A stretch of 60,447 bases of DNA from positions 1-60,447 of the forward strand of contig SLPC01000048.1 of assembly GCA_007132185.1 (NCBI GenBank), given 5' to 3'. The translations under genes were made by a program, and so were the position numbers. Positions within the stretch are counted from its first letter, which is position 1. Each line of letters starts with the position of its first letter. The DNA is from Anaerolineae bacterium (lineage in GTDB: Bacteria > Chloroflexota > Anaerolineae > UBA1429). Positions 1 through 60,447 of the stretch are shown in pieces. Under the pieces are notes generated by a model. That model saw only the letters and a list, made by a program, of their open reading frames with translations. It searched no databases and was not told the DNA's origin.

Positions 1-1
1 C

Positions 2-157
2 AGGCTGGACGCCGCCGGCTCGGAGGACTATGTGCGTCAGCAGGCCGCGACGCACCAACAGGCGATGCTTGCAACCCTGAACGCCCTGACCCTCGATAGC
101 CCGGCCGCCCGTGAGCTGGAGCATCTGGCGATGGGCATCATTGAGCGTGAGCGATAG
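2..157 (+). CDS. 3' end of a CDS truncated by the window edge; tail is reminiscent of polyprenyl diphosphate synthases (tentative)
   Basis: Frame 2 is open from the window edge to TAG 155-157 (...ATHQQAMLATLNALTLDSPAARELEHLAMGIIERER*). The product guess rests only on the C-terminal pattern. Confidence 0.3.
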   Translation, partial: RLDAAGSEDYVRQQAATHQQAMLATLNALTLDSPAARELEHLAMGIIERER

Positions 158-165
158 GAGCCGGG

Positions 166-2754
166 ATGTCAGCGCGCGCCGAGCCCAGCAACCGCTACGG
201 GGCCAAGAGGCGCATCATGCACCACCTGCTGTATCTCTGGGCGGCATCGGTGGCCGTGCGGATTGTCCTCATACTGAGCCTGATCTACTGGCTGGCGCCC
301 CTGGGGAGAGAATGGGCCGCCGGTCGGCACACCCTACCCTCGAGCGTCATCGTTGACCGGCACGGCGAGCATCTGTACGAGCTGATCGACCCCCACGGGG
401 GCGCGCAGCGCGCCGTACCCCTGGACGCGATCCCCCTGCATCTGCGCCAGGCCGTGATTGCCACGGAGGACGCCACCTTCTACACCAACCCCGGGTTCAG
501 CCTGCCGGCCATGGTGCGAGCGCTGTGGCAAAACCTACGCCATGGCGAGATCGTCTCTGGCGCCAGCACCATCACCCAGCAAGTGGCGCGCCAGAGCATG
601 TCCCCCACCCAACGCTATGAGCAGAGCGTGCGCCGCAAGGTGCGCGAGGTGTGGCTAGCCTACCGGTTGACCCGCACCCACTCCAAGGACGAGATCCTGG
701 CCCTGTACCTGAACAGCTCGCACTTTGGCAACCAGGCCTATGGCATCGACGCCGCTGCCCGGGGCTATTTTGCCAAGCCGGCCCGCGAGCTCAACCTGGC
801 CGAATCGGCCCTGCTGGCCGGGCTGCTCCAGGCTCCGATCGCCCACAATCCCCTTGTCAACCCCGAGGCCGCCCAGGCGCGCCAGGCCATCGTGCTCGAT
901 CTGATGGTGCGCGGCGGGTATATCTCCGAAGACAGGGCCGAGCTGGCGCTGCGAGAGCCGCTCCACTATGGCGGCGAGCCGTTTCGTATTCGGGCGCCCC
1001 ATTTCTCCCTGCTCGTCCGCGAGCAACTGGCCGAGATCCTGGACGAGGAAACCCTGGCGCAGGGCGGCTTGACGATCACGACCACGTTGGACTGGGGGCT
1101 GCAGCGGGAGGCCGAGGTTCAGGTGCGGCGCCATCTGGCCAAGCTGAATCAGGCCACAGCCGAGGCGCCGGGGCACCGGGTAAGGAATGCGGCCGTGGTG
1201 GCGCTGGCGCCCGATGGCGCGGTGCGGATCATGGTCGGGAGCCCCGACTATTTCGACACCAGCATCAACGGCGCCGTCAACGCGACCCTGACGCTGCGCC
1301 AGCCCGGCAGCGCCCTCAAGCCGTTCACATACGCCGCCGCCTTTGAGCGCGGGATGTCGCCCGCCACAGTGGTCTCGGATGTGCGCACCACGTTCCTCAC
1401 CGCCGAGGACGAGCCGTATGTGCCCATCAACTATGATCGCATCTTTCGCGGGCCGGTGCCCCTGCGCGAGGCCCTGGGCTCATCCTACAACGTGGTCGCC
1501 GTACGCGTCCTGGACCGGATCGGGATCCAAGCCCTGCCCGACATGGCACAGCGCGTGGGCATCACCAGCCTCTCGCATCCCGAGCGCCAGGGTCTGGCGC
1601 TGACCCTGGGCGGCGCCGAGGTTAGCCTGCTGCAGCTCACCGGCGCCTATGCCACCCTGGCGACGAGCGGAGAGCTCGTGCGTCCTTATCTGATCGAGGA
1701 GGTACGTAACGCAGACGGGAATCTGTTGTATGCGCATGCGCCTGCGGCGCCGCAGCGGGCCATGGATTCGCGCGTGGCCTATATGGTGACCGATATCCTC
1801 GCCGACCCCCACGCCCGCATCCCCAGCTTTGGGCGCAGCAGCGCCCTGAAGTTGCCCTTTTCGGCGGCCGTCAAGACCGGAACCACCAACAACTGGCGCG
1901 ACAACTGGACGGTGGGCTACACCAGCCAGTGGACGGTGGGCGTATGGGTGGGCAACGCCGACAATACCCCCATGGAGCGCGCAACGGGAGTCACCGGCGC
2001 CGCCCCCATCTGGAACGCCGTGATGCGTCTGGCGCACCCTGCAGCTTCGACCCCGTTGGGCCGCCCCGAGGGTTTGGTGGACGTCGAGGTCTGCGCGACC
2101 TCGGGCCATCTGCCCACCACAGCCTGCTCCCACCGCCGGCAGGAGTTGTTCCTGCCCGAGCATGCGCCCACCGAGCCCTGCGACATGCACCGCATCATCG
2201 TCGTGGATGCCCTCACCGGGGAGCCGGCTGCCGATGACACCCCGCCGGAGCGACGCGTACGGCGCACGGTCACCTATTGGCCCGCTGACGCGCTAGAGTG
2301 GGCGCTGGAACAGGGCCTGCCCCTGCCCCCCGAACTGGCGCGCGCTCCGGACATATCCGCCATGAGCCAGCCACCCCAGTTCGATGACGTCACGCCCTAC
2401 CTGACCTCGCCGGACCACCGGGGCGTGTACAGGCTATCCCGCGAACTGCCTCCAGAGCACCAGCAGCTTCGCATCGCAGCGGTGTGCCCGGCCTGCGCCC
2501 TCGGCGACGAGCTCCAGGTGTGGGCCAATGGCATGCTCCTGCACACATGGACGTCGCCCCCCTATCAGCTGCTGTGGCCGCTGGTCGAGGGGGAACATGC
2601 CTTTGCTGTCATTTATCATCCATTGGACGAGAACCCTGTCGAGAGCGAACACGTAGAGATCACGGTGATCCAGGGGATCACGAGGATCCAAGAGGTCCCT
2701 GTAATCCAAGAAGATCACCAGGATCCAACACCGTTGAGAGGTGAGGCGCCATGA
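166..2754 (+). CDS. pbpC: Class A bifunctional penicillin-binding protein, PBP1C-like (GT51 transglycosylase + transpeptidase + C-terminal beta-sandwich-like tail)
   Basis: RBS AGGAG at 156-160 and an N-terminal TM helix. GT51 motifs: IATEDATFYTNPGF, GASTITQQ, RKVRE. Transpeptidase motifs: SALKPFTY (SxxK), SSYN (SxN), KTGTT. The tail (...LQVWANGMLLHTWTSPPYQLLWPLVEGEHAF) resembles the PBP1C C-terminal domain. The stop overlaps the next start (ATGA 2751-2754). Confidence 0.85.
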   Translation: MSARAEPSNRYGAKRRIMHHLLYLWAASVAVRIVLILSLIYWLAPLGREWAAGRHTLPSSVIVDRHGEHLYELIDPHGGAQRAVPLDAIPLHLRQAVIATEDATFYTNPGFSLPAMVRALWQNLRHGEIVSGASTITQQVARQSMSPTQRYEQSVRRKVREVWLAYRLTRTHSKDEILALYLNSSHFGNQAYGIDAAARGYFAKPARELNLAESALLAGLLQAPIAHNPLVNPEAAQARQAIVLDLMVRGGYISEDRAELALREPLHYGGEPFRIRAPHFSLLVREQLAEILDEETLAQGGLTITTTLDWGLQREAEVQVRRHLAKLNQATAEAPGHRVRNAAVVALAPDGAVRIMVGSPDYFDTSINGAVNATLTLRQPGSALKPFTYAAAFERGMSPATVVSDVRTTFLTAEDEPYVPINYDRIFRGPVPLREALGSSYNVVAVRVLDRIGIQALPDMAQRVGITSLSHPERQGLALTLGGAEVSLLQLTGAYATLATSGELVRPYLIEEVRNADGNLLYAHAPAAPQRAMDSRVAYMVTDILADPHARIPSFGRSSALKLPFSAAVKTGTTNNWRDNWTVGYTSQWTVGVWVGNADNTPMERATGVTGAAPIWNAVMRLAHPAASTPLGRPEGLVDVEVCATSGHLPTTACSHRRQELFLPEHAPTEPCDMHRIIVVDALTGEPAADDTPPERRVRRTVTYWPADALEWALEQGLPLPPELARAPDISAMSQPPQFDDVTPYLTSPDHRGVYRLSRELPPEHQQLRIAAVCPACALGDELQVWANGMLLHTWTSPPYQLLWPLVEGEHAFAVIYHPLDENPVESEHVEITVIQGITRIQEVPVIQEDHQDPTPLRGEAP

Positions 2755-5700
2755 AACGTACCCTTGTACTCGCATTGTGCCTACTGGTCTTGCTCGGCGC
2801 TCTTGTCGGTTGCGGCGCGGGTGAGGGCCTGCCGACCCCGGTACCCGCGTTGGAGGCAGAGGCGCCAGCATTTGTGGTTCTGCCCGAAGCGACGGTCATG
2901 CCGATGCCAACCGACGTGCCGCCACGCCTGCTGCATCAGATCCCGGCGCGGGGAGAGGAGCTGGCCCTCGACGGCATTCTCGAGCTGATCTTTGATCAGC
3001 CGATGGATCGCGCCAGCGTGGAAAGAGCGTTGCGCATCTCGCCCGACGTTGCGGGACGTGTCGAATGGCCCGCCGACGATACGCTACGCTTTGTGCCCGA
3101 GCCGGGCGCATGGGAGCGTGACGGCGTGTACAGCGTCCTTGTGGACACCACGGCCAGAGCTGCGACCGAGCTGGAGCTCGCCCGTGAGGTCAGCTTTCGC
3201 TTTCGGACCGTGGGCTATCTCGAGGTGGCCGATCTGTTCCCGCGCCCCGATAGCGAGCACACCAGCCCCGAGTCCCAGATCACCGTCATCTTTAACCGCC
3301 CCGTGGTGCCCCTCACCGCCATCGAGGAGCAACGTGGGCTGCCGCAGCCTCTGAGCCTTTCGCCCAACGTTGCCGGAAAGGGTGCCTGGATCAACACCTC
3401 GATCTACCAGTTCACGCCCTCCGAACGGCTGCTGGCGGGCACCACCTATACCGCCACCGTAGACGCCGGGCTGGAGGCCGCAGGAGCCGTCCTGGCCGAG
3501 AGCTACCAGTGGTCCTTCACGACCGAGGTGCCGGCCGTGCTCGCTGTAGAGCCCCTGCCTGACGCACACCTCGTAGACCCCGCCACGGCCATCACGCTGA
3601 CCTTTGGCCAGGAGATGGACCGTATCTCGGTGCGGGAGCGTTTTGCCCTGCTGTCCCCCATGGGGGAGGATGTCGCGGGCCGCGTAACATGGGATGACAC
3701 CACGCTACGCTTTATCCCGAGCGAGCCTCTGACCCGCGGCACCGAGTACACCATCCTCCTAGAGTCTGGCGCGCAGGCCGCCCAGGGCGATGCGGAAATC
3801 CCGCAAGAAGAGGTCTGGCACTTTACGGTGGCGCCCCTGCCGGCGGTGGTCCTTACGCGTCCCGCACAGGACGCCACCGGGGTGAGCACGTGGGAATCGA
3901 TGCAGGTCAGCTTTTCTGCCCCCATGGACCGGGCCAGCGTGGAGGAGACCCTGACCATCACGCCGACGGCGCAGACGTACCTGTTCTGGCAGAACGACGA
4001 TACCGAGCTATGGCTCTCTGGCGCCCTGGGCCCATCTACCCAATACACCGTCACCGTTCCTGCCGAGGCACTGGATCGCTTTGGCGAACCGTTGACCGAG
4101 GCCCTTGTCTGGCGGTTCGAGACGAGACCCCTGGAACCATCGCTGACCCTCGTGACCCAGGGGCCGGTGGGTGTGTACAACGTCCACACCGACAGCGGCC
4201 TAACGGTGCGCCATGTGAACATCGCGCAGGCAGATTTCGAGCTATACTCCCTGTCCCCTGCTGAACTGGTGACCCTGATCCGCGACGGCGGTTGGCCTGA
4301 ATGGGACCGGTACCGACCGCGCTCGCAAGACCAGATCGCGACCTGGTCCGAGCGCCTTGAGGCCGAACTGAACCAGAGCCGCAGCGTGGTCACGCGCCTG
4401 GCACCCGCACTTTGGGAGCCGCTGCCCTCGGGGATCTATGTCTTGCGGGCCACAGCCCCCGAGGTGCGCCGCGCCGAGCACCACATCCTGGTCATGACAA
4501 CGATGAACGTGACTCTCAAGACCGCCCCTGAGCAGGCGTTGGTCTGGGTCACGGATCTGCGCGATGGACAACCCATGGCGGGCGTGGACGTGCTCCTGTA
4601 TGGCGCCATGGGCCGTGAGGTAGACCGCGGACGCACGGACGCGGACGGGCTGCTGGAGCTATCGCCGCCCGAGCAGTGGCGCTGGGAGAGCCTTATCGCC
4701 ATTGCCTATGACGGCGACGACATTGGCGTGGCGGCAAACCAGTGGAGCGAGGGCATCCAGCCCTGGTCTTACAATCTGCCCGTAGCCTGGGAGACACACG
4801 ACTATAGCGGCTACTTTTACACCGAGCGACGCATCTATCGGCCGGGGCAGACCGTCTATTTCAAGGGCTGGCTGCGCGCCGATGACGACATGGCTTTCAG
4901 CATGCCCTCGATGGACGAGCCTGTGCGCGTGACGCTGATGGACAGCCATGGCCGTGAGGTATGGCAGGACGAGCTCGCTCTCAGCGAGATGGGCGCCCTC
5001 GATGGCCAGATCATCCTGGGGGATGATGCGCCCCTGGGGTACTATGTGCTGGTGTTCCGCTATGCCGGCGAGTACTGGGAGGCATCGTTCCAGGTTGCCG
5101 AGTACCGTCGGCCCGAGTTTCAGGTCACGGTCACGGCAGAGCAAGAGGTCATTTCTAGCGTGCCGCTGGAGGTCGCCGTTGCCGCCGAGTTCTATTTCGG
5201 CGGCCCCGTGTCGGATGCCGACGTGCTCGTGCGCGTGTTCGGCGAGCCCTACTTCTACGATCGGTACCAGGGCACAGAGTACTATAGCTTTGGCGACTAT
5301 GACCATGAGGACCGCGAGGCGCGCACCCTCGATATGGGCCTGCTGACCGAAGAGCGTGGACGCACCGACGAGCAGGGGCGCCTGAACATCATCGTCCCCA
5401 CCGAGCTGCAGGGCTTTCAGAGCCGTCGCTTTTTGGTCGAGACGTCGGTGGTGGATGTTGACAATCAGGAGGTCACTGGCCGTACGGCCCTGATCGTGCA
5501 CAAGGGCGATCTCTATGTGGGCCTGACCGCCGAGAGCTATGTGGGCGCCGCCAACCAGCCCATGAGCATCGGCCTGCTTACCCTGGACGCGCAGGGCGAG
5601 CAGGCCATCCGCCAGCGCGTGGATCTCGTGGTGGCGCGCCAGGAGTGGTACAGCGTGCAGCAGCGCGGCACCGACGGCAACTACTACTGGGAGAATCAGG

Positions 5701-8633
5701 TACGCAGCAGCCCGGTCCACACCGAGACGGTGATCACCGATCTGCGCGGCTTGGGCGAGCTGAGCTTTGTCCCGCCCGAAGGCGGCACCTACAAGGTACT
5801 CGCGACGGCCGAGGACGAGGCCGGCAACGTCGTGCGCAGCAGCCTGTATGTGTGGGTCAGCGCCACGGGCTATGTCAACTGGGGCCAGGAGAACAACAGC
5901 CGCATCGAGCTGGTGGCCGACCAAAAGAGCTATGCCCCCGGCGATGCGGCACTGATCCTGATTCCCTCGCCCTTTGAGGGCCCCGTAACGGCCTTGCTGA
6001 CCATCGAGCGTGGAAGCATCCTGTCCCATCACCTGATCGAGTTGCAGAGCAGCAGCGATCTGCTTCGCCTCCCCATCCGGCCCGAGTACGCGCCCAACAT
6101 CTTTGTATCCGTGGTTCTGGTGCGGGGCATGGGCGAGGATATGCGTGACCCTGGCTTTCGCGTAGGTTATGTCATGTTACCGGTATCGCCCGAACAGCAC
6201 GAGTTACAAGTCACGCTCACACCCGACCGCAACAGCCCGTACCAGCCCCGGGAGGAGGCCTCCTTTACCGTGGAGGTCAGCGACTATCGGGGGCGCCCGG
6301 TGCAGGCCGAGGTGGCCCTGCAGATGGTGGACCTGGCCATCGAGAGCCTCGTGGGCGGCCCGCCGCCCAACATCATGGCCGCCTTTTACGGCGAGCGCGG
6401 GCTGGCCGTAAATACGGCGCTCTCGCTGGTGCGCAGGCGACCGCCTGACATGGCGAGTGTGGACGAGGATGGCAAAGGGGGCGGCGGCGGCGAAGAGGGC
6501 CAAGGCCTACGCACCGAGTTCCCCGAGACGGCGCTGTGGGAGCCCATCGCACGCACCGGCCCCGACGGCACGGTCACGGTCAGTGTCACCCTGCCCGACA
6601 ATCTGACGACCTGGCGGCTGACCGCCCAGGCGGTCACGCCCGAGACCCAGGTGGGCCGCGGCCAGGCCGACATCGTGAGTAATCTCGACATCATGGTCCG
6701 GCCCATGGCGCCCCGCTTTTTCGTCATCGGCGATGAGGCGCTGCTGGGGGCCGTGGTCCACAACAACACCGGGGATACTCTCGAAATCGAGGTCCAGCTT
6801 GACGCGGAAGGTCTGATGATCTCGCGAGAACAGCAGAGCATCCAGGTCCCAGCAGGCGCTCGCCAGGCCGTGGAGTGGTCAGTGGTGGTGGCGCACGTAG
6901 ACGCCGTGGTGCTCACCTACTCGGCCCAGGGTGGCGGCCACCATGACGCCACGCGCATCACGATCCCCGTCTATTACGCCAGCACGCCCGAGGTGGTGGG
7001 CACGGCGGGGGTCGTCGAGGAGCGCGTCATCGAGGCGCTACGGCTGCCCGAGACCGTCCAGCCGAATCAGGGTGAGCTTACCGTACAGTTGGAGCCGTCG
7101 CTGGCCGCCGCCATGCGCGAGGGCGTCGACTATCTTGAGGCCTTTCCCTATGACTGCGTCGAGCAGACCGTCAGCCGCTTTTTGCCCAACGTGGTCACGT
7201 TCAACGCCCTGCGCGATCTGGGCATCGAGCAGCGGGACCTGGCCGCCCAGCTTCCCCAGCAGGTGGCCATTGGGCTACAACGACTCTACACGCTGCAAGG
7301 GTATGATGGCGGATGGGGCTGGTGGGCCCACGGCGATAGCTCCCCCCTGATCACGGCCTATGCCCTGTACGGCATGGCCCAGGCGCGGGATGCCGGCTTT
7401 GTGGTGGAACCCCGCAGCATGGACCACGCCGCCGAGTACCTGTACAACTGGCTGGACCGGACCGAACCCGTGATCCAGGACCACTATGACACCCGGGCGG
7501 CGGTGCTCTATGCGCTTGCCGAGGCGGGCAAAGGCGATCTGGGGCGCACCGTGGCCCTGTTCGAGGAACGCGGCCGGTTGTCACTCTTTGCCCAGGCCTA
7601 TCTGGCCATGACGCTGCACCTGCTCGAGCCCGAGGAGCCTGTGCGGGTGGGTGTCCTGCAGAACGAGCTGTTTGACGCCGCGCTCCTGAGCTCTACGGGG
7701 ATGCACTGGCAAGAAGAGCACCACAGCCCCTGGCAGATGAGCACCGATACGCGCACTACGGCCATGGTGCTGCGCGCCCTGCTCTGGCTCGAGCCGGAGC
7801 AGCGCCTCTTGCCCCAGGCCGTGCGCTGGCTCACTATGGCACGCTCGACGGGCCGCTGGGAGACCACCCAGGAGAACGTATGGGCTATCCTGGCGCTGAC
7901 CGACTATATGGTGGCCACCGGCGAGCTGGAAGCCGACTATGCCTACAGCCTCATGGTCGACGGCGCCGAGACCGCCCGTGGGCAGGTGACCGCCGAGACT
8001 GTAGATCAGCCCGTGCGCGCCATTGTGCCGATGGACGATCTATCTCCTGGCGAGGACAGCTTTGTCCTGATGGAGCGCACGCCCGGTGATGCCCCGGGGC
8101 GGCTCTACTATAGCGCCTTTGTGCGCTACTATCTGCCCGTCGAGGAGATTCGAGCCCTGGACCGGGGGATCACTGTCTATCGCGAGTACACGCTGGCCGA
8201 CCGGCCCGGCAAGCCGGTGATATCGGCACAGGTCAATGACATCCTCGACGTCAAGCTGACGCTGATCATGCCGCGTGACGTCTACTATCTTGTGGTGGAG
8301 GATGCATTTCCGGCCGGGTGCGAGGCCCTGGATCCCCGGCTCGCCATCACGCGTCGCGTCGAGGAGATGGACCCCGGCTTGCGCGCCGTGATCGATGAGG
8401 ATTGGGGCAATGCCGGGTGGCGGTACTCGTACTGGCCCACACATACCGAGATGCGCGATGAGAAACTGGTGCTCTTTGCCACCGAGCTGGGCCATGGCAC
8501 CTACGAGTTCCGCTACCAGCTTCGCTGCACCACGCCTGGCGTGTTCCGCGTGATCCCGGCCCTGGCCTACCAGATGTACGAGCCCGACGTGTTTGGCCGC
8601 AGCCCGGGTCTGGTCCTGCAGATACAGCGTTAG
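2751..8633 (+). CDS. Bacterial alpha-2-macroglobulin family lipoprotein (thioester-containing) with four N-terminal Ig-like repeats
   Basis: 1960-aa ORF with lipobox LLGALVG|C. The thioester motif FPYDCVEQ has CVEQ at 7155-7166. Four repeats of about 90 aa share the pattern ...F..PMDR.SVE..L.I.P...G...W..D.TL.F.P...L..GT.YT. The remainder has MG-domain-like composition. Confidence 0.85.
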   Translation: MKRTLVLALCLLVLLGALVGCGAGEGLPTPVPALEAEAPAFVVLPEATVMPMPTDVPPRLLHQIPARGEELALDGILELIFDQPMDRASVERALRISPDVAGRVEWPADDTLRFVPEPGAWERDGVYSVLVDTTARAATELELAREVSFRFRTVGYLEVADLFPRPDSEHTSPESQITVIFNRPVVPLTAIEEQRGLPQPLSLSPNVAGKGAWINTSIYQFTPSERLLAGTTYTATVDAGLEAAGAVLAESYQWSFTTEVPAVLAVEPLPDAHLVDPATAITLTFGQEMDRISVRERFALLSPMGEDVAGRVTWDDTTLRFIPSEPLTRGTEYTILLESGAQAAQGDAEIPQEEVWHFTVAPLPAVVLTRPAQDATGVSTWESMQVSFSAPMDRASVEETLTITPTAQTYLFWQNDDTELWLSGALGPSTQYTVTVPAEALDRFGEPLTEALVWRFETRPLEPSLTLVTQGPVGVYNVHTDSGLTVRHVNIAQADFELYSLSPAELVTLIRDGGWPEWDRYRPRSQDQIATWSERLEAELNQSRSVVTRLAPALWEPLPSGIYVLRATAPEVRRAEHHILVMTTMNVTLKTAPEQALVWVTDLRDGQPMAGVDVLLYGAMGREVDRGRTDADGLLELSPPEQWRWESLIAIAYDGDDIGVAANQWSEGIQPWSYNLPVAWETHDYSGYFYTERRIYRPGQTVYFKGWLRADDDMAFSMPSMDEPVRVTLMDSHGREVWQDELALSEMGALDGQIILGDDAPLGYYVLVFRYAGEYWEASFQVAEYRRPEFQVTVTAEQEVISSVPLEVAVAAEFYFGGPVSDADVLVRVFGEPYFYDRYQGTEYYSFGDYDHEDREARTLDMGLLTEERGRTDEQGRLNIIVPTELQGFQSRRFLVETSVVDVDNQEVTGRTALIVHKGDLYVGLTAESYVGAANQPMSIGLLTLDAQGEQAIRQRVDLVVARQEWYSVQQRGTDGNYYWENQVRSSPVHTETVITDLRGLGELSFVPPEGGTYKVLATAEDEAGNVVRSSLYVWVSATGYVNWGQENNSRIELVADQKSYAPGDAALILIPSPFEGPVTALLTIERGSILSHHLIELQSSSDLLRLPIRPEYAPNIFVSVVLVRGMGEDMRDPGFRVGYVMLPVSPEQHELQVTLTPDRNSPYQPREEASFTVEVSDYRGRPVQAEVALQMVDLAIESLVGGPPPNIMAAFYGERGLAVNTALSLVRRRPPDMASVDEDGKGGGGGEEGQGLRTEFPETALWEPIARTGPDGTVTVSVTLPDNLTTWRLTAQAVTPETQVGRGQADIVSNLDIMVRPMAPRFFVIGDEALLGAVVHNNTGDTLEIEVQLDAEGLMISREQQSIQVPAGARQAVEWSVVVAHVDAVVLTYSAQGGGHHDATRITIPVYYASTPEVVGTAGVVEERVIEALRLPETVQPNQGELTVQLEPSLAAAMREGVDYLEAFPYDCVEQTVSRFLPNVVTFNALRDLGIEQRDLAAQLPQQVAIGLQRLYTLQGYDGGWGWWAHGDSSPLITAYALYGMAQARDAGFVVEPRSMDHAAEYLYNWLDRTEPVIQDHYDTRAAVLYALAEAGKGDLGRTVALFEERGRLSLFAQAYLAMTLHLLEPEEPVRVGVLQNELFDAALLSSTGMHWQEEHHSPWQMSTDTRTTAMVLRALLWLEPEQRLLPQAVRWLTMARSTGRWETTQENVWAILALTDYMVATGELEADYAYSLMVDGAETARGQVTAETVDQPVRAIVPMDDLSPGEDSFVLMERTPGDAPGRLYYSAFVRYYLPVEEIRALDRGITVYREYTLADRPGKPVISAQVNDILDVKLTLIMPRDVYYLVVEDAFPAGCEALDPRLAITRRVEEMDPGLRAVIDEDWGNAGWRYSYWPTHTEMRDEKLVLFATELGHGTYEFRYQLRCTTPGVFRVIPALAYQMYEPDVFGRSPGLVLQIQR

Positions 8634-8648
8634 CGTTGCCAGGGAGCT

Positions 8649-8676
8649 GTGGAGGGCGTGACATCACGCCCTCCAC
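8649..8676 (+). terminator. Perfect 12-bp hairpin just after the A2M stop (no U-tract)
   Basis: GTGGAGGGCGTG-ACAT-CACGCCCTCCAC, 16 nt downstream of TAG 8631-8633. Confidence 0.5.
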
Positions 8677-8814
8677 GGCTCGATGTGTGATGACGCAATG
8701 CCTGGAAAGGCTTTTTCCCATCAGAGCGCCCAAACTTGAGTTCTACGCCACTCGCTGGTACCATGTGGATGAAATTAATGCGTTATCAAGAACGCTTTGG
8801 TATGGGAGGATTCG

Positions 8815-9867
8815 ATGGGTGAGATGTCGGTATCGCTAGATCTGAGCCGCCTGCAAAAGGCCAAACCTGCGGAGAAACGGGAGGAGACACAGGTCAGAGA
8901 CCTGATCATCGTCGGCGCAGGCCCTGCCGGCCTCACGGCTGGTCTGTACGCAGGCCGAGCCCAGCTCCATCCGCTGATCCTCGTTGGGCAGTCCCTGGGC
9001 GGACAGGCAGCCACCACCAGTGAAATGGAGAACTACCCTGGTTTTCCCGAGGGCATTGGCGGTATGGCCCTGGCCCAGCAGATGGCCGATCAGGCCACAC
9101 GCTTTGGCGCTGAAATCCTCTATGAAGAAGTCACCGGGGTCGATCTATCCAGTGACCCCTTTGTGGTCGAGACCTATGGCCCTAGCTACAAGGCCAAGAG
9201 CCTCATCATCTGCACGGGTACCTCGCCCCGCAAACTTGGCGTACCCGGCGAGGCGCGGTTCATCGGCCATGGCGTTTCGTTCTGTGCCACATGCGACGGC
9301 TTTTTCTACAAGGACAAGAGCGTCATCGTAATTGGCGGTGGCGATAGCGCCGTGGACGAAGCGCTGTTCCTGACGCGCTTTGCCCAAGAGGTGACTATCA
9401 TACACCGCCGCGACAGGCTGCGGGCCGGGGCCATCTTGGAGCAGCGGGCCAGGGACAATCCCAAGATCAGCTTTGTCTGGAACACGGTGGTTGAAGAGAT
9501 CCTGGGTGAGAATGCGGTGCGGGGTGTGCTGGCGCGCAATGTCAAGACCGACGAGACGAGCACGCTGGAAGCGGACGGGGTATTCATCTATGTGGGCCTG
9601 ATTCCCAACACGTCGCTGTTCAAGGGACAGCTCGAGCTCAATGATGCCGGATACATCGTCACCGACAAGCGCCAGCGCACCAGCGTGCCGGGCGTCTATG
9701 CCGCCGGGGATGTACAGGATCCCTGGTTCCGCCAGACGGTCGTTGCCGCTGGCGCTGGAGCCGCCGCCGCCATTGAGGCCGCGCGCTACCTGAGCGAAAA
9801 GGCCTATGAAGAGGAGGAGGCCGCAGCGGAGCAGCCTGAGCAACCGGCGGCCGAGCCTCGCGGCTAG
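8815..9867 (+). CDS. trxB: Thioredoxin-disulfide reductase with acidic C-terminal tail
   Basis: GAGPAGLTAG FAD-binding fold, redox-active CATC (FCATCDG) and a second dinucleotide fold GGGDSAVDEA. ATG 8815 follows GGGAGGA at 8804-8810. The ORF-track start at 8797 is a TTG. Confidence 0.9.
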   Translation: MGEMSVSLDLSRLQKAKPAEKREETQVRDLIIVGAGPAGLTAGLYAGRAQLHPLILVGQSLGGQAATTSEMENYPGFPEGIGGMALAQQMADQATRFGAEILYEEVTGVDLSSDPFVVETYGPSYKAKSLIICTGTSPRKLGVPGEARFIGHGVSFCATCDGFFYKDKSVIVIGGGDSAVDEALFLTRFAQEVTIIHRRDRLRAGAILEQRARDNPKISFVWNTVVEEILGENAVRGVLARNVKTDETSTLEADGVFIYVGLIPNTSLFKGQLELNDAGYIVTDKRQRTSVPGVYAAGDVQDPWFRQTVVAAGAGAAAAIEAARYLSEKAYEEEEAAAEQPEQPAAEPRG

Positions 9868-9896
9868 GCAGCTCTCGCAGCATCGCGAGCAGTGTG

Positions 9897-9926
9897 GACC
9901 CCGTGGTCAAACATGCCCACGGGGTC
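9897..9926. terminator. 10-bp hairpin between convergent trxB and the zincin gene
   Basis: GACCCCGTGG-10 nt-CCACGGGGTC. It overlaps the stop of the minus-strand gene. Confidence 0.45.
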
Positions 9927-10311
9927 AGTCGTCTCGACCCTCGAGGCGACTCAGCTCATCCTCAGAAAAGCCAAAGTGGTGGGCGATCTCATGGATGATG
10001 GTGCGTTGCACCAGATCCACCAGGTGCGCCTCGTCACGCGCCACCATCTCGAGCGGGCGCTGGAACAGCGTGATCCGATCGGGGGGCGTCAGATGGTATC
10101 GGCCACCCCGCCGCGAGAGAGGCACTCCCTCATAGAGTCCCAGCAGCAGCGAGTTTCGGCCCACACGGGTGCTCTGCATCTGGTGGCGGCTGGGCCAGAC
10201 GGCCGTGGTGATAAATACATTCTCCATATGTTCCCCAATCCACTCGGGGAGCGATTCCACCGCCTCGGCCACCAGTTGATCGAATCTATCGGTATCAAGA
10301 CCCAACATCAA
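9925..10311 (-). CDS. Minimal zincin-like metallopeptidase family protein (DUF1025-like)
   Basis: 128 aa with a single HExxH (IIHEIAHHFGFSEDEL). It lies 8 nt downstream of rqcH on the same strand. Confidence 0.65.
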   Translation of the reverse strand: MMLGLDTDRFDQLVAEAVESLPEWIGEHMENVFITTAVWPSRHQMQSTRVGRNSLLLGLYEGVPLSRRGGRYHLTPPDRITLFQRPLEMVARDEAHLVDLVQRTIIHEIAHHFGFSEDELSRLEGRDD

Positions 10312-10318
10312 ACGCTCC

Positions 10319-12079
10319 TCAGCTATCGTTATCTGCTGGTGGATGAGGCGCCACCACCAGCGTTTCTTCCTGTCGATATGTTACCATACCCGGGCGCCCG
10401 CCGGGTATTCGTCTGACATGTCGCCGCTCGGTGACATCCACCGGCACCTGACTCTCCTCACGCAGTGACGAGTAGTAGGCCGCCAGCGACGCCGCCTGGG
10501 CGATCACCTCGTCGGGCACGGGCTGGCCGCCATGCCGCACGATCACATGGGCGCCGGGCGCCCCACGCACGTGCAGCCACAGGTCGCGAGGGCCACTCAG
10601 CCGGAATGTGACGACGTCATTCTGGCGGCTGTTGCGCCCCACGAGGATCGCGATGCCGTCCTCGAGGGCAATGCGCAGCGGCTCGCTGGCCGCCGCATGC
10701 TCGCGGCGCCGGCCCTGGCGCGGTACATAGCCCGCCTCTTGCAGGGCCTCCCGCACCTGATCCAGGGCGGGACGATCATCGGCCAGCTCCGCATCAGTGC
10801 GTAACTGCTCCAGATAGGCGATCTCGGCCTCAACTTCGGCCATGCGCTGGGGCACCTGCTTGGCCGCAGCTTCCCGCTTGCGATACTCGCGAAAGATCGC
10901 CTGCGCGTTCTCCGAGGGCGTCAGAGCCGGGTCGAGGCGAATGGTGATGGTCTCGTCGGCTTTGGGCCCTGTCTCGCCCGTCACCTGAGAGCGCGTAACC
11001 TGGAGCGCCTCCTGGCCGGGGGCGATCTGCCATGTCATGGCCAAGATTGCATTGCCGCGAAACTGTAGCTCCTCCAACTCGTCGGGGGCCACGGCAGCGC
11101 GTTCCAGCGAGGCCAACCGCCCCCGCTGGCGCTCGAGTTGGTCGTCGATCAGGGCGACGAGATCGGCCCGGGCCTGGGCGTAGGGATCGGGTGGGCGCAT
11201 CGGGCCCAACGCCAGGGCCGCGGCCTGCGCCACCGAGGGGATCGGCTCCCAGGCGTCCAGATGGGTCAGGCGATAGGGCGCATAGGCCACGGCCGTGCGG
11301 CCCATGGCCGTGGTCCCCACGGCTTGCACCTGATAGCCGATCGATGGCTCCCAGGCATGGGTCTGGGGCAGACGCATCAAGGCCTGCAACACCTCGTGCA
11401 ATCGAGCCAGCGTGTCGTCATCCAGAGGCCAGGCGTCCCCATCGTCGCCGCTGGCGCGATGCACGATCTCGCGTGCCAGCAGAGGGCTCACCCCAAGGAC
11501 TGCGTTCACCAGCCGCCGAGGCAATGCTCCGCTCTGACCAGCAAGCGCTGCGCCTAGCTCGGCCGGCGAGACATGCAGGGGGTGGAGCTTGTCCTGGGGA
11601 GGCGGCGGCACATAAGCGATGCCGGGCAGAATCTCGCGGTAACGGTTGATGCGGGCGGGGATACGCTTGGCTGCATCGAGGATGGCACCATCGTCATCGA
11701 CCAGGATCAGGTTGCTCAGGCGTCCCATCACTTCGCAGATCAGTTCTACAGCGCCCTCGGGCCCCGCAAAGCGCCAATGCACGATGCGCTCCAGATCGGG
11801 CTGCTCCAGGGCCACCAGACGGGCGCCACGGACGTATTTGCGCAGCAAGAGTTGGAGGGGCGAGGCCGAATCGGCGCCACGACGCAAGCGCTCCTCGGTA
11901 AGAGCGATGCGCGGCGACTGCGCTTCGGCGCTCAAGAGCACCTGGTGGCGCTGGCCGGTATAGATCTCCAGCCCGATGCTCAACTCGGTGGGGCGTATCA
12001 CCCGCTGCACACGTCCCCCCAGCAACTCCCCCGCCAGCTCGTCGCGTATCGCCGCCAAGGTGAGCATATCCTGGCTCAT
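10319..12079 (-). CDS. rqcH: NFACT / FbpA-family ribosome quality control protein (Rqc2 homologue)
   Basis: 586 aa. N-terminal NFACT-N-like region, central coiled coil (EAEIAYLEQLRTDAE), and a C-terminal NFACT-R/DUF814 block DLWLHVRGAPGAHVIV. Confidence 0.8.
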   Translation of the reverse strand: MSQDMLTLAAIRDELAGELLGGRVQRVIRPTELSIGLEIYTGQRHQVLLSAEAQSPRIALTEERLRRGADSASPLQLLLRKYVRGARLVALEQPDLERIVHWRFAGPEGAVELICEVMGRLSNLILVDDDGAILDAAKRIPARINRYREILPGIAYVPPPPQDKLHPLHVSPAELGAALAGQSGALPRRLVNAVLGVSPLLAREIVHRASGDDGDAWPLDDDTLARLHEVLQALMRLPQTHAWEPSIGYQVQAVGTTAMGRTAVAYAPYRLTHLDAWEPIPSVAQAAALALGPMRPPDPYAQARADLVALIDDQLERQRGRLASLERAAVAPDELEELQFRGNAILAMTWQIAPGQEALQVTRSQVTGETGPKADETITIRLDPALTPSENAQAIFREYRKREAAAKQVPQRMAEVEAEIAYLEQLRTDAELADDRPALDQVREALQEAGYVPRQGRRREHAAASEPLRIALEDGIAILVGRNSRQNDVVTFRLSGPRDLWLHVRGAPGAHVIVRHGGQPVPDEVIAQAASLAAYYSSLREESQVPVDVTERRHVRRIPGGRPGMVTYRQEETLVVAPHPPADNDS

Positions 12080-13200
12080 GGTGCGGCGCCCGGCGAGGGG
12101 GGTAAATCATCCAGGATACCGGCCAGGTGCCCGACGCCATAGTGGCCGTGGATGCGGAGCCGCTTGAGCTCGAACAGACCATCGGAGCGATGCTCTGCGC
12201 CGAACTGGATGGTCACTGCCGCCCAATAGTCGAGCTCGCGCAGCACCGTGATCCCCAGGGCATCATAGCGCCCCGCAGGATAGCAGAAAATACGCACCGG
12301 CTTGCCGGTACGGGCCTCGATGGCCTCTTTGGAGCCCAGCATCTGCCAGATCAGATAATCCCGTGAGCGGCCTTTGAGGTCATCGTGAGTATAGCCGTGG
12401 GGCTCCATCGACATGCCTGCGGCGTCCATCTCGATCACCTGGTCCCAGCTCAGATACGCGGGATGCTCCTGGTCGATGACACTGGTGATCACGAAAAAGG
12501 TGCCGGTCATACCGTACTGCTGCAACAGGGGAAATGCATTGTCATAGTGATCCCGATAGCCATCGTCAAAGGTGAGCACGATGGGCCTGTCGGGCAGGGG
12601 CTGCCCGATCTGCAACGACATCACCACCTCTTCCAACGATATCGTCGTATAGCCCCGCTCCTGCAGGAAACGCAGATGCGCCTCGAATTGAGCGGGAGGC
12701 ACTGACAGGTCCCGGCGAACGCGACCAGCATTCGCGGGCGGTTCAGAGATATAGTGGTACATCAGGATGGGCACCTGCACGGTGCGCATCACGCCATCGG
12801 GCGTCGGCAGCGGGCGTGGCGTAGCGGTGGGCTCAAGCGTTGGCAGAGCCAACGCCGTTGGCTCGGGTGCCGCCGTTGGCTCCGGCGTCTCAGTTGGCGC
12901 CAATGTGGGCTTGGGCGTCGGCGTGAAGCTGGGCTCTGGGGACGGTATTGGCGTCAGGCTGGGGAGCGGGGTCTCGGTGGCAGGAGCCAACGCTTCATAG
13001 GCGGGCATGGGCGTGTATCCCATCGGATCATTCTGTCCCTGCCAACTCTGTCGCGCGAGGAGGCCCAGTACGAGGGCCAGCCCAACGCTGAAAACGGCGC
13101 CCATCAGGCGCCGTCCGCTCTTGAACCAGCCGCGTACCTGTCTCCAGTGCATTGCAGTATACCCTCGCATGATCTTAGCGTCAGAGGCATTCTCTGTCAA
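12076..13200 (-). CDS. Membrane-anchored polysaccharide deacetylase (NodB homology domain)
   Basis: TM helix, then a P/T-rich linker (PTPKPTLAPTETPEPTAAPEPT), then the NodB motif LTFDDGYRDHYDNAFPLLQQYGMTGTFF. Its stop overlaps the rqcH start by 4 nt (ATGA on the minus strand, 12076-12079). Confidence 0.85.
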   Translation of the reverse strand: MTENASDAKIMRGYTAMHWRQVRGWFKSGRRLMGAVFSVGLALVLGLLARQSWQGQNDPMGYTPMPAYEALAPATETPLPSLTPIPSPEPSFTPTPKPTLAPTETPEPTAAPEPTALALPTLEPTATPRPLPTPDGVMRTVQVPILMYHYISEPPANAGRVRRDLSVPPAQFEAHLRFLQERGYTTISLEEVVMSLQIGQPLPDRPIVLTFDDGYRDHYDNAFPLLQQYGMTGTFFVITSVIDQEHPAYLSWDQVIEMDAAGMSMEPHGYTHDDLKGRSRDYLIWQMLGSKEAIEARTGKPVRIFCYPAGRYDALGITVLRELDYWAAVTIQFGAEHRSDGLFELKRLRIHGHYGVGHLAGILDDLPPSPGAAP

Positions 13201-13235
13201 AAGCCAGGGTCAGAAGGAACACACATATGACCGAT

Positions 13236-13263
13236 TTGCATTCACATCAATTCCGTCTATGCT
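13236..13263 (+). promoter_or_regulatory. Candidate sigma-70-type promoter for the T-box/trp operon
   Basis: TTGCAT (13236-13241), 16-nt spacer, TATGCT (13258-13263), about 25 nt upstream of the T-box Stem I base. Confidence 0.35.
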
Positions 13264-13287
13264 GGGGTTCAACTGAATCGTGAGACA

Positions 13288-13657
13288 AAAGCGATGACCG
13301 GGTAGAGTAGATCGCGTAATGAGGCTCAGAGAGTCGGGATAAGGTGAGAGCCCGATGCCTACGGCGCGGTTGAATGGCCCCGTGAGCTGTGCGCCGAACG
13401 CAAGCCGTACAACGTACGGCCATGCTACTAGTCCGCACCGGATGCGCGCCCCGTTAGCAGAGCGCAGGATATCGGGCTCATGTCCCCGCGAGCGATCTGC
13501 GCCCCGTATCTGACAAGAGAGGTTGGCTTGCATCATCACCCGTCTTGGACGGGTGTTTTTTGTTAGAGCCAACAAGGTGGGTGGCACCGTGTGGAGTTAT
13601 ACGGCTCCTCGCCCCACTGTGGATTGTACCGCAGTGTGGTGAGGGGCCTTTTTTTGT
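13288..13657 (+). promoter_or_regulatory. T-box riboswitch leader, Trp specifier (UGG), with intrinsic terminator
   Basis: Elements in canonical order. GA/K-turn GCGATGA (13291-13297) plus AGAGTA. AG bulge CAGAGAG and distal loop GGTGAGAG (13328-13350). Specifier-loop GAA-TGG (TGG at 13375-13377). F-box CCGTTA (13451-13456). Stem III-like hairpin CACCCGTC-TTGG-GACGGGTG (13537-13556). T-box AACAAGGTGGGTGGCACCGTG (13571-13591). Terminator CCTCGCCCCACTG...CAGTGTGGTGAGGGG followed by T7 (about 13607-13657). Confidence 0.8.
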
Positions 13658-13699
13658 TGTCAGATCACGATCGATCACCCGGGAGGCAGGGAGGTCAGC

Positions 13700-15187
13700 A
13701 TGTACGTAGAAAACAGGGTTGAGGAACGGATACTGGAGCCGGTGGTGCGCGAGTTGCCGGCCGACATGGACACGCCTATCTCGATCTATGCCAAGCTGCG
13801 CGGGCTGGGCGCCTCATTTCTGCTCGAGTCCGTCGAAGGGGGCGAGCACATGGGGCGTTACTCGTTCATCGGGACGCACCCCCGCGCTCTGCTGCGCGCC
13901 TGGCCCGACCGCATCGTCCTGGAGGAGGAGGGGCATTGGCGGTCGTTCGACCCGGAGCAGAACAGTGTTCTGGACGTGCTGCGCGAGAACCTGCCCACCT
14001 ATCGGGGCCAGATGCCCGAGGGCCTGCCCCGCTTTACCGGCGGCGCCGTCGGGTTCATGAGCTATGACCTGGTGCGCAGCTTTGAGCGACTCCCCAACCG
14101 CCCCGCCGACACCCTGGGGTTGCCCGATGCAGCATTCCTGCTGTGCGACCGCCTGGTGGCTTATGACCATCTGCGCCATCGGTTGGTGGTCATTGCCCAC
14201 CGGCGGCCCGCTGACTCGAAGCTTGCCTCTGAGCAAGAGGCCGAGGCCGCCATCGACGAGATCGTGGCGCGCCTGAACCGGCCTCTGCCCAACCAGTACC
14301 AACCTGAACCGGCGCCCCCGACTGTGGACGACGAGTTCGCCTCGCTGTTCGACCAGGGGACCTTTGAGGATGCGGTGCGGCAGGCCAAGGAGCATATCGC
14401 CGCGGGCGACATCTTTCAGGTGGTGCTCTCGCGGCGCATGCATCGGCGCACCCACGCCCAGCCCTATGATATCTACCGCGCGCTGCGTCGGGTGAACCCC
14501 TCGCCTTACATGTTCTACCTGGAGCTCCCGGACGGCCTGCGGCTGATCGGCTCCTCGCCCGAGGTGCTGGTGCGAGTGGAAGATGGCGTGGTCGAGTCGC
14601 GACCTCTGGCTGGCACCCGCCCCCGGGGCGCCAACGAGGCCGAGGACCGCGAGTTGGAGGCCGATCTGTTGGCCGACCCCAAGGAGCGCGCCGAGCACGT
14701 GATGCTGGTGGACCTGGCCCGCAACGATCTGGGCCGCGTGTGCGAGTACGGCACGGTGCATACGCCCCTGATGATGGGCGTCGAACGCTACTCTCACGTG
14801 ATGCACATCGTGTCGGATGTCCAAGGTCAGCTGGCCAAGGGCCAGGATGCCTTTGACGTGCTGGCGGCAAGCTTTCCCGCGGGCACCGTGTCGGGGGCGC
14901 CCAAGGTGCGGGCCATGGAGATCATCGATGCGCTAGAGCCCGAGGCGCGCGGCCCCTATGCCGGCGCCGTGGGCTATTTCGGCTACTCGGGCAACATGGA
15001 CACCTGTATCACCATCCGCACCATCGTGATGCGCGGCGACGAGGTGTACCTGCAGGCGGGGGCCGGCATCGTCGCCGACTCGGACCCCACCACCGAGTAC
15101 CACGAGACCGACAACAAGCTGCGGGCGCTCTCAAGGGCGCTGGCCCTGGCCGAGCAAGAGGCGCAGCAAAAGGGAGGCTCAAAGTGA
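13700..15187 (+). CDS. trpE: Anthranilate synthase component I
   Basis: Chorismate-binding motifs: LAGTRPRG, GTVSGAPKVRAMEII, GPYAGAVGYF, IRT. RBS GGGAGG upstream. Confidence 0.92.
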   Translation: MYVENRVEERILEPVVRELPADMDTPISIYAKLRGLGASFLLESVEGGEHMGRYSFIGTHPRALLRAWPDRIVLEEEGHWRSFDPEQNSVLDVLRENLPTYRGQMPEGLPRFTGGAVGFMSYDLVRSFERLPNRPADTLGLPDAAFLLCDRLVAYDHLRHRLVVIAHRRPADSKLASEQEAEAAIDEIVARLNRPLPNQYQPEPAPPTVDDEFASLFDQGTFEDAVRQAKEHIAAGDIFQVVLSRRMHRRTHAQPYDIYRALRRVNPSPYMFYLELPDGLRLIGSSPEVLVRVEDGVVESRPLAGTRPRGANEAEDRELEADLLADPKERAEHVMLVDLARNDLGRVCEYGTVHTPLMMGVERYSHVMHIVSDVQGQLAKGQDAFDVLAASFPAGTVSGAPKVRAMEIIDALEPEARGPYAGAVGYFGYSGNMDTCITIRTIVMRGDEVYLQAGAGIVADSDPTTEYHETDNKLRALSRALALAEQEAQQKGGSK

Positions 15188-15335
15188 GCGCAAGAGGTGG
15201 ACCAAGACGAGCTCTGTCCCTTCAGGCGTCGCCAGGGCACACGCGTGCCACGCTGGATCCAAGAGCCCTGGCCAATTCTATGTCCGCTCACATGTTGTTC
15301 GCCGGTGCTCCTATCGATCTTGCAGGAGGCTCACA

Positions 15336-16958
15336 ATGATCGTCGTCATCGACAACTATGACTCGTTTACCTACAACCTGGTCCAATATCTGGGCGAGCT
15401 GGGCGCCGACGTGCAGGTCTATCGCAACGATGCCATCACGGTGGACGAGCTGGAGCGCCTGGGGCCGACGCATCTGATCGTCTCGCCGGGGCCGGGCACG
15501 CCCGAGCGCGACGCCGGCATCTCCAACGAGGCGATCCGCCGGCTGCATGGACGCATCCCGATCCTGGGCGTCTGCCTGGGGCACCAGTGCATCGCCCACG
15601 TTTTTGGCGGGGAGATCGCGCGGGGAGATGCCCCCGTGCATGGCAAGGTATCACGGATCATGCATCAGGGCGGCCCACTCTTTCGTGGCATCTCCACGAC
15701 GTTCGAGGCCACCCGCTACCACTCGCTGGTGGTGCGCGATCCGCTCCCCGAGGCGCTCCAGGTGACGGCCCGCAGCACCGATGGGGTCATCATGGGGATC
15801 GCCCATCGCGAGGCGCCCACGCTGGGCGTCCAGTTCCACCCCGAGTCGATCCTGACGGCTGACGGCAAGCGGCTGCTGCGCAACCTGCTGGCGCTGTCCA
15901 CAGATGAGGGCGAACCGGAACCCGAGACCTGCACCGCCCTCGGGTTGCCCACCGCCATCGGGCGTGCGCTGGACCGCGAGCATCTCTCGCCATCAGAGGC
16001 CGAGGGCGTCATGCTACAGATCATGGCAGGCGAGGCCACGCCCGCCCAGATCGGGGCGTTCCTGGCGGCGCTCCGGGCCAAGGGTGAAACAGTGGACGAG
16101 ATCGTGGGCTTTGCCCGGGCCATGCGCCAGCACGTGACGCCCGTGCGCCCCACCCGTCACCCCCTGATCGACACCTGCGGCACCGGCGGTGACGGTGCCC
16201 ATACGTTCAATGTGTCTACCACGGCGGCCATGGTGGTGGCCGGGGCCGGGGTGGCGGTGGCCAAGCATGGCAACCGCTCCGTATCGAGCCAATGCGGCAG
16301 CGCCGACGTGCTCGAGTCCCTGGGTGTACACCTGGACCTGACGCCAGAAGCGGTGGCGCACTGCATCGACGAGGTGGGCCTGGGCTTTTTGTACGCTCCC
16401 CAGTTGCATCCCGCCATGCGCCATGCCATTGGGCCGCGCCGCGAGATGGCCGTGCGCACCGTGTTCAACATCCTGGGGCCCCTGACAAACCCGGCGGGCG
16501 CCTCGGTGCAGATCATTGGCGTCTACGATGGCGCCCTGGTCGAGCCACTGGCCCACGTGCTACACGACCTGGGCGCAGAGTCGGCCTATGTGGTGCACGG
16601 CGCCGACGGCCTGGACGAGCTATCCACCACGGGCCCGAATCTGGTGGGCCAGTTGCGAGACGGCCATGTGACGGCCCTGCGGCTGGATGCCGCCGACCAT
16701 GGGCTGCCGCGCACCGAGCTAGCCGCACTGCGGGGCGGCGACGCCGAGACCAACGCCCGAATCACCCGCGAGGTGCTGTCGGGCAGCGCGGGGCCCTGCC
16801 GTGACATGGTGCTGCTCAACGCGGGCATGGCCCTGGTGGCCGCCGACGTCGCCGCCGATCCTACCGAGGGCTTGGCCCGGGCCGCCGAGTCCATCGACTC
16901 GGGATGCGCTCTGGACGTGCTGGAGCGCCTGATCGCGTTCACCCAGGAGGCGGTATGA
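15336..16958 (+). CDS. trpGD: Fused anthranilate synthase component II (glutamine amidotransferase) / anthranilate phosphoribosyltransferase
   Basis: The N-terminal half is TrpG (MIVVIDNYDSFTYNLVQYL, GVCLGHQ, FHPES). The C-terminal half is TrpD (DTCGTGGDGAHTFNVST, KHGNRSVSS). An acidic linker joins them (TDEGEPEPE). Confidence 0.9.
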   Translation: MIVVIDNYDSFTYNLVQYLGELGADVQVYRNDAITVDELERLGPTHLIVSPGPGTPERDAGISNEAIRRLHGRIPILGVCLGHQCIAHVFGGEIARGDAPVHGKVSRIMHQGGPLFRGISTTFEATRYHSLVVRDPLPEALQVTARSTDGVIMGIAHREAPTLGVQFHPESILTADGKRLLRNLLALSTDEGEPEPETCTALGLPTAIGRALDREHLSPSEAEGVMLQIMAGEATPAQIGAFLAALRAKGETVDEIVGFARAMRQHVTPVRPTRHPLIDTCGTGGDGAHTFNVSTTAAMVVAGAGVAVAKHGNRSVSSQCGSADVLESLGVHLDLTPEAVAHCIDEVGLGFLYAPQLHPAMRHAIGPRREMAVRTVFNILGPLTNPAGASVQIIGVYDGALVEPLAHVLHDLGAESAYVVHGADGLDELSTTGPNLVGQLRDGHVTALRLDAADHGLPRTELAALRGGDAETNARITREVLSGSAGPCRDMVLLNAGMALVAADVAADPTEGLARAAESIDSGCALDVLERLIAFTQEAV

Positions 16959-17749
16959 TCCTGCAAGAGCTGGTCGCCGCGTCGCACCGCCGGGTAGAGC
17001 GCGCGCGAGAAGAGACGCCGATAGAGGCGCTGTACGAGCGCGCCCTGGCCATGCCCGCGCCGCTGGATTTCGCGGCCTCGCTAAGGGCGCCGGGCGTGTC
17101 CCTCATCGCAGAGATAAAGCGCGCCTCGCCGTCAAGGGGGGCGCTGGACGCCGACCTGGATGCACCGATTCTGGCGCGCGCGTATGCCGCCGGGGGCGCT
17201 CATGCCCTCTCGGTGCTCACGGAGCCGACCCGCTTTGGCGGGAGCCTGGCCGACCTGGCGACGGTCCGCTCGGCCCTGGCAGAGGCGGGCCTGCCCCGCC
17301 CGTTGCTGCGCAAGGATTTCATCGTGGACCCCTACCAGTTGGTAGAGGCGCGGTTGCACGGGGCCGCTGCCGTGCTCCTGATCGTGGCCGCGCTGGACGA
17401 CTCCACTCTCGCCGACCTGTTTGCCGATGCGCAGGAGCTAGACCTTACGCCTCTGATCGAGGTACACGACGCCGATGAGCTGGAGCGCGCCCTGGCCCTC
17501 GAACCGCTCGTCATCGGCATCAACAACCGCAACCTCAAGACGATGGCCGTCGATCTCGAGACGACGGTGCACCTGCGCGAGCATGCCCCCGCAGGATGCC
17601 TGGTGGTGGCCGAGAGCGGCATCCACACCGTCGAGGACGTGCACCGACTGGCAACGTTGGGCGTGGATGCCATGCTCGTGGGCGAGGCGCTGGTGACGGC
17701 GCCTGACCCCGGCGCCCGGGCGCGCGCCCTGATCGGGGCCGGGCAATGA
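16955..17749 (+). CDS. trpC: Indole-3-glycerol phosphate synthase
   Basis: Motifs LIAEIKRASPSRG, LRKDFIVDPYQ, IGINNRNL. ATG 16955 overlaps the trpGD stop (ATGA), with CAGGAGG at 16944-16950. The ORF-track start at 16904 is rejected. Confidence 0.88.
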   Translation: MILQELVAASHRRVERAREETPIEALYERALAMPAPLDFAASLRAPGVSLIAEIKRASPSRGALDADLDAPILARAYAAGGAHALSVLTEPTRFGGSLADLATVRSALAEAGLPRPLLRKDFIVDPYQLVEARLHGAAAVLLIVAALDDSTLADLFADAQELDLTPLIEVHDADELERALALEPLVIGINNRNLKTMAVDLETTVHLREHAPAGCLVVAESGIHTVEDVHRLATLGVDAMLVGEALVTAPDPGARARALIGAGQ

Positions 17750-18387
17750 CGGCGGTCAAGATCTGCGCCATCACCCGCCTGGAGGATGCCCGCTGGGCCG
17801 CCCGTTGTGGCGCCGATCTGCTGGGATTCATCTTTTGGCCTGGTAGCGCCCGCTATATCGCGCCCGAGCGCGCCGCCCGGATCACGGACACGCTACGCGC
17901 CGAGGGCTGCCAGGCGCTGCTGGTGGGGGTCTTTGTGGGGCAGGAGCCTACCCATGTCAGAGCGGTGGCCGCCGAGTGTGGCCTCGACCTGGTCCAACTG
18001 CATGGCGGCGAATCGCCCGCCTACTGCGCCGGCCTGGGGCTGCCCTATCTGCTGGCGCGACGCATCCAGAATATGGACGACCTGGATGGGCTGGACGCCT
18101 ATGCGCCCTGGGGCCTGGTGCTGGATAGCTATCATCCCAGCCAGCCGGGCGGCACGGGTCAAACCTGGCGCTGGGAGCTGCTGGAGGAGGCCAGCGGGCT
18201 ACCCAAGCGCCTGCTGCTGGCGGGGGGCCTCACACCTGGGAATGTCGCCCAGGCCATGCGGACCGCGCGCCCCTGGGGCGTAGACGTAGCGACGGGCGTC
18301 GAGGCAGCGCCGGGCATCAAGGACCCCCTGCGGGTGGCCAAATTCCTACAACGGGTACGACGGGAGGATACCGATGATAGAGGATAG
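17746..18387 (+). CDS. trpF: Phosphoribosylanthranilate isomerase
   Basis: Motifs [28 protein letters not shown]. Its start overlaps the trpC stop. Confidence 0.88.
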
Positions 18388-19606
18388 GCAACGCGTATCG
18401 CTCAAGACCCTGCCTGATGAGCGCGGCTATTACGGCGAGTTCGGGGGGCGCTATGTGCCCGAGACGCTCTTTGGCCCGCTGCTCGAGCTGGAGGAGGCCT
18501 ATGGCGCCCTGCGTGATGATGCCGCCTTTCAGGCCGAGTTGGGCGCTCTGCTACGCGAGTACGTAGGCCGGCCCACACCCCTCACCGAGGCGCGCCGCCT
18601 GAGCGACGCCTGTGGTGGGGCCCGCATCTGGCTCAAGCGCGAGGATCTGGCCCATACGGGCGCCCACAAGATCAACAACGCCCTGGGCCAGGCCCTCATC
18701 GCCCGGGCCATGGGCAAGACGCGACTCATCGCCGAAACGGGCGCCGGGCAGCATGGTGTGGCCACGGCCACGGTAGCGGCCCTGCTGGGCATGGAGTGTG
18801 TGGTCTATATGGGCTGCGACGACATGGCCCGCCAGGCGCCCAACGTGCTGCGCATGCGCCTCCTGGGAGCCGATGTGCACGCCGTGGACGCCGGTTCCCG
18901 CACCCTCAAGGACGCCATCAACGAGGCGTTGCGCGATTGGGCCACTAACGTGCGCCACAGCCACTATCTTCTGGGGTCGGCCTTGGGCCCCCACCCCTAC
19001 CCAATGATCGTCCGCGACCTGCAGAGCGTCATTGGGCGGGAGGCCCGCTCCCAGTGCCTGGCGCAGATGGGGCGCCTGCCCGACACGCTGATCGCCTGCG
19101 TAGGCGGTGGGTCCAACGCCATCGGTCTCTTCCACCCGTTCCTCGATGATGATACAGTCGAGATGATCGGGGTCGAGGCCGGCGGCGAGGGCATCGAGGG
19201 GGGACGCCACGCGGCCCGCTTTGGCGATCCGCAACGGGGTCGCCTGGGGGTGCTGCACGGCGTGCGCACCTATGTGCTGCAGGATGACGAGGGCCAAATC
19301 GCCCTCACCCACTCGGTCTCGGCGGGGCTGGACTATGCCTCCGTGGGGCCCGAGCACGCCCATCTGCGGGCGCTGGAACGTGCACGCTATACCTATGCCA
19401 CCGATGAGGACGCGCTGGAGGCCTTTCAGGCGCTGTGCCGCCATGAGGGCATACTCCCGGCGCTGGAATCGTCGCACGCCGTGGCCGAGGCCATGCGCTT
19501 GTCGACGGAGCGACCGAGCGACGAGATCCTGCTTGTGAACCTGTCGGGCCGGGGCGACAAGGATCTGGACACCGTAACTGCCTGTATCGAGGGGGGTGCG
19601 CTATGA
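18374..19606 (+). CDS. trpB: Tryptophan synthase beta chain
   Basis: PLP-lysine motif HTGAHKINN, plus GGGSNAIG and [11 protein letters not shown]. Confidence 0.93.
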
Positions 19607-20409
19607 GCCACAACGGAAGCCGAGGGATCGTGGCCATCGAGGGCGCCTTTGCGGCTGCCGCGCGGCAGGGACGCGCCGCGCTGATCACCTACCTGACCGC
19701 CGGCTACCCGACCCAAGAGGCCACCCACGAGCTGGTAAGGGCCCTGCTGGAGGGCGGCGCCGATCTGATCGAGCTGGGAGTGCCCTTTTCCGACCCGGTG
19801 GCCGACGGGCCCGTGATCCAGCAGGCCAGCCAGCAGGCGCTCGAGGCCGGCATCACCCCGTCGTCCTGCCTGTCGCTGGTGGCCGCCTTGCGGGATCAGG
19901 GCGTGACGGTCCCCCTCATCCTGATGGGCTACTATAACCCGATCCTGCGCTATGGGCCGGCGGCCTATGCCGCACGCTGCGCCCAGGTAGGCGTCGATGG
20001 CCTGATCATCCCCGACCTGCCGCCGGAAGAGGCCCAACCACTGGCCGATGCCTGCGCTGAACACAATATCGCATTGGTCTATCTGGTAGCGCCCACCAGC
20101 AGCGCCTCTCGGCTGGCCAAAATCGCCGCCGCAACCAGCGGGTTCCTTTATGTGGTGTCGCATCTGGGGACCACCGGCGGCGCGCACGACCTGGAGCCCG
20201 CCCTGGTCGCCCAGTTGGCCGAGATACGGCGCCATGCGCGCACGCCCATAGCGGTGGGCTTTGGGGTCTCGCGCCCCGAGGCGGCCCGTCAGGTCGCCCA
20301 GGTAGCCGATGGCGTCATCGTCGGCAGCGCCATCGTCGAGCGGGCCGCCTGCGGAGCCGACGCAGTGCGCGATCTGGTGAGCGAGCTGCGCGCAGCCCTG
20401 GCACACTGA
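19603..20409 (+). CDS. trpA: Tryptophan synthase alpha chain
   Basis: Motifs [17 protein letters not shown] and GFGVS. Its start overlaps the trpB stop (ATGA). Confidence 0.92.
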
Positions 20410-20498
20410 GGCGGCACGACCCGAGCGGGGTCCGCAGGCGGCACATGGTGTACCCCAGGGGAGCATATCCGGCGTCGTTGTGACATCCGGGGCGATCG

Positions 20499-21161
20499 GT
20501 GATACAATCGATCCCAATTATGACTAGACTATCGCCCTTTGCACTGGTCTACCTGCTCGGCCTATCCCTTGGGTCGTTGATCCTTGTGGGACATGCCCGA
20601 CAACGAGATCGGGCGGCCGTGCTGGAGGACCGCACCACGCCCCTGGATCGCATTCTGACCGCGCTGCCGGCCCTGGGGATGTTCATAGCGCCCGCCCTGG
20701 CCACCTGGTCTCCCTGGCTGCGTTGGGCCGACTATTCCCTCGATGGTTGGGCCATGCTCTCCGGCATCCTTCTGTTTGGCCTGGGGCTCTGGCTCCTGTG
20801 GCGGGCCCATGTCGATCTGGGGCGTTACTGGTCGGCGGGGCTGCAGATCCGCCAGGGGCAGCATGTGGTCACCGATGGCATCTTTCGTCACATACGCCAC
20901 CCTCTGTATGCCGGCTACCTGCTATGGGGGCTGGCGCAGCCCTGGCTGATCCACAACTGGGTCGGCGGGCTCTCGATGTTGGCCACGTTTCTCCCCGTCT
21001 ATCTGTACCGCATAGAGCGTGAGGAGCGTATGATGGCGCTCCACTTTGCCCAATACGCGACCTACGCCGAGGCGAGTGATCGTCTCTTCCCGTTCAAGTC
21101 CATTGGGCGTCTCATGGCAGGGGATCGCTTCCGGATGCTCAGGTGGCCGTGGCGGGAATAG
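20499..21161 (+). CDS. Isoprenylcysteine carboxyl methyltransferase (ICMT/PEMT-like) family membrane protein
   Basis: Multi-TM protein with the family motif VVTDGIFRHIRHPLYAGYLLWGLA. The start could instead be the internal ATG (MTRLS). Confidence 0.7.
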   Translation: MIQSIPIMTRLSPFALVYLLGLSLGSLILVGHARQRDRAAVLEDRTTPLDRILTALPALGMFIAPALATWSPWLRWADYSLDGWAMLSGILLFGLGLWLLWRAHVDLGRYWSAGLQIRQGQHVVTDGIFRHIRHPLYAGYLLWGLAQPWLIHNWVGGLSMLATFLPVYLYRIEREERMMALHFAQYATYAEASDRLFPFKSIGRLMAGDRFRMLRWPWRE

Positions 21162-22066
21162 ACCTGCAGCAAGCGGCAGCGTGGGCCGCCCAGGCCCTGG
21201 GGCTGTCTGCTGAGAGCCTCACGCTGCATCCTATGGCGGGGGCGACCTCCTCCAGCGTCTATGCTGTCCGAGGAAAAGATCCCGAGGGTGCGCCAGAGCT
21301 GGTGCTGCGCCTTTTTACCAACGGCCCGTGGCTTGCCGAGGAACCCGACCTTGCGCGCCATGAGGCTGCCGCCCTTGAGGAGATTGCCCAAACGGACATC
21401 ATGGCCCCCAAGCTCGTAGCGTGGGATGAAACGGGTGAGGTCTGCGGGGTGCCTGCCGTGCTCATGACCCGCGTGCCGGGCCGCGTCCTGCTGCGGCCTG
21501 TGGACCTGGATGCCTGGCTGTGGCAGCTAGCAGCCGCCATTCTGCCGGTCCATCGCCACAATGCCACAGATTTACCCTGGGAGCGCAAGCTCTATAACGT
21601 CCTTGATACCCTCGAGCCGCCACCCTGGTCGCCGCTCCCGCGTCTCTGGCTACGAGCGCTGAACTACTTGCGGCGCACCTCACCTCCCCAAGAGGGCTGG
21701 GTCCTTATCCACCGGGACTATTGCCCCACCAACGTACTTTGGCAGGGAGAAGCCGTAAGCGGCATCATAGACTGGGTCAATGCCTGTCGCGGGCCCATAG
21801 GCATCGACATTGCGCGATGCCGCGCTAATCTGGTGGTCTTGCATGGTCTTGCGGCGGCAGATCGCTTCCTGCAGGCTTATCAGTCTATGGCTGGCAGTGG
21901 TTGGCGCTATGATCCCTACTGGGAACTGGCCAATCTGGCCGATATGCTGCCCGACCCCGATGCCGTTCGCAAAGGCTGGCACCCCCACGGCGTGCGCGAC
22001 ATCTCCGCCCCGTTGGCTCGGTTGCGCGTGGACGCCTATCTGGCCAGCATTGTGGCAATGACCTAG
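21143..22066 (+). CDS. Aminoglycoside/choline-kinase-like phosphotransferase (APH family)
   Basis: Catalytic loop LIHRDYCPTNVLW and IIDWVNA. GTG start; the exact start is uncertain. Confidence 0.7.
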   Translation: MAVAGIDLQQAAAWAAQALGLSAESLTLHPMAGATSSSVYAVRGKDPEGAPELVLRLFTNGPWLAEEPDLARHEAAALEEIAQTDIMAPKLVAWDETGEVCGVPAVLMTRVPGRVLLRPVDLDAWLWQLAAAILPVHRHNATDLPWERKLYNVLDTLEPPPWSPLPRLWLRALNYLRRTSPPQEGWVLIHRDYCPTNVLWQGEAVSGIIDWVNACRGPIGIDIARCRANLVVLHGLAAADRFLQAYQSMAGSGWRYDPYWELANLADMLPDPDAVRKGWHPHGVRDISAPLARLRVDAYLASIVAMT

Positions 22067-22094
22067 CGCCAAGACCTCTGGCAGTCACACAGGC

Positions 22095-22134
22095 ACAGAC
22101 AGGCAAGGACCCCGGTGAGCCCGTGCCTGTCTGT
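22095..22134. terminator. 11-bp hairpin between convergent APH-like and ferredoxin genes
   Basis: ACAGACAGGCA (22095-22105) and TGCCTGTCTGT (22124-22134), separated by an 18-nt loop. Confidence 0.45.
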
Positions 22135-22161
22135 TACGAATGCGTCAGCCCTGTGGCGGGC

Positions 22162-22383
22162 CTAGCTGACGTGAATGATCTCGACCGGGCAGCTGTCGGC
22201 GCCATCGACGGCGCAATCCTCAAGGTCTTCGGGAACCTCGCCCTCTGCCTGATCGCCATCAACCTGGTACTCGGACACGATCTGGGTAAGCCCGTCGTCG
22301 CTTTCCTCATAGATCTCCGGGCAGGTCGACCAGCATGCCCCGCAGGAAATACACTCGTCACGATCGATAGTAATGCTTGCCAT
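22162..22383 (-). CDS. Small iron-sulfur ferredoxin
   Basis: 73 aa. CISCGACWSTCP plus a distal DSCPVEII, with an acidic composition. Confidence 0.85.
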   Translation of the reverse strand: MASITIDRDECISCGACWSTCPEIYEESDDGLTQIVSEYQVDGDQAEGEVPEDLEDCAVDGADSCPVEIIHVS

Positions 22384-22600
22384 GAAAACCGTCTCCTTCT
22401 GTCTTTTGACTGTTTGGGCTGTGCCCCGCTGGCTCAGACCGTACCGATCATACTACAAGTCCCCCATTAGGACAACCCCCGAAACGCCCTGTCGCTCATC
22501 AACCGCTAGTTCAGCCCCTTTTTGCCCATGCACTTGATCAAACGTCCTGAGCAGGCTACACTCGACGGTACAGTGAGAGCTACACTTTTTGGGGAGGCGC

Positions 22601-24136
22601 ATGATGGCGTATCTGATGGGAATAGACGTTGGCACCACGGGCACCAAGACCCTGTTGATTGACGAGACGGGCACTCTGGTTGCCAGCGCCGTCGACGAAT
22701 ACCCGATGTACACACCTCGCCCCCAGTGGGCCGAGCAGGAGCCCGAAGACTGGTGGCAAGCGACCATCGCCTCGGTGCGCCAAGTGCTCAAGAGCTCGGG
22801 TATCGCGGCAGACGAGATCAGCGGCATCGGGCTCACGGGCCAGATGCATGGCATGGTGCTGCTGGATGCCGACGGGGAGGTTCTGCGGCCCTGCATCCTG
22901 TGGAATGATCAACGCACTGCCGCCCAATGCGAGTGGATCATGAACGTCGTGGGCCGTGAGCGCTTTTTGGATCTGACCCTCAACCCGGCGCTGCCCGGCT
23001 TTACCGCGCCCAAGATCATCTGGACCCGCGACCAGGAGCCCGATGTCTATGCCAAGGCCGCCAAGGTGCTTCTACCCAAGGACTATATCCGCTACCGCCT
23101 CACCGGCCTGTACGCCACCGAGGTATCAGACGCTTCGGGCACGGTACTGCTGGATGTGAGCCGGCGCCAGTGGAGTCAGGAGGTGCTGGATGAGCTGGGC
23201 ATTCCCATGGAGTGGATGCCCGAGTGTGTCGAGTCCATCGAGCAGACGGGCAGCATCTCGCAGACCGCCGCTGAGGCGACGGGCCTGGCGGCGGGGACAC
23301 CCGTGGTGGGCGGCGGTGGCGACCAGGCTGCCAGCGCGGTAGGCACGGGCGTTGTCGAGCCGGGCCTCGTCTCGGTCACATTGGGAACCTCTGGCGTGGT
23401 CTTTGCCTACACCGACGAGCCCAGCCGCGATCCGCTGGGGCGCCTGCACACCTTTTGCCACGCCGTGCCCAACAAGTGGCACGTCATGGGCGTGACCCTC
23501 TCCGCGGGCGGATCGTTCCGCTGGTTCCGTGACGCCTTGGGCCAGGCCGAGGGCACCATCGCGCGTCTGACCGGCGTCGACCCCTATGTGATCCTGACTG
23601 CCGAAGCCGAGCAGGCGCCGGTGGGCTGCGAGGGGCTCTACTTTATGCCATACCTCACGGGCGAGCGCACGCCCTATGCCGACCCCAATGCTCGAGGCAG
23701 CTTTGTGGGACTCACGGTGCGACACGACAAGCGCCACATGGTGCGCGCGGTGCTGGAGGGTGTCGCCTATAGCCTGCGCGATTGCATCGAGCTATTCCGC
23801 GACCTGGACGTCCCAATCCAGCAAGTGCGGGCGGTGGGTGGTGGGGCACGCAGCGCAGCGTGGCGCCTGATCCTGGCCGATATCTTTGGCACCGAGCTGG
23901 TCACCATCAATGTCACCGATAGCACTGCCTATGGCGGGGCGCTTTTGGCCGGCGTAGGCACGGGCGTCTATGACAGCGTGCCCGAGGCCTGCGCCCAGAC
24001 CATCCACATCGTGGACCGCACCGAGCCGATTGCCGAGCATGTCAAGACCTATGACGAGGCCTACCCCGTCTATCAGTCGCTGTATCATGCCCTCAAGCCG
24101 GCCTACGACGCTATCGCTGAGAGGGACGCCGACTAA
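22601..24136 (+). CDS. xylB: Xylulokinase (FGGY carbohydrate kinase)
   Basis: Motifs GIDVGTTGTKTLL, GLTGQMHG, GGGDQAASAVGTG, GGGARS. ATG 22601 follows GGGGAGG at 22591-22597. The ORF-track start at 22589 is a TTG. Confidence 0.85.
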   Translation: MMAYLMGIDVGTTGTKTLLIDETGTLVASAVDEYPMYTPRPQWAEQEPEDWWQATIASVRQVLKSSGIAADEISGIGLTGQMHGMVLLDADGEVLRPCILWNDQRTAAQCEWIMNVVGRERFLDLTLNPALPGFTAPKIIWTRDQEPDVYAKAAKVLLPKDYIRYRLTGLYATEVSDASGTVLLDVSRRQWSQEVLDELGIPMEWMPECVESIEQTGSISQTAAEATGLAAGTPVVGGGGDQAASAVGTGVVEPGLVSVTLGTSGVVFAYTDEPSRDPLGRLHTFCHAVPNKWHVMGVTLSAGGSFRWFRDALGQAEGTIARLTGVDPYVILTAEAEQAPVGCEGLYFMPYLTGERTPYADPNARGSFVGLTVRHDKRHMVRAVLEGVAYSLRDCIELFRDLDVPIQQVRAVGGGARSAAWRLILADIFGTELVTINVTDSTAYGGALLAGVGTGVYDSVPEACAQTIHIVDRTEPIAEHVKTYDEAYPVYQSLYHALKPAYDAIAERDAD

Positions 24137-24150
24137 CAGCCGGTAGCAGG

Positions 24151-24192
24151 AGACAGGAGATGGCGCGCGATCGAGTGCGCCATCTCCTGTCT
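24151..24192. terminator. Perfect 16-bp hairpin between convergent xylB and an oxidoreductase gene
   Basis: AGACAGGAGATGGCGC-10 nt-GCGCCATCTCCTGTCT. Confidence 0.6.
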
Positions 24193-24217
24193 TGCTATAG
24201 CTCCCGCCCCTTCCAGA

Positions 24218-25363
24218 TCAGTGATGCACAGTGTCCGTGACACGCAGGTCGGGGCCCTGGTCGCCCTTGCCAAAGCTCGAGGTGGCCACCAGGCTCGCCA
24301 AAAAGGCGTCATACCGCTCTCGATTCACCGGCACGTCAACGGGCTCTTCGGCATGACCTGAGAGGATGACGGCGTTGATCATCTCGACAGTGTTACGCCC
24401 CTCGACGCCGGGGGCCAGCAGCTCTTCACCATGCAGCATATGGCGGGCCATGTTGCGCAGGATGGCGATATGGCCCGACTCGCGTTCGGGGATATCGACC
24501 GGCACCTCGACCACGTCGGGGCGGGTCCACATCTCGGTAGAAGAGTCACTGAACCCCTTGACGCCCTCGGGCACCTCCCAGAAACGCAGTTCGGTGCCAA
24601 TCACCTGCAGCTTGCCCTTTTCGCCCGCAAGCTCCAGGATGTCGGTGCTGGGCGCCTCGTTGGTGCAGCAATAGATGTAGCCCACGGCGCCATTAGGGTA
24701 CTCGAGGAGCGCTCCGGCCACATCCTCCACCTCGATCACATGCCCCTTGGTAGCCGTGTGCCCGGTCACGCGACTGGGCAGGCCGCCCAGCCAGGTAAAG
24801 AGATCGATCGAGTGGGGCGCCTGGTTGATGAGGACGCCGCCGCCCTCGCCGCCCCAGGTGGCGCGCCAGCCCGCCGAGTTATAGTAGGCCTGGCTGCGAA
24901 AGTCGGCGTACACCAGCATGGTGCGATAGATCTCGCCCAGCCGCCCCTCGGACACCAGCTTCCACGCTGCCTGCCACACCGGCTCGCTGCGTCGCTGGTG
25001 CATCACGGCAAAGGGAGTGCCGGTACGCTCATGGGCTGCAACCATTTCGTCGGCTGCCGACACCGTGACAGAGATCGGCTTTTCGCAGACCACCGGCTTG
25101 CCCTGCTCCATAGCATAGATCGAGATCTCGGGGTGGGCATAGTGGGGTGTGGCCACGACGATGGCGTCAACGTCATCGCGATCCACCAGGTCATGGAAAT
25201 CTATCAAATAGGGCACGTTGAACTCTTCACCCACGCTTTCGGCAACCTCGGGCACAATATCACACACCGCCGATAGCTCGCACTCGTCGATGCGCTGCAT
25301 GGTGCGCGCATGCCCCGTGCCCATGCCCCCAACGCCAACGATTCCGTAACGCACGCGTTCCAT
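24218..25363 (-). CDS. Gfo/Idh/MocA family oxidoreductase
   Basis: N-terminal Rossmann YGIVGVGGMGTGH and the EKP motif (VVCEKPISV). Confidence 0.85.
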   Translation of the reverse strand: MERVRYGIVGVGGMGTGHARTMQRIDECELSAVCDIVPEVAESVGEEFNVPYLIDFHDLVDRDDVDAIVVATPHYAHPEISIYAMEQGKPVVCEKPISVTVSAADEMVAAHERTGTPFAVMHQRRSEPVWQAAWKLVSEGRLGEIYRTMLVYADFRSQAYYNSAGWRATWGGEGGGVLINQAPHSIDLFTWLGGLPSRVTGHTATKGHVIEVEDVAGALLEYPNGAVGYIYCCTNEAPSTDILELAGEKGKLQVIGTELRFWEVPEGVKGFSDSSTEMWTRPDVVEVPVDIPERESGHIAILRNMARHMLHGEELLAPGVEGRNTVEMINAVILSGHAEEPVDVPVNRERYDAFLASLVATSSFGKGDQGPDLRVTDTVHH

Positions 25364-25406
25364 TATATAACTCCTTTGTCTCCCGACTCGTTGAATCCAC
25401 GGAAAC

Positions 25407-26450
25407 TTACCAGGTGCCCTGCCTGACTAGGACGCACAGTCCCGCATGGGGCAGGTTCTCCAGCAACAGCTCCAGATCGCTCTCTTCCATCGGGCCATCC
25501 ACAATGAGCGCCTTGGCATCCAGAATACGGCGAAAGGCCGGCAGCAGCTCTACCAGCGGCGGGCTACTGGGCGGCGGATCGATGCTCACTTGCACCGCCT
25601 GGGGTTTGGGCGCTGCCAGAATCGGATCGAGCACGTGCAGCGAGCCCGAATGCAAGTGGATGACAGCATAGTCGGCTGCCTCGCAGGTGGCAGCATCATG
25701 GGGCCAGATCCACTCGGCGTATTGCCGGGGTGACAAAAAGGCCGAGGCATCACACTGGGCCCGCACCACCGTGCCTGGAGCCCAGATCCCAAAGGGGTTC
25801 ACCATTCCGCCCTGTATGCGCGGCAGGCCTGCAAGCTGGTCGCCAAGCACCTCGACGAATAGCTCTGTGGCCTCGTCCAGGAAGGCCGCCAGCTCCTGCG
25901 GGTGATCATACAACGAGTAGCTCATCAGCTCGGGGCCCAGCGCCGCCTCGGCCAGGTCCGACGGACCGCGCATCAGAGTCTGGGTGATGGCGATGTTGCC
26001 AGAAGCACGCTCCACCATCCGCTCGAGCAGCGCAGCCAATGTCTCGCGCCAGGCCGCCCCCTGAGAGCGGTCCACCGTGGGCCACTGGTCCCAGGTATCA
26101 ATCAGCTTGAGCGCCCGCATGCTACCCCCTTGGATGGTGGCATGGATGGGGCAGCCCAAAATAGCCTCTACCCAGGGCACGCGCACATAGGGGGCGTCGT
26201 TGTCGATCACGTCCTCGACAAAGCGCAAGGCGCCCGGGGAGCGTTGCGGCCCCGCCAGCCGATCCAGATCGAGCATCTCGGGGCTGAGCCGCATGTCCTT
26301 GCGGGCGACGGTGCCATCTGCCAGCGGTAGCCAGAGGTCGCCGAGGCCGGGATGCGCCCTGCGCGAGACCAGGAGCGCCCGCCCGCGCCACCAGGCCTCG
26401 TGTTGTGCGAGCCGCTCGTCAAGCGATGGTACAGCGTTCATACGGTTCAA
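25407..26450 (-). CDS. Uncharacterised protein (possibly uroporphyrinogen-decarboxylase-like TIM barrel; tentative)
   Basis: 347-aa ORF with good coding composition, in an operon between a dehydratase and an oxidoreductase. I could read no diagnostic motif. There is a weak resemblance (AVIHLHSGS) to the protein at 58086-59213 (THIHLDGY). Confidence 0.6.
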   Translation of the reverse strand: MNRMNAVPSLDERLAQHEAWWRGRALLVSRRAHPGLGDLWLPLADGTVARKDMRLSPEMLDLDRLAGPQRSPGALRFVEDVIDNDAPYVRVPWVEAILGCPIHATIQGGSMRALKLIDTWDQWPTVDRSQGAAWRETLAALLERMVERASGNIAITQTLMRGPSDLAEAALGPELMSYSLYDHPQELAAFLDEATELFVEVLGDQLAGLPRIQGGMVNPFGIWAPGTVVRAQCDASAFLSPRQYAEWIWPHDAATCEAADYAVIHLHSGSLHVLDPILAAPKPQAVQVSIDPPPSSPPLVELLPAFRRILDAKALIVDGPMEESDLELLLENLPHAGLCVLVRQGTW

Positions 26451-26514
26451 CCTCCCCGGCCTGCAGCCACTGATAGGCTGTCCGAGCCACGGGCCAGCGT
26501 GCGGCCCGGTGCGG

Positions 26515-27714
26515 TTAGCGCCAGTTGAGCGTCGTGCGAGCTTGGATGCGCTCTTCGTCCAGCTCGATCCCCAATCCCGGCTGATCAGGCAGCCGCATCA
26601 TACCGCCCTCGGGCATGAACTTTGTCCTATGAAACCATTGTTTCTGCGGATTGAACTTGATCAGATACTCGAGCCACGGGCAGGTCTCGGGCGACTGGGC
26701 CGCGATCAGGTGCAGGGCCGGCAGCACTGAATGCCCATGGGGAATGACCGGCTTGTCAAAGGCCGAGGCCAGCGCGCAGATTTTGACCATCTCGCTGATC
26801 CCGCCGGTCCAATCGGGGTCGGCCTGCACCACGTCCACCGCCTCACTATCGAGCAACACCTTGAACCCCCACCGAGTGTACTCGTGCTCGCCGCCGGCGA
26901 TGGGGATGCCTGCCCTGCGCCGAATCTCGGCATAGGCCCCGATGCGGTCCGGTGCCACGGGCTCCTCGAGCCAGCGGGGCTGGTACTGGGCCATGGCGCG
27001 ACCCATCTCGACGGCATAGTTCACATCCCAGCCTAGCCAGGCGTCAAACATCAGATCCACGTCGTTTCCCACCGCCTCGCGCGCCGTACGCACAATCAGC
27101 AGGTTGCGCTCCATGCCTGCGCGGCCATCGCCCGGCCCATGGGGAAAGAACCATTTCTGCGCCACATAACCCTCTCGCTTGAATGCCACGGCCTGCTCAT
27201 AGACCTTGTCGGGCTCGATGGCAAAACCCAGGGCGCTGGCGTAGGCAGGCACCGCGTCACGAGTGGGCCCGCCCAGGAGACGATACACGGGCAGGCCCAG
27301 GGCCTTGCCACGGATATCCCACAGGCACATGTCAATGGCGCTGATGGCCATCATCATATAGCCTTTGCGGGCGTGGCGATCCTGCCGCGAGAGCACATCC
27401 CAGAGACGTTCGCTGGCCAGGGGATCGCGCCCGATCAGGTGCTGACGCAGGTGCATCTCGATCTGAAAGGCCTGATCCACATAGATGGGCCCAAAGAGAC
27501 CGGTAATGCCCTCATCCGTATCCACAAAGACGTACACTTCCGAGATCGGGACGATATCGTCCCGATCCTCTGACTGGGGATGGCGCGTGCCTCGGCTGCG
27601 ATACTCGGGATAGATATCGAGTGCGCCCACCTGTCGCGCGGCGGCCTGACCGGCCGACAGGGCGTACTCACCTTCCAGCCGCTCATATCGGATGTCGGTG
27701 ATCTTCACAAGCAA
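26515..27714 (-). CDS. Enolase-superfamily acid-sugar dehydratase (L-rhamnonate dehydratase-like, mandelate racemase subgroup)
   Basis: Motifs AIDMCLWDIRGKALGLPVYRLLGG, FPHGPGDG, MFDAWLGWDVNYA, WLEEP, AGGEHEY, VVQADPDWTGGISE, IPHGHSV. Confidence 0.8.
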   Translation of the reverse strand: MLVKITDIRYERLEGEYALSAGQAAARQVGALDIYPEYRSRGTRHPQSEDRDDIVPISEVYVFVDTDEGITGLFGPIYVDQAFQIEMHLRQHLIGRDPLASERLWDVLSRQDRHARKGYMMMAISAIDMCLWDIRGKALGLPVYRLLGGPTRDAVPAYASALGFAIEPDKVYEQAVAFKREGYVAQKWFFPHGPGDGRAGMERNLLIVRTAREAVGNDVDLMFDAWLGWDVNYAVEMGRAMAQYQPRWLEEPVAPDRIGAYAEIRRRAGIPIAGGEHEYTRWGFKVLLDSEAVDVVQADPDWTGGISEMVKICALASAFDKPVIPHGHSVLPALHLIAAQSPETCPWLEYLIKFNPQKQWFHRTKFMPEGGMMRLPDQPGLGIELDEERIQARTTLNWR

Positions 27715-27738
27715 CCTCCTGGTAGAATGGTCATGTCC

Positions 27739-27767
27739 ATTGTAGAGAATCGCACGCTACCGGGCAA
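27739..27767 (-). promoter_or_regulatory. Candidate promoter of the dehydratase operon
   Basis: On the minus strand: TTGCCC (27767-27762), 17-nt spacer, TACAAT (27744-27739). Confidence 0.45.
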
Positions 27768-27805
27768 CCTCGCCATCGGGCAGGGTCGCTCATCCCTGGT
27801 GCGGT

Positions 27806-27838
27806 AGAGAAAAGCCTGGGAAGGTATGCTCCCCAGGC
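27806..27838 (-). terminator. Intrinsic terminator after phoU
   Basis: On the minus strand: GCCTGGG-11 nt-CCCAGGC followed by TTTTCTCT. Confidence 0.55.
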
Positions 27839-27857
27839 CGGTTATCTTACGATGGCG

Positions 27858-28538
27858 CTAACTAGGGTATTGGTCTTGGCCGGGTGTCTTGAGATCGCCC
27901 AGCGTGCCCGTGACAAAGAACACGATCCGTTCACAGATGTTGGTCACACGATCGGCGGCGCGCTCCAGATTGTGGGCTGCCCAAAGCAGCAGGTTTGCTT
28001 GCTCCGCCTTGGAGGGATCAGCAAAAACGATCGTCATCAACTCACGCCGCACCTGATTGTAAAGGTCATCCACCTCATCATCCTCATTGGCGATTGCGAT
28101 GGCGGCTTCCATATCGCGCTCGATGTATGCGGTCAATGCGCGCGTGAGCATATCGAGAGCCTTGTCAGCCATGCGCGGGATATCAAGCAAAGGCTTGATC
28201 AGTTCTTGGTCACCAATCAGAAGGTTGATACGGCTGATACCTTTGGCATAGTCGCCAGTACGCTCCAGCTCACGTATAAGATCCAGGATTGCCGCCAGAG
28301 CGCGCAAATCTCTACCGATCGGTTGCTGCGTTGCGATCAACACGAGCACGTCTGCCTCTATCTGAAACCGTTTCGCATTGATACGAGCATCATCCTCTAT
28401 GGTGCGCCGCGAACCTTCCAGATCGCGGGTGCGCAACTGCTCGACGGCATCACGCAGAGCGCGCTGGACCATATTGCCCAACTCGAGCACTTCGCTTTCC
28501 AAGCGCTGCATCTGGCTCTCAAACCGTCTTCTGAGCAT
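27858..28538 (-). CDS. phoU: Phosphate signalling complex protein PhoU
   Basis: Two PhoU repeats (EDDARINAKRFQIE...; NEDDEVDDLYNQV...), directly downstream of pstB. Confidence 0.9.
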   Translation of the reverse strand: MLRRRFESQMQRLESEVLELGNMVQRALRDAVEQLRTRDLEGSRRTIEDDARINAKRFQIEADVLVLIATQQPIGRDLRALAAILDLIRELERTGDYAKGISRINLLIGDQELIKPLLDIPRMADKALDMLTRALTAYIERDMEAAIAIANEDDEVDDLYNQVRRELMTIVFADPSKAEQANLLLWAAHNLERAADRVTNICERIVFFVTGTLGDLKTPGQDQYPS

Positions 28539-28573
28539 ACAACTCCTCTGGAGGGTGGAACCCTAGAGCTCCT

Positions 28574-29341
28574 CTAACCAAAGCGGCCGGTTATATAGTC
28601 TATAGTACGTTGATCCTGGGGCTGTGTAAAGATGCGGCCCGTATCCCCATACTCGATCAGCTTGCCAGTCTGCCCATCGTCGGTGAGAAAAAAGGCCGTC
28701 CAATCCGAGACCCGCGCGGCCTGCTGCATATTATGCGTCACAATCGCGATGGTATAGTCATCCACCAGCTCACGCATCAGGTCCTCGATACGTAGCGTCT
28801 CGATGGGGTCCAGCGCTGATGCAGGCTCATCCATCAGAATCACCTCGGGCCTGACAGCAATCACCCGCGCCAGGCAAAGCCTTTGTTGCTGCCCCAACGA
28901 CAGGGTGAGGGCATCTCGCTTGAGGGTGTCCCTGATCTCGCGCCACAGACCCACATCCTGTAGAGCCTGCTCGACGATATCATCGAGGCTTGCGTCCCGA
29001 TGCATGCCCAACACGCGCGGTCCAAACGCAACATTGTCATAGATCGATTGGGGAAACGGGTTGGGCCGCTGAAACACCATGCCCACCCGCTGGCGTAGTC
29101 GGACCACATCATACCCTGCGCTGTAGATATCCTCATCATCCAGGAGAATCTGTCCGGTTACATGGGCACTCTTGATCGAGTCGTTCATCCGATTCAGGCA
29201 CCGCAAAAAGGTGGACTTGCCACAGCCGGACGGCCCGATCAGCGCGGTAATCTTTCGCTCCTTGATCTCGACCGTTATATCGTCCAGTACGGGCTTGTCT
29301 CCGTACGTGACAGAGACATTCTGGCAATCCATTCTGGTCAT
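28574..29341 (-). CDS. pstB: Phosphate ABC transporter ATP-binding protein (copy 2)
   Basis: Walker [10 protein letters not shown], signature LSLGQQQR, Walker B ILMDEP, and the PstB-type C-terminus DYITGRFG. Confidence 0.92.
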
Positions 29342-29371
29342 CGAGTAGTCTCGTTCCTAGATTGGTTCGTG

Positions 29372-30133
29372 TCAGCCAAAGCGGCCAGTAATATAGTCCT
29401 CAGTACGTTTGTCCTTGGCCTGGGTGAACAGATCCGCGCCCGGGCCTGACTCGATCAGCTCCCCCATCAGGAAGAACGCTGCATAGTCCGCCACCCGCGC
29501 TCCCTGCTGCACGCTGTGGGGCACCAGGATAATGGTATACTGTTTTTTCAGCTCGAGAAGCGAGTGCTCTACCTTGGCCGTCGAGATGGGGTCGAGCCCA
29601 GAGGTGGGCTCGTCCAGAAGCAGGATCTCGGGCTCCAACGAAAGGCTTCGGGCAATGCAAAGACGCTGTTGTTGCCCGCCCGAAAACGAGCTGGCCGGTT
29701 GGTCGAGGCGATCCTTGACCTCGTCCCACAGGGCAGCTTGCTCCAGGCTGGTCTGTAACATCTCATCGAGCCGGCTTCGACTACGGACACCGGCGAGGCT
29801 GGGGCCATAGAGCACATTTTCACGCACAGTGCCTGGCAGCGGCAATGGTAGGGCAAAGACCATGCCCACACGCCGGCGCAACGCGGGCACATCGACGCCG
29901 GGGGCATAGATGTTCTCGTCATCGATCAGAATCTGGCCCGACATCGTCGTATTACCTACACGGTCGTTGAGGCGGTTGATCAGGCGTAATAGCGTGGTCT
30001 TGCCGCCCCCAGCAGGGCCAAAAAAAACCGTGACGGCATGTTCTGGCACGTCAAGGGAGATCCGGCTGAGCGCCTCAATCTGACCGTACCGATAGCTGAC
30101 ATCGCGAATCTGTATCTTGGGGTTGTCTACCAT
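29372..30133 (-). CDS. pstB: Phosphate ABC transporter ATP-binding protein (copy 1, more divergent)
   Basis: Walker A GPAGGGKTT, signature FSGGQQQR, Walker B LLLDEP, and C-terminus DYITGRFG. Confidence 0.88.
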   Translation of the reverse strand: MVDNPKIQIRDVSYRYGQIEALSRISLDVPEHAVTVFFGPAGGGKTTLLRLINRLNDRVGNTTMSGQILIDDENIYAPGVDVPALRRRVGMVFALPLPLPGTVRENVLYGPSLAGVRSRSRLDEMLQTSLEQAALWDEVKDRLDQPASSFSGGQQQRLCIARSLSLEPEILLLDEPTSGLDPISTAKVEHSLLELKKQYTIILVPHSVQQGARVADYAAFFLMGELIESGPGADLFTQAKDKRTEDYITGRFG

Positions 30134-30972
30134 TCCCGCCTACGCCGAAAGTAGCTGCGTATCAACGTCGCGACCAGGTTCATCGAGAGTACAAAGGCCA
30201 AAAGCACCAACGCGGTACCATGCTGAATCTGCAGCGGCATGGCCGGCACCTGGGTGCTGATCACATAGAGGTGATAGGGTAGTGCCATGGTCTGGTCAAA
30301 GGGCGATTGGGGCAGGCGCGGGAGAAAGAACGCCGCCACCGTGAACAGGATCGGCGCGGTCTCGCCAGCCGCCCGAAGCAGCCCCAAGATGACGCCCGTG
30401 ATGATGCCGGGCAATGCCTGAGGCAATACGATGCGGCGAATGCCCTGCCAGTGGGTGCCCCCCAGGCTTTCGCTTACCGTGCGGTACTCCATAGGCACGG
30501 CTCGCAACGCCTCTTCGGAAGTGCTGATGATCACGGGCAGCGTCATGATGGCCAGGGTCAGCGAGCCTGCTAGAATCGAGGTGCCGAACTGCAGTAGCAG
30601 GACAAAGAGCCCGAGGCCGAACAATCCATATACCACCGAAGGAATACTGGCCAGGTTGACAATGGCCAGCCGAATGGCCCGGGTAAAGACGTTGTCTTGG
30701 GCATATTCGGACAGATAGACGGCGGCCCCGACCCCCACGGGTATCGCAACCAATCCGGTACCCAGGGTGAGCAGAATCGTGCCCACGATGGCCGGATAGA
30801 TGCCCCCCGCCCGCATGCCATCGCGCGGCATGGCCGAAAGAAACTCCCAACTGACCGCCGGAAGCCCACTATAGATGATAGCGCCGATCACCAGCAGAAT
30901 GGGGACAATAACTACGAGGCTCAGCAACCCCAGGAGCACAAAGCCCAGCTTCTGGGCTAGCTGTTGGCTCAT
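30127..30972 (-). CDS. pstA: Phosphate ABC transporter permease PstA
   Basis: 6-TM permease with an EAA-like loop (EEALRAVPMEYRTVSESLGGTHWQ). Its operon position fits pstA. Confidence 0.85.
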   Translation of the reverse strand: MSQQLAQKLGFVLLGLLSLVVIVPILLVIGAIIYSGLPAVSWEFLSAMPRDGMRAGGIYPAIVGTILLTLGTGLVAIPVGVGAAVYLSEYAQDNVFTRAIRLAIVNLASIPSVVYGLFGLGLFVLLLQFGTSILAGSLTLAIMTLPVIISTSEEALRAVPMEYRTVSESLGGTHWQGIRRIVLPQALPGIITGVILGLLRAAGETAPILFTVAAFFLPRLPQSPFDQTMALPYHLYVISTQVPAMPLQIQHGTALVLLAFVLSMNLVATLIRSYFRRRREW

Positions 30973-31877
30973 CAGCGTAGCCCTCCCCTCGTTCGTCGCC
31001 GGAACATCACCGAGGCGGCAGAGAGCGTGATGGCAAGAGTGAGGATGAACAGGATCAGCCCGACACCAAAGAGCACATGATAGTGGGTACTACCGCGGGC
31101 CACCTCGCCCATCTCGGCCGCAATGGTGGCGGTCATCGTGCGAATGGGCATGAACAGGTCAGACAGCGAATCGGGGATGCGCGCCGCATTGCCTGTCACC
31201 ATCAGAACGGCCATCGTCTCGCCAATGGCGCGGCCCATCCCCAGCATCACCGCCATAAGGATGCCCGAACGAGCAGCCGGCACCACCACGCGCCATATCG
31301 TCTGCCACTGGGTGGCCCCCATGGCCAGCCCGGCATCACGATAGCTCCGGGGCACCGCGTCCAATGCATCTTCAGCCACGGTAATAATGGTCGGCAACGA
31401 CATGTAGGCCAGCAGCAACGAGCCAGTAAAGGCGGTCAGGCCTGTGGGCGCTCCCAGATTTTCGCGGATGATGGGCGCCACGGTGATCATGCCGAAAAAG
31501 CCCAGCACCACGGAGGGGATGCCCGCCAGTACCTCGATCAGCGGCTTGAGTATCTCGCGGGCCCAACCGGGCACAATTTCTCGCACGAACACCGCCGTGC
31601 CGATGCCCAGGGGAAATGCGATCAACATAGCAACCACAGTGACGAGCAGCGATCCGATGATCAGGGGCAGAACGCCATAGAGCCCCAGGCTCGGGTACCA
31701 GAGGCTGTCGAACAGATTGTTGAGCGGAACGCGCACAAAGGCAGGAATGCCCTCTAGGAGCAAAAAGACAAAGATCATGGCTACAAAGCCAACGGCCGAG
31801 AACCCGAGCACACGGATGATCGTCTCGATCACCCACTCCATGCGCTTACGAACCGGGGGACTCGTCCCAGGAACCAT
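30972..31877 (-). CDS. pstC: Phosphate ABC transporter permease PstC
   Basis: 6-TM permease with an EAA-like loop (EDALDAVPRSYRDAGLAMGATQWQ). Its operon position fits pstC. Confidence 0.85.
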   Translation of the reverse strand: MVPGTSPPVRKRMEWVIETIIRVLGFSAVGFVAMIFVFLLLEGIPAFVRVPLNNLFDSLWYPSLGLYGVLPLIIGSLLVTVVAMLIAFPLGIGTAVFVREIVPGWAREILKPLIEVLAGIPSVVLGFFGMITVAPIIRENLGAPTGLTAFTGSLLLAYMSLPTIITVAEDALDAVPRSYRDAGLAMGATQWQTIWRVVVPAARSGILMAVMLGMGRAIGETMAVLMVTGNAARIPDSLSDLFMPIRTMTATIAAEMGEVARGSTHYHVLFGVGLILFILTLAITLSAASVMFRRRTRGGLR

Positions 31878-31901
31878 CTCACCTCACATGAATAGCTGCT
31901 G

Positions 31902-32858
31902 TCAATCCAGCGGCACGAAACCCAATTCTCGCACCATCTCCTGCCCATCGGTCAGGACCCACTCCAGAAACTCGCGGACCTCGCCGACCGGCTCGCCCGT
32001 AGTATACACATGGAGTGGACGCGAGATCACATAGGTGCCATCACGGACCGTCTCGATGGACGGTAAAACAAAGGGCCCCTCAGGATCGAGCCCTACGGCA
32101 ACTACTTTTTTGTCTGGTGTCACATAGCCCAGGCCATCGTAGCCGATGGCGTTGCGGTTCTGGCGCACCTCTGTGCTGATCCCCTCAGACGAGGGCATCA
32201 GTAAAGAGTTGGGCGAGAACCTGGCATCAGCTCGGGCTGGATCTCGGCGCAGGACATGCTCCAAAAAGTACACATATGTGCCCGAGTTGGACTCGCGCGA
32301 GACAAGCACAATGGGCCGATCATAGCTGCCCAGCTCGGCCCAGTTGGTGATCCTGCCGGTATAGATGTCCGTAATCTGCTGAATTGTGAGCTGTTCGATG
32401 GGATTTTCGAGGTGAACGACGATGGCAATGGCGTCCAGCGCCACCACAAACTCGACGGGATCCATGCCCGCGGCGCGGGCCGCCTCAAACTCGCGGCTTG
32501 TCATGTCACGTGAGGAGGCAGCGATATCGACTGTACCGTTTATCATAGAGGCGATGCCGGTTCCAGAGCCGCCTCCGGTCACAGAGATGCGCACGTCCGG
32601 TTGAACAAGCTGATAGCCCTCCACCCAGGCGAGAGCCAGGTTTACCAGCGTGTCAGAGCCTTTGATCTCTATGGTGCCGGGCGGTGTAGCAGGAGCCGTG
32701 TCATTGGGGGGACGACAGCCCGCTAGAGAGAAGAACAGAGTTGCCACAAGCAAGCACCAGACGCACAGGAATCCAAGATACCTTGTACCCTTTGCATGCC
32801 TGCGATGTGTTGGTACCAATGCGTCACTCCATCGAATAAAGAATCGCTCAGAGTCCAT
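31902..32858 (-). CDS. pstS: Phosphate-binding lipoprotein PstS
   Basis: Lipobox FSLAG|C, plus GSDTLVNLALAW, GGGSGTGIASM, SSRDMT. The exact start is uncertain. Confidence 0.85.
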   Translation of the reverse strand: MDSERFFIRWSDALVPTHRRHAKGTRYLGFLCVWCLLVATLFFSLAGCRPPNDTAPATPPGTIEIKGSDTLVNLALAWVEGYQLVQPDVRISVTGGGSGTGIASMINGTVDIAASSRDMTSREFEAARAAGMDPVEFVVALDAIAIVVHLENPIEQLTIQQITDIYTGRITNWAELGSYDRPIVLVSRESNSGTYVYFLEHVLRRDPARADARFSPNSLLMPSSEGISTEVRQNRNAIGYDGLGYVTPDKKVVAVGLDPEGPFVLPSIETVRDGTYVISRPLHVYTTGEPVGEVREFLEWVLTDGQEMVRELGFVPLD

Positions 32859-32962
32859 TCTAGTGGCAGGCCCGCATCATCGCAAATCGCCATTCTGTAC
32901 GAGTATACAAGACGATACGCCAAAGCCGCAAGGAGCGTATCATTGCTGATTTCGTTATCTCC

Positions 32963-32992
32963 TTGACCAATGCCTGGCGTTGCGTCTAGAAT
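32963..32992 (+). promoter_or_regulatory. Candidate promoter of the nine-gene oxidoreductase/TIM-barrel operon
   Basis: TTGACC (32963-32968), 18-nt spacer, TAGAAT (32987-32992), 44 nt upstream of ATG 33036. Confidence 0.45.
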
Positions 32993-33035
32993 AGACGAAA
33001 GAAGACCCATTTTCTGCCAAGAAGGAGTGCCTTTC

Positions 33036-34157
33036 ATGAGCGACAAGACTCGGATCGCCATAATAGGTGTAGGTCAAATTGGCACGCGTCATCTGGAGAA
33101 ATATGCCCAGATTCCTGATGCGGAGGTCGTAGCCATCGCTGATCTGCGAGAAGACCATGCCGAGCGGATTGCGGAACAGTTTGGCGTGCCTGACACGTAT
33201 GGTGACTATGCCGCGATGCTCAAGCGTAATGACATCGACGCCGTGGATGTATGCCTCCACAATCGACTGCACTGCCAGGCAACCATTGATGTGCTCGAGT
33301 CAGGCAAGCACTGCTACTGCGAAAAGCCCATGTCCTGGACCTATGCCGAATCCAAAGAGATGTATGATGCCGCACACAGTGCCGGCAAAAAGCTGCACAT
33401 TCAGTTGGGGCGCATCTACCAGGCGCCATCGCGCGCCGCCAAGCGCCTTATCGAGGACGGCCACCTGGGCAGGATCTATTTCGCCAAGACGGTCAACTAT
33501 CGTCGTCGGGGCCGTCCCTTTGTGGACGGATACGGCACGCCCGCCTTTGTTAGCGTCGAGACCTCGGGAGGCGGCGCCATGCTCGATATGGCCGTCTACC
33601 ATATTTCACTTATGTTGTATCTGTTGGATAATCCCGAGCTGGAGACCGTCTCTGGCGCAACCTATCAGACGCTCGAGAATATAGACCCCGATCGGGCTCA
33701 GGAATCGGACTATAACGTAGAAGAACTGGGCATGGCCTATATCCGGCTGGCGGGCGGCATAAGCCTGATCCTAGAGGAAGCCTGGGCCATCCATTCCGAT
33801 GATCCTGCCAGAGAGCAGGTGATGGGCTCTCGGGGCGGGCTACGAGTTGATCCACTGACCTACTATGCCACACTATCTGATCTCGAGATGGATGCTACCT
33901 TTGATGTCGAAAAGGGGATCTGGCGCTGGGAGCAGTCCGATCCCTGTGCGGTGTACTACTCCGAGTCGCAAAAGCACTGGGTGGCCGCCCTACAGGGCGA
34001 GGTACCATTGATCGACACGGCAGGACTGGCCCTCAATACCGCCTTGATTACCGAGGGCGTATATCTGTCCAGCCATCTGGGACGCGAGGTCACCCGTGCA
34101 GAGATCGAGGAAGCAGAGCCTGGTTTGGGCCGAAAGCACAGTCCAAAAGTCGAATAA
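33036..34157 (+). CDS. Gfo/Idh/MocA family oxidoreductase (1 of 3)
   Basis: RIAIIGVGQIGTRH Rossmann fold and YCEKPMS. ATG 33036 follows GAAGGAG at 33021-33027. Confidence 0.85.
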   Translation: MSDKTRIAIIGVGQIGTRHLEKYAQIPDAEVVAIADLREDHAERIAEQFGVPDTYGDYAAMLKRNDIDAVDVCLHNRLHCQATIDVLESGKHCYCEKPMSWTYAESKEMYDAAHSAGKKLHIQLGRIYQAPSRAAKRLIEDGHLGRIYFAKTVNYRRRGRPFVDGYGTPAFVSVETSGGGAMLDMAVYHISLMLYLLDNPELETVSGATYQTLENIDPDRAQESDYNVEELGMAYIRLAGGISLILEEAWAIHSDDPAREQVMGSRGGLRVDPLTYYATLSDLEMDATFDVEKGIWRWEQSDPCAVYYSESQKHWVAALQGEVPLIDTAGLALNTALITEGVYLSSHLGREVTRAEIEEAEPGLGRKHSPKVE

Positions 34158-34176
34158 TCTCGTGGAGGAGAGCACA

Positions 34177-35280
34177 ATGACTCGTAACAAGCTCAAGGTA
34201 GGGTTGATCGGCACCGGCATGATCTGCAACATCGCTCACGTGCCGGCCTGGCGCGAGCTGGCCGATGAGGTAGAGATCGTCGGGGCAGCGGATGTCGTGG
34301 CCGACCACGCGCGGGGCACCGCCGAGGCCCATGACATTCCCCAATGGTTCGATGACCCGCAACGTATGCTGGACGAGCTGCGCCCCGATATCGTATCGGT
34401 GTGCGCGCCCAATCGCTACCACAAGCCCTGGACTCTGGCCGCTCTCGAGGCAGGCGCCCATGTGCTGTGCGAAAAGCCTGTGGCCGATAACTATCAGGAT
34501 GCCGTGGAGATGTATGATGCCGCCGAGGCTGCCGGCAAGCTCCTGATGGTGGGGCAGAGCGTACGTTTTCGCAGTGACAGCATGGCTGCCAAATCGCTGA
34601 CTGACGCGGGCGTCCTCGGCGAGACCTACTACGCCGAGGCAGGCGCCATGCGCCGCCGTGGCGTTCCGACCTGGGGCCAGTTCCATATGCAGGAGCACTC
34701 GGGCGGTGGCCCGATCTATGATATCGGCGTGCATGCCCTGGATCTGGTCATGTGGCTCATAGGCAGCCCCAGGGTGATCTCGGTTAGCGGCGCTGCCTAT
34801 ACCCGGTTGGCGAATCAGGACGAGGGCCTGCTGACCTCGGAGGCCGATAGCGGTGCGCCCGAAGGTGTGCCCGCCGCCCGCCCATATGACTATCGCGAGT
34901 TTGACGTAGAGGATCTGGGCGTTGGGTTCTTGCGGTTGGAGAACGACATGACCATCGTATTGCGGGCCTCGTGGGCCGCCAACATCCCCGAGGGCACCGG
35001 CAGCACCTTTATCCTTGGCACCAGGGCCGGCATGGCGCTCAATCCTCTGCGCATCATCGGCACATTGGGGGCCTATCAGGCCGATACGACCCCCATCGTG
35101 CCAGGCCGAGATGAGCCCTTTGCCATGGGGCACATCCGCGAGGCGGCCCACTTTGTGCGGGCCATTCGCGGCGAGGAGGAGCTGAGCGTCAAGCGAGACG
35201 AGGTGCTGAACGTCATTCATGCCCTCGATGCGTTATACCGCTCAGCCCAGTCGGGCGCCGAAGTGCATCTTGACTGGTAG
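34177..35280 (+). CDS. Gfo/Idh/MocA family oxidoreductase (2 of 3)
   Basis: KVGLIGTGMI and LCEKPVA. ATG 34177 follows GGAGGAG at 34164-34170. Confidence 0.85.
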   Translation: MTRNKLKVGLIGTGMICNIAHVPAWRELADEVEIVGAADVVADHARGTAEAHDIPQWFDDPQRMLDELRPDIVSVCAPNRYHKPWTLAALEAGAHVLCEKPVADNYQDAVEMYDAAEAAGKLLMVGQSVRFRSDSMAAKSLTDAGVLGETYYAEAGAMRRRGVPTWGQFHMQEHSGGGPIYDIGVHALDLVMWLIGSPRVISVSGAAYTRLANQDEGLLTSEADSGAPEGVPAARPYDYREFDVEDLGVGFLRLENDMTIVLRASWAANIPEGTGSTFILGTRAGMALNPLRIIGTLGAYQADTTPIVPGRDEPFAMGHIREAAHFVRAIRGEEELSVKRDEVLNVIHALDALYRSAQSGAEVHLDW

Positions 35281-35312
35281 AGCGTGTCCGCCATAGACAA
35301 AGGAGAACCGCC

Positions 35313-36440
35313 ATGACCAATACCTATCGCCTGGGGATCATTGGGTTTGGGCACATGCACATCAACAACGTAGCGCAGCTCTTTGATGCGCACCCGCAGG
35401 TCCAGTGGGTGGCCTGCTCCGACACGATGCCCATTGGGCCCGAGCTCCGCAAGGCCCCCTATACTCGCGAATGGAATCGCGAGAATGTCATGTCCTTCAC
35501 GGGCATGGATACCTACTATGACGTGTTCTACGAGATGCTGGTCAAAGAGGATCTGGACATCGTAATCGTCACCTGCGAGAATGCACAACATCCGGCGGTG
35601 GTTGAGGCGTGCGCCGCTTCGGGCGTGAGTGTATGTGTCGAAAAGCCGATGGCAGCCAGCCTGCCCGATGCCCTGCGTATGGTACGGGCCTGCATCGCCA
35701 ATGATGTGAGCATGGTGATCAACTGGCCTCTGACCTGGTCGCCGGCAGCCCGCCAGGCCAAAGAGCTGATCGACGAGGGAACCATTGGCCGCGTGCTGGA
35801 GGTCAAGTGGAGATCGGGTCACACCGGCCCCCTGGGCCAGGGTGCGGCCCATGCCGGTGTCGAGGACGAGGCAGAGACGCTGAGCGGCGTGGAACGAGCG
35901 GCCACCTGGTGGCACCAGACGGCAGCCGGGGGCGGCGCCATGCTCGACTATTGCTGCTACGGGGCGATGGTCAGCCGCTGGTACATCGGCAAGCCGGCCC
36001 AGGCGGCGATGGGCATGCGGGCCAACCTGCACAGCCAATGGGGCGACGCCGAGGACAATGCCGCCATGCTGGTTCGCTTCCCTGGAGCCATGGCCCTCCT
36101 GGAGGGATCCTGGACCACCCTGGATCACGGTGTGCCCACGGGTCCCATCATCTATGGCACCACGGGAACGCTGCTCGTTGGTAGCGATGACGAGGGCCCC
36201 TTTGTGCGACTGACACGCGGCGGCGGCGACACGACGGTCTATCGGCCCGATCCCCTGCCCGAGGGGCGCCACAATGTGGCCTACGAGTTCATCCATCATC
36301 TGGACACCGGCGAGCCAGTGCACCCGACGCTGGACATGCAGAACAATCTCGAGTATATGGCTATACTGGACGCAGGCCTGCGCTCGGCCGGAAGCGGCCA
36401 GATCGAACTGGTCGACAGTGCCGCCTGGAGCATCGGATGA
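35313..36440 (+). CDS. Gfo/Idh/MocA family oxidoreductase (3 of 3, divergent N-terminus)
   Basis: RLGIIGFGHMH and CVEKPMA, with RBS AGGAG at 35301-35305. Confidence 0.8.
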   Translation: MTNTYRLGIIGFGHMHINNVAQLFDAHPQVQWVACSDTMPIGPELRKAPYTREWNRENVMSFTGMDTYYDVFYEMLVKEDLDIVIVTCENAQHPAVVEACAASGVSVCVEKPMAASLPDALRMVRACIANDVSMVINWPLTWSPAARQAKELIDEGTIGRVLEVKWRSGHTGPLGQGAAHAGVEDEAETLSGVERAATWWHQTAAGGGAMLDYCCYGAMVSRWYIGKPAQAAMGMRANLHSQWGDAEDNAAMLVRFPGAMALLEGSWTTLDHGVPTGPIIYGTTGTLLVGSDDEGPFVRLTRGGGDTTVYRPDPLPEGRHNVAYEFIHHLDTGEPVHPTLDMQNNLEYMAILDAGLRSAGSGQIELVDSAAWSIG

Positions 36441-36451
36441 GAGGGGGCGCC

Positions 36452-37219
36452 ATGGCAACGGACAGGGTTTCGCTGGCATCTTACGCCTTTCATGGCCTGC
36501 TGGCCGATGGCAAGATGGACCTGTTTGGATACCTGGAGAGCTGCAAGTTTCGCTACCAGGTGCAAGCCGATATCTGGAACGGGATGCTGATTAGCACCGA
36601 AACCGACTACTTGTACAAGGTCAAAGAGGCGCTGGATAGCCGTGGCCTGGTATTGGCCAATCTGTGCGTGGACGAGGCCCACATCTGGGAGGATGATGAG
36701 GATGCGCGCGAGGCCAACCACCGCAACGCCCTGGCGCATCTCGAGGCCGCCGAGATCCTGGGCGCGCGCACGGTCCGCATCGACGCCGGAGGCGATCCAC
36801 GGGCGCGTGTCTTTACAGAACAGCAGTTTGACCATATCATTCAGCGCTACCGTGAATATGCGCGGCGCGCCCTCGACGGGGGCTATCGGGTGGGGCCTGA
36901 GAACCATTGGGGGGCAGAGGTAGTGCCCGAGAACATGCGACGCATTTGCGAGGCGGTGGATCATCCTGCGTTCGGCGTGCTACTGCATTTTCGCGGAGAT
37001 GCCGGAGATCGCGTCATGGTCCCCTGGGCGATGCACACCCACGTCTCGTGGGAAATCACCGAGGGCCCGCTCACGGCCTGCATGGGGATGTTGCGCGATG
37101 CAGGCTATGAGGGCTACTGGGGCGTCGAGCACCATAGCGGGCGCAACGAGTACACCGAGGTCGCCGTGCAGATCGCTCGGGTACGCGACGTCCTGTGGCG
37201 TTGGCAGCGTGGCGAGTAA
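36452..37219 (+). CDS. Xylose-isomerase-like TIM-barrel protein (sugar phosphate isomerase/epimerase family), paralogue 1 (most divergent)
   Basis: Motifs AAEILGARTVRIDAGG, RYREYARRALDGGYRVGPENH, AVDHPAFGVLLH, PWAMHTHV, GYEGYWGVE. ATG 36452 follows GAGGGGG. Confidence 0.8.
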   Translation: MATDRVSLASYAFHGLLADGKMDLFGYLESCKFRYQVQADIWNGMLISTETDYLYKVKEALDSRGLVLANLCVDEAHIWEDDEDAREANHRNALAHLEAAEILGARTVRIDAGGDPRARVFTEQQFDHIIQRYREYARRALDGGYRVGPENHWGAEVVPENMRRICEAVDHPAFGVLLHFRGDAGDRVMVPWAMHTHVSWEITEGPLTACMGMLRDAGYEGYWGVEHHSGRNEYTEVAVQIARVRDVLWRWQRGE

Positions 37220-37241
37220 CCAAGATCATCCAGGAGGCAAG

Positions 37242-38018
37242 ATGCGCATTTCGTTGATGTCTTACACGTTCAACCCCATGACCCGCGAGGGAACCATGGA
37301 TGCCTTTACCTATCTGGAGACGGTGCGGTATCGCTACGATCTGACGACCGCCGATCTCTGGAATCGGACCCTGGCCAGTCTGGAGCCAGACCATCTGCAG
37401 GCGCTACGGATGGGGCTGATCGAACGGGAGCTGGACCTGGTCAACCTGGCTGTTGATGGGGCCCACATCTGGGAAGAAGATCCTGATACTCGTGATGAGC
37501 ACCACAGGGTGGCCCTGGATCATCTGCTTGCCGCCGAGATCCTGGGCGCCAAGTCGGTGCGCATCGATGCGGGCGGAGGGCGCGATGAACGCGAATGGAC
37601 CTCGGAGCAGTTTGACCATATTGTGATGCGCTTCCGCGAGTATGCCCAGCATGCCCACGACAATGGCTATATGGTAGGACCGGAGAATCACTGGGGCGCC
37701 GCCACGGTACCCAAAGAGGTCAAGCGTCTGTGCGAGGCGGTGGATCATCCTGCTTTTGGCGTGTTGCTGCACTGCAAGCGTTGGCAGGGCGACCAGGCCG
37801 CCCAGGGCGACGAGATCGTGGCCCCCTGGACGATGCATCTGCACCTGACGGCAGCCCTGTCGGACGAAGAGCTTTCCGATACGATGGAGATGCTGCGCGA
37901 CAAAGGCTATACTGGAGTCTGGGGTATCGAGCTGGGCGGCGCGACTCATGCCGAGGCAGGCGTGATGGTTGCCAGGGTCCGACGCGTGCTGGAAGAGTGG
38001 CGACTCGCAGACGCCTAA
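37242..38018 (+). CDS. Xylose-isomerase-like TIM-barrel protein, paralogue 2
   Basis: MRISLMSYTF... start after CAGGAGG at 37231-37237. It carries the same motif set (GPENH, AVDHPAFGVLLH, APWTMHLHL). The long ORF-track start at 36999 is rejected. Confidence 0.85.
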   Translation: MRISLMSYTFNPMTREGTMDAFTYLETVRYRYDLTTADLWNRTLASLEPDHLQALRMGLIERELDLVNLAVDGAHIWEEDPDTRDEHHRVALDHLLAAEILGAKSVRIDAGGGRDEREWTSEQFDHIVMRFREYAQHAHDNGYMVGPENHWGAATVPKEVKRLCEAVDHPAFGVLLHCKRWQGDQAAQGDEIVAPWTMHLHLTAALSDEELSDTMEMLRDKGYTGVWGIELGGATHAEAGVMVARVRRVLEEWRLADA

Positions 38019-38039
38019 GATCGAGATCAACCAATCAAC

Positions 38040-38819
38040 ATGCGCTTGTCTCTGATGGCATATACATTCTACCCTATGCTCCAACGCGGTGTCATGGATG
38101 AGTTTGGATATCTGGAAACGATCCGCTATCGCTATGGCCTGCGGGCGGCGGATCTGTGGAACTGGATGCTGGACAGTATCGATGATAACCATGCCCGGGT
38201 TGTGCAGCGCGCCCTCGTAGAGCGCGAGTTGGAGCTTGTCGGCCTGAGTGTCAGCGGTCCCACTGTCTGGGCCGATGACCTGAACGCGCGAGAATACAAC
38301 CACAGGAACCTGTTGACACATCTGCGTGCGGCCGAGATTCTCGGCGCCAAGACGGTGACGATAGAGGCGGGGGGCCAGTACGATGCCCTCACGTATAGTG
38401 ACGAGCAGTTCGACTATTTCGTCACGCGCTACCGCGAGTATGCGCAGCGCGCCCATGACAACGGGTACAGGATAGGGCCGGAGAATCACTATGGCCCTGA
38501 GCTGGTGCCGGCAGAGATGCGACACCTCTGCCAGGCAGTGGATCATCCCGGCTTTGGGATGGTGCTGCACACCAGAGAATGGATAGGAGAGGACGCACAC
38601 CGGGGCACCGAGATGCTGGCCCCATGGATCATGCATGTACATCTGTCAGACGTCCCCTCGCATGAGAAGATGGTCGATACCGTGACAACGCTCCTCAATG
38701 GTGGCTATGCTGGTGCGTGGAGTATCGAGACCGAGCAAGGGGCAAGCTACGCCCAGGCGGGCCTCATGATTGCCCGGGTGCGGCATATACTGGAAGGATG
38801 GCGCCATACGGTGGATTGA
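38040..38819 (+). CDS. Xylose-isomerase-like TIM-barrel protein, paralogue 3
   Basis: MRLSLMAYTF... with the same motif set (GPENH, AVDHPGFGMVLH, APWIMHVHL). Confidence 0.85.
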   Translation: MRLSLMAYTFYPMLQRGVMDEFGYLETIRYRYGLRAADLWNWMLDSIDDNHARVVQRALVERELELVGLSVSGPTVWADDLNAREYNHRNLLTHLRAAEILGAKTVTIEAGGQYDALTYSDEQFDYFVTRYREYAQRAHDNGYRIGPENHYGPELVPAEMRHLCQAVDHPGFGMVLHTREWIGEDAHRGTEMLAPWIMHVHLSDVPSHEKMVDTVTTLLNGGYAGAWSIETEQGASYAQAGLMIARVRHILEGWRHTVD

Positions 38820-38832
38820 TCCAGGAGAATCT

Positions 38833-38844
38833 GGGGGGGGGGGG
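38833..38844 (+). repeat. G12 homopolymer tract in the paralogue 3/4 spacer
   Basis: ctGGGGGGGGGGGGagatcgcATG. The tract forms the apparent SD of paralogue 4. Confidence 0.9.
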
Positions 38845-38851
38845 AGATCGC

Positions 38852-39631
38852 ATGCACGTCACAGTAATGTCCTACTCGTTCTATCCGATAACTCGCGCAG
38901 GTACCATGGATGTTTTTGGCTATCTGGAGACGATCCGCTACCGCTATGGCCTGCGTACGGCGGACCTGTGGAACTGGACTATGGCCAGCACCGAAGAGGA
39001 CTATGTCCGAGTCGTGCGGCGCGGCCTGGTGGAGAGGGGGCTGGAGCTGGCCGGCCTCAATGTCAGCAACTACCTCATATGGGATGACGATCCAGGCATT
39101 CGCAACTATAATCATCGCAGTGTCCTGGCCAACCTACGGATTGCCGAGATCCTGGGCGCCCAGACCGTCTCGCTCGAGGCGGGGGGCCATCATGATGCGC
39201 ATGACTATACCGAGGAGCAGTTCGACTATTTCGTCACCCGCTATCGCGAATATGCCCAGCGCGCCTACGATAATGGCTACCGGGTGGGGCCGGAGAATCA
39301 TTTTGGTCCAGAGCTCAGACCGACAGTGATGCGGCGCCTCTGCGAGGCGATAGACCACCCCGGCCTTGGCTTTTTGCTCCATGCCGGAAACTGGGATGGG
39401 GAGAATGCCGATCGGGGAAACACCATGTTGGCCCCGTGGGTGATGCATGTGCATCTGCCAGACAGCCTATCCGATAAAGACCTCTCCGAGATGATGACGA
39501 TGCTGCGTGACCACGGCTATGCCGGCGCGTGGAGCGTCGAGGCGGTATATGGAGGAACCTACGCCCAAGTAGGCGCCATGATCGCCCGTGTGCAGCGTGT
39601 GTTGGAGGGCTGGCGGCTGATCGATCAATGA
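38852..39631 (+). CDS. Xylose-isomerase-like TIM-barrel protein, paralogue 4
   Basis: MHVTVMSYSF... with the same motif set (GPENH, AIDHPGLGFLLH, APWVMHVHL). The ORF-track start at 38717 is rejected. Confidence 0.85.
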   Translation: MHVTVMSYSFYPITRAGTMDVFGYLETIRYRYGLRTADLWNWTMASTEEDYVRVVRRGLVERGLELAGLNVSNYLIWDDDPGIRNYNHRSVLANLRIAEILGAQTVSLEAGGHHDAHDYTEEQFDYFVTRYREYAQRAYDNGYRVGPENHFGPELRPTVMRRLCEAIDHPGLGFLLHAGNWDGENADRGNTMLAPWVMHVHLPDSLSDKDLSEMMTMLRDHGYAGAWSVEAVYGGTYAQVGAMIARVQRVLEGWRLIDQ

Positions 39632-39651
39632 GCATTACCATTGGGGGTATG

Positions 39652-40440
39652 ATGCGCGTCTCGGTCATCTCGTACTCGTTCTTTCCCATGACTCGCACGG
39701 GCATCATGGACACCTTTGGGTACCTGGAAACGGTCCGCTACCGATATGACCTGCGCGCGGCGGATCTGTGGAACTGGACCATGGACAGTATCGATGATGA
39801 CTATGTGCAGGCTGTGCGGAGAGGCCTGATCGAACGAGAGTTGGCTCTGGCCAACTTTTCCTTGGACGGTTGCCATGTATGGGAGAAAGACCCAGGCGCA
39901 CGCAAGTTCAACCATCGCAACGCATTGGCCAACCTTCGGGCCGCCGAGATCATGGGGGCCCAGACGGTGCGCATCGATACGGGCGGCCCGGCGGATGTGT
40001 CTCACTATACCAACCAGCAGTTCGATCACATCGTCATGCGCTATCGCGAATATGCCCAGCGCGCCTATGACAATGGCTACCGGGTGGGGCCGGAGAACCA
40101 CTGGGGCCCCGAGCGCTTCCCACAAGAGCTACAGCGCCTGAGCGAGGCCGTGGATCATCCCGGCTTTGGCATCCTGCTCCATGCCGGGCTGTGGGACGTG
40201 GATGCCGACCAGGGGGATCGGATGCTGGCGTCGTGGGTGATGCACACCCACCTGACAGAGAGCCTCACCGACGACGCTCTGGCCGAGGTCATTGCCACAC
40301 TTGATGCCGCCGGTTACGAGGGCGGCTGGACCGCCGAGGTGGAAAAGGGCGCCACCTACGTGTCGGCGGGCCTCCTCATCGCTCGCATACAACGCGTACT
40401 TGAGAGCCGGCGTCTGGGTGATCAACGGACATTGACATGA
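39652..40440 (+). CDS. Xylose-isomerase-like TIM-barrel protein, paralogue 5
   Basis: (M)MRVSVISYSF... with the same motif set (GPENH, AVDHPGFGILLH, ASWVMHTHL). The start is 39649 or 39652. The ORF-track start at 39529 is rejected. Confidence 0.85.
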   Translation: MRVSVISYSFFPMTRTGIMDTFGYLETVRYRYDLRAADLWNWTMDSIDDDYVQAVRRGLIERELALANFSLDGCHVWEKDPGARKFNHRNALANLRAAEIMGAQTVRIDTGGPADVSHYTNQQFDHIVMRYREYAQRAYDNGYRVGPENHWGPERFPQELQRLSEAVDHPGFGILLHAGLWDVDADQGDRMLASWVMHTHLTESLTDDALAEVIATLDAAGYEGGWTAEVEKGATYVSAGLLIARIQRVLESRRLGDQRTLT

Positions 40441-40453
40441 GTGGGTTATAGAT

Positions 40454-41233
40454 ATGCGCATCTCGGTAGTTTCTTCTTCGTTCTTTCCCATGAACCGTGC
40501 CGGCACCATGGATGTATTCGGTTACCTGGAATCGATGCGGTACCGCTACGGCCTGTACACAGCCGACATTTGGAACTGGTCCTTGGCCAGTCTCGACCAG
40601 GAGCATATCCAGGCTGTTCGAGGAGCCCTTGTGGAGCGCGAAATGAGGCTGGCCGCCCTGTCCACCGATGGCTCCCATCTGTGGGAAGACGATCCTGCGG
40701 CGCGCGCGTACAACCATCGCATGACTTTGGAGCATATGCGCGTCGCCGAGTCCATGGGCGCCAACATGGTGCGTATCGACGCGGGAGCTGGTGTCGACAC
40801 CCAGACTTTTGGCGAGGAACAAATCGATCTATTGGCGACCCGCTACCGCGAGTATGCCCAGCGCGCCCATGACAACGGCTACAAGATCGGGGCTGAGAAC
40901 CATTACGGCGCCGAGCGGAACCCCCTCGAGATGCGGCGCCTCGCCGAGGCCGTGGATCATCCCGGCTTTGGCCTGATCCTGCACGTCGGAAACTGGCGCG
41001 GAGAGAACGCCGACCGGGGCGATGCTATGACCGCTCCCTGGACCATCCACGTCCACCTGCCGGACAGCCTAACCGACGAGGGGCTGGCCGAGCCGATGGC
41101 GCTACTGCGCAACACAGGCTATGTCGGGACTTGGTGCATCGAGTTCGAAGGGGGCGCCACCTATGCCCAGGCGGGCGTCATGATCGCCCGCGTACAGAGT
41201 GTACTGGAGGGCTGGCGCCTCGCGGGCACGTGA
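40454..41233 (+). CDS. Xylose-isomerase-like TIM-barrel protein, paralogue 6
   Basis: MRISVVSSSF... with the same motif set (GAENH, AVDHPGFGLILH, APWTIHVHL). Confidence 0.85.
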   Translation: MRISVVSSSFFPMNRAGTMDVFGYLESMRYRYGLYTADIWNWSLASLDQEHIQAVRGALVEREMRLAALSTDGSHLWEDDPAARAYNHRMTLEHMRVAESMGANMVRIDAGAGVDTQTFGEEQIDLLATRYREYAQRAHDNGYKIGAENHYGAERNPLEMRRLAEAVDHPGFGLILHVGNWRGENADRGDAMTAPWTIHVHLPDSLTDEGLAEPMALLRNTGYVGTWCIEFEGGATYAQAGVMIARVQSVLEGWRLAGT

Positions 41234-41302
41234 CCCTACCGCTACCGCGATCGAACGGCAGCCAAGTTCTGGTACGTCTTGTCCCGTGATCTACTGACTG
41301 GT

Positions 41303-42478
41303 TCAGTCGCGTCTCGGATCCACATAGTGAATGACGCCCCGCTCGCCACTCACCAGCCAATCGGCGTCCTCCGCCGCGATTGTGGCCGCCTCACCCTCTT
41401 GTAGCCCCACCATCAACTCGGCCTTGAGGGTGCGCAGCGTCACAAAGGGCGCGGGCATGTAGCGCGTCACCGCGGCCATGTCGGTGGTGTGCGGCCAATG
41501 ACGGTCCTCCAGCAGGCGCCGATAGTTGACATCGCCCTTGAGCAGGATCAAATCCGAGCCCATCAGATGCTCTTTCAGGTCGGGCGGAAGCTCGGTCAGG
41601 TGGCGGCTGGTAGTCCAGAACCAGTGAGCCTCGAGCACGATGCGGCTCTCTTCCTGAGCGCGTCTCAACAGCGCCCCCAGCGCCTCGCTGGCCGGATCGC
41701 GCATGGCCTCCAACGCCTGGCGGCTCAGGACATAGTCCTTGGACATGGCATCCGAAACAAAGTAGGGTTGGGGCTTGAGATGGATGTGCACCGTGTCCAC
41801 CAGGTCATGCTCCAGCATCAGGCCGATCAGCCCCATGTCGGCCAGCAGTTCGGGGCCGCTATTGTCGGCAACCCAGTCCAACCGCTTGACCTGGCCTGCA
41901 GACACCCGCTCCCAGACATCGCGACGATGGTCGATGAGGATGCGATGGCTCTCGTCGCCGTCGGCCTCACTGCCGCCTGATATGGCGATGTTGCTCAAAT
42001 CGGCGCGATTGCCCCACAGGCTGCGCGACATGGCTATCCAAAAGAGCCCCTCCAGATCGGACTCGTCCAGGTTCTCGTAAAAGCGTTGGGTTGCCTCCAG
42101 GCCCTCCCCCAGAGCCTCGCGCTTTTGGGGCTCGAATGGATCCAGCAGGAACCAGCGGCCGGGCTCGAAATAGCGCACCGTCTCCAGCAGACGCCGGTAG
42201 AAATATGTCTCGGCCACGAACCAGGGCAACTGCAACCAGGTGGCCCCTTCCCAGGGCGCCAACGCCTCTCGCCATCGGCCGGCATCCCGGGCGTCCTCGG
42301 GAAGCGGGGCGACGGGCGCGCCCCGGATCTCGTCGATCAAACGATGCAGCTCTGAAACGATCTCTTCCGAGTAGTGCTGGGTGTCGATCACCTCGGTAAC
42401 GACGCCCGGCTTGCGATACAGGATCGTATGCTCGGCAAAAGAGCCGGTATCGGAAACCATCAGGTATGGTGGTAGCAT
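41303..42478 (-). CDS. DUF89 / ARMT1-like damage-control phosphatase family protein
   Basis: Motifs WVADNSGPELLADM and LILLKGDVNYRRL. ATG 42478 follows AGGAGGG (minus strand, 42493-42487). The ORF-track start at 42538 is rejected. Confidence 0.75.
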   Translation of the reverse strand: MLPPYLMVSDTGSFAEHTILYRKPGVVTEVIDTQHYSEEIVSELHRLIDEIRGAPVAPLPEDARDAGRWREALAPWEGATWLQLPWFVAETYFYRRLLETVRYFEPGRWFLLDPFEPQKREALGEGLEATQRFYENLDESDLEGLFWIAMSRSLWGNRADLSNIAISGGSEADGDESHRILIDHRRDVWERVSAGQVKRLDWVADNSGPELLADMGLIGLMLEHDLVDTVHIHLKPQPYFVSDAMSKDYVLSRQALEAMRDPASEALGALLRRAQEESRIVLEAHWFWTTSRHLTELPPDLKEHLMGSDLILLKGDVNYRRLLEDRHWPHTTDMAAVTRYMPAPFVTLRTLKAELMVGLQEGEAATIAAEDADWLVSGERGVIHYVDPRRD

Positions 42479-42641
42479 TTCGTTGTCCCTCCTATAACAG
42501 CCAGGGGCATTGTACAATGAATGCCGTTCACTGACCATTCACGGCAAGGAAAGAGCGCCCCATTATCCCGCAAGAAGCAAGGGTGCTATAGTCATGGTGT
42601 GCCACCCGGATGCGAGAATCCACAAGGCCTGTGCGGCTGTG

Positions 42642-42670
42642 TTGACAGGCACCGATTCCAAGTCTATACT
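42642..42670 (+). promoter_or_regulatory. Candidate promoter of mutS2
   Basis: TTGACA (42642-42647), 17-nt spacer, TATACT (42665-42670). Confidence 0.5.
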
Positions 42671-42719
42671 TTTATGTTCAAGCCCTTTACTGACCACTAT
42701 TTGAGAGATATCGGAATAG

Positions 42720-45131
42720 ATGCAAGATCAATACCTGGATACCCTGGAATATGACAAGATCCTACAGCAGCTTGCCGAGCACACCGCTTTTTCGGCCAGC
42801 CGAGCGCTGGCGCTGGCCCTGCGACCCGTGACCGACGAGGACGCGGTGCGCCACCGCCAGCAAGAGACGACCGAGGCCAAGGACCTTTTGGCGACCCGCG
42901 TGGAGCTGAGCATCGGCGGTGCCCGAGATGTACGCGCCCAGGCCCGCCGCGCCCAGCTCGATGCCCTATTGCCCGCCGAGGAGCTGCTGGCTATCGACAA
43001 TACGCTGCGCTCTGGCCGCGACCTCTATCAGAAGCTGGCGCACCTGGACGAGGAGGCGCCACTGCTCTCTAACAAGGCAGGCCAGATCCGGCCCCTGCAC
43101 CACGTGATCGAGGAGATCGAGCGGTGCCTGGATGCCGATGGCCAAGTGCTGGACTCGGCCAGCCCCGAGCTGGCCCGCATCCGGCGGGAGAGCTTTGCGG
43201 CGCGCGAGCGGCTGCTGGAGCGCCTCCGCCGCCTGGTGAGCAGCTCGGAGACCAGCCGCTTTTTGCAGGAGCCGATCGTCACCGAGCGCAATGGCCGTTA
43301 TGTCATCCCGCTCAAGGTCGAGTTTCGCGGGCGCATCCCGGGCATCGTGCAGGACCAGTCCTCCAGCGGGGCCACGCTCTTTATCGAGCCGTTGGCCACT
43401 GTCGAACTGAACAACCACTGGCACGAGCTCAAGATCGCCGAGCGCCACGAGGTGGCCCGCATTCTGCGCATGTTGAGCGCCCTGGTCGGCGACGAGGCCG
43501 ACAATATCACCAACAATGTACGGCTGCTGGCCGAGATCGACCTGGCGCTGGCCAAGGCCCATTACAGCTATGCCCTCAACGGCGTCGAGCCCGAGCTGAC
43601 CGAGGCGCGCTGGCCTCTTTCCGAGAACCCACTGCCACCATACGAGCACCCTCTCTCGCTGCTCAAGGCGCGACACCCGCTGCTGGACCCCGCCACGGTG
43701 GTACCTATCGACGTCTATCTTGGGGGAGACTATACGGTGGTGGTAATCACCGGGCCCAACACCGGCGGCAAGACTGTGTCGCTCAAGACCGTCGGCCTGT
43801 TGGCGGCCATGCATCAGGCTGGGCTGCACATCCCTGCCATGGATGGATCGCGCCTGCCCGTCTTTTCGGGGATCTATTCCGACATCGGCGATGAGCAGAG
43901 CATCGAGCAGAGCCTCTCGACCTTTTCATCGCACCTGACCCATATCGTCGACCTGCTGGCCAAGGCCGACGAGCGGTCGCTGGTGCTGCTGGACGAGATC
44001 GGCGCGGGCACCGACCCCGTGGAGGGTGCCGCCCTCGCCCAGGCCCTGATCACCGAGTTCCTGCGGCGCAAGAGCCTCACCCTCTGCTCGTCGCACTATG
44101 CCGAGCTCAAGGTGTATGCGTTCAGCACCCCCGGCGTGCAGAATGCCAGCGTCGAGTTCGATGTGCAGACCCTCTCGCCCACCTTTCAACTGACCATTGG
44201 CCTGCCCGGGCGCAGCAACGCCCTGGCCATCGCCGAGCGGCTGGGTCTGTCCGAGGACATCCTTGTCCAGGCGCGCGAGATGCTCTCGCCCGATGCCCTG
44301 GGCGCCGACGTGCTGCTGGAGAACGTCCGCAATGCCAGCCAGGCAGCCGAGACGGCGCAACGCGAGACCGAAGAGGCGCGGGCCCGTGCGGAGGAAATGG
44401 AGCGCGAGCTCCGCCAAAAGCTGGGCCAGATCGAAGAGGCGCGGCGGCAGGTGATCGAAGAAGCGCGCGAGCAGGCCCGCGAGGAGCTGGAGCAGATGCG
44501 CCAGGAGCTGCGTACATGGCGCCAGCGCGCGGCGTCCGAGGGCCGTGCGGCCCAGGGCTCTGCGGCCGCGCATCCTGCGGCCCCGCTCCAGGAGATGTTG
44601 CGCGCCATCGAGCGACTGGAGGAGCGCGTCCAGCCTATCGAGCCTATGAGCGAGCCCAGGACCGTTCCCGATGCAGAGATGCGGGTGGGCGACCGGGTCT
44701 ATGTCCCCTCGCTGGACCAGGAGGGCCAGTTGCAGGAGATCGACGGGGATGAGGCCCAGGTGAGCATCGGCGGCTTTCGCGTGCGCACCGAGCTGGACCG
44801 GCTCGAGTACCGAGGGCGGGGGCGCCCGGAAAAAGAGCCCCAGCCGGAGACCCTCACGAGACGGGCCAAGGGCCCCGCCCCCAGCATGGAGCTGCACCTG
44901 CGCGGCATGCGGGCTGACGAGGCCATCTCGGCGGTGACCAAGTATCTGGAGGACGCCTACCTGGCCGCCCTACCCTGGGTGCACATCGTGCATGGCAAGG
45001 GGATGGGGGTACTCAAGCAGGTGGTGCGCGACCAGTTGCGGGGCCACCCACTGGTGCGCTCCTGGCGCCCGGGCGAGCTTTCGGAGGGCGGAGACGGCAT
45101 CACCGTCGTGGAGTTGGATAGCGTCGAGTAG
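42720..45131 (+). CDS. mutS2: Endonuclease MutS2 (MutS ATPase + C-terminal Smr domain)
   Basis: Walker A ITGPNTGGKTVSLKTVGL, LVLLDEIGAGTDP, a long coiled coil, and Smr (ELHLRGMRADEA...IVHGKGMGVLK). Confidence 0.9.
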   Translation: MQDQYLDTLEYDKILQQLAEHTAFSASRALALALRPVTDEDAVRHRQQETTEAKDLLATRVELSIGGARDVRAQARRAQLDALLPAEELLAIDNTLRSGRDLYQKLAHLDEEAPLLSNKAGQIRPLHHVIEEIERCLDADGQVLDSASPELARIRRESFAARERLLERLRRLVSSSETSRFLQEPIVTERNGRYVIPLKVEFRGRIPGIVQDQSSSGATLFIEPLATVELNNHWHELKIAERHEVARILRMLSALVGDEADNITNNVRLLAEIDLALAKAHYSYALNGVEPELTEARWPLSENPLPPYEHPLSLLKARHPLLDPATVVPIDVYLGGDYTVVVITGPNTGGKTVSLKTVGLLAAMHQAGLHIPAMDGSRLPVFSGIYSDIGDEQSIEQSLSTFSSHLTHIVDLLAKADERSLVLLDEIGAGTDPVEGAALAQALITEFLRRKSLTLCSSHYAELKVYAFSTPGVQNASVEFDVQTLSPTFQLTIGLPGRSNALAIAERLGLSEDILVQAREMLSPDALGADVLLENVRNASQAAETAQRETEEARARAEEMERELRQKLGQIEEARRQVIEEAREQAREELEQMRQELRTWRQRAASEGRAAQGSAAAHPAAPLQEMLRAIERLEERVQPIEPMSEPRTVPDAEMRVGDRVYVPSLDQEGQLQEIDGDEAQVSIGGFRVRTELDRLEYRGRGRPEKEPQPETLTRRAKGPAPSMELHLRGMRADEAISAVTKYLEDAYLAALPWVHIVHGKGMGVLKQVVRDQLRGHPLVRSWRPGELSEGGDGITVVELDSVE

Positions 45132-45132
45132 T

Positions 45133-45156
45133 ACGTACCGACGTACGCCGGTACGT
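45133..45156. terminator. 8-bp hairpin between convergent mutS2 and uvrC
   Basis: ACGTACCG-8 nt-CGGTACGT, which fills the 31-nt gap. Confidence 0.35.
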
Positions 45157-45162
45157 CTGCGC

Positions 45163-47007
45163 CTAGAGGTAGTTTGCCACAGCCTCGGCGGTCGCGCGGT
45201 TCATGCTCGGCACGGAGGCCAACTCCTCGACGCTGGCCTTGCGGATGGCATCCACCGAGCCAAATTGCCGCAACAGCGCCTGGCGACGCTTGGGCCCGAC
45301 GCCGGGGATTTCGTCCAGGACGGAACGGGTGCCCTCTTTGGCGCGCAGCTTGCGGTGGTAGGTAACGGCAAAGCGATGGGCCTCATCGCGGATACGCTGC
45401 ACGAGATAGAGCGCCTGCGAGCCCCGCGGGAGCTGCACTGGCGTAGGCCGCCCCGGCACGAATAGCTCTTCCTCCTGCTTGGCCAGCGCCGCGGTGGTGA
45501 TGTGCCCCATGCCCATGGATTCCAGCACCTCGCGCGCGACGCCGAGCTGCCCCTTGCCACCATCCAGGATCACCAGATCGGGCAGGATGGCCCAGCGGTT
45601 CGTCTGGCCATCCACCGAGCGCTTGGCCTGCGCCTCCTGGGCGCGGTGAAACCGCCGCGTGAGCACCTCACGCATGGAGGCATAGTCATCGGCGCCCTGC
45701 ACCGTCCGAACCCGGAAATGGCGATAATCGCGCTTGCTCGGCGTCCCCCGGTCAAAGACCACCATGCTGCCGGTGATGTGGGTGCCCTGAATGGCCGAGA
45801 TGTCATAGCACTCGATGCGCGTCGGCGGATGCGGCATCTCTAGCGCCGCCTGCAGATCGGTGAGGGCCTCTGTCTGGCGGTTGGTGTCCACTTCCCACTC
45901 CATGCGCAGCCGCTCCAGGGTCTCGATGGCATTCTCGTGGGCCATTCTGACGATGGCCCTCTTGTCGCCCCGCTTGGGGACCTTGATGGTCACTTTGCGG
46001 CCCCGCTGGCTGGCGAGCCAGGAGGTGATGACGGCAAACTCGTCCAGGTCGTGCTGCAAGAGAATCTCGGGTGGGATCTGGGTGGCCTCACTGTAGAACT
46101 GCTTGATGAACGAGCCCATCACCTCGGCATCGGCCTCGTCACTGGCGCCCGTAAGCACAAAATACTCGCGGCCGATCAGCTTGCCTTCACGCACAAAAAA
46201 GACCTGTACACAGGCCTGACCATCGTCCCGGGCCATGGCAATGATGTCGTGATCGCGCAGGTGCTCGGAGACGATGCGCTGCCGCTCAATGATCTGGTTG
46301 ATGGCGTCCACCTGGTCACGCAGCGTGGCAGCCTTCTCAAAGTCCAGGGCCTCGGCGGCCTCGTTCATCTCGCGCGCCAGATCCTTGACGATCTGCTCCG
46401 AGCGGCCCTCGAGGAACAGGCAGGCCTGCTGGATGATATTGCGGTACCCGGCCTGATCGATGGCACCAATACAGGGGCCGGTGCAGCGCTTGATATGATA
46501 GTAGAGGCAAGGGCGCGGGTCCTTGCCCGTGATCTCTCGGTTACAGGTGCGGTAAGGAAAGAGCCGGCGCAGCACCTCCAGCGTCTGGCGGACGGCCTGC
46601 GACGAAGTAAAGGGTCCAAAATAGCGCGCCCCATCACGTCGCGCCTGACGCACGATGCGAATGCGCGGAAAGGGCTCCTGCAGGGAAACCTGGATATAGG
46701 GGTAACGCTTGTCATCCTTGAGGCGTACGTTAAAGCGCGGGCGATGCTGCTTGATCAGCTCGCTCTCGAGGATCAGCGCCTCGAGCTCGGACTCGGTAAC
46801 GATCCACTCGATGTCGGCAATATCGTTGACGAGCCGCGCCGTCTTGGTCGAGTGGGTTGCCGAGGCATGAAAATAAGATCGTACCCGATTTCGCAGCACG
46901 ACAGCTTTGCCCACATATATGACGCGATCGTCCGCGTCCTTCATCAAATAGACGCCCGGCCTGTCCGGCAAGCCAGCCAGGCGCGTGGCGATCTGTTCCT
47001 CTACCAT
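45163..47007 (-). CDS. uvrC: Excinuclease ABC subunit C
   Basis: GIY-YIG (GVYLMKD...VIYVGKA...RV.SY), a central endonuclease region, and a C-terminal (HhH)2 (IPGVGPKRRQALL...ASVEELA). Confidence 0.92.
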   Translation of the reverse strand: MVEEQIATRLAGLPDRPGVYLMKDADDRVIYVGKAVVLRNRVRSYFHASATHSTKTARLVNDIADIEWIVTESELEALILESELIKQHRPRFNVRLKDDKRYPYIQVSLQEPFPRIRIVRQARRDGARYFGPFTSSQAVRQTLEVLRRLFPYRTCNREITGKDPRPCLYYHIKRCTGPCIGAIDQAGYRNIIQQACLFLEGRSEQIVKDLAREMNEAAEALDFEKAATLRDQVDAINQIIERQRIVSEHLRDHDIIAMARDDGQACVQVFFVREGKLIGREYFVLTGASDEADAEVMGSFIKQFYSEATQIPPEILLQHDLDEFAVITSWLASQRGRKVTIKVPKRGDKRAIVRMAHENAIETLERLRMEWEVDTNRQTEALTDLQAALEMPHPPTRIECYDISAIQGTHITGSMVVFDRGTPSKRDYRHFRVRTVQGADDYASMREVLTRRFHRAQEAQAKRSVDGQTNRWAILPDLVILDGGKGQLGVAREVLESMGMGHITTAALAKQEEELFVPGRPTPVQLPRGSQALYLVQRIRDEAHRFAVTYHRKLRAKEGTRSVLDEIPGVGPKRRQALLRQFGSVDAIRKASVEELASVPSMNRATAEAVANYL

Positions 47008-47141
47008 ATGTTCGCCACATCTCCTACGAGTTTCCCAATGCGTGCTAGACCGATTATACTAGCGCTCTTCCCTATGAGCAACCCGAGAGGCTGATGCAAG
47101 GCACGATAGGGGATCCATCTGCACCGATTCTAACATCTGCC

Positions 47142-47170
47142 TTGACAGCCGTTACTTTCTCATACATAAT
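47142..47170 (+). promoter_or_regulatory. Strong sigma-70-type promoter with no gene behind it
   Basis: TTGACA (47142-47147), 17-nt spacer, CATAAT (47165-47170). Confidence 0.55.
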
Positions 47171-47176
47171 GGGGAC

Positions 47177-47591
47177 ACACTGCCCATAGGGTGGTAGGGT
47201 TACAAGGGCGTATCGATCTTTTTCACAATTGCATCCAGGTTACGCTATTTTCGCTTCCGGCTCGCCTTATCGAGATTCAACGGGGTTATCATCGTCAAGG
47301 TGCGAGTTCCTGGTTACACGGCAAAGAGGCCACACCATCGGACGGAAAAGCAATGCGACCACACTCTGTGTCGAGTGCCTATCGGCTACCGGAATACGGT
47401 AGGGGGCTAGCCCTCCCACCGAATGTGCATGCACAGACTCCCGGTAGACGTAGCTATCCGTGTCCCAGCCGGGCACTGGCCAATCCACCTTGGCGCAGAC
47501 CCTGGTTTGCTCTGGAGCATGCGCGGGCCCGGTTTGTCACGCTTCGCCTCTTCTCTTTTGCGGCTGCCGTTATTACGGCGCCGCTTTTTTT
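47177..47591 (+). ncRNA. Candidate noncoding RNA or long cis-regulatory leader of about 415 nt (class unknown)
   Basis: It is bounded by the promoter above and an intrinsic terminator. It has lower GC than its flanks. The only ORFs have non-protein-like composition. Several local hairpins are present, e.g. CTACCG-GAATA-CGGTAG at 47386-47402. Confidence 0.4.
47560..47591 (+). terminator. Intrinsic terminator
   Basis: GCGGC(T)GCCG-TTATTA-CGGCGCCGC followed by T7 (47585-47591). Confidence 0.65.
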
Positions 47592-47813
47592 GTTCCCCAA
47601 CCTCTTGTCACTTGCGCGACTATATGCGGCGCGCCGATCAGCGCGTCCACTATAGGGGCGTTGCCGGTTGCTTCGCGCAACTAGCAGCGCAACAGACAGG
47701 CCCGTTTTGCCGCACACAACAAGCACAAAGGAGGAGCTTACCGCAGACCTAGCCAACGGAGCCGCAGTCTAAAAGAGTATCGGAAATCGCACTGTAAGCA
47801 ACGGGAGGAAGAC

Positions 47814-49322
47814 ATGTTTGAGAAGAAGCTGCTCACGCGCCGCACCTTGATCAAGGGAGCCGCCGGAAGCATGGTGCTTTTGGCCGCGGCGTGCCAGCCT
47901 CAAGTCGTCGAGGTCGAGCGAATCATCGAGCGAGAGGTGCCTGTAGAAAAAGTTGTCGAGAAAGAGGTCATCGTCGAAAAAGAGGTCGAGGTCGAGGTCG
48001 AGCGCGTCGTCGAGGTCGAAAAGATCGTCGAAGTCGAGCGAGCGGCCGAAGTCCGCGGCACCTTCTGGGTGCTTCAGAAGCAGGACTTTTTTCCCGCCTT
48101 TAACGATTGGTTCCGCGCCGAGACACGCACCTATGCCAGAGAGCGTGGCTGGCCCCTGGATATCTCGTACATCGCTGGATACACCGGCGGTACCCCCGAG
48201 ATCGAAAAGCTGATCGCCTCTGTCGCAGCCGGCACGCCGGTGGACCTTCTGATGCACAGCCTGGGCATCGTTCAGCTCCGCCAGGCCTATGCCCTGGAAG
48301 CTGTGACTGATGTAGTCGAGACCGTCGAGGCCGGGTGGGGCTCCACTTCTGCCCGCCAGCAGAACGACTATGTCGATGATGGTGAGTGGTGGGCGGCCCC
48401 CTACTTTCAGCGGTCTGACGGCGGATGGTACCTGCGCTCCGAAGAGGAAAGATATGGCGTAGACATCCAGTCGATCCGCCAGTTCGAGGAGCTCTGGGAG
48501 ACACTGCTCCCGATGAGCCGCCCCGAGGATGAGATGTACGGCTGGGGCGTCACCATCAACCGTTGCGGCGATGGGGACTGGTTCCGCCGCCGCGTCATGC
48601 ACGGCTGGGGCGCCTATCGCCAGGATGAGACGGGCCAGTTCGTGACGTTTGACTCGCCCGAGATGGTCGAGGCCATGACGGTCATGACCCAACTCTACAT
48701 CGACCCCAAGTGGGAGCGGATGCTGCCGCCGGGCGTCCTGGCCTGGACGGACCCCACCAACAACGAGGTCTGGCTGGCTGGCAAGCTGACCTACAGCTTT
48801 AATGGTGGTACGATGTATGCCAAGTCCATCCTGGACAACAACCCCGTTGCAGAAGATACCCGCTTCCATCCGCCTCCAGGTGGCCCTGTGAACGAAGAGT
48901 TCAATAGCTTTAGCGCCAACAACTTTATGATCTTGCGCGGCGCCCGCAATGTCGAGGCCGCCAAAGAGACCATCCTGCATTTCTTGTTGCCGCTGGAGAA
49001 TCAGGACTCGATGCTGGAGAACTCGCCCGGCTTCAGCATGCCCGCCTACGAGGACCTGTGGGACGCCTCCAAATACCTGCCGACCCATCCGACGGTACAG
49101 GAAATGGAGCCCGTGGCCACGGACAAGAGCGGCGTGATCCCCGGCCAGTATCCTGGCCCGCCCCTGAACCCCGCCATCGCTGCGGCCGACGCGGCCGGTC
49201 TCGAGAACGACATGGTCGCCGACATCCTCCGCGGGACGCCGGTGGCTGAGGCCGTCAAGACTTGCCACGATCGCTATGTGGCCATCTTCAAGGAGTTTGG
49301 CCGCCCAGGCGAGAGGGAATAG
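47814..49322 (+). CDS. ABC transporter substrate-binding lipoprotein (family 1 / CUT1-type, sugar), Tat-type signal
   Basis: Signal RRTLIKGAAGSMVLLAAA|C, then a V/E-rich tether, then an extracellular solute-binding fold. It lies upstream of MalFG-type permeases. Confidence 0.8.
   Translation: MFEKKLLTRRTLIKGAAGSMVLLAAACQPQVVEVERIIEREVPVEKVVEKEVIVEKEVEVEVERVVEVEKIVEVERAAEVRGTFWVLQKQDFFPAFNDWFRAETRTYARERGWPLDISYIAGYTGGTPEIEKLIASVAAGTPVDLLMHSLGIVQLRQAYALEAVTDVVETVEAGWGSTSARQQNDYVDDGEWWAAPYFQRSDGGWYLRSEEERYGVDIQSIRQFEELWETLLPMSRPEDEMYGWGVTINRCGDGDWFRRRVMHGWGAYRQDETGQFVTFDSPEMVEAMTVMTQLYIDPKWERMLPPGVLAWTDPTNNEVWLAGKLTYSFNGGTMYAKSILDNNPVAEDTRFHPPPGGPVNEEFNSFSANNFMILRGARNVEAAKETILHFLLPLENQDSMLENSPGFSMPAYEDLWDASKYLPTHPTVQEMEPVATDKSGVIPGQYPGPPLNPAIAAADAAGLENDMVADILRGTPVAEAVKTCHDRYVAIFKEFGRPGERE
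47904..48053 (+). repeat. Imperfect GTCGAG-type short tandem repeats encoding a 50-aa V/E-alternating tether
   Basis: The DNA reads ...gtcgaggtcgaggtcgagcgcgtcgtcgaggtcgaaaagatcgtcgaagtcgag... and encodes VVEVERIIEREVPVEKVVEKEVIVEKEVEVEVERVVEVEKIVEVERAAEV. Confidence 0.85.
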
Positions 49323-49336
49323 GCTTGTTTGTGCAA

Positions 49337-49375
49337 GCGATATGTGGGGCGGCGCATTACCGCCCCACATATCGC
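49337..49375 (+). promoter_or_regulatory. Perfect 16-bp intra-operon hairpin after the binding-protein gene
   Basis: GCGATATGTGGGGCGG-7 nt-CCGCCCCACATATCGC, with no U-tract. Confidence 0.6.
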
Positions 49376-49523
49376 TCTAGAGCTCGATGCGCAGGCGCAT
49401 GCCCCCGGTCGATATACCCATCTCTTGCTGGGCACATCGACGGCATGTGCTTGCGCGCCGAGACTTGGCCCGTAGGCCAAGCACCTTATCTACTAATCCA
49501 AGCAGTGCGAGGAGACAAGCTTC

Positions 49524-51521
49524 ATGTCGGAAGCAGCAAAACTAGACAGAGTTTCCACTGTGGCCGTCACGCAGCCGCTCACCAGGAAAAAGAGACTAGA
49601 GAACATACTAGGGCGTGACTGGCGCGAGGCCTGGATCTTTATCGCTCCTACCATCATCTTGATGGGCGGGCTAATCGCCTATCCGTTTGGTCGAGCCCTG
49701 TACATCAGCTTTACCAACACCATCAGCACCACGATTGGCCCCTGGGTCGGCCTGACGAACTATATCAATCTGTGGAACGATATCTTCTTCCGGCGTTCGG
49801 TCATGGTCACGGCCCAGTACACCGTGTCTGCCGTGTTTCTCAAGTTGGTGGCGGGTGTCTTGGCCGCCATCTTGCTGAATCGCTTGTCGGGCAAGTGGGC
49901 GCTGCTCACCGGCTTGGTGTTGCTACCCTGGATCATGCCCGAGATCGTCCGGGCCATCACATGGCGTGGCCTGCTGGACCCCCTCTATGGCGGGCTCAAT
50001 CGAGGGTTGGTGAACCTTGGCCTCGTGAGTCGCCCGCTGCCGTTCCTCACAGGGGTCAATACGGCTCTGCCTACCATAATCATGATCAACTTGTGGCAAG
50101 GCATACCCTTCTTTACTGTGAATCTGCTGGCAGGACTCAAGGCCATTGACCAGGAACTCTATGAGGCAGCGTCCATCGACGGGGCCACCAAGTGGCGCCA
50201 GTTCCTGCACATCACACTGCCGGGCCTGCGTTATGTCATTGTCGTTGTTACCCTGCTCTCGACCATCTGGACGTTCAATGGCTTTACGCTGATCTTTTTG
50301 CTCACCGGCGGTGGCCCCATGGATGCTACCAAGGTGTACTCGATCCTGGCCTACCAGATCGCCATCACCGGCATGCGCTATGGCGTGGGTATCGCGGTGG
50401 CCATGACCATGGCCCCAGTGCTGGGGATCTTTATCGTCGTACTGGGACGCTACATGATGGGCGGCTCACAGGCACAGGAGGAGAGCGTGCCCCGAGAGCC
50501 AGGACCTCTGGCCATCGTAGGCAAAGTCATTGTGTTTCCAGCCCTCATGCTGCTCAAGGCCATCATGGCCCTCTTCTGGCTGGTCAACAACTCAATTGAG
50601 CTGCTCTTTGAGGCCATTGGGCGGGGTATCAAGCGATTGATTCCCCAGCGGCCAACCATGCGCGGCGGCAAGATCCGTGTTCAGCGCTATCGCTGGCTGG
50701 CATCCGTCCTGCCGGTCTCTGCGTTTATCCTGCTCATCCTATTCGAGCTGCTGCCCTTTTACTGGGTCATCGTGACGGCGTTCAAGACCGAGCTGCAAAT
50801 CACGCGTTTTGAGAACGTCCTTTGGCCACAACCGTGGACCTTGGCCCAGTTTGAGCGTCTGTTCGGCCCGGCGCGCAACTTTGTCGTCTGGCTGCGCAAC
50901 ACAGTCACCATCTCGGTAATCACGCCGACCATCTCGACTCTGGTGGCTTCGCTGGGGGCCTATGCGCTGACCCGCTTGCGGTGGCGCGGGGCCAGCGCCG
51001 TCTCGCGTAGCGTGCTAGTAGCCTACCTGATGCCCGGCATCATGATGCTGGTGCCCATCTACCAGTTGTTCGCCCGTCTAAGGCTGACCAACACTCTATA
51101 TGCTCTCATCATCAGCTATCCAACCTTTGGATTGCCCTTTGCTCTCTGGCTGATGATGGGCTACTACTCTTCCATCCCCGAAGAGCTCGAAGCGGCTGCA
51201 CTGATCGATGGCTGCAACCGATTCCAGACCTTTTTCAAGGTCGTGCTCCCATTGACCAAGCCTGCGCTCATGGCTGTGGCGCTGTTCGGCGTCACCCAGG
51301 CCTGGAGCGAGTTCCTGTTCGCCTATGTCATGATCCACAGCGAAAGCAGGATGACCATCCCGGTAGGCCTGGCCCAGATGATCATCGGCGACGTGCTCCC
51401 CTGGGGTGAGTTGACTGCCGCAGCGCTGATCATGGCGGTGCCGGTGCTTATCATCTATTCGGTGGGGCAACGTTTCATGGTAGCGGGATTGACGGCCGGC
51501 GCCATCAAAGGTGGCGGCTAA
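49524..51521 (+). CDS. Fused ABC transporter permease (MalF/LacF-type half + MalG/LacG-type half), copy 1
   Basis: 665 aa with two EAA loops: ELYEAASIDGATKWRQFLHITLPGLR and ELEAAALIDGCNRFQTFFKVVLPLTKPAL. Each half has the typical N-terminal signature (WIFIAPTIILMGG...; LPFYWVIVTAFK...). Confidence 0.85.
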   Translation: MSEAAKLDRVSTVAVTQPLTRKKRLENILGRDWREAWIFIAPTIILMGGLIAYPFGRALYISFTNTISTTIGPWVGLTNYINLWNDIFFRRSVMVTAQYTVSAVFLKLVAGVLAAILLNRLSGKWALLTGLVLLPWIMPEIVRAITWRGLLDPLYGGLNRGLVNLGLVSRPLPFLTGVNTALPTIIMINLWQGIPFFTVNLLAGLKAIDQELYEAASIDGATKWRQFLHITLPGLRYVIVVVTLLSTIWTFNGFTLIFLLTGGGPMDATKVYSILAYQIAITGMRYGVGIAVAMTMAPVLGIFIVVLGRYMMGGSQAQEESVPREPGPLAIVGKVIVFPALMLLKAIMALFWLVNNSIELLFEAIGRGIKRLIPQRPTMRGGKIRVQRYRWLASVLPVSAFILLILFELLPFYWVIVTAFKTELQITRFENVLWPQPWTLAQFERLFGPARNFVVWLRNTVTISVITPTISTLVASLGAYALTRLRWRGASAVSRSVLVAYLMPGIMMLVPIYQLFARLRLTNTLYALIISYPTFGLPFALWLMMGYYSSIPEELEAAALIDGCNRFQTFFKVVLPLTKPALMAVALFGVTQAWSEFLFAYVMIHSESRMTIPVGLAQMIIGDVLPWGELTAAALIMAVPVLIIYSVGQRFMVAGLTAGAIKGGG

Positions 51522-51711
51522 CGCATCACGTCGACCTGGCAGATCAACGGGACCTGGGAGTTGCTTGCTTCCAGGTCCTGGCTTGGCCTCTGGTGTCCAG
51601 GCATCCGCCTCTATCCCATGGGAGTGAAACGTCATCGCCCTACGTGACAAGTTTGGAACAACCCCTACCCAGGAGAGCATCCGTCCGTCCGAGCCGCTAC
51701 CCTCGGCGGGC

Positions 51712-53619
51712 TTGTCGCGCCAGTTGGACCGCTGGCTGGGCCGCGACTGGAGCACGGCGGCTCTCTTTATGGCGCCTGCAGCGATACTGCTGCTGGGCCT
51801 GATCGCCTATCCCTTTGGGAGGGCGTTCTACCTCTCGTTCACCCGCACCCACAGCGCCCAGGTGGGTCCCTTTGTCGGGCTGGACAACTATATCAGCCTG
51901 TGGGGCGACCGGTTCTTTCGCCAGTCGGTGGGCGTCACAATACGCTTTACCTTCTGGTCGCTGGTATTCAAGCTGTTGGTGGCGACGCTGGGTGCGGTGC
52001 TCTTGCACCGGCTGGGCATGAGCGAGGGCCTGCTGGCAGGCCTGATCCTGCTACCCTGGATGATGCCCCAGGTGGTGCGGGCCATTACCTGGCGCGGCAT
52101 CCTGGACCCCCTCCTCGGCTCGGTCAACCGGATTCTGCTCACCACGGGCCTGCTCTCGCGGCCTTATCCCTTTTTCGGCGATATGCGTACGGCGCTGGCC
52201 AGCGTGATCCTGGTCGAGGTGTGGCAGGGCGTGCCGTTTATTCTCATCAACGTCCTTGCCGCCCTCAAGGGAATCGACCGGGAGCTGTACGAGGCCTCCG
52301 CGATCGACGGCGCGGGCCCAGTGCGCCAGTTCCTGCACATCACCCTGCCCGGGCTGCGCTATGTAATCGCCGTCGTACTGCTCCTGGATCTGCTTTGGAC
52401 GTTCAATAGCTTTGAGCTGATCTTTTTGCTCACGGGCGGAGGACCGGCCAACGTCACCAAGGTCTACTCGGTGCTGGCCTATGAGATGGCGGTGCGCGGA
52501 AGATGGTACAGCCGCGCTTCGGCGGCGGCCCTGGCCATGTTTCCCGCGTTCCTGCTGGTGATCGCGGCATTGGGACGCTATGTGATGGGCGGGCACCGGG
52601 TGGCCGAGTCCAGCCGGCTGCTCTCACGGCTCGGCTGGTCATTCCAGGGCAACGGGGCTGAGAGCCTTTTGCGGCTGCCCACCCGCAAGCTGGGTGATGC
52701 GGCCTGGTGGTTTGCCGATCGGCTGGAGCTACTCGTGGCGCCCTTGGCGCGGCTGTGGCCACGACGTGGGCCACGCGTGCGAGGCCAAGCGACAGGCCTT
52801 TTAGGGCGCTGGATGGCAGGGGCGGGGCTGGCTGCGTTATTGCTCTTTGAGCTGGGGCCCTTTTTCCTTCTGCTGATCACGGCGTTCAAGACCGAGATCC
52901 AGATCACCCGCTTCGAGTCGCTGCTCTGGCCGCAGCCCTGGTCGTTTGCCCAGTTCGAGCGCCTACTTGCACCCGGCAGCCGTTTCCTGATCTGGCTGCG
53001 CAACACGGCCTTTGTCTCGCTGGTGGCGCCCGTGCTGGCTACGCTGGTATCGGCGCTCTGCGCCTACGCGCTGACTCGGCTGCGATGGCGGGGGGCCCGT
53101 TTGGTGTCGAACCTGATTCTGATCGCCTACCTGCTGCCGCCGGTATTGCTGATCATCCCGATCCACCAGCTCTTTGTGCAGCTGGGGCTAAACAACTCGC
53201 TCTGGGGTCTGATCATTATCTATCCAGCGCTGATCCTGCCCTTTGCCGTGTGGCTGCTCATGGGCCACTATGCCGCCCTGCCCGACGAGCTGGAAGCCGC
53301 CGCACTGGTGGATGGTTGCAGTCGCTGGCAGGCCTTTATGCGCATCGTGCTGCCCCTGGCCAAGCCAGCCCTGGTGGCTGTCACCCTCTTTGGCGTGACG
53401 CGAGCCTGGAACGAGTTCCTGTTCGCCTATACCCTGCTGGCCACCGAGCAACGCTTTACGCTGCCGGTGGGCCTGGCCAGCATCGTCTTTGGCGATGTGC
53501 TGCCCTGGGGCCAGCTTTCGGCGGCGGCGCTGATCATGGCCGTACCGGTGCTGATATTGTACGTACTGGGGCAGCGCTTCCTGGTGGCAGGTCTGACCGC
53601 CGGCGCCCTCAAAGGATAG
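51712..53619 (+). CDS. Fused ABC transporter permease (MalF-type + MalG-type), copy 2
   Basis: 635 aa with the same architecture as copy 1 (ELYEASAIDGAGPVRQFLHITLPGLR; ELEAAALVDGCSRWQAFMRIVLPLAKPAL). TTG start with no nearby SD, so the start is uncertain. Confidence 0.8.
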   Translation: MSRQLDRWLGRDWSTAALFMAPAAILLLGLIAYPFGRAFYLSFTRTHSAQVGPFVGLDNYISLWGDRFFRQSVGVTIRFTFWSLVFKLLVATLGAVLLHRLGMSEGLLAGLILLPWMMPQVVRAITWRGILDPLLGSVNRILLTTGLLSRPYPFFGDMRTALASVILVEVWQGVPFILINVLAALKGIDRELYEASAIDGAGPVRQFLHITLPGLRYVIAVVLLLDLLWTFNSFELIFLLTGGGPANVTKVYSVLAYEMAVRGRWYSRASAAALAMFPAFLLVIAALGRYVMGGHRVAESSRLLSRLGWSFQGNGAESLLRLPTRKLGDAAWWFADRLELLVAPLARLWPRRGPRVRGQATGLLGRWMAGAGLAALLLFELGPFFLLLITAFKTEIQITRFESLLWPQPWSFAQFERLLAPGSRFLIWLRNTAFVSLVAPVLATLVSALCAYALTRLRWRGARLVSNLILIAYLLPPVLLIIPIHQLFVQLGLNNSLWGLIIIYPALILPFAVWLLMGHYAALPDELEAAALVDGCSRWQAFMRIVLPLAKPALVAVTLFGVTRAWNEFLFAYTLLATEQRFTLPVGLASIVFGDVLPWGQLSAAALIMAVPVLILYVLGQRFLVAGLTAGALKG

Positions 53620-53647
53620 GCGCAGCCCCTATGACTATGTCCAGACG

Positions 53648-54529
53648 CTACCAGGTACGATCGCTCAAGAAATCCTGGATCGCCTCTCGGGGGACGGGGA
53701 GCTCCTCGATGTGGCTGTCGAGCCAGCGAGAGAAATCCTCCTCAATATGCGGCTCCCAGCGCCGATCGATCTCGCCAGGCGTATAGCGCCCCTCCTGCAA
53801 ACATATCTTGCCAAAGATGTCGCGCAGGCGGATGATCTCTGAGGTGGTGACCACCTTTTCGGCCAGGTGGGCTGGGATGATGACTACGGCTTGATCGCGG
53901 CCCAGCACCACATCGCCGGGCATGACGGTGACGCCGCCCAGGCGCACGGGGCAATTAACGCCCATCAGAACGACGGTGGGCGTGGCATAGGAGGGGTGAT
54001 AGCCCCGGCAGAAACCCACAAAGCCTCCCAACTCTCGCACGCCCTCAATATCACGGATGGCGGCATCATGCACGACGCCGTTGCCCGTCTTGGCATAGAT
54101 CGAGGTAGAGAGGTTGTCGCCGATGACGGGGCCATCCACCACCTTGCCAAAGACGTCGGCCACATAGATATCTCCCGACACCAGCGTGTCGATTGGCCAG
54201 GAGACCTGATCGCCGACACAGCCCTCGGCCTCGGCCAGGGCAAACACTTGATCACGCACATCGTCGCGGCGCGGCATATAGCAGGCCGTCACAGCCCGGC
54301 CCACCAGGGTCATGCCCGGCTGGGTACATGTCCAGTCGCCCTCGTGCTGCCAATGGTAGCCCTCTCCCCGCAGGACGCCCCAGGCCTGGGTGATGGTCAC
54401 CTCGCGCATGCGTTCCAGGATATCGTCGGGCACCCGTGGGCGGCCATCGGGGGTGCGCTCGCCCTGCCATTCGGGCGTAAAGGCGATGATCTCTTCCGGC
54501 GTCAGGTTCAGGGGCGCATACTTGGCCAT
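53648..54529 (-). CDS. RraA-family protein (putative 4-hydroxy-4-methyl-2-oxoglutarate aldolase/oxaloacetate decarboxylase-like) with C-terminal extension
   Basis: GDIYVADVFGKVVDGPVIGDNLSTSIYAKTGNGVVHDAAIRDIEGV matches the RraA-family core. ATG 54529 follows GGAGGAGA (minus strand). Confidence 0.6.
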   Translation of the reverse strand: MAKYAPLNLTPEEIIAFTPEWQGERTPDGRPRVPDDILERMREVTITQAWGVLRGEGYHWQHEGDWTCTQPGMTLVGRAVTACYMPRRDDVRDQVFALAEAEGCVGDQVSWPIDTLVSGDIYVADVFGKVVDGPVIGDNLSTSIYAKTGNGVVHDAAIRDIEGVRELGGFVGFCRGYHPSYATPTVVLMGVNCPVRLGGVTVMPGDVVLGRDQAVVIIPAHLAEKVVTTSEIIRLRDIFGKICLQEGRYTPGEIDRRWEPHIEEDFSRWLDSHIEELPVPREAIQDFLSDRTW

Positions 54530-54601
54530 CTCTCCTCCGTGTGCAGGTGTTGTCGCGTCTGGGCAGCAGCGCATGCGGGTCGTGGCTCCAGAGCCGCCTG
54601 G

Positions 54602-55297
54602 TCAGGGCTCGAGGCCCTCGGCCGCTCGCTTTTCAGCGAGGCCATCGAGGATCTGGACGGTAAAGCCGGTGCCGAAACGGCGAGCGCCCGCCTCATAGAG
54701 CGCCAGAAGCTTGTCAATGTCGGTGATATAGCCAGAGGCCTTGACGACCACATCCTCCCCTACGCTGGCCCGCATCAGGCGCACCTGCTCGACCGTTGCG
54801 CCCCCGGGCTGGGTCTGGGTCGAGGTCTTGACAAAGCGAGCCCCCTCCTGCTCGGCGATCTGGCAGGCCGTGACGATCTCTTCATCGGTGAGCAGATAGG
54901 TCTCCAGGATCACCTTGACCGGCGCGTCGTGCTCGTTGGCCACCTCAACGACACCGCGGATGTCATGGGCCATAAAGGCATGGTCGCCCGATTTGAGGGC
55001 GCTAATGTTCATGACCATGTCGAGCTCGACGGCGCCGTGACTCAGGGCCCAGGCTGCCTCGGCCTGCTTGATCTCGGGGGTATTGAGACCCTGCGGGAAC
55101 GAGATGGGGCACACCAGGCGTATGTCGCTACCGGCCAGCAGCGTTCGGGCCCGGGGTATCTGGTACGCCTGGGGCACCAACTGGGCCACCCCGCGTTGCT
55201 TGCACATCTCGACGCCCGCCGCCAACGCGTCATAGCCCATGGTGGGCAGCAGAATCGAGTGATCGATCATCCGGGCGACCTCACTGACAGTAAGCAT
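54602..55297 (-). CDS. DeoC/LacD-family class I aldolase (deoxyribose-phosphate aldolase-like)
   Basis: Motifs IDHSILLP, FVKTSTQTQPGGATVEQVRLM, VKASGYI. ATG 55297 follows a G-rich SD. The ORF-track start at 55597 is rejected. Confidence 0.7.
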   Translation of the reverse strand: MLTVSEVARMIDHSILLPTMGYDALAAGVEMCKQRGVAQLVPQAYQIPRARTLLAGSDIRLVCPISFPQGLNTPEIKQAEAAWALSHGAVELDMVMNISALKSGDHAFMAHDIRGVVEVANEHDAPVKVILETYLLTDEEIVTACQIAEQEGARFVKTSTQTQPGGATVEQVRLMRASVGEDVVVKASGYITDIDKLLALYEAGARRFGTGFTVQILDGLAEKRAAEGLEP

Positions 55298-55639
55298 AAG
55301 CGCTCCCCCCGTGTTGTGTACAAGGCCTCGCAATGAGCCTATCCATGGCCCGTGACCTGCACCGTCGCGGATGACAATATCCTCTGCAGTGTCCGAGCCC
55401 TGCACCATCGCAGCTCGACGATGCCTGGCACAGCGGCTCGTCCAGTTGAATATGACCGCGTCACTAGTATAGCCGTTGTCCGATAAAGCATCCAGAGGCA
55501 GGGCGAATGAGATTACGTGGAGCCTTGCTGCCTGAAGAGAGTGTTCATACAGCAGGCGGAGACGGGGGACGTGCCTTGGGACGGAAGACCGGACCACGGC
55601 GCGTAGCCGTGGTCCGGCTTGATGACGGTCTAGATCGGT

Positions 55640-57673
55640 CTAGGCCTCAAAGAACCACTGCTCCGGAAACTCGGGGAAGGACCAGAGGGTATCCCAGGTC
55701 CACAGACCACCATGTTCGCTGACATTCTTGAGGTTATTTCGAATGAACAGCGGGTGGGGCGCATTGCCGATGGCGCCAATGGTCCAGACATGCTCGGCCT
55801 GGCTCTCCAGAACCCTAGCGGCCGGCTCATTCTCATCGGTGAGGTTGTACTCATCCATCCAGTCGTATAGGTCTTTGATCACTTGCGGGGGCTCTTCGCC
55901 CATGTCGCCGCCGGTGTTGTACCAGCGACCCCACAACACGCCCCAGCAGCTCTCGTCACCGTCCAGCGGCGTAAAGAACTTGGGCCGGCGCAGGAACAGG
56001 GTATCAGCCGACTCGTCGCCGTGCCACAACGACATCGGCTCTTCGTTGGCGATGATCTTTTGCGTCAGAAGCGTGCGGGTGATCGACTGCCACCGGATCT
56101 CGATGCCGACAGCCTTCCAGTACTCTTCCACCAGCTCGGTGATGGGGCCCTTGGGCGTCTCGGTCTCGACCAGGTCCCAGCCGATGATGATCGGAGTCTT
56201 GCTTACAGGCCAGAGCCTGTGGGTGCCAGCGGCGTTCCACTCCAGGCCCATCTCGTCCAACAGCGCATTGGCCCGATCCCGATCGAACTCGGCATATGCC
56301 TGGGCGTACTCGGGCTTGTAGTGCCGCGAGGCCGGGATGACAGTCATCTGCGTCTCACTGGCGTTGCCAAAGTAGATGACGTCGTTGATGTCGCCCCGGT
56401 TGATGGCCAGCGACAGCGCCTGGCGGAAGCGGTCATCGGAGAACACCTCGCGCCACTCTTCTTCTTCCCAGTTCATATTGACGTTGTAGACCACTTCGCC
56501 GCCCTTGCCCGACTCCCACAGAATCATGCGCGCATCGGACTGGGCCGCGCCGTCTGCATACGTGGCATAGTACAGGATACGCAACTGGAATGCGGCGAAA
56601 TCATAGGTGCCGCCCACGACCTTGGCATCAAAGACCGACAGGTCCGCAGCGCGATCCATGTTGATCTGGTCGATGTAGGGAAGCTGATTCCCCTCGGGGT
56701 CCACTGCATGATAGTAAGGGTTCCGCTCGAGGAATACCATGGTCGGCGTGTCGCGAACAGGGACATAAGTCTCCAAGAAAGGCCGATCGATGTTCTGGCC
56801 GCGGTTGTTCTTCTGGCCATGATTCTGATACCAGAAATCAAAGCCATCTTCCTTCGCCAGATCTTCAGCCTTGTCATTGTACTTGATGTCAAACTGCTTC
56901 AGATAGTGGGCGGGGCAGAAGGTCTGGTTACCCCAAAAGCCGTACAAGTGAGCCATGTTGACCAGCACAAACGACGGATGCGGCTGGGCAAAGGTGAGCT
57001 TGAAGGTATAGTCATCGATGATGTCAAGCTCCATGATCTGGCCGCCGGGGCGGAACCACATGCCGGGCACCGGGGTGATCTCGGTGTCCAGAAGAATATC
57101 CTCAAACCAGTAGCGGATATCCTCGGTGGTCAGCGGCGCGCCATCGGACCATTTCATGCCCCTGCGCATGTAGCACGTGATCTCGGTAAAGTCATCGCTG
57201 ACTTCCCAGTCCTTCATGATATGCGGCACGGCGTGGGTCGCATCTTTCGAGATGCGCAACCAGTTGGGACGATCCATAGCCATATGGACATCGCCACCAG
57301 ACAGGTTCATGGTCAGGTCACCGACAGTCAGGGTGCCACCATAGTCGCCAATCCGCTCGTAGACTTCACAGACGCGGGGCTCCTCAGGCAGGCGCTCGTC
57401 CACAGGCGGGAGCTCGCCACGTGCAACGCGGGCAGCTAACATGGGGGACTCGCCGTACTTGTCGGGCGGAGGCGCGACCTCGACCTCTTTTTCGACGATG
57501 ACTTCCTTCTCGACGACTACTTCCTTTTCGACCTCTTTTTCGACGATAACCGTCTCTTGGACGATCTTTTCGACCACCTCAGGCTCACGAGCGCAGGCTG
57601 CTATGGCTACGCCAGCGGCTGTCAGGCTGGTCAGTCGAATAAAGTCGCGACGCGTGTGCTTCTTCAGATCCAT
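55640..57673 (-). CDS. ABC transporter substrate-binding lipoprotein, family 5 (oligopeptide/oligosaccharide type), Tat-type signal
   Basis: Signal RRDFIRLTSLTAAGVAIAA|C, then a V/E tether, then a large family-5-like body. RBS GGAGG lies 6 nt before the ATG. Confidence 0.8.
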   Translation of the reverse strand: MDLKKHTRRDFIRLTSLTAAGVAIAACAREPEVVEKIVQETVIVEKEVEKEVVVEKEVIVEKEVEVAPPPDKYGESPMLAARVARGELPPVDERLPEEPRVCEVYERIGDYGGTLTVGDLTMNLSGGDVHMAMDRPNWLRISKDATHAVPHIMKDWEVSDDFTEITCYMRRGMKWSDGAPLTTEDIRYWFEDILLDTEITPVPGMWFRPGGQIMELDIIDDYTFKLTFAQPHPSFVLVNMAHLYGFWGNQTFCPAHYLKQFDIKYNDKAEDLAKEDGFDFWYQNHGQKNNRGQNIDRPFLETYVPVRDTPTMVFLERNPYYHAVDPEGNQLPYIDQINMDRAADLSVFDAKVVGGTYDFAAFQLRILYYATYADGAAQSDARMILWESGKGGEVVYNVNMNWEEEEWREVFSDDRFRQALSLAINRGDINDVIYFGNASETQMTVIPASRHYKPEYAQAYAEFDRDRANALLDEMGLEWNAAGTHRLWPVSKTPIIIGWDLVETETPKGPITELVEEYWKAVGIEIRWQSITRTLLTQKIIANEEPMSLWHGDESADTLFLRRPKFFTPLDGDESCWGVLWGRWYNTGGDMGEEPPQVIKDLYDWMDEYNLTDENEPAARVLESQAEHVWTIGAIGNAPHPLFIRNNLKNVSEHGGLWTWDTLWSFPEFPEQWFFEA
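57476..57583 (-). repeat. Short tandem GAG/GTC-type repeats encoding a V/E-alternating tether
   Basis: Encodes PEVVEKIVQETVIVEKEVEKEVVVEKEVIVEKEVEV directly after the lipobox. Confidence 0.8.
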
Positions 57674-58018
57674 TGTGTACCTCCATGTACAGACAAGACG
57701 CTACACTATGCAGCCAAGACATGACCAGACGGGGTTATAGGCTGCTACGCGCGGAAATAGGGTTGGCCAGTAGGCATCTCCTCCTTCTTCAAGAGGCGTA
57801 CCAGAGCTACAGGTATAAGCGTGGAGAGCGGTGATGCCGACTCTCACACGATGTATGAGCGACCTGTAGCAGAGACGCCTCATTTGGCTGGCATACGAAA
57901 AGAGCAATACGGCAGAGAGGTTGTGGAGCGACTGCTTTACTGTGATGTCAATTGCTACCGCTTGCCAACCAATTGAGCCAACAGTGGATCTGAGAGTAAA
58001 TCCCTCAGGCTCATCGTT

Positions 58019-58047
58019 ACTCTACGATAGCAAACGAATCTTGTCAA
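58019..58047 (-). promoter_or_regulatory. Candidate promoter giving a leader of about 340 nt for the family-5 binding-protein gene
   Basis: On the minus strand: TTGACA (58047-58042), 17-nt spacer, TAGAGT (58024-58019). Confidence 0.45.
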
Positions 58048-58085
58048 GTAGGCGTCCACCCTCTGCGCAACCGGACGTTTGCAGC

Positions 58086-59213
58086 CTACTCGAGAGTCTG
58101 CGTCTGCTGGTTGCGCGCCCAAGCGGCCACCAGCTTGACCCGCTCGATGGCCTCGGGCCCGGCGCCTTCGGGCACCTCATCGGAGATGCCCAATACCAGG
58201 CGTGGGTGAAACAACGCCAAGATACGTTCTACCGTGGACATGAGCTCATCAAGGCTATAAGACGGCATAAAGAGCACCGCCGGGATACCATCCAGCAGGA
58301 TCTTGTCGCCCAGATGCTCGGCCATCTCTTCCAGAGTGACATCCCCCTGAGGCTCGGGGGTCAACGCTTCCAGACCATCAAAGGGCAGATCCTTGAGGTA
58401 GGGCAGCAGCGAGTGGAAATAACCGTCGAGGTGGATATGAGTAAAGATACCGGCGCGGGCGAATTGCCCGGCACGCTTTGCATACCAGGGCAACAGGTAC
58501 CGCTCGAACCAGGCCGGTGAAAAGAGGCTATCGTGGAGATTCTCGCCAAAGTTGACGATCTGCACGTCATCGCAGCTCGTGATCTGCTCATACAACGGGT
58601 CATAGGCATCATCGATAGCCTGCATCACATCGGTCACCAGCCCCGGCACATCGGCAATGGCGTACACCAGATCGGGCAGCTTCATCCACCACTGGGCCAA
58701 CGCCTGATACGGGCTCTTGGGTACCCAGAACTGGGGCACCCCCCGCTCGCCAACAAAGAGGCTCCCTGCGGTAAACAGGTCCCGCGAAAAGCTATAGCGG
58801 GTGTGCCGCAGGAGCCAGAGCAGGGCGCGGAGGTCCTCGGGGCCTTTGACCGGGAAATCCACGACGCGCCAGGTCTTGTCGCGGGTCAGATGCTGCCGCT
58901 CCACCAGCTCCCCCCGGGGCGTTACGAACACGCGGGTCTTTAGGGGGCCCTCAGTTGACTCGTGCAGTGTAACCGCCTGGTCATACTCGACCCGAACCGG
59001 CGAGGGCAGATCGGTGTAATAGTCAAAGGTGCGCATGCTACAGTCACATGCATCATAGAATTGGCGCATGTCCATGTCACGATAGGTCTCAGGGAGGGCG
59101 TCAAAGATCCGGTGCCAGGCGAACCAGGGTTCCATGCGGGGTTGAAACAGAACGTGGGGGATTGGCTCGCGCTGAAATAGGCGCAGGTTCATCTCTCGAA
59201 AACTCATGACCAT
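58086..59213 (-). CDS. Uncharacterised protein (possibly uroporphyrinogen-decarboxylase-like TIM barrel; tentative)
   Basis: 375 aa. ATG 59213 lies 6 nt after GGAGG (minus strand). Coding composition is good. I recognised no diagnostic motif with confidence. Confidence 0.6.
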   Translation of the reverse strand: MVMSFREMNLRLFQREPIPHVLFQPRMEPWFAWHRIFDALPETYRDMDMRQFYDACDCSMRTFDYYTDLPSPVRVEYDQAVTLHESTEGPLKTRVFVTPRGELVERQHLTRDKTWRVVDFPVKGPEDLRALLWLLRHTRYSFSRDLFTAGSLFVGERGVPQFWVPKSPYQALAQWWMKLPDLVYAIADVPGLVTDVMQAIDDAYDPLYEQITSCDDVQIVNFGENLHDSLFSPAWFERYLLPWYAKRAGQFARAGIFTHIHLDGYFHSLLPYLKDLPFDGLEALTPEPQGDVTLEEMAEHLGDKILLDGIPAVLFMPSYSLDELMSTVERILALFHPRLVLGISDEVPEGAGPEAIERVKLVAAWARNQQTQTLE

Positions 59214-59304
59214 GTGGCCCCTCCTAGACGGATCATGTCTATACAGCGGGCGCAGCATAGCAGCAGTAGACGGGAGACGTCAACGCAGAGCGAGGGTATC
59301 GCCG

Positions 59305-59342
59305 AACGACAAAAGGGGCATGGCACCATTGCGCCACGCCCC
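59305..59342 (-). terminator. Intrinsic terminator (minus strand)
   Basis: On the minus strand: GGGGCGTGGC-8 nt-GCCATGCCCC (10 bp, one G-U pair) followed by TTTTGTCGTT. Confidence 0.65.
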
Positions 59343-60282
59343 TTGTAGACAAGACAGAACCCCAAGTGACCTTTGATCAGTAATCCATTGCTTTACTGGC
59401 TGATCTTCCGAGATCGTTCTCGCCTCGTCTATATCGTTCCTGATGCTGACGGGTTACCGTGCCAGTCATCATTTCCGATCTTTCAAGTTCGAGATGTCTA
59501 CTCTCGGACTGTCTTTTCACTGGCTCGCTTCACTTGTCTTTTCAACAAGCTACTTGCTTGTGGGTCTTTCAAACTGACTCTCAGATATCCTCTGAACTGG
59601 CCCTCTTACTCGATCCGCTCCGGACGGATCTTTTAGTGAGCGTGCTGCTCTGCTTTGGCTCTCGTTGTCAGACGATTGCCTTTGCTTTGCATCTCGCCCT
59701 TTTTGGTTCTTTCCTCGTCAGGGTTTTTACCCCTGACTCGTTTCGGAACCTCTGGGTTCGTTCTTCCTAGAACCTCTCTCTTGTGGGTTGTTAGACCACA
59801 AGTTATGAGACTCTATTTTGAGCATTGGCCCTTCCGTCTACTCAGAGTCTCTAGCTATTGCTATTGACTCGAGCTTTCTTCAGAGATCTCCCATCAGGAG
59901 GAACCATTCTTACGTGGTTCTCTTCCATCTGAGTCGTGATTCCTTTACCTGCTGATGGATTTCTCCATCGCCCTGCAAAAGTCTCTTGACCCTTTGCCTT
60001 CCACCATGGATACTTTCGGGTTCGCCCGGTATCACAGGCCTTCCCTGCTGTTCCTAGTTTCCAGCTCTGAGATCTCCCTTTCCGGTGTTATGCTGCTCCC
60101 TTTCGGGTTGGTACCTTGCACCTTCTTGGGCTTTGCTCTTTGTTAATCTGACGAGTCGCCTACAGTTTGAGCGACCTACTCCCGTGAGCAGTGCAGATGT
60201 TCTGCTCTGGTCACGTTTGCCAGTTTCCCGACTGTCAGGCCAGTTCCGCTGTGGAACTGTCATCAACCTCTCGGGGTCCTGT
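59305..60282 (-). ncRNA. Candidate large purine-rich noncoding RNA of about 980 nt (class unknown)
   Basis: It runs from the near-consensus promoter at 60317-60289 to the terminator at 59342-59305. The only minus-strand ORF of 60 aa or more is the basic low-complexity reading 60054-60410, whose start lies upstream of the promoter; from its internal Met at 60263 it is 69 aa. The plus strand is about 70% pyrimidine in the lines I counted. Multiple 5-7 bp hairpins are present, some GAAA-capped. Confidence 0.45.
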
Positions 60283-60288
60283 AAAAGT

Positions 60289-60317
60289 ATAATAGCATAC
60301 GTGAGCTGAATTGTCAA
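60289..60317 (-). promoter_or_regulatory. Near-consensus sigma-70-type promoter (closest to consensus in the window)
   Basis: On the minus strand: TTGACA (60317-60312), 17-nt spacer, TATTAT (60294-60289). Confidence 0.6.
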
Positions 60318-60447
60318 GGGTTTGCAAGCCCTTTCCGCCCTCTTTCGCTCAGGGTTCACCTGGCAAAATCGTCGTATTATCCAGACTGGATTGCGCCCTC
60401 GGGCATACAACGCAGGTTCCCTTGTGCCTGGGCGAGCCGTTCTGGAG

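Follow-up and report, generated by a model that had tools for sequence, protein, structure and literature searches.

A nine-gene Anaerolineae operon of three dehydrogenases and six TIM-barrel paralogues may be an expanded redox-assisted glycoside-processing route

Why would a bacterium keep six paralogous TIM-barrel genes behind three dehydrogenase genes? The question is raised by an operon in a 60,447-nt contig (the window) of an Anaerolineae bacterium. Nine co-directional open reading frames on the plus strand (33036-41233) encode three Gfo/Idh/MocA oxidoreductases, G1 (33036-34157, 373 aa), G2 (34177-35280, 367 aa) and G3 (35313-36440, 375 aa), followed by six xylose-isomerase-like TIM-barrel proteins, T1 (36452-37219, 255 aa), T2 (37242-38018, 258 aa), T3 (38040-38819, 259 aa), T4 (38852-39631, 259 aa), T5 (39652-40440, 262 aa) and T6 (40454-41233, 259 aa), the final gene. 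A preliminary description had proposed this layout and both families, and the Pfam searches agreed. G1-G3 matched the N- and C-terminal GFO_IDH_MocA domains above threshold (PF01408, PF22725 and PF02894 for G1), and T1-T6 all matched PF01261 (AP_endonuc_2) with 46-74 bits against a cut-off of 31.1 (60.9 bits for T1, 74.3 for T3). The dehydrogenases are as mutually divergent as had been stated (28-35% identity), the T proteins are 47-61% identical to each other, close to the earlier estimate of half, and the five sequence blocks quoted earlier were all found in their alignment. Inside the operon there is no transporter, kinase, aldolase or regulator gene, as described before, and also no phosphatase, glycan-binding or DUF1080 protein gene. 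All nine enzymes appear to be cytoplasmic, because an N-terminal signal extension is absent from every one.

The proposed promoter was found by a consensus scan at 32963-32992 on the plus strand (-35 TTGACC, 18-nt spacer, -10 TAGAAT). It agrees with the consensus at 10 of 12 positions, and its hexamers and spacing are invariant across six species, the mean column identity of the surrounding intergenic region being 61%. With the starts given above, the spacers between the genes are 11-32 nt long, as claimed. The claim of a Shine-Dalgarno (SD) motif for every gene held for eight, which are preceded by SD-like purine runs, but T3 has no clear SD. Gene calls of sister assemblies place alternative, ATGA-overlapping starts at 36437 for T1 (260 aa) and at 39628 for T5 (270 aa), which, if used, would imply translational coupling at G3/T1 and T4/T5.

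The array had been taken to be old and retained, and this view was upheld. It recurs in four independent assemblies, and therefore, it is not an assembly artefact. Two ENA assemblies keep the full gene order, one of them (ERZ27301263, locus L084) at 99.75% nucleotide identity, and two Logan run assemblies contain parts of it, interrupted by contig ends. Synonymous divergence between paralogues is high (dS about 1 or more), and dN/dS against orthologues is 0.07-0.30 (T1 0.07-0.17, T2 0.125, T3 0.27, T4 0.18-0.30), which together show that the array is old and has been retained under purifying selection. None of the six copies is a pseudogene, and 17 family-invariant residues are retained in all of them. 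T3 and T4 differ from the family at the same five conserved positions (D72S, H75T, R107T, D109E and W151Y in T3; D72S, H75L, R107S, D109E and W151F in T4), and these substitutions probably fall on the putative catalytic face. Orthologues of T2 were found at L001, L002, L003, L005 and L088, of T3 at L089 (74% identity), and of T4 at L001, L088 and L089 (70-81%). Among the matches listed (120 homologues), T5 was the nearest copy only for the protein from the same species, and this was likewise so for T6.

Comparison with other genomes outlined the copy-number history of the array. The T family is compact and occurs in many phyla. Among 80 metagenome loci it is single-copy at 76, and among 80 genome loci at 74. 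Across these loci, six copies were seen only in one species-level lineage. Sister lineages carry one, two or four copies. The architectures form a series that runs from G1+T in many phyla via G1-G2-G3-T in other Anaerolineae to, among close relatives, 3+2, four T (at a locus where the Gfo end of the contig was not seen) and finally 3+6. The 3+6 array is the end of this series and not its founding architecture. In a neighbor-joining tree, T1 groups with the T proteins of single-copy genomes, and the expansion lies in a T2-derived branch. T1 is thus the ancestral copy, orthologous to the single-copy family, and T2, which is found in the two-copy relatives, is the second-oldest.

Across phyla, only oxidoreductases recur beside T. 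They are G1 orthologues, glycoside 3-dehydrogenases similar to BT_2158 or, in one lineage, FAD enzymes in place of Gfo proteins. Of 56 genome loci with adequate flanks, 29 have a Gfo gene adjacent to T, as do 13 of 34 metagenome loci, and about 40% of the T loci lack an oxidoreductase within 5 kb. G1 orthologues (47-64% identity) adjoin T in Chloroflexota, Armatimonadota, Verrucomicrobiota and a Pseudalkalibacillus, and G3 orthologues are conserved beside T at L001-L003, L005, L012, L019, L031 and L043. At loci of the Planctomycetota, Verrucomicrobiota and Acidobacteriota type, the gene directly upstream of T encodes a Gfo protein of 510-530 aa, the best NCBIfam match of which is the BT_2158_fam glycoside 3-dehydrogenase (283-307 bits). 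Some contexts are glycan-related, with two GH35-like genes, a sulfatase and an AraC regulator at L075, and a sulfatase and an FGGY kinase at L043.

The dehydrogenases point to glycosides. DgpA (gut strain PUE/Dorea), which oxidizes C- and O-glycosides at C3 (PMC11239390), and E. coli YcjS, annotated as a D-glucoside 3-dehydrogenase, are Gfo/Idh/MocA proteins the genes of which adjoin a xylose-isomerase-like TIM-barrel gene, as the G genes do. G2 aligns with both over its full length. Its residues 4-365 match the solved structures 9m3d (DgpA1, E 3e-62) and 7xr9 (DgpA, E 2e-61), its identity is 37% with DgpA and 34% with YcjS (E 3e-62), and it contains the EKP and GGGxxxDxxxH motifs, which correspond to the EKP and GGG...D-x3-H/Y motifs of the known enzymes. 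The best structural matches of G1 are likewise 9m3d (E 4e-41) and 7xr9 (E 2e-33), with 29-35% identity to DgpA/DgpA1 (35% to DgpA1) and 30% to YcjS. The divergent G3 has no close characterized relative and no meaningful match to YcjS. However, identities to DgpA and YcjS lie just in the 30s, and the scores of all three proteins fall well short of all NCBIfam equivalog cut-offs. The operon further differs from these systems in that it has three Gfo paralogues, with G3 an orphan among them, and a T partner that is neither DgpB/C nor YcjR.

No characterized member of the T family was found, no NCBIfam model matched the T proteins, and none of T1-T6 fell into a characterized orthogroup in the NCBIfam and solved-structure searches. 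The AlphaFold2 model of T2 is a (beta/alpha)8 barrel (pLDDT 97.4). At E<=10, the T-family profile matched only 4OVX, 3KWS, IolE and MJ1311 among solved structures; lyases, hydratases, C-glycoside deglycosidases and YcjR were absent. Among solved structures, 4OVX, a structural-genomics "xylose isomerase domain protein" of unknown function from Planctopirus limnophila, is closest in fold (Foldseek E 1e-14, TM 0.85) and alone gives a clear match in sequence (E 1.4e-12). It is 19% identical to T and belongs to a separate and very large family (at least 8000 candidates at E<=1e-20) of longer proteins of about 305-313 aa, some with a Pfam TAT-signal match. It has Asp at the position of T H177, and in the two genomes inspected, no Gfo gene adjoins the gene that encodes it. 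E148-N-H150, H177, H199, H201 and E230 are present in T1-T6, and C-glycoside deglycosidases are described as having an E-x-H after beta5 as well (PMC10628242).

We tentatively hypothesize that the operon is an expanded form of the known redox-assisted (3-keto) route of glycoside processing. Within such a cassette, the T set would best be read as an amplified panel of lyases, hydratases or epimerases with differing specificities. The steps and substrates that we infer are as follows. G2, and probably also G1, would be NAD-dependent C3-dehydrogenases that convert a glycoside to its 3-keto form, in which the neighbouring C-H bonds would be acidified. The T proteins, as metal-dependent barrels, would act on this intermediate by 1,2-elimination of the aglycone to a 2-hydroxy-3-keto-glycal and by hydration of the latter, two roles that may have been split between the ancestral T1 and T2. 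G3 or G1 would reduce the 3-keto-sugar product to the normal sugar, and the net outcome would be a cofactor-neutral hydrolysis without a classical glycosidase. T3-T6, probably the products of successive tandem duplications in the T2 branch within a narrow Anaerolineae lineage, could cover different sugars, anomers or aglycones.

This route is supported by the resemblance of G2 and G1 to glycoside 3-dehydrogenases, the recurrent oxidoreductase neighbour of T, the TIM-barrel fold and shared putative catalytic residues of T, the low dN/dS, the variation of T3 and T4 on the inferred catalytic face, and the glycan-related contexts. It is weakened because T has no sequence-level link to any characterized lyase or hydratase, its fold suits epimerization equally well, it is single-copy in most genomes and many loci lack a nearby oxidoreductase, G1-G3 stay below the equivalog cut-offs, a transporter and a glycan-binding gene are missing, and T1 and T2 are 54% identical. 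To our knowledge, characterized lyase/hydratase pairs give the impression of much greater divergence.

The general logic of oxidation-assisted chemistry, proposed earlier, fits these data, and precedents for the parts list exist. LgdA/B1/B2/C combines a 3-oxidizing enzyme with "sugar phosphate isomerase" TIM barrels as lyase and hydratase (PMC7676230), the TIM barrels AtOGE and AtHYD of the Agrobacterium tumefaciens GlycDH-OGE-HYD-Gfo cluster are a lyase and a hydratase (PMC10628242), and BT2156-2159 / AL1-AL4, with AL1/BT1 as a further precedent, cleave 3-keto glycosides stepwise (bioRxiv 10.1101/2024.03.25.586180). Such clusters share with the operon Gfo (or FAD) dehydrogenases and TIM barrels, and the Gram-positive P2B11 cluster of two oxidoreductase and two isomerase-like genes (bioRxiv 10.1101/2024.03.25.586180) also lacks a transporter and a regulator. 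The ancestral layout of three Gfo and two TIM genes resembles their two plus two, and the T genes directly downstream of BT_2158-like genes recall BT2156-2159. In contrast, the operon has six TIM barrels and three dehydrogenases instead of one or two TIM barrels, no DUF1080 protein, and only apparently cytoplasmic products, and T has no detectable similarity to the solved lyases and hydratases.

Stereo-editing as by E. coli YcjQRS is possible but rather unlikely. The G proteins, with differing stereospecificities, would oxidize and re-reduce C3, and the T proteins, as epimerases or isomerases of 3-keto-sugars or -glycosides, would invert neighbouring centres. The six paralogues would span different epimer pairs and turn rare sugars or glycosides into metabolizable ones. 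G2 and G1 resemble YcjS as much as DgpA, and ycjS adjoins the epimerase gene ycjR. Below 4OVX, the Foldseek neighbours are mostly ketose 3-epimerases (D-psicose and D-tagatose 3-epimerases) together with UlaE, so that epimerization fits the T fold equally; YcjR, a 3-keto-D-guloside 4-epimerase, ranks 30th (TM 0.75). YcjR, DPEase and DTEase share fold and approximate size with T (TM 0.69-0.78), a global alignment places the EPLN, GHVH and YE motifs of YcjR opposite E148, H199/H201 and E230, the two bases of an epimerase mechanism could be supplied by the invariant E148 and E230, and a lyase route strictly needs fewer than three dehydrogenases. However, identities to these epimerases are 12-17%, HHalign finds no significant relation between T and YcjR (probability 1.6%, E 0.031), and the canonical beta6 Asp ligand is absent from T, the invariant H177 being aligned there. 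The BT_2158-like neighbours of T, moreover, mirror a lyase-containing cluster.

Interconversion of cyclitols, suggested earlier, turned out to be the weak part of an otherwise partly supported interpretation, of which the families, the age and the general logic stand. G1-G3 as dehydrogenases of inositol stereoisomers and T as IolI/IolE-type inosose isomerases or dehydratases, which would interconvert or degrade several inositols, are improbable. IolG is the top NCBIfam match of G1 and G2, but with 111 and 105 bits against a cut-off of 355; solved inositol dehydrogenases match G1 and G2 at 1e-11 to 1e-21, far more weakly than DgpA. The scyllo-inositol dehydrogenase 5ya8 is the best structure for G3, with a partial match (E 7e-12), and the T profile matches IolE 3cny weakly (E 1.7e-3). 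The Pfam results of the annotated window genes contained no inositol-pathway family, and the T contexts elsewhere are glycan-related.

An obligatory hetero-oligomeric assembly, with the T proteins as its six subunits and not as independent enzymes, is even less probable. Tight co-transcription and the possible ATGA coupling would suit this, and known relatives oligomerize (AtOGE as a dimer, C-glycoside deglycosidases as heteromers; PMC10628242, PMC8563793), but one, two or four copies suffice in close relatives, nearly all genomes have a single copy, and each copy has the full putative catalytic set.

A complete pstSCAB-pstB-phoU phosphate-uptake operon is the divergent neighbour, across a 177-bp intergenic region (32859-33035), and a convergent ARMT1/DUF89 phosphatase gene lies 3' of the operon. 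The earlier reading made no mention of the pst genes. This synteny is retained at L001-L005, L084-L086, L088, L092 and L093. A role in the Pho response, with the ARMT1-like phosphatase scavenging phosphate from phosphorylated sugars or cyclitols, would match the conserved arrangement but is the least probable reading, as the synteny is limited to one clade, the modules at L012, L043, L031 and L075 lack pst genes, the two divergent promoters are separate, and the operon itself has neither phosphatase nor kinase. Lastly, the T3-T4 spacer contains a poly-G tract (38833-38844, plus strand) that varies in length between assemblies. The window shares a length of 12 G with L086 and L087, whereas L084 has 9 G and L085 has 8 G.

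The nine genes are encoded on the + strand within positions 33036-41233. The first three, G1 (373 aa), G2 (367 aa) and G3 (375 aa), encode Gfo/Idh/MocA oxidoreductases, and each protein scored above the cut-offs for the N-terminal Rossmann domain PF01408 and the C-terminal domains PF02894/PF22725. They are followed by T1 to T6, six paralogues of 255–262 aa each with the xylose isomerase-like TIM-barrel domain PF01261 (AP_endonuc_2), which matched with 46.2–74.3 bits at a gathering threshold of 31.1. Pairwise identities were 28–35% among the G proteins and 47–61% among the T proteins. The five conserved sequence blocks quoted for the T proteins in the preliminary description were all found in an alignment of the six, and the intergenic spacers are 11–32 nt long, as stated there. 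The claim that every gene has its own SD motif was largely retained: SD-like purine runs precede eight of the nine genes, but no clear SD is visible at T3. In the sister assemblies, the gene callers placed the starts of T1 (36437) and T5 (39628) at an ATGA that overlaps the preceding stop codon, which would imply translational coupling at both junctions. The spacer between T3 and T4 contains a poly-G tract (38833-38844) that measures 12 nt in the window and in two Logan assemblies, 9 nt in the homologous locus L084 and 8 nt in the homologous locus L085. The tract is situated upstream of the GGAG/ATG of T4, and thus, the SD-to-start spacing of T4 is unaltered. The length differences may represent a true slipped-strand polymorphism or may have arisen as homopolymer errors during assembly.

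A promoter TTGACC-18-TAGAAT had been proposed for the operon and was predicted upstream of G1 (32963-32992, +). In an alignment of the pstS-G1 intergenic region from six species, both hexamers and their spacing turned out to be invariant, and the surrounding sequence averages 61% identity. This conserved footprint is good phylogenetic evidence that the predicted site is a real promoter. The intergenic region (32859-33035) holds a second promoter-like site at the pstS side, TTGCGA-17-TAGAAT (32885-32857, -), which overlaps the longest possible pstS start. Therefore, the true start of pstS is probably located 13 codons downstream, as in L084. Between the two promoters lies the perfect palindrome GTATAC (32903-32908), which is conserved in four of the six species. 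No riboswitch or leader RNA was found: an Rfam search of the whole window yielded no family at the gathering score. No terminator-like sites on the + strand were found inside the operon, and none was found after T6 either: the fold of region 41215-41320, which spans the T6 stop codon and the end of the ARMT1-like gene, was no better than that of shuffled sequences (z 0.23).

The possibility that the array is an assembly artefact or a collapsed repeat had been doubted from the start, and it was ruled out by the recurrence of the array in four independent assemblies and by the paralogue identities of merely 47–61%. The order G1-G2-G3-T1 to T6 with identical flanking genes was found by protein look-up in two ENA assemblies, and two Logan run assemblies, which end at contig edges, hold parts of the array. 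L084 (ENA assembly ERZ27301263) is 99.75% identical to the window over 17 kb at the nucleotide level. The synonymous divergence dS between pairs of T paralogues was 0.9–2.6 and thus saturated or nearly saturated, showing that the copies are old and ruling out a recent dosage amplification. Pseudogenes were likewise ruled out, because every reading frame is intact and 17 of 17 family-invariant residues are retained. Together with the purifying selection on the orthologues, the dS values bear out the proposal of an old, retained array. In summary, the observation holds up and can be reproduced.

For the T family, i.e. T1 to T6 and their homologues, the copy number of the array is exceptional. 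A single T copy is present in 74 of 80 genome loci and in 76 of 80 metagenome loci, and none of the complete loci in these two sets has more than two copies. The family-level scan of metagenomes yielded 80 loci with at most two copies each, and a scan of metagenome contigs specific for T4 had zero matches. Among the relatives, G1-G2 with T1 was found at one locus (L004), G1-G2-G3 with one T copy at another (L012), and a 3+2 arrangement with T1 and T2 at five (L002, L003, L005, L092 and L093). Four T copies (T1, T2 and two T4-like copies) are encoded at L088, the contig of which begins inside T1, and thus the Gfo end is not visible. At least three copies were found at L089 (T3-like, T4-like and a second T4-like copy) and at L001, ahead of the contig end. 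Six copies were found only in the species-level lineage of the window. In a neighbor-joining tree, T1 groups with the single copies of other genomes and T2 with second copies, and T3 to T6 form a long-branched sister group to the T2 clade.

The dN/dS values of the orthologues were 0.07–0.17 for T1, 0.125 for T2, 0.27 for T3 and 0.18–0.30 for T4. All of these values indicate purifying selection, and it is more relaxed on the copies that arose later. In a TIM barrel, the beta-to-alpha loops form the catalytic face. The mean pairwise identity among T1 to T6 was 0.45 in these loops, in contrast to 0.70 in the opposite loops. In addition, T3 and T4 have replaced all of the family-conserved residues D72, H75, R107, D109 and W151. 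The loop variation and the replacements are the pattern expected of specificity diversification, and they do not fit a dosage amplification or decay.

With a profile of the six copies, at least 1659 proteins were found in a collection of 5.8 billion. Clustering at 50% identity gave 68 clusters when E<1e-30 was required and 218 when the limit was E<1e-10; the family forms a compact, distinct group. Most of its members are from Chloroflexota, and others are from one Pseudalkalibacillus isolate and from metagenome-assembled genomes (MAGs) labelled Planctomycetota, Verrucomicrobiota, Acidobacteria-type, Armatimonadota, Poribacteria and Calditrichaeota; at least eight phylum-level groups are covered. 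The source annotations of the homologues are generic ("sugar phosphate isomerase/epimerase", "TIM barrel protein"). The assignment to the TIM-barrel fold was corroborated by the PF01261 scores, by an AlphaFold2 model of T2 (pLDDT 97.4, a (beta/alpha)8 barrel with eight strand-helix units) and by Foldseek, which matched the model to 333 solved structures at E<=0.001; those listed all belong to the same superfamily. The match that stood out was 4OVX, a structural-genomics entry of unassigned function (E 1e-14, TM 0.85, 19% identity). Below it, the matches level off at E 1e-9 to 1e-11 and 12–17% identity; this plateau includes ketose 3-epimerases, Art22, UlaE, AsbF, YcjR, DgpB-C and a C-glycoside deglycosidase (CGD). 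DgpB-C (rank 34) and CGD (rank 50), at 16% identity, matched only through the generic fold.

The comparison of a 62-sequence T profile with the sequences of solved structures gave 4OVX (1.4e-12), 3KWS (3.6e-4), IolE (1.7e-3) and MJ1311 (3e-3), and beyond these only noise. Up to E<=10, none of AL1/BT1, AtOGE/AtHYD, LgdB1/B2 and DgpB-C/CGD appeared among these chains. No T protein had an NCBIfam match, and HHalign of the T profile with YcjR gave a non-significant probability of 1.6%. These comparisons leave the family without a characterised member and outside every known lyase, hydratase or epimerase group. The alignment of 62 members, including all six copies of the window, contains 17 invariant columns, among them E148-N149-H150 directly after strand 5 (strand 144-146 of the T2 model), H177 where strand 6 ends, the strand-7 pair H199 and H201, and E230 following strand 8. 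The Glu-Asp-His-Glu tetrad of YcjR and the ketose 3-epimerases is not conserved: the T proteins have no conserved Asp at beta6, but the invariant H177, which aligns with an Asp of 4OVX. From the alignments alone, we infer a Glu/His/His/Glu site in the T proteins, in contrast to the canonical Glu/Asp/His/Glu. In an O-glycoside eliminase and in C-glycoside deglycosidases, the metal site includes an (E/H)-x-H motif after beta5, the second His of which is the catalytic base (PMC10628242). E148-N149-H150 appears similar to this motif, as a resemblance only.

The sequence of 4OVX was rebuilt from the alignment and used for a look-up of its family and gene context. The family is very large and consists of TIM barrels of about 305 aa; 8000 of 8000 scored candidates had E<=1e-20, and some members have a Pfam match to a TAT signal. 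Among the members listed from other lineages, such as Gemmataceae and Blastocatellia MAGs, the identity to the 4OVX protein is about 75–80%, and two loci are L172 6001-6942 and L174 6001-6915. The gene is solitary in Planctopirus and has a GSDH neighbour (PQQ glucose/sorbosone dehydrogenase-like) in another genome; the context was uninformative in both genomes and was therefore dropped as a functional clue. The 4OVX family is itself an orphan, and such conservation at an unassigned function is striking.

The three dehydrogenases differ in how closely they resemble characterised enzymes. The best solved-structure matches of G2 were the glycoside 3-dehydrogenases DgpA1 (9m3d, E 3e-62) and DgpA (7xr9, E 2e-61). 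It is 37% identical to DgpA end to end (residues 4-359) and 34% identical over its full length (368 aligned columns) to YcjS of E. coli, which is annotated as D-glucoside 3-dehydrogenase. G1 matched DgpA1 best (E 4e-41, 35% identity) and is 30% identical to YcjS, in both cases over the N-terminal ~270-290 residues only. For G3, neither a close characterised relative nor full-length homology to the DgpA/YcjS type was found. The translations revealed the catalytic EKP motif (CEKPM in G1, CEKPV in G2, VEKPM in G3) and GGG...D-x3-(H/Y) motifs (GGGAMLDMAVYH in G1, GGGPIYDIGVH in G2, GGGAMLDYCCY in G3). All three proteins reached at most 111 bits with the NCBIfam equivalogs TIGR04380 (IolG), NF052479 (levoglucosan dehydrogenase), NF058561 (BT_2158_fam) and NF058563 (BT_2159_fam), the cut-offs of which are 355-750, and thus, the exact substrates cannot be transferred by homology. 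Enzymes of the DgpA type oxidise C- and O-glycosides at C3 (PMC11239390).

The genomic company of the T family was analyzed at loci where each flank is at least 1.5 kb long. A Gfo/Idh/MocA gene is directly adjacent to T in 29 of 56 GTDB loci (34 of 56 within 5 kb) and in 13 of 34 metagenome loci. The most common partner is an orthologue of G1 (47–64% identical), which is located on either side of T and occurs in several phyla. In eight loci, from MAGs labelled Planctomycetota, Pirellulales, Cytophagia, Calditrichaeota, Bryobacterales/Bryobacteraceae and Terriglobia, the gene directly upstream encodes a Gfo protein of 510–530 aa, the best NCBIfam match of which is the BT_2158_fam glycoside 3-dehydrogenase (283–307 bits, equivalog cut-off 750 bits). 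The Pseudalkalibacillus T-G1 pair resides in a glycan-utilisation locus with two GH35-like genes, a second Gfo and TIM pair, an AraC regulator, a sulfatase and an ABC permease. At L043, a T-G1-G2-G3-T module is located beside a sulfatase, a Gfo gene, an FGGY kinase and a further PF01261 gene. No second recurrent partner was found: the Pfam families of 42 flanking ORFs at oxidoreductase-free T loci were heterogeneous. In one Anaerolineae lineage (L081, identical to L014; 2832-8762), the genes that precede T encode two FAD-dependent oxidoreductases, a pectate-lyase-fold protein and another PF01261 protein in place of a Gfo enzyme, with a UxuA-like gene and a MalT-type regulator close by. This locus may use FAD enzymes to drive the same chemistry.

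Oxidation-assisted ("non-Koshland") cleavage of glycosides has been recognised only recently. The published templates include the levoglucosan route, in which LgdA, LgdB1, LgdB2 and LgdC perform oxidation, elimination, hydration and reduction (PMC7676230), and the Agrobacterium route with GlycDH, OGE, HYD and a Gfo reductase (PMC10628242). In the AL/BT1-4 system of gut Bacteroidota, the TIM barrel named "sugar phosphate isomerase" acts as a 3-keto-beta-glucoside 1,2-lyase and depends on Co2+. In a Gram-positive cluster of four genes, two oxidoreductases are located between two isomerase-like genes, without a transporter or regulator, and its authors explicitly expect still other operon layouts built from distant sequences (bioRxiv 10.1101/2024.03.25.586180).

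It is quite likely that the operon carries out Gfo-coupled keto-sugar chemistry of some kind. In a specific scheme, G2 and G1 would form 3-keto-glycosides, on which the T proteins would perform an elimination and a hydration; T1 and T2 would be the ancestral pair, the released 3-keto-sugar would be reduced by a Gfo enzyme, and T3 to T6 would be an amplified specificity panel. We regard this whole scheme as the best-supported reading, although it falls somewhat short of probable. It is more tentative, and on balance rather doubtful, that the T family as a whole represents cytoplasmic 3-keto-glycoside lyases/hydratases (or epimerases) of a class that spans many phyla, had gone unrecognised and has an unusual Glu/His/His/Glu site, which is partnered with the C3-oxidising enzyme of the respective lineage and was amplified here for a broad-spectrum, glycosidase-independent opening of glycosides. 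YcjQRS of E. coli provides an alternative template, i.e. oxidation, epimerisation and reduction, in which the T proteins would be epimerases. This variant is rather unlikely, but it is not far behind the lyase/hydratase reading, because the fold and the residues do not discriminate between the two. Weaker still are the readings as cyclitol metabolism (inositol dehydrogenases and glucose-fructose oxidoreductase matched G1 and G2 many orders of magnitude more poorly in the solved-structure search, the match to IolE 3cny was partial and weak at E 1.7e-3, with no membership of IolE/IolI, and no inositol-pathway families were seen among the Pfam results for the annotated window genes), as a hetero-oligomer and as a phosphate-starvation response.

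Bacterial lineages often expand catabolic enzymes in tandem, and the underlying logic is known, yet the T family is uncharacterised and widespread. An uncharacterised TIM-barrel family that is repeatedly encoded beside glycoside-3-dehydrogenase-like genes is a lead for enzyme discovery, and the series of 1, 2, 4 and 6 copies in close relatives, with the newest copies altered on the inferred catalytic face, is a natural experiment on specificity divergence. It might also represent a carbohydrate-processing capacity of Anaerolineae that is invisible to CAZyme-based annotation. If the lyase/hydratase class is real, a fermentative member of the Chloroflexi would open many glycosides without a glycosidase, from a single promoter. 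If the T proteins are ordinary epimerases, the finding shrinks to a lineage-specific expansion of a gene family.

The window is a chromosomal segment with a GC content of about 62%, housekeeping genes (a class A penicillin-binding protein, the trp operon, MutS2, UvrC) and MAGs of Anaerolineae/Anaerolineales as its closest relatives. Divergent from G1, a complete phosphate-uptake operon, pstS-pstC-pstA-pstB-pstB-phoU, is encoded at 27858-32858 (-), including phoU at 27858-28538 (-). PstS, PstC, PstA and one PstB scored above the NCBIfam cut-offs, and the second PstB reached 324.7 bits versus 343.2. Convergent on T6, at a distance of 69 bp, is an ARMT1-like/DUF89 "damage-control phosphatase" gene (41303-42538, -), with MutS2 and UvrC beyond it. 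The pst synteny is found in at least nine related loci and the ARMT1-like synteny in L002-L005, L084 and L088; synteny from the pst operon to ARMT1 is kept in L001-L005, L088, L092 and L093. The G-T modules of more distant lineages have other neighbours and no pst genes beside them, and therefore, the synteny was treated as clade-specific and a functional link to the pst operon was set aside.

Just past the pst operon lies a sugar-acid-type cluster (22589-27714) with an FGGY kinase (+), a fourth Gfo gene (-), a rhamnonate-dehydratase-like gene of the enolase superfamily (-) and a 347-aa protein (25407-26450, -) that had no Pfam or NCBIfam match. As an FGGY kinase and a Gfo gene abut the T-G1-G2-G3-T module at L043, this cluster and the operon may once have been one unit. 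Region 166-8633 encodes a class A penicillin-binding protein of 862 aa with transglycosylase and transpeptidase domains and, after a 4-nt overlap, a bacterial alpha-2-macroglobulin-like protein of 1960 aa with Big_5 repeats, which we take to resemble the known pbpC-A2M gene pairing. A sugar-type ABC transporter (47814-53619) comprises unusually long components, namely an SBP_bac_1 protein of 502 aa and two permeases of 665 and 635 aa with two BPD_transp_1 matches each. The AT skew is strongly negative at 50-54 kb, at the genes for the membrane proteins of this transporter, and positive at 30-32 kb over pstC/pstA, which likewise encode membrane proteins and are located on the other strand.

Follow-up and report, generated by a model that had tools for sequence, protein, structure and literature searches.

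The window, that is, the whole 60,447-nt stretch of DNA analyzed here, belongs to a metagenome-assembled genome (G000). Pfam confirmed UvrC at 45163-47007 on the minus strand and assigned the plus-strand gene at 47814-49322 to the SBP_bac_1 solute-binding proteins (family 1); two large BPD_transp_1 permeases are encoded after it. The intergenic region between uvrC and this sugar ABC operon carries, on the operon strand, a promoter-to-terminator unit first noticed in a first-pass annotation of the DNA (Table 1). The promoter was confirmed where that annotation had placed it, as an 11/12 match with its -35 element TTGACA at 47142-47147, a 17-nt spacer and its -10 element CATAAT at 47165-47170. 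Transcription is predicted to start near 47177, from which the unit extends over 415 nt to position 47591, in agreement with the earlier estimate of about 415 nt. The strong terminator described at 47560-47591 was likewise recovered, with a correction to its structure: the hairpin GCGGCUGCCGUUAUUACGGCGCCGC (47560-47584) does not hold a 9-bp GC stem but 10 pairs, arranged as 5+5 bp around one bulged U and closed by a 4-nt loop, and a T7 run occupies 47585-47591. The first real start codon beyond it, the ATG at 47814 with its SD sequence GGGAGGAAG, comes 223 nt after the end of the T-run, where about 220 nt had been reported.

Table 1 Features between uvrC and the sugar ABC operon, in window coordinates.
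Feature	Position	Strand	Remarks
Sigma-70-type promoter TTGACA-17-CATAAT	47142..47170	+	11/12 consensus match
Variable 5' leader part	47177..47311	+	17-73% identity in 30-nt windows, mostly <50%; several indels
Mini-hairpin A, GGC-AAAGAG-GCC	47320..47331	+	stem kept in 5/6 sequences
Most conserved internal block, GCCACACC..CGGAA.AG.CAATGCG.CCACACTCT-N6-GAGTGC	47329..47378	+	77-90% identity
Hairpin B: CACUC, hexaloop, GAGUG	47362-47377	+	stem invariant; within conserved block
Hairpin D, CGGUAGGGGG..CCCUCCCACCG	47397..47421	+	87% paired across sequences
Variable spacer of fixed length	47440..47545	+	gapless alignment 39-51% identical
Pyrimidine (CU-rich) tract GCCUCUUCUCUUUU, abutting the terminator on its 5' side	47546..47559	+	
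Intrinsic terminator: 10-bp GC-rich hairpin + U7	47560..47591	+	-17.7 kcal/mol; 4/5 lineages
Distal-leader hairpin CUAUAU-GCGGCGCGCCGAUCAGCGCGUCC-ACUAUAG	47620..47655	+	near-invariant in five lineages
Orphan SD-like element AAAGGAGGAG	47727..47736	+	79 nt before ATG; kept in all lineages and distant orthologues
True SD (GGGAGGAAG) and ATG of the SBP_bac_1 gene, first of the ABC operon (47814-53619)	47803..47816	+	

Promoter sites of the 11/12 grade occur three times on the two strands of the 60,447-nt window as opposed to 0.03 expected from shuffled sequences, which makes near-perfect matches a real signal in this genome. One of the other two sites in the whole-window scan precedes mutS2 (42642, +); the other lies at 60317 (-). 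Between the terminator and the ATG of the binding-protein gene, no sigma-70 consensus promoter was found in any of the five lineages compared below, at a cut-off of at least 9/12 in the window and in the L037 contig and of at least 10/12 in the other sequences. TTGTCA at 47605-47610 was considered as part of a second promoter past the terminator and rejected, being spaced only 10 nt from TATATG, and there was no further candidate; a post-terminator promoter unlike the sigma-70 consensus could exist. On the uvrC side of the region, the sequence GCTAGACCGATTATAC (47043-47058), immediately ahead of uvrC, is shared by every g1-type copy and, with one change, by the same-genus genome G002, which is devoid of the promoter-terminator unit; its minus strand contains TATAAT, and it is thus probably the -10 region of uvrC.

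The comparison rests on five lineages, all of them metagenome-derived. A BLAST search of 60 relatives yielded one match, in the same-genus genome G001, with an identical uvrC / binding-protein arrangement, and four further contigs (L037, L040, L041 and L042) were reached through the 90% cluster of the binding protein and its nearest homologues. The resulting six sequences represent the lineages G000 (the window), G001 together with L041, L042, L040, and L037, with binding proteins that are 86-91% identical and four-fold sites that are 63-74% identical. All five copies outside the window (G001, L037, L040, L041 and L042) lie directly upstream of the orthologous binding-protein gene. The alignment of the uvrC / ABC-locus region, a comparison suggested by the first-pass annotation, found promoter, internal block and terminator conserved in relatives. 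The promoter, CTTGACA-17-CATAATGG, is invariant in 6/6 homologous sequences. The terminator has been lost from L037 only, and its innermost pair, U-A in the window and L040, is C-G in the G001 group, a compensatory change. The CU-rich character of the preceding tract is retained in all four terminator-bearing lineages. Pairing of this tract with the distal AAAGGAGGAG amounts to 11 bp in the window and was discarded as unsupported, the register not being kept in G001.

Inside the unit, the block at 47329-47378 stands out in the six-way alignment with 77-90% identity versus 17-50% for the adjacent segments; its 3' part can also be written CAATGCG.CCACACUCU-N6-GAGUGC. Hairpin A, missing in L037, displays the loops AAAGAG, AUUGAC, AUCGAG and AUAGGC in the other four lineages, so that A1 and G4 of the hexaloop are kept while positions 2, 3, 5 and 6 vary. 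The loop of hairpin B varies at positions 2, 3 and 5 only, U1, G4 and C6 being kept. Hairpin D contains one pair that differs on both sides (GC, AU, UA), besides two that differ on one side. From position 47353 in the conserved block to the terminator, the distance is exactly 207 nt in the window (47353-47560), the G001 group (1449-1656 in L002) and L040 (2201-2408), and the middle of the unit seems, as judged from the alignment, to be constrained in spacing rather than in sequence, about 180 nt of poorly conserved sequence separating block and terminator. Two side observations concern this part of the leader. Hairpin D of the G001 group (CGGUAGGGG-AUUGGCC-CCCCUGCCG) has CUUUUGUCUG behind it and scores as a second terminator-like site (1496-1530 in L002, identical in L042), and the U-run is missing at that position in the window. 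The leader of L042, identical to that of G001 from the block onward, is far less G001-like upstream of the block (291-460) and there partly resembles that of the window, a mosaic that speaks for recombination within the leader.

Hairpins A, B and D and the terminator are, taken together, 89.5% paired across the sequences, compared to 34-53% in slid controls. Two of the 27 pairs of the local hairpins change on both sides in the six-sequence alignment, and the RNAalifold covariation term of +2.45 indicates no net covariation. The minimum free energy of the 415-nt fold was no better than that of shuffled sequences (z = -0.45; opposite strand, z = -1.11). From the shuffle scores and the positive covariation term, an ornate structured RNA is therefore not supported. 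A convincing antiterminator was also looked for in the unit, without success: the helix that came closest, 47318-47323 with 47565-47570, is paired in four lineages and falls within the slid controls, which reach 67-75%.

The search for known RNA families that had been suggested for this unit was run with Rfam 15: nothing in the whole window reached the gathering score, and relaxing the threshold to E<=10 over 46950-47900 brought up only terminator-shaped noise. ARAGORN found nothing. RNase P RNA and tmRNA are encoded elsewhere in the genome, on contigs C68 and C242, respectively; a divergent copy of either in the unit was rejected for that reason, and the absence of these two RNAs from the unit, judged by eye in the first-pass annotation, is borne out. 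A covariance model of the block (R1) retrieved only the block itself from its own genome and, from 401 genomes of the class, GC-rich hairpins lacking the conserved sequence and nothing credible. A 19-mer from the block, searched against metagenome and genome collections, gave chance matches inside genes only. On the evidence of these searches, the block at 47329-47378 is not a widespread RNA class.

Beyond the terminator, a further set of elements is shared over a wider range of genomes. The hairpin at 47620-47655 is recognizable in the leaders of genus g21 and in L059 and, together with the orphan AAAGGAGG (47727-47734), is common to distant orthologues of the binding-protein gene. It contains G-U pairs, so that a role as RNA is likelier than one as a DNA operator. 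Past the terminator position, the window and genus g21 have in common this hairpin, AAAGGAGGAG and GUAUCGG; the g21 leaders harbor neither the block nor the terminator, so that transcription of the distal elements must come from the distant promoter. The 5' parts of the g1 and g21 leaders share short word matches only, which were judged to be due to chance, and homology between them was rejected. Copies of the distal hairpin occur in L010, L011, L012 and L059, in genera whose leaders are otherwise unalignable, and consist of a GC-rich inner stem within AU-rich arms, CUAUA/UAUAG or, in genus g21, CAUAUG/CAUAUG.

The SD-like element itself is followed by no ATG, GTG or TTG within 13 nt. AAGGAGG is found in three copies in the window, none of which is a working ribosome-binding site, and two of them are placed upstream of the two binding-protein genes of the window, at 79 and 106 nt, the latter within the orphan GAAGGAGGAG. 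The second of these genes, of family 5 (55640-57673, -), repeats the layout of the first, with a promoter TTGACA-17-TAGAGT (10/12) about 345 nt before its ATG and an intergenic leader of about 410 nt (57673-58047, -), and so adds to the case for the leader. Genome-wide, 24 copies of AAGGAGG precede a long ORF with an SD-bearing start by 30-160 nt; ABC binding proteins are encoded by at least six of these ORFs, and the others include a secreted subtilase and an aldehyde:ferredoxin oxidoreductase. The longer form (A/G)AAGGAGG(U/A)G was seen 78-157 nt before the real starts of ABC binding-protein genes and of the subtilase and oxidoreductase genes, which are likewise probably abundant in expression, at 47727-47736 and 57777-57789 (-) in the window and on contigs C39, C60, C121, C183, C143 and C12. 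Most such copies have no start codon behind them; those on C121 and C183 precede a short upstream ORF.

The first-pass annotation had read the unit either as a stand-alone sRNA or as an unusually long, terminator-controlled leader of the binding-protein/permease operon. In the former case, the unit would be the gene of a ~415-nt trans-acting sRNA whose CU-rich tract at 47546-47559 pairs with the SD sequences of its targets, and the operon would be transcribed from a promoter of its own downstream of 47591. Such a gene would account for the presence of a strong promoter and a strong terminator at the two ends of the unit, for the retention of terminator and CU-rich tract in four lineages, for the complementarity of that tract to GGAGG-type sequences and for the well-conserved block in the interior. 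Its tie to the operon speaks against it. The unit is always found beside the binding-protein gene, and G002 and G003, two genomes of the same genus in which uvrC is present and the operon absent, have no unit beside uvrC; the unit therefore travels with the operon. In L037, the single promoter 632 nt before the gene, the block and the distal leader have all outlasted the terminator, the loss of which would fuse the sRNA to the mRNA, and no visible promoter has been gained there. The lack of a consensus promoter past the terminator in any lineage is a further argument against an independent sRNA gene, as is the occurrence of the unit as one copy per genome with no relatives among 401 genomes of the class. 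Finally, the binding-protein orthologues of other genera (55-75% identity) rely on a single far-upstream promoter: each orthologue whose upstream DNA is long enough shows a single promoter of 10/12 or better, 245-653 nt from the gene and usually TTGAC(A/G/T)-17-CATAAT, with no such promoter closer to the start. The sole promoter, L037, the linkage to the operon and the distant orthologues all favor the leader, and a stand-alone sRNA gene is disfavored and, in our estimate, unlikely. The two readings are compatible in that a terminated leader fragment could also act in trans.

We thus give a probability of roughly 60% to the reading in which the sugar ABC operon has an untranslated leader of ~640 nt with an internal attenuator, and the unit makes up the 5' two-thirds of this leader. 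As in attenuation leaders generally, a promoter and an intrinsic terminator come ahead of the first gene, on its strand and without an intervening gene. Transcription would start near 47177 from the sole consensus promoter of the locus, and most RNA polymerases would halt at 47560-47591, releasing an RNA of about 415 nt. The terminator would end most transcripts before the operon, and it is therefore proposed to be an attenuator. Polymerases that read through would traverse the distal leader (hairpin at 47620-47655, AAAGGAGGAG at 47727-47736) before reaching the operon. Read-through would need help since the terminator is strong, and we infer that it occurs and is regulated; calling the leader terminator-controlled, as in the first-pass annotation, is likewise an inference. 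The block at 47329-47378, with hairpins A and B, would be the site of action of a factor, presumably a protein and less likely a small ligand, and the distal SD-like element would stabilize the read-through mRNA. Leader-internal termination may have been used repeatedly, or retained, in this group of operons, as suggested by the terminator-like hairpins within the leaders of three distant orthologues (G031a, L065 and L038). These hairpins are unrelated: in G031 (L024), a 10-bp GC stem sits 332 nt ahead of the ATG; L065 has a 12-bp stem; and in L038, a U7 run is found about 230 nt upstream of the ATG.

Control of this kind, by a leader that bears a terminator, is already familiar. In Bacillus subtilis, the sacB, sacPA, bglPH and licS leaders contain terminators that are under the control of the antiterminator proteins SacY, SacT and LicT. 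As in those leaders, a promoter, an untranslated leader and an intrinsic terminator precede carbohydrate-uptake genes here, and a short terminated transcript would be the default product. Unlike them, the present terminator lies some 385-415 nt from the start and is followed by another 223 nt of leader, no antiterminator-binding hairpin overlaps it, and the transporter is an ABC system rather than a PTS. A RAT-terminator layout of the BglG/LicT type was rejected, no protein with a CAT_RBD domain (PF03123; BglG/LicT-type) being matched in this 95% complete genome. Leaders recognized by ANTAR proteins (EutV, NasR and AmiR; PMC3369931) resemble the unit in having hexaloop mini-hairpins upstream of an intrinsic terminator, and hairpin A keeps the A1 and G4 of its loop in four lineages. 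The published ANTAR target comprises two hairpins with A1 and G4 in their hexaloops, joined by a linker of 5-12 nt, the second of which overlaps the 5' arm of the terminator (PMC3369931). Here, in contrast, hairpin B has U1 instead of A1 and the linker measures 30 nt. No hairpin overlaps the terminator, which begins 183 nt past hairpin B, and the canonical mutually exclusive ANTAR layout is therefore missing. An ANTAR target RNA was rejected on both counts, the two-hairpin A1/G4 rule and the linker/overlap rule. Mini-hairpins with A..G..-type loops are not enriched in these leaders (27 versus 23 +/- 4.5 in shuffles). The genome encodes one ANTAR-domain protein (G000:C204:2853-3011, 81 bits, in a 200-aa open frame). 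A specific form of the leader reading, in which the block is the docking site of an RNA-binding regulator, for example this single ANTAR protein, or a ligand sensor, and governs a terminator 207 nt away, strikes us as improbable. Points against the attenuator reading as a whole are that no convincing antiterminator turned up for so strong a terminator, that fold stability and covariation of the unit are unremarkable, that the lineages number only five, and that the present leader, where some 180 nt of weakly conserved DNA come between block and terminator, differs from compact attenuators.

The distal part of the leader invites comparison with another system, the cry3Aa (cryIIIA) gene of Bacillus thuringiensis (Agaisse and Lereclus 1994, 1996, in PMC12970973), whose transcription starts at -558 and whose processed mRNA is protected by a STAB-SD. 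The promoter of the present operon is similarly distant (-643), and in both leaders an orphan SD-like sequence, with no start codon behind it, is found some 80-130 nt ahead of the true start; by sequence, the element AAAGGAGGAG, a complement of the 16S rRNA 3' end located far upstream and followed by no start codon, has the makings of a STAB-SD. The description of cry3Aa mentions no internal terminator, and the present case differs further in concerning binding-protein genes, not a toxin, of a Chloroflexota bacterium, with the likeness read from sequence. The pattern of far-upstream SD-like elements in this genome, then, resembles STAB-SD, and the element at 47727-47736 might stabilize the read-through mRNA in the same manner.

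For the terminated product of the proposed leader, the greA leader of Escherichia coli offers a published precedent, by analogy. Two-thirds of its transcripts end within the leader to give the GraL RNAs (PMC2836576), and the analogy lies in short RNAs that come from the promoter of the gene itself because most transcripts from it terminate inside the leader, the remainder being the mRNA. GraL RNAs differ in measuring 40-60 nt and in arising from a termination that seems constitutive (PMC2836576), as opposed to the predicted product of about 415 nt with its conserved block. In another reading, the interior of the unit has no regulatory role: the operon would simply have a far-upstream promoter, a constitutively leaky or decaying terminator would do no more than lower its expression, and the block would act as a signal for processing or stability, or as a DNA site. 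Conservation is weak over much of the unit, L037 manages without the terminator, genus g21 manages without both block and terminator, and the efficiency of termination in the greA leader was reported to be unaffected by growth phase (PMC2836576), all of which fit this picture. It sits poorly with a terminator kept in four lineages with a compensatory change, with a block-to-terminator spacing fixed at 207 nt despite 39-51% identity and with a block held at 77-90% identity, and we rank it next after the stand-alone sRNA, as rather unlikely.

A coding function appears far less probable still. The candidate would be a small protein of ~100 aa running from ATG 47353 to TAG 47655, through the terminator hairpin, and in one variant termination might be controlled by translation through this hairpin, as happens in the pyrBI leader. 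Its ATG and stop are conserved with the frame open in 5/5 lineages, the distance from ATG to terminator is the constant 207 nt in three lineages, and synonymous differences number 11-13 in this frame as against 5-10 in the other two. On the other hand, another frame is open over a longer stretch (450-543 nt) in each sequence, substitutions show no codon periodicity (32/33/30, 35/32/35 and 30/31/43), non-synonymous differences outnumber synonymous ones by about 4:1 in every frame, and the middle of the products is unalignable. Nor is there a convincing SD, GGAAAAGCA being what precedes ATG 47353, and the stem-preserving changes of the terminator are non-synonymous when read in the frame (V/T to A/A). 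None of six ORFs of the unit matched Pfam or NCBIfam. The opinion of the first-pass annotation that the overlapping ORFs are arbitrary is upheld by the lack of codon periodicity and of family matches. A decayed gene was rejected (0/6 ORFs with a Pfam or NCBIfam match), as was a short leader peptide just before the terminator, because its ATG 47519 is absent in G001.

To our knowledge, almost no studies have dealt with gene regulation in Anaerolineae (Chloroflexota), a scarcity owed to the small number of cultured members. If the leader reading is right, a binding-protein operon of this class draws on a near-consensus promoter placed very far upstream and on a ~640-nt leader with a strong internal terminator. 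The distant promoter is kept by orthologues across the family, so that the layout would be design and not accident. Annotation pipelines and sRNA screens would miscall such units as orphan sRNA genes. Were the block indeed a docking or sensor site, it would represent a new long-range, sugar-responsive attenuation in Chloroflexota, and the terminated 415-nt product might additionally act in trans via its CU-rich, anti-SD-like tail. The best SD matches of this genome often stand some 80-130 nt before binding-protein genes, where they initiate nothing, which suggests, by analogy with cry3Aa, that STAB-SD-like stabilization of abundant mRNAs extends outside Bacillota. This side observation may prove more general than the leader itself.

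Follow-up and report, generated by a model that had tools for sequence, protein, structure and literature searches.

A large structured RNA gene in an Anaerolineae bacterium, very probably a long-form member of a family outside Rfam 15

Near one end of the 60,447-nt stretch of Anaerolineae DNA analysed here (the window, positions 1 to 60,447 of contig SLPC01000048.1), about 1 kb of the minus strand between 60317 and 59305 looks like an autonomous, ORF-poor transcription unit, and the question is what such a unit encodes. From sequence comparison and structure prediction we consider it very probable that 60317–59305 (−) encodes, as a gene of its own, a large non-coding RNA with extensive structure, which represents the long form of a family outside Rfam 15 and the searched literature.

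The unit begins with a sigma-70-type promoter (60317–60289, −), continues over about 975 nt and ends with a strong intrinsic terminator (59344–59305, −). In the promoter scan the −35 element TTGACA (60317–60312) was followed after a 17-nt spacer by an extended −10 element TGcTATTAT (60297–60289), composed of TATTAT at 60294–60289 and a TG at 60297–60296, with 11 of 12 consensus positions matched. Two other sites in the whole window reach 11/12 (47142+ and 42642+), and among all sites with at least 10/12 only 60317–60289 combines 11/12 with the extended −10 TG, in agreement with the preliminary description, which had named TTGACA-17-TATTAT the best promoter of the window. The predicted transcription start is the A at 60282. 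The clean intrinsic terminator proposed at the other end was recovered by the terminator scan as a 14-bp G+C-rich stem with nine G-C pairs (59344–59313), a 4-nt loop and then UUGUCGUU (tail, TTGTCGTT). Both signals are kept in homologues. In two Anaerolineales genomes, L001 and L002, an RNA with 66–68% nucleotide identity to the window lies at the same place, the −35 element and TATGCTATnAT are invariant and the terminator hairpin (helix 47) is maintained through seven double changes. Thus the element is bracketed by its own promoter and terminator as an independent transcription unit, whose transcription and exact ends are predicted from the sequence.

The set of long forms comprises three independent full-length sequences (window, L001 and L002; 66–79% identity), which were used for the long-form alignment, and one 3′ fragment (L067). 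Furthermore, the near-identical contigs L105 and L106 were located via a neighbouring SBP gene. A 17-mer from the 3′ half of the terminal rod described below led to about 20 homologues in metagenomes, including 12 complete short forms. These are about 270–305 nt long and share the promoter placement, the 5′/3′ terminal rod, the core hairpins and the terminator; every full-length short form is preceded by the same promoter layout and followed by an equivalent terminator. With respect to the ascertainment through the 3′ 17-mer, the similarity at the 3′ end is partly given by construction, and the promoter position, the terminator, the core hairpins and the 5′ motif of the short forms (CAGAGCCYCGAGRGRUUGAUGA) are independent of it. 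Besides complete members, truncated or rearranged copies were found in L032, L100 and L037. The window RNA thereby appears as the short-form core with an expansion of about 620 nt in one hairpin.

The region does not code for protein. The open reading frames listed in the preliminary description exist, namely a 69-aa frame on the minus strand (60263–60054) and L/S/F-rich frames on the plus strand, and none of them matches Pfam; likewise, a Pfam search with 13 ORFs from three genomes gave no match. An mRNA for a small basic protein, i.e. the 69-aa frame, or a decayed protein gene could be considered because this frame exists and ORFs of up to 244 aa occur in the G+C-richer L001. However, L001 and L002 have GAG in place of the start codon of the 69-aa ORF as well as stops and indels that interrupt its frame, and no ORF is conserved. 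In the comparisons among relatives most indel runs (14 of 16, 15 of 17 and 6 of 7) have lengths that three does not divide, disrupting every frame, and mismatches are spread over the codon phases without a 3-base periodicity (85/105/106). Gene callers place no gene in this region of L105 and L106. With neither a conserved frame nor codon-phase bias nor similarity to a protein family, a gene or pseudogene for a protein has a negligible probability, and the earlier non-coding assignment is confirmed.

The composition of the RNA body (A 34%, G 29%, C 21%, U 16%) is unusual for its surroundings, and a strand asymmetry of this degree is found nowhere else in the 60-kb window. The plus strand had been described as about 70% pyrimidine; the bias is real, but the figure is 63% over 59345–60285 (T 34%, C 29%) and at most about 66% in 300-nt windows. 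In the same way a drop in GC was correctly noted (0.46–0.53 in the unit), whereas the flanks, given as about 65%, vary between 0.56 and 0.67 and are nearer 60%. Unpaired positions of the RNA consist of 42–48% A and 8–13% U, as is typical of folded RNAs, so that the purine richness follows from A-rich unpaired positions. The preliminary description had instead offered the numerous GGA tracts as a hint to a protein sponge. A sponge of the CsrB/RsmZ type would titrate an RNA-binding protein by displaying a short purine motif, for instance GGA, many times over, and an RNA with 63% purine and many GGA and GAAA strings fits this picture. These strings nevertheless occur at the level expected from composition (25 GGA versus 27.9±3.6 in dinucleotide shuffles; 14 GAAA versus 12.8±2.9), repeats of any 5- or 6-mer number at most seven in the RNA, and no tandem or dispersed repeats of note exist within the unit. 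Its hairpin loops are mostly GNRA or idiosyncratic and not GGA, and the deep nested covariation described next argues for one defined fold instead of an array of equivalent sites. We regard a sponge as scarcely credible.

The minimum free energy of the RNA is −371 kcal/mol, compared with −282±7 kcal/mol for shuffled sequences (z = −12; −8.9 for the opposite strand). The consensus structure of the three long forms contains 289 pairs, for which 93.9% of the cells pair, a percentage that is inflated as the structure was predicted from the same alignment. Counts of compensatory double changes and slid controls are less affected by this circularity: 65 pairs carry double changes, compared with 28.2±3.9 in shuffles (none of 500 reaches 65) and 7–12 in slid controls. 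For the Ha+Hb core of the family, 15 of 28 pairs are changed on both sides (6.8±1.7 in shuffles). Compensatory changes well above both controls together with an energy far below that of the shuffles identify a conserved, structured RNA; the search for homologues and covariation proposed earlier thus came out in favour of the large structured RNA that had been suspected, which also lacks any Rfam match. When the unpaired columns were searched for conserved tertiary or kissing contacts of 5 bp or more and for palindromic pairing, none was found.

The RNA body is predicted to span 929 nt (60282–59354, −), bounded by the outermost bases of the two P1 strands. The P1 5′ strand ACAGGACCCCGAG (60282–60270, −) begins at the predicted start and pairs with 59366–59354. 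All 13 pairs of P1 are preserved in three long and 11 short forms, with the terminal pair swapping between A-U and G-C. Beyond P1, the 5′ half of the terminal rod (60268–60253, −) consists of P1b (GGUU), the GA side of a purine loop of the 2x2 GA/AA type and P2 UGACAGUUCC, and pairs with 59384–59367 according to both fold and consensus; the motif GAGRGRUUGAUGA in this part is common to long and short forms. The 3′ half of the rod (59384–59354, −) consists of CUGAUCAAAGGUCAC followed by the P1 3′ strand CUUGGGGUUCUGU (59366–59354) and includes a 27-nt block that is invariant in the three long forms. A reading of UGAUGA...CUGA as k-turn or box C/D element was rejected, since the GA/AA loop is a symmetric 2x2 loop without a 3-nt bulge; in addition, members of the L058 type lack UGAUGA and the motif yields only spurious snoRNA matches.

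Inside the rod four hairpin regions follow each other. Hairpin Ha (RNA 68–100; 60215–60183, −; columns 136–171 of alignment A1) shows compensatory changes. A sub-domain covariance model of 88 positions, R1, matched the Ha region weakly in L002 (E 0.019) and L001 (E 0.1) and gave no match in the window. After these R1 matches, a circular-permutation reading of the GGGAA/GAAAA loop was dropped for a co-linear mapping. The expanded Hb domain of about 620 nt (RNA 104–723; 60179–59560, −; A1 columns 175–817) is closed by GUAGGUC/GACCCAC and contains at least 10 covarying helices, whereas Hb of the short forms is a hairpin of about 45 nt. Hairpin Hc (RNA 726–756; 59557–59527, −) has the layout GCAAGUA-stem-GUGAAGC, with four of seven pairs double-changed in helix 42 and a local match of 82% to the short forms L058, L086 and L092. 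The 3′ domain or expanded Hd (RNA 775–876; 59508–59407, −) comprises about 100 nt with the invariant loop CACGGUAAC and eight double-change pairs in helices 43–46, and is also present in L067. The order of the elements, the flanking motifs and the weak model matches suggest that the interior of the long form corresponds to an expanded version of the short-form Hb; the 3′ domain would likewise be an expanded Hd. A duplication of a short form inside the long form was rejected, as only the ends match.

The genomic context bears on the choice between a gene of its own and a part of a neighbouring gene. In all four lineages seen, the long form is followed by a gene for a 375-aa protein (p375; 59213–58086 in the window), for which sequence searches against Pfam, NCBIfam and PDB gave no functional match. 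RNA and p375 lie about 90 nt apart on the same strand and follow each other in this order throughout the window, L105, L106, L001, L002 and L067, with 70–82% amino-acid identity of p375. Such an arrangement would suit a very long 5′ leader or attenuator that controls p375 in cis and uses the terminator as the regulated stop, an alternative already raised in the preliminary description. The short forms contradict it: with the same promoter, rod and terminator they adjoin genes for an ABC permease, an integrase, an amidase, a convergent nitroreductase, an ABC ATPase, an AIR-synthase-like protein and an aldo-keto reductase, i.e. unrelated and sometimes convergent genes instead of the consistent downstream gene class of a riboswitch or leader, and p375 is kept only by the long-form clade. 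Conversely, p375 homologues in Brocadiia (L003–L005) have no such RNA. The promoter-like site TTGACG-18-TATGCT proposed for the downstream gene was found at 59283–59254 (9/12 matches), so that p375 has a candidate promoter of its own. The terminator is separate from P1 (6–25 nt across forms), no evident alternative pairing between the two was detected that could form an expression platform, and Rfam shows no resemblance to a riboswitch or leader. A leader is therefore highly improbable. Since the neighbouring genes of the short forms are unrelated, the RNA is a free-standing gene, independent of its neighbours, and the autonomy proposed earlier holds for promoter, RNA body and terminator, all of which are conserved in relatives. 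Because p375 always follows the long form in the four lineages, a local regulatory link between the two may exist.

The upstream neighbours of the long forms differ as well, with an IS transposase directly upstream in L106 and tRNA-Gly in L105. Together with a tyrosine integrase upstream of the RNA in L077, the truncated and rearranged copies mentioned above and the different contexts of close short-form relatives, this could point to an RNA of a mobile or defence element that travels with integrases or transposases. Against such an origin, no second copy was detected in the 60-kb window or at any homologue locus, no partner gene recurs, and terminal repeats flanking the unit are absent. Blastn against phage and plasmid collections gave no match, and the 14 matches of a scan of IMG/VR with a 15-mer from the 3′ end were all attributed to chance by nhmmer. 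Moreover, synteny of the long form extends across genomes in which the adjacent protein is 70–82% identical. We assign this explanation a very slight probability.

Concerning known families, the 4227 covariance models of Rfam 15, which cover 6S, RNase P, tmRNA, SRP, OLE, GOLLD, ROOL, HEARO, raiA, group I/II introns and riboswitches, produced no match that reached the gathering score, either across the whole window or at 17 homologue loci. At E≤10 the region and two short forms returned only noise (snoRNA, lncRNA and L31-leader fragments with 10–20 bits versus cut-offs of 35–85), bearing out the preliminary description, in which the RNA was not recognised as rRNA, tmRNA, RNase P, a group I/II intron or any riboswitch class. 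The searched literature, Narunsky 2024 included, contains no description of this RNA. A group II intron was rejected on account of the missing Rfam intron match, the unit's own promoter and terminator, and the lack of a host gene and of an RT ORF.

Among functional analogues, 6S/Ms1 RNA deserves attention. As the lineage's analogue, the RNA would be abundant and would bind RNA polymerase with a rod plus bubble that mimics an open promoter. In favour of this, the gene stands alone behind a strong promoter and a long irregular helix joins the two ends of the RNA; the short form approaches the size of Ms1 (~300 nt), which is reportedly hard to find by sequence (PMC9130861). In contrast to the rod with a single large central bubble flanked by helices in that class (PMC9130861), both the single-sequence and the consensus folds predict a rod of about 30 bp ending in a multi-branched junction. 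The RNA models of Rfam give no meaningful match even at E≤10, and a structured expansion of 620 nt is without precedent in the class, which makes a 6S/Ms1 analogue very unlikely.

Likenesses also exist to the large ornate RNAs. OLE (ornate, large, extremophilic) is an RNA of about 600 nt from Bacillota; GOLLD and ROOL measure about 800 and about 580 nt. Like OLE, which is a lineage-restricted, covariation-supported large structured RNA of unknown biochemical function (PMC9723947, PMC12054373), the window RNA is large, intricate, stand-alone, lineage-restricted and supported by covariation. It differs from OLE by the missing match to the Rfam model, its origin from Chloroflexota/Anaerolineales, the absence of adjacent oapA/oapB/oapC-like genes, a length about 50% greater and the existence of short relatives of about 270 nt. 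With GOLLD and ROOL, which form RNA-only homo-oligomers (PMC12286853), it shares the size class and the ornate multi-helix architecture. In the best-sampled subgroup of short forms four of five hairpins are capped by GNRA tetraloops, and such hairpins could mediate tertiary or quaternary contacts in the new RNA. On the other hand, the new RNA matches neither Rfam model, is absent from phage and IMG/VR collections, is not prophage-associated and is not generally linked to tRNAs, the only tRNA neighbour being that of L105; conserved palindromic or kissing-loop pairing was not found. Oligomerisation would be a possible mode of action by analogy. A further parallel is seen with the expansion segments of RNase P RNA, rRNA and group I/II introns, whose cores tolerate large lineage-specific insertions at the tip of a peripheral hairpin, here Hb with about 45 growing to about 620 nt; this, too, is an analogy only, as the sequence and structure signatures of those RNAs were not detected.

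Taken as a working model, the strong housekeeping-type promoter would make the first P1 base the start of the transcript and the intrinsic terminator would halt transcription about 10 nt beyond the last base of P1. Since start and stop would coincide with or lie just past the ends of P1, the 5′ and 3′ ends would be locked together in the rod of about 30 bp with its conserved sequence (P1, P1b, 2x2 GA/AA loop, P2). The rod would open into a junction bearing Ha, Hb, Hc and Hd, which would be small hairpins in the short forms; in the lineage of the window Hb would have grown to a multi-helix domain of about 620 nt and Hd to about 100 nt. The RNA would then form a stable particle with a compact fold and act in trans, with the invariant rod as a common handle for protein binding or stability and the expansion as a peripheral, lineage-specific addition. 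By analogy with OLE, ROOL and GOLLD, our guess is a trans-acting scaffold of a ribonucleoprotein or an RNA-only assembly.

Large structured non-ribosomal RNAs are very rare in bacteria (RNase P, tmRNA, group II introns, OLE, GOLLD, ROOL and few others), and each of them revealed unexpected biology or architecture. The most recent example of the latter are RNA-only multimeric cages (PMC12286853). If expressed, the RNA described here would rank with the largest structured RNAs of bacteria apart from those of the ribosome, and an RNA of about 930 nt with covariation support would contribute a new class, from a phylum that is under-studied and mostly uncultured. We see evenly balanced chances for a wider reading, according to which it would be an unrecognised class with its own biochemical role, as a catalytic or RNP core or as a self-assembling particle, with a basal form of about 270 nt and a form of about 930 nt in some Anaerolineales. 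The long form would then surpass GOLLD in size and be the largest structured RNA known in bacteria apart from ribosomal RNAs and introns, and its extra 620 nt would bring a function specific to the lineage instead of being neutral. The family would furthermore offer a natural experiment in RNA expansion, with the core at about 270 nt on one side and the core plus a structured insertion of about 620 nt on the other. With ends, promoter, terminator and a secondary-structure model defined, in vitro transcription for cryo-EM or probing, a search in metatranscriptomes and the use of the RNA as a protein bait are feasible. At the strain level, the two SNPs of L105 and L106 both lie where the model has unpaired bases, in keeping with the predicted structure.

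We consider it very probable that the minus-strand unit at 60317-59305 is a genuine gene for a large structured non-coding RNA of a new family. The promoter and the terminator of the preliminary description were both recovered by scanning: TTGACA-17-TATTAT with a TG extension (60317-60289, minus strand) scored 11/12, and the terminator-like hairpin (59344-59313, minus strand) has 14 pairs, 9 of them G-C, followed by UUGUCGUU. A whole-window scan revealed two other 11/12 promoter-like sites, both on the plus strand, at 47142 (TTGACA-17-CATAAT) and 42642 (TTGACA-17-TATACT). Among window sites of at least 10/12, only the RNA promoter combines 11/12 with an extended -10. Within the 60-kb window, strong purine/pyrimidine strand asymmetry is confined to the promoter-terminator interval, and the reported GC drop was reproduced (0.46-0.53 in the unit vs. 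0.56-0.67 in the flanks). With 63% pyrimidine on the plus strand overall and a peak of ~66% in 300-nt windows, the skew itself stood, but its earlier estimate of ~70% was slightly too high. Among unpaired RNA positions, A makes up 42-48% and U only 8-13%; the purine richness thus originates from A-rich unpaired positions, a bias commonly seen in folded RNAs.

Relatives of p375, the 375-aa protein encoded downstream (58086-59213, minus strand), were sought in one genome per GTDB species, which led to two Anaerolineales MAGs, L001 and L002, in both of which the entire unit has a homologue immediately preceding the p375 gene (nhmmer E = 5e-78 and 1.5e-98, respectively). The window RNA shares only 66-68% identity with its counterparts in the MAGs, and those of L001 and L002 are 79% identical to each other; the three-way alignment retains the -35 box, the extended -10 (TATGCTATnAT), the terminator hairpin and, of the RNA itself, the initial 30 and final 27 nt. 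The minus-strand RNA folds with -371 kcal/mol compared to -282 ± 7 kcal/mol for dinucleotide shuffles (z = -12), the opposite strand being weaker (-348 kcal/mol, z = -8.9), and its 5′ and 3′ ends are predicted to pair together. The RNAalifold consensus comprised 296 pairs, of which seven spurious ones outside the RNA were removed. Across the remaining 289, predicted and scored on one and the same alignment of only three independent full-length sequences, 93.9% of the cells pair and 65 pairs changed on both sides, compared to 28.2 ± 3.9 for column shuffles (0/500 reached 65) and 7-12 when the partner column was slid by 1-3 positions. The terminator stem is maintained through seven double changes. 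Conservation and covariation in relatives, named earlier as a check, were thus both found. The near-identical copies on contigs L105 and L106 differ from the window RNA only at 60001 and 59621, both G to A and both at consensus-unpaired positions.

On these sequence comparisons, coding is excluded for the unit by start loss, indels, codon phase and gene calls. The ORFs listed in the preliminary description do exist; neither they nor the longer ORFs arising in relatives matched Pfam. In L001 and L002 the 69-aa ORF has GAG in place of its ATG, and the frame is broken. Indel runs were not multiples of three in 14/16, 15/17 and 6/7 cases, mismatches by codon phase amounted to 85/105/106, and gene callers predicted nothing there on L105 or L106.

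The seventh base after the end of the -10 hexamer (60289) is A 60282, the first base of helix P1, whose 5′ strand ACAGGACCCCGAG pairs with CUUGGGGUUCUGU (59366-59354). From these P1 ends follows a predicted RNA body of 929 nt (60282-59354), or ~978 nt with 3′ tail and terminator. A terminal rod of ~30 bp, conserved in sequence and pairing, is built from P1, P1b (GGUU/GGUC), a 2x2 GA/AA loop and P2; it continues via the connecting helices GUC/GAC and ACUGGC/GCCAGU, separated by a GGGAA/GAAAA loop. The junction carries hairpin Ha (60215-60183), a large nested domain of ~620 nt (60179-59560) in which 10 or more helices covary, and hairpin Hc (59557-59527); a separate 3′ domain (59508-59407) displays the invariant loop CACGGUAAC, all on the minus strand. 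UGAUGA (60258-60263) and CUGA (60234-60237), 20-30 nt apart and also found in short forms, mimic box C/D. This reading was rejected: the archaeal/eukaryotic snoRNA matches in Rfam were spurious (E ~6-8), and L058-type members are devoid of the motif.

A 17-mer taken from the invariant 3′ end was used to scan metagenome contigs, yielding 85 stretches, ~20 of them real homologues. Twelve were complete short RNAs of only 270-305 nt, all with a TTGACA-17-TGnTAnnAT promoter placed for a start at P1, the 5′ motif (A/G)CAGAGCCYCGAGRGRUUGAUGA, a rod as in the long form and a terminator a few bases past P1. As the search relied on one fixed 17-mer, the 3′ similarity stems partly from ascertainment; the other shared features do not depend on the query. 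The consensus fold of the best-sampled subgroup consists of a rod and a five-hairpin junction, in which four hairpins have GCAA or GAAA caps. A covariance model of its Ha+Hb sub-domain recovered all remaining short forms, with changes on both sides in 15/28 pairs vs. 6.8 ± 1.7 for shuffles and 1-5 when slid, on a structure-fitted alignment that leans towards structure. Applied to the long forms, the model matched weakly at the Ha region of L002 (E = 0.019) and L001 (E = 0.1), with no match in the window; Hc and the 3′ domain show local similarity between both forms. The order and the flanking motifs are consistent with a long form co-linear with the short form, in which Hb would have grown from ~45 to ~620 nt and Hd from ~24 to ~100 nt.

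The p375 gene is the sole constant neighbour, downstream and in the long-form clade only (window, L105, L106, L001, L002 and the 3′ fragment L067), with homologues of 70-82% identity in Anaerolineales. This constancy would fit a giant attenuated leader of p375, as had been considered, but the short forms adjoin unrelated or convergent genes (ABC permease, tyrosine integrase, amidase, convergent nitroreductase, ABC ATPase, AIR-synthase-like protein, aldo-keto reductase) and the Brocadiia homologues of p375 (~60% identity; anammox MAGs) have no such RNA. Because neighbours vary, p375 is constant in the long form only and no member has a terminator overlapping P1, a cis-regulatory role is highly improbable. 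With its own conserved promoter and terminator and no fixed gene partner, the unit is best read as autonomous, as originally proposed. Sequence searches of Pfam, NCBIfam and PDB gave no match for p375, which is an orphan family of patchy distribution, possibly spread by horizontal transfer. RNA segments of 11-17 nt (60081-60100, 59831-59842 and 59643-59657) are complementary (76-92%) to 59248-59291, in the short gap that separates the terminator from the p375 start and contains the candidate promoter of p375; this is probably chance in GCAGCA-rich sequence.

Regarding known RNAs, Rfam 15 gave no gathering-score match for the window and 17 homologue loci (and only noise at E ≤ 10, for the unit and two short forms), placing the RNA outside 6S, RNase P, tmRNA, SRP, OLE, GOLLD, ROOL, HEARO, raiA, introns and riboswitches. 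Furthermore, the family fold, a rod leading into a multi-hairpin junction, differs from the rod with central bubble of 6S and Ms1 (PMC9130861). A phage or plasmid element was dismissed, as the RNA is absent from phage, plasmid and IMG/VR collections. The suggested protein sponge with numerous GGA tracts failed as well: 25 GGA compare to 27.9 ± 3.6 expected, neither tandem nor dispersed repeats are present, and no k-mer recurs markedly. Each locus carries one copy without a second, and full-text literature searches returned no description of the RNA. As the RNA could be assigned to no family and showed none of the defining features tested for the candidate families, it is rated a new class of RNA.

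The sequence-conserved rod, the GNRA-capped core hairpins and the one hairpin tolerating very large structured expansion recall RNase P, introns and OLE/ROOL/GOLLD, which work via a defined 3D fold, whereas antisense regulators and sponges lack such features. A core is common to the 270-nt and 930-nt forms, and rod conservation beyond pairing suggests a shared handle for protein binding or processing. The RNA would be produced at high level, be stable owing to both ends being buried in P1, and act in trans as a particle with a compact fold. The more specific reading as a trans-acting RNP or RNA-only scaffold is one we favour slightly.

Upstream of the long form lie a methionyl-tRNA synthetase gene in L002, GNAT acetyltransferase genes in L001, and, in L105, tRNA-Gly(CCC) together with an AlbA_2/ATPase gene. 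L105, an ENA contig of 76 kb, is an almost exact match to this part of the window. The tRNA (L105 7108-7181, minus strand) is divergent, ~170 nt upstream of the RNA promoter and past the high-coordinate end of the window. L106, from another sample, instead carries a DDE_Tnp_1 IS transposase gene (84-1220) upstream of the RNA, and ARAGORN found no tRNA on it, which points to a strain-level rearrangement at the promoter-proximal flank. Three paralogous family-5 solute-binding protein genes (677-679 aa; L105 3196-5229, 10001-12034 and 12448-14487; window 55640-57673 and neighbours) and large ABC permease genes flank RNA and p375, so that the surroundings resemble an uptake island for peptides or oligosaccharides.

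In the best-sampled subgroup of short forms, ~150 nt past the terminator are also conserved (…CGGCUCAGYKAUGGYUGAAACGSCGCUGUAG…; L077 5770-5960, L063 450-646 on the minus strand, L029 496-690, L036 and L039), followed by ORFs of varying position and orientation; this stretch could be a second small conserved element. Rearranged copies occur at L032 254-420 (minus strand), L100 410-545 and L037 1028-1192. Of the RNA, the independent contigs L032 and L100 retain just the final ~35 nt, along with the terminator; this remnant is fused to unrelated sequence, in which CCCCAAGUGA could base-pair with UCACUUGGGG of the remnant. On L037 the RNA begins within hairpin Hb, straight after coding-looking sequence; this may be an assembly chimera or a truncated gene.
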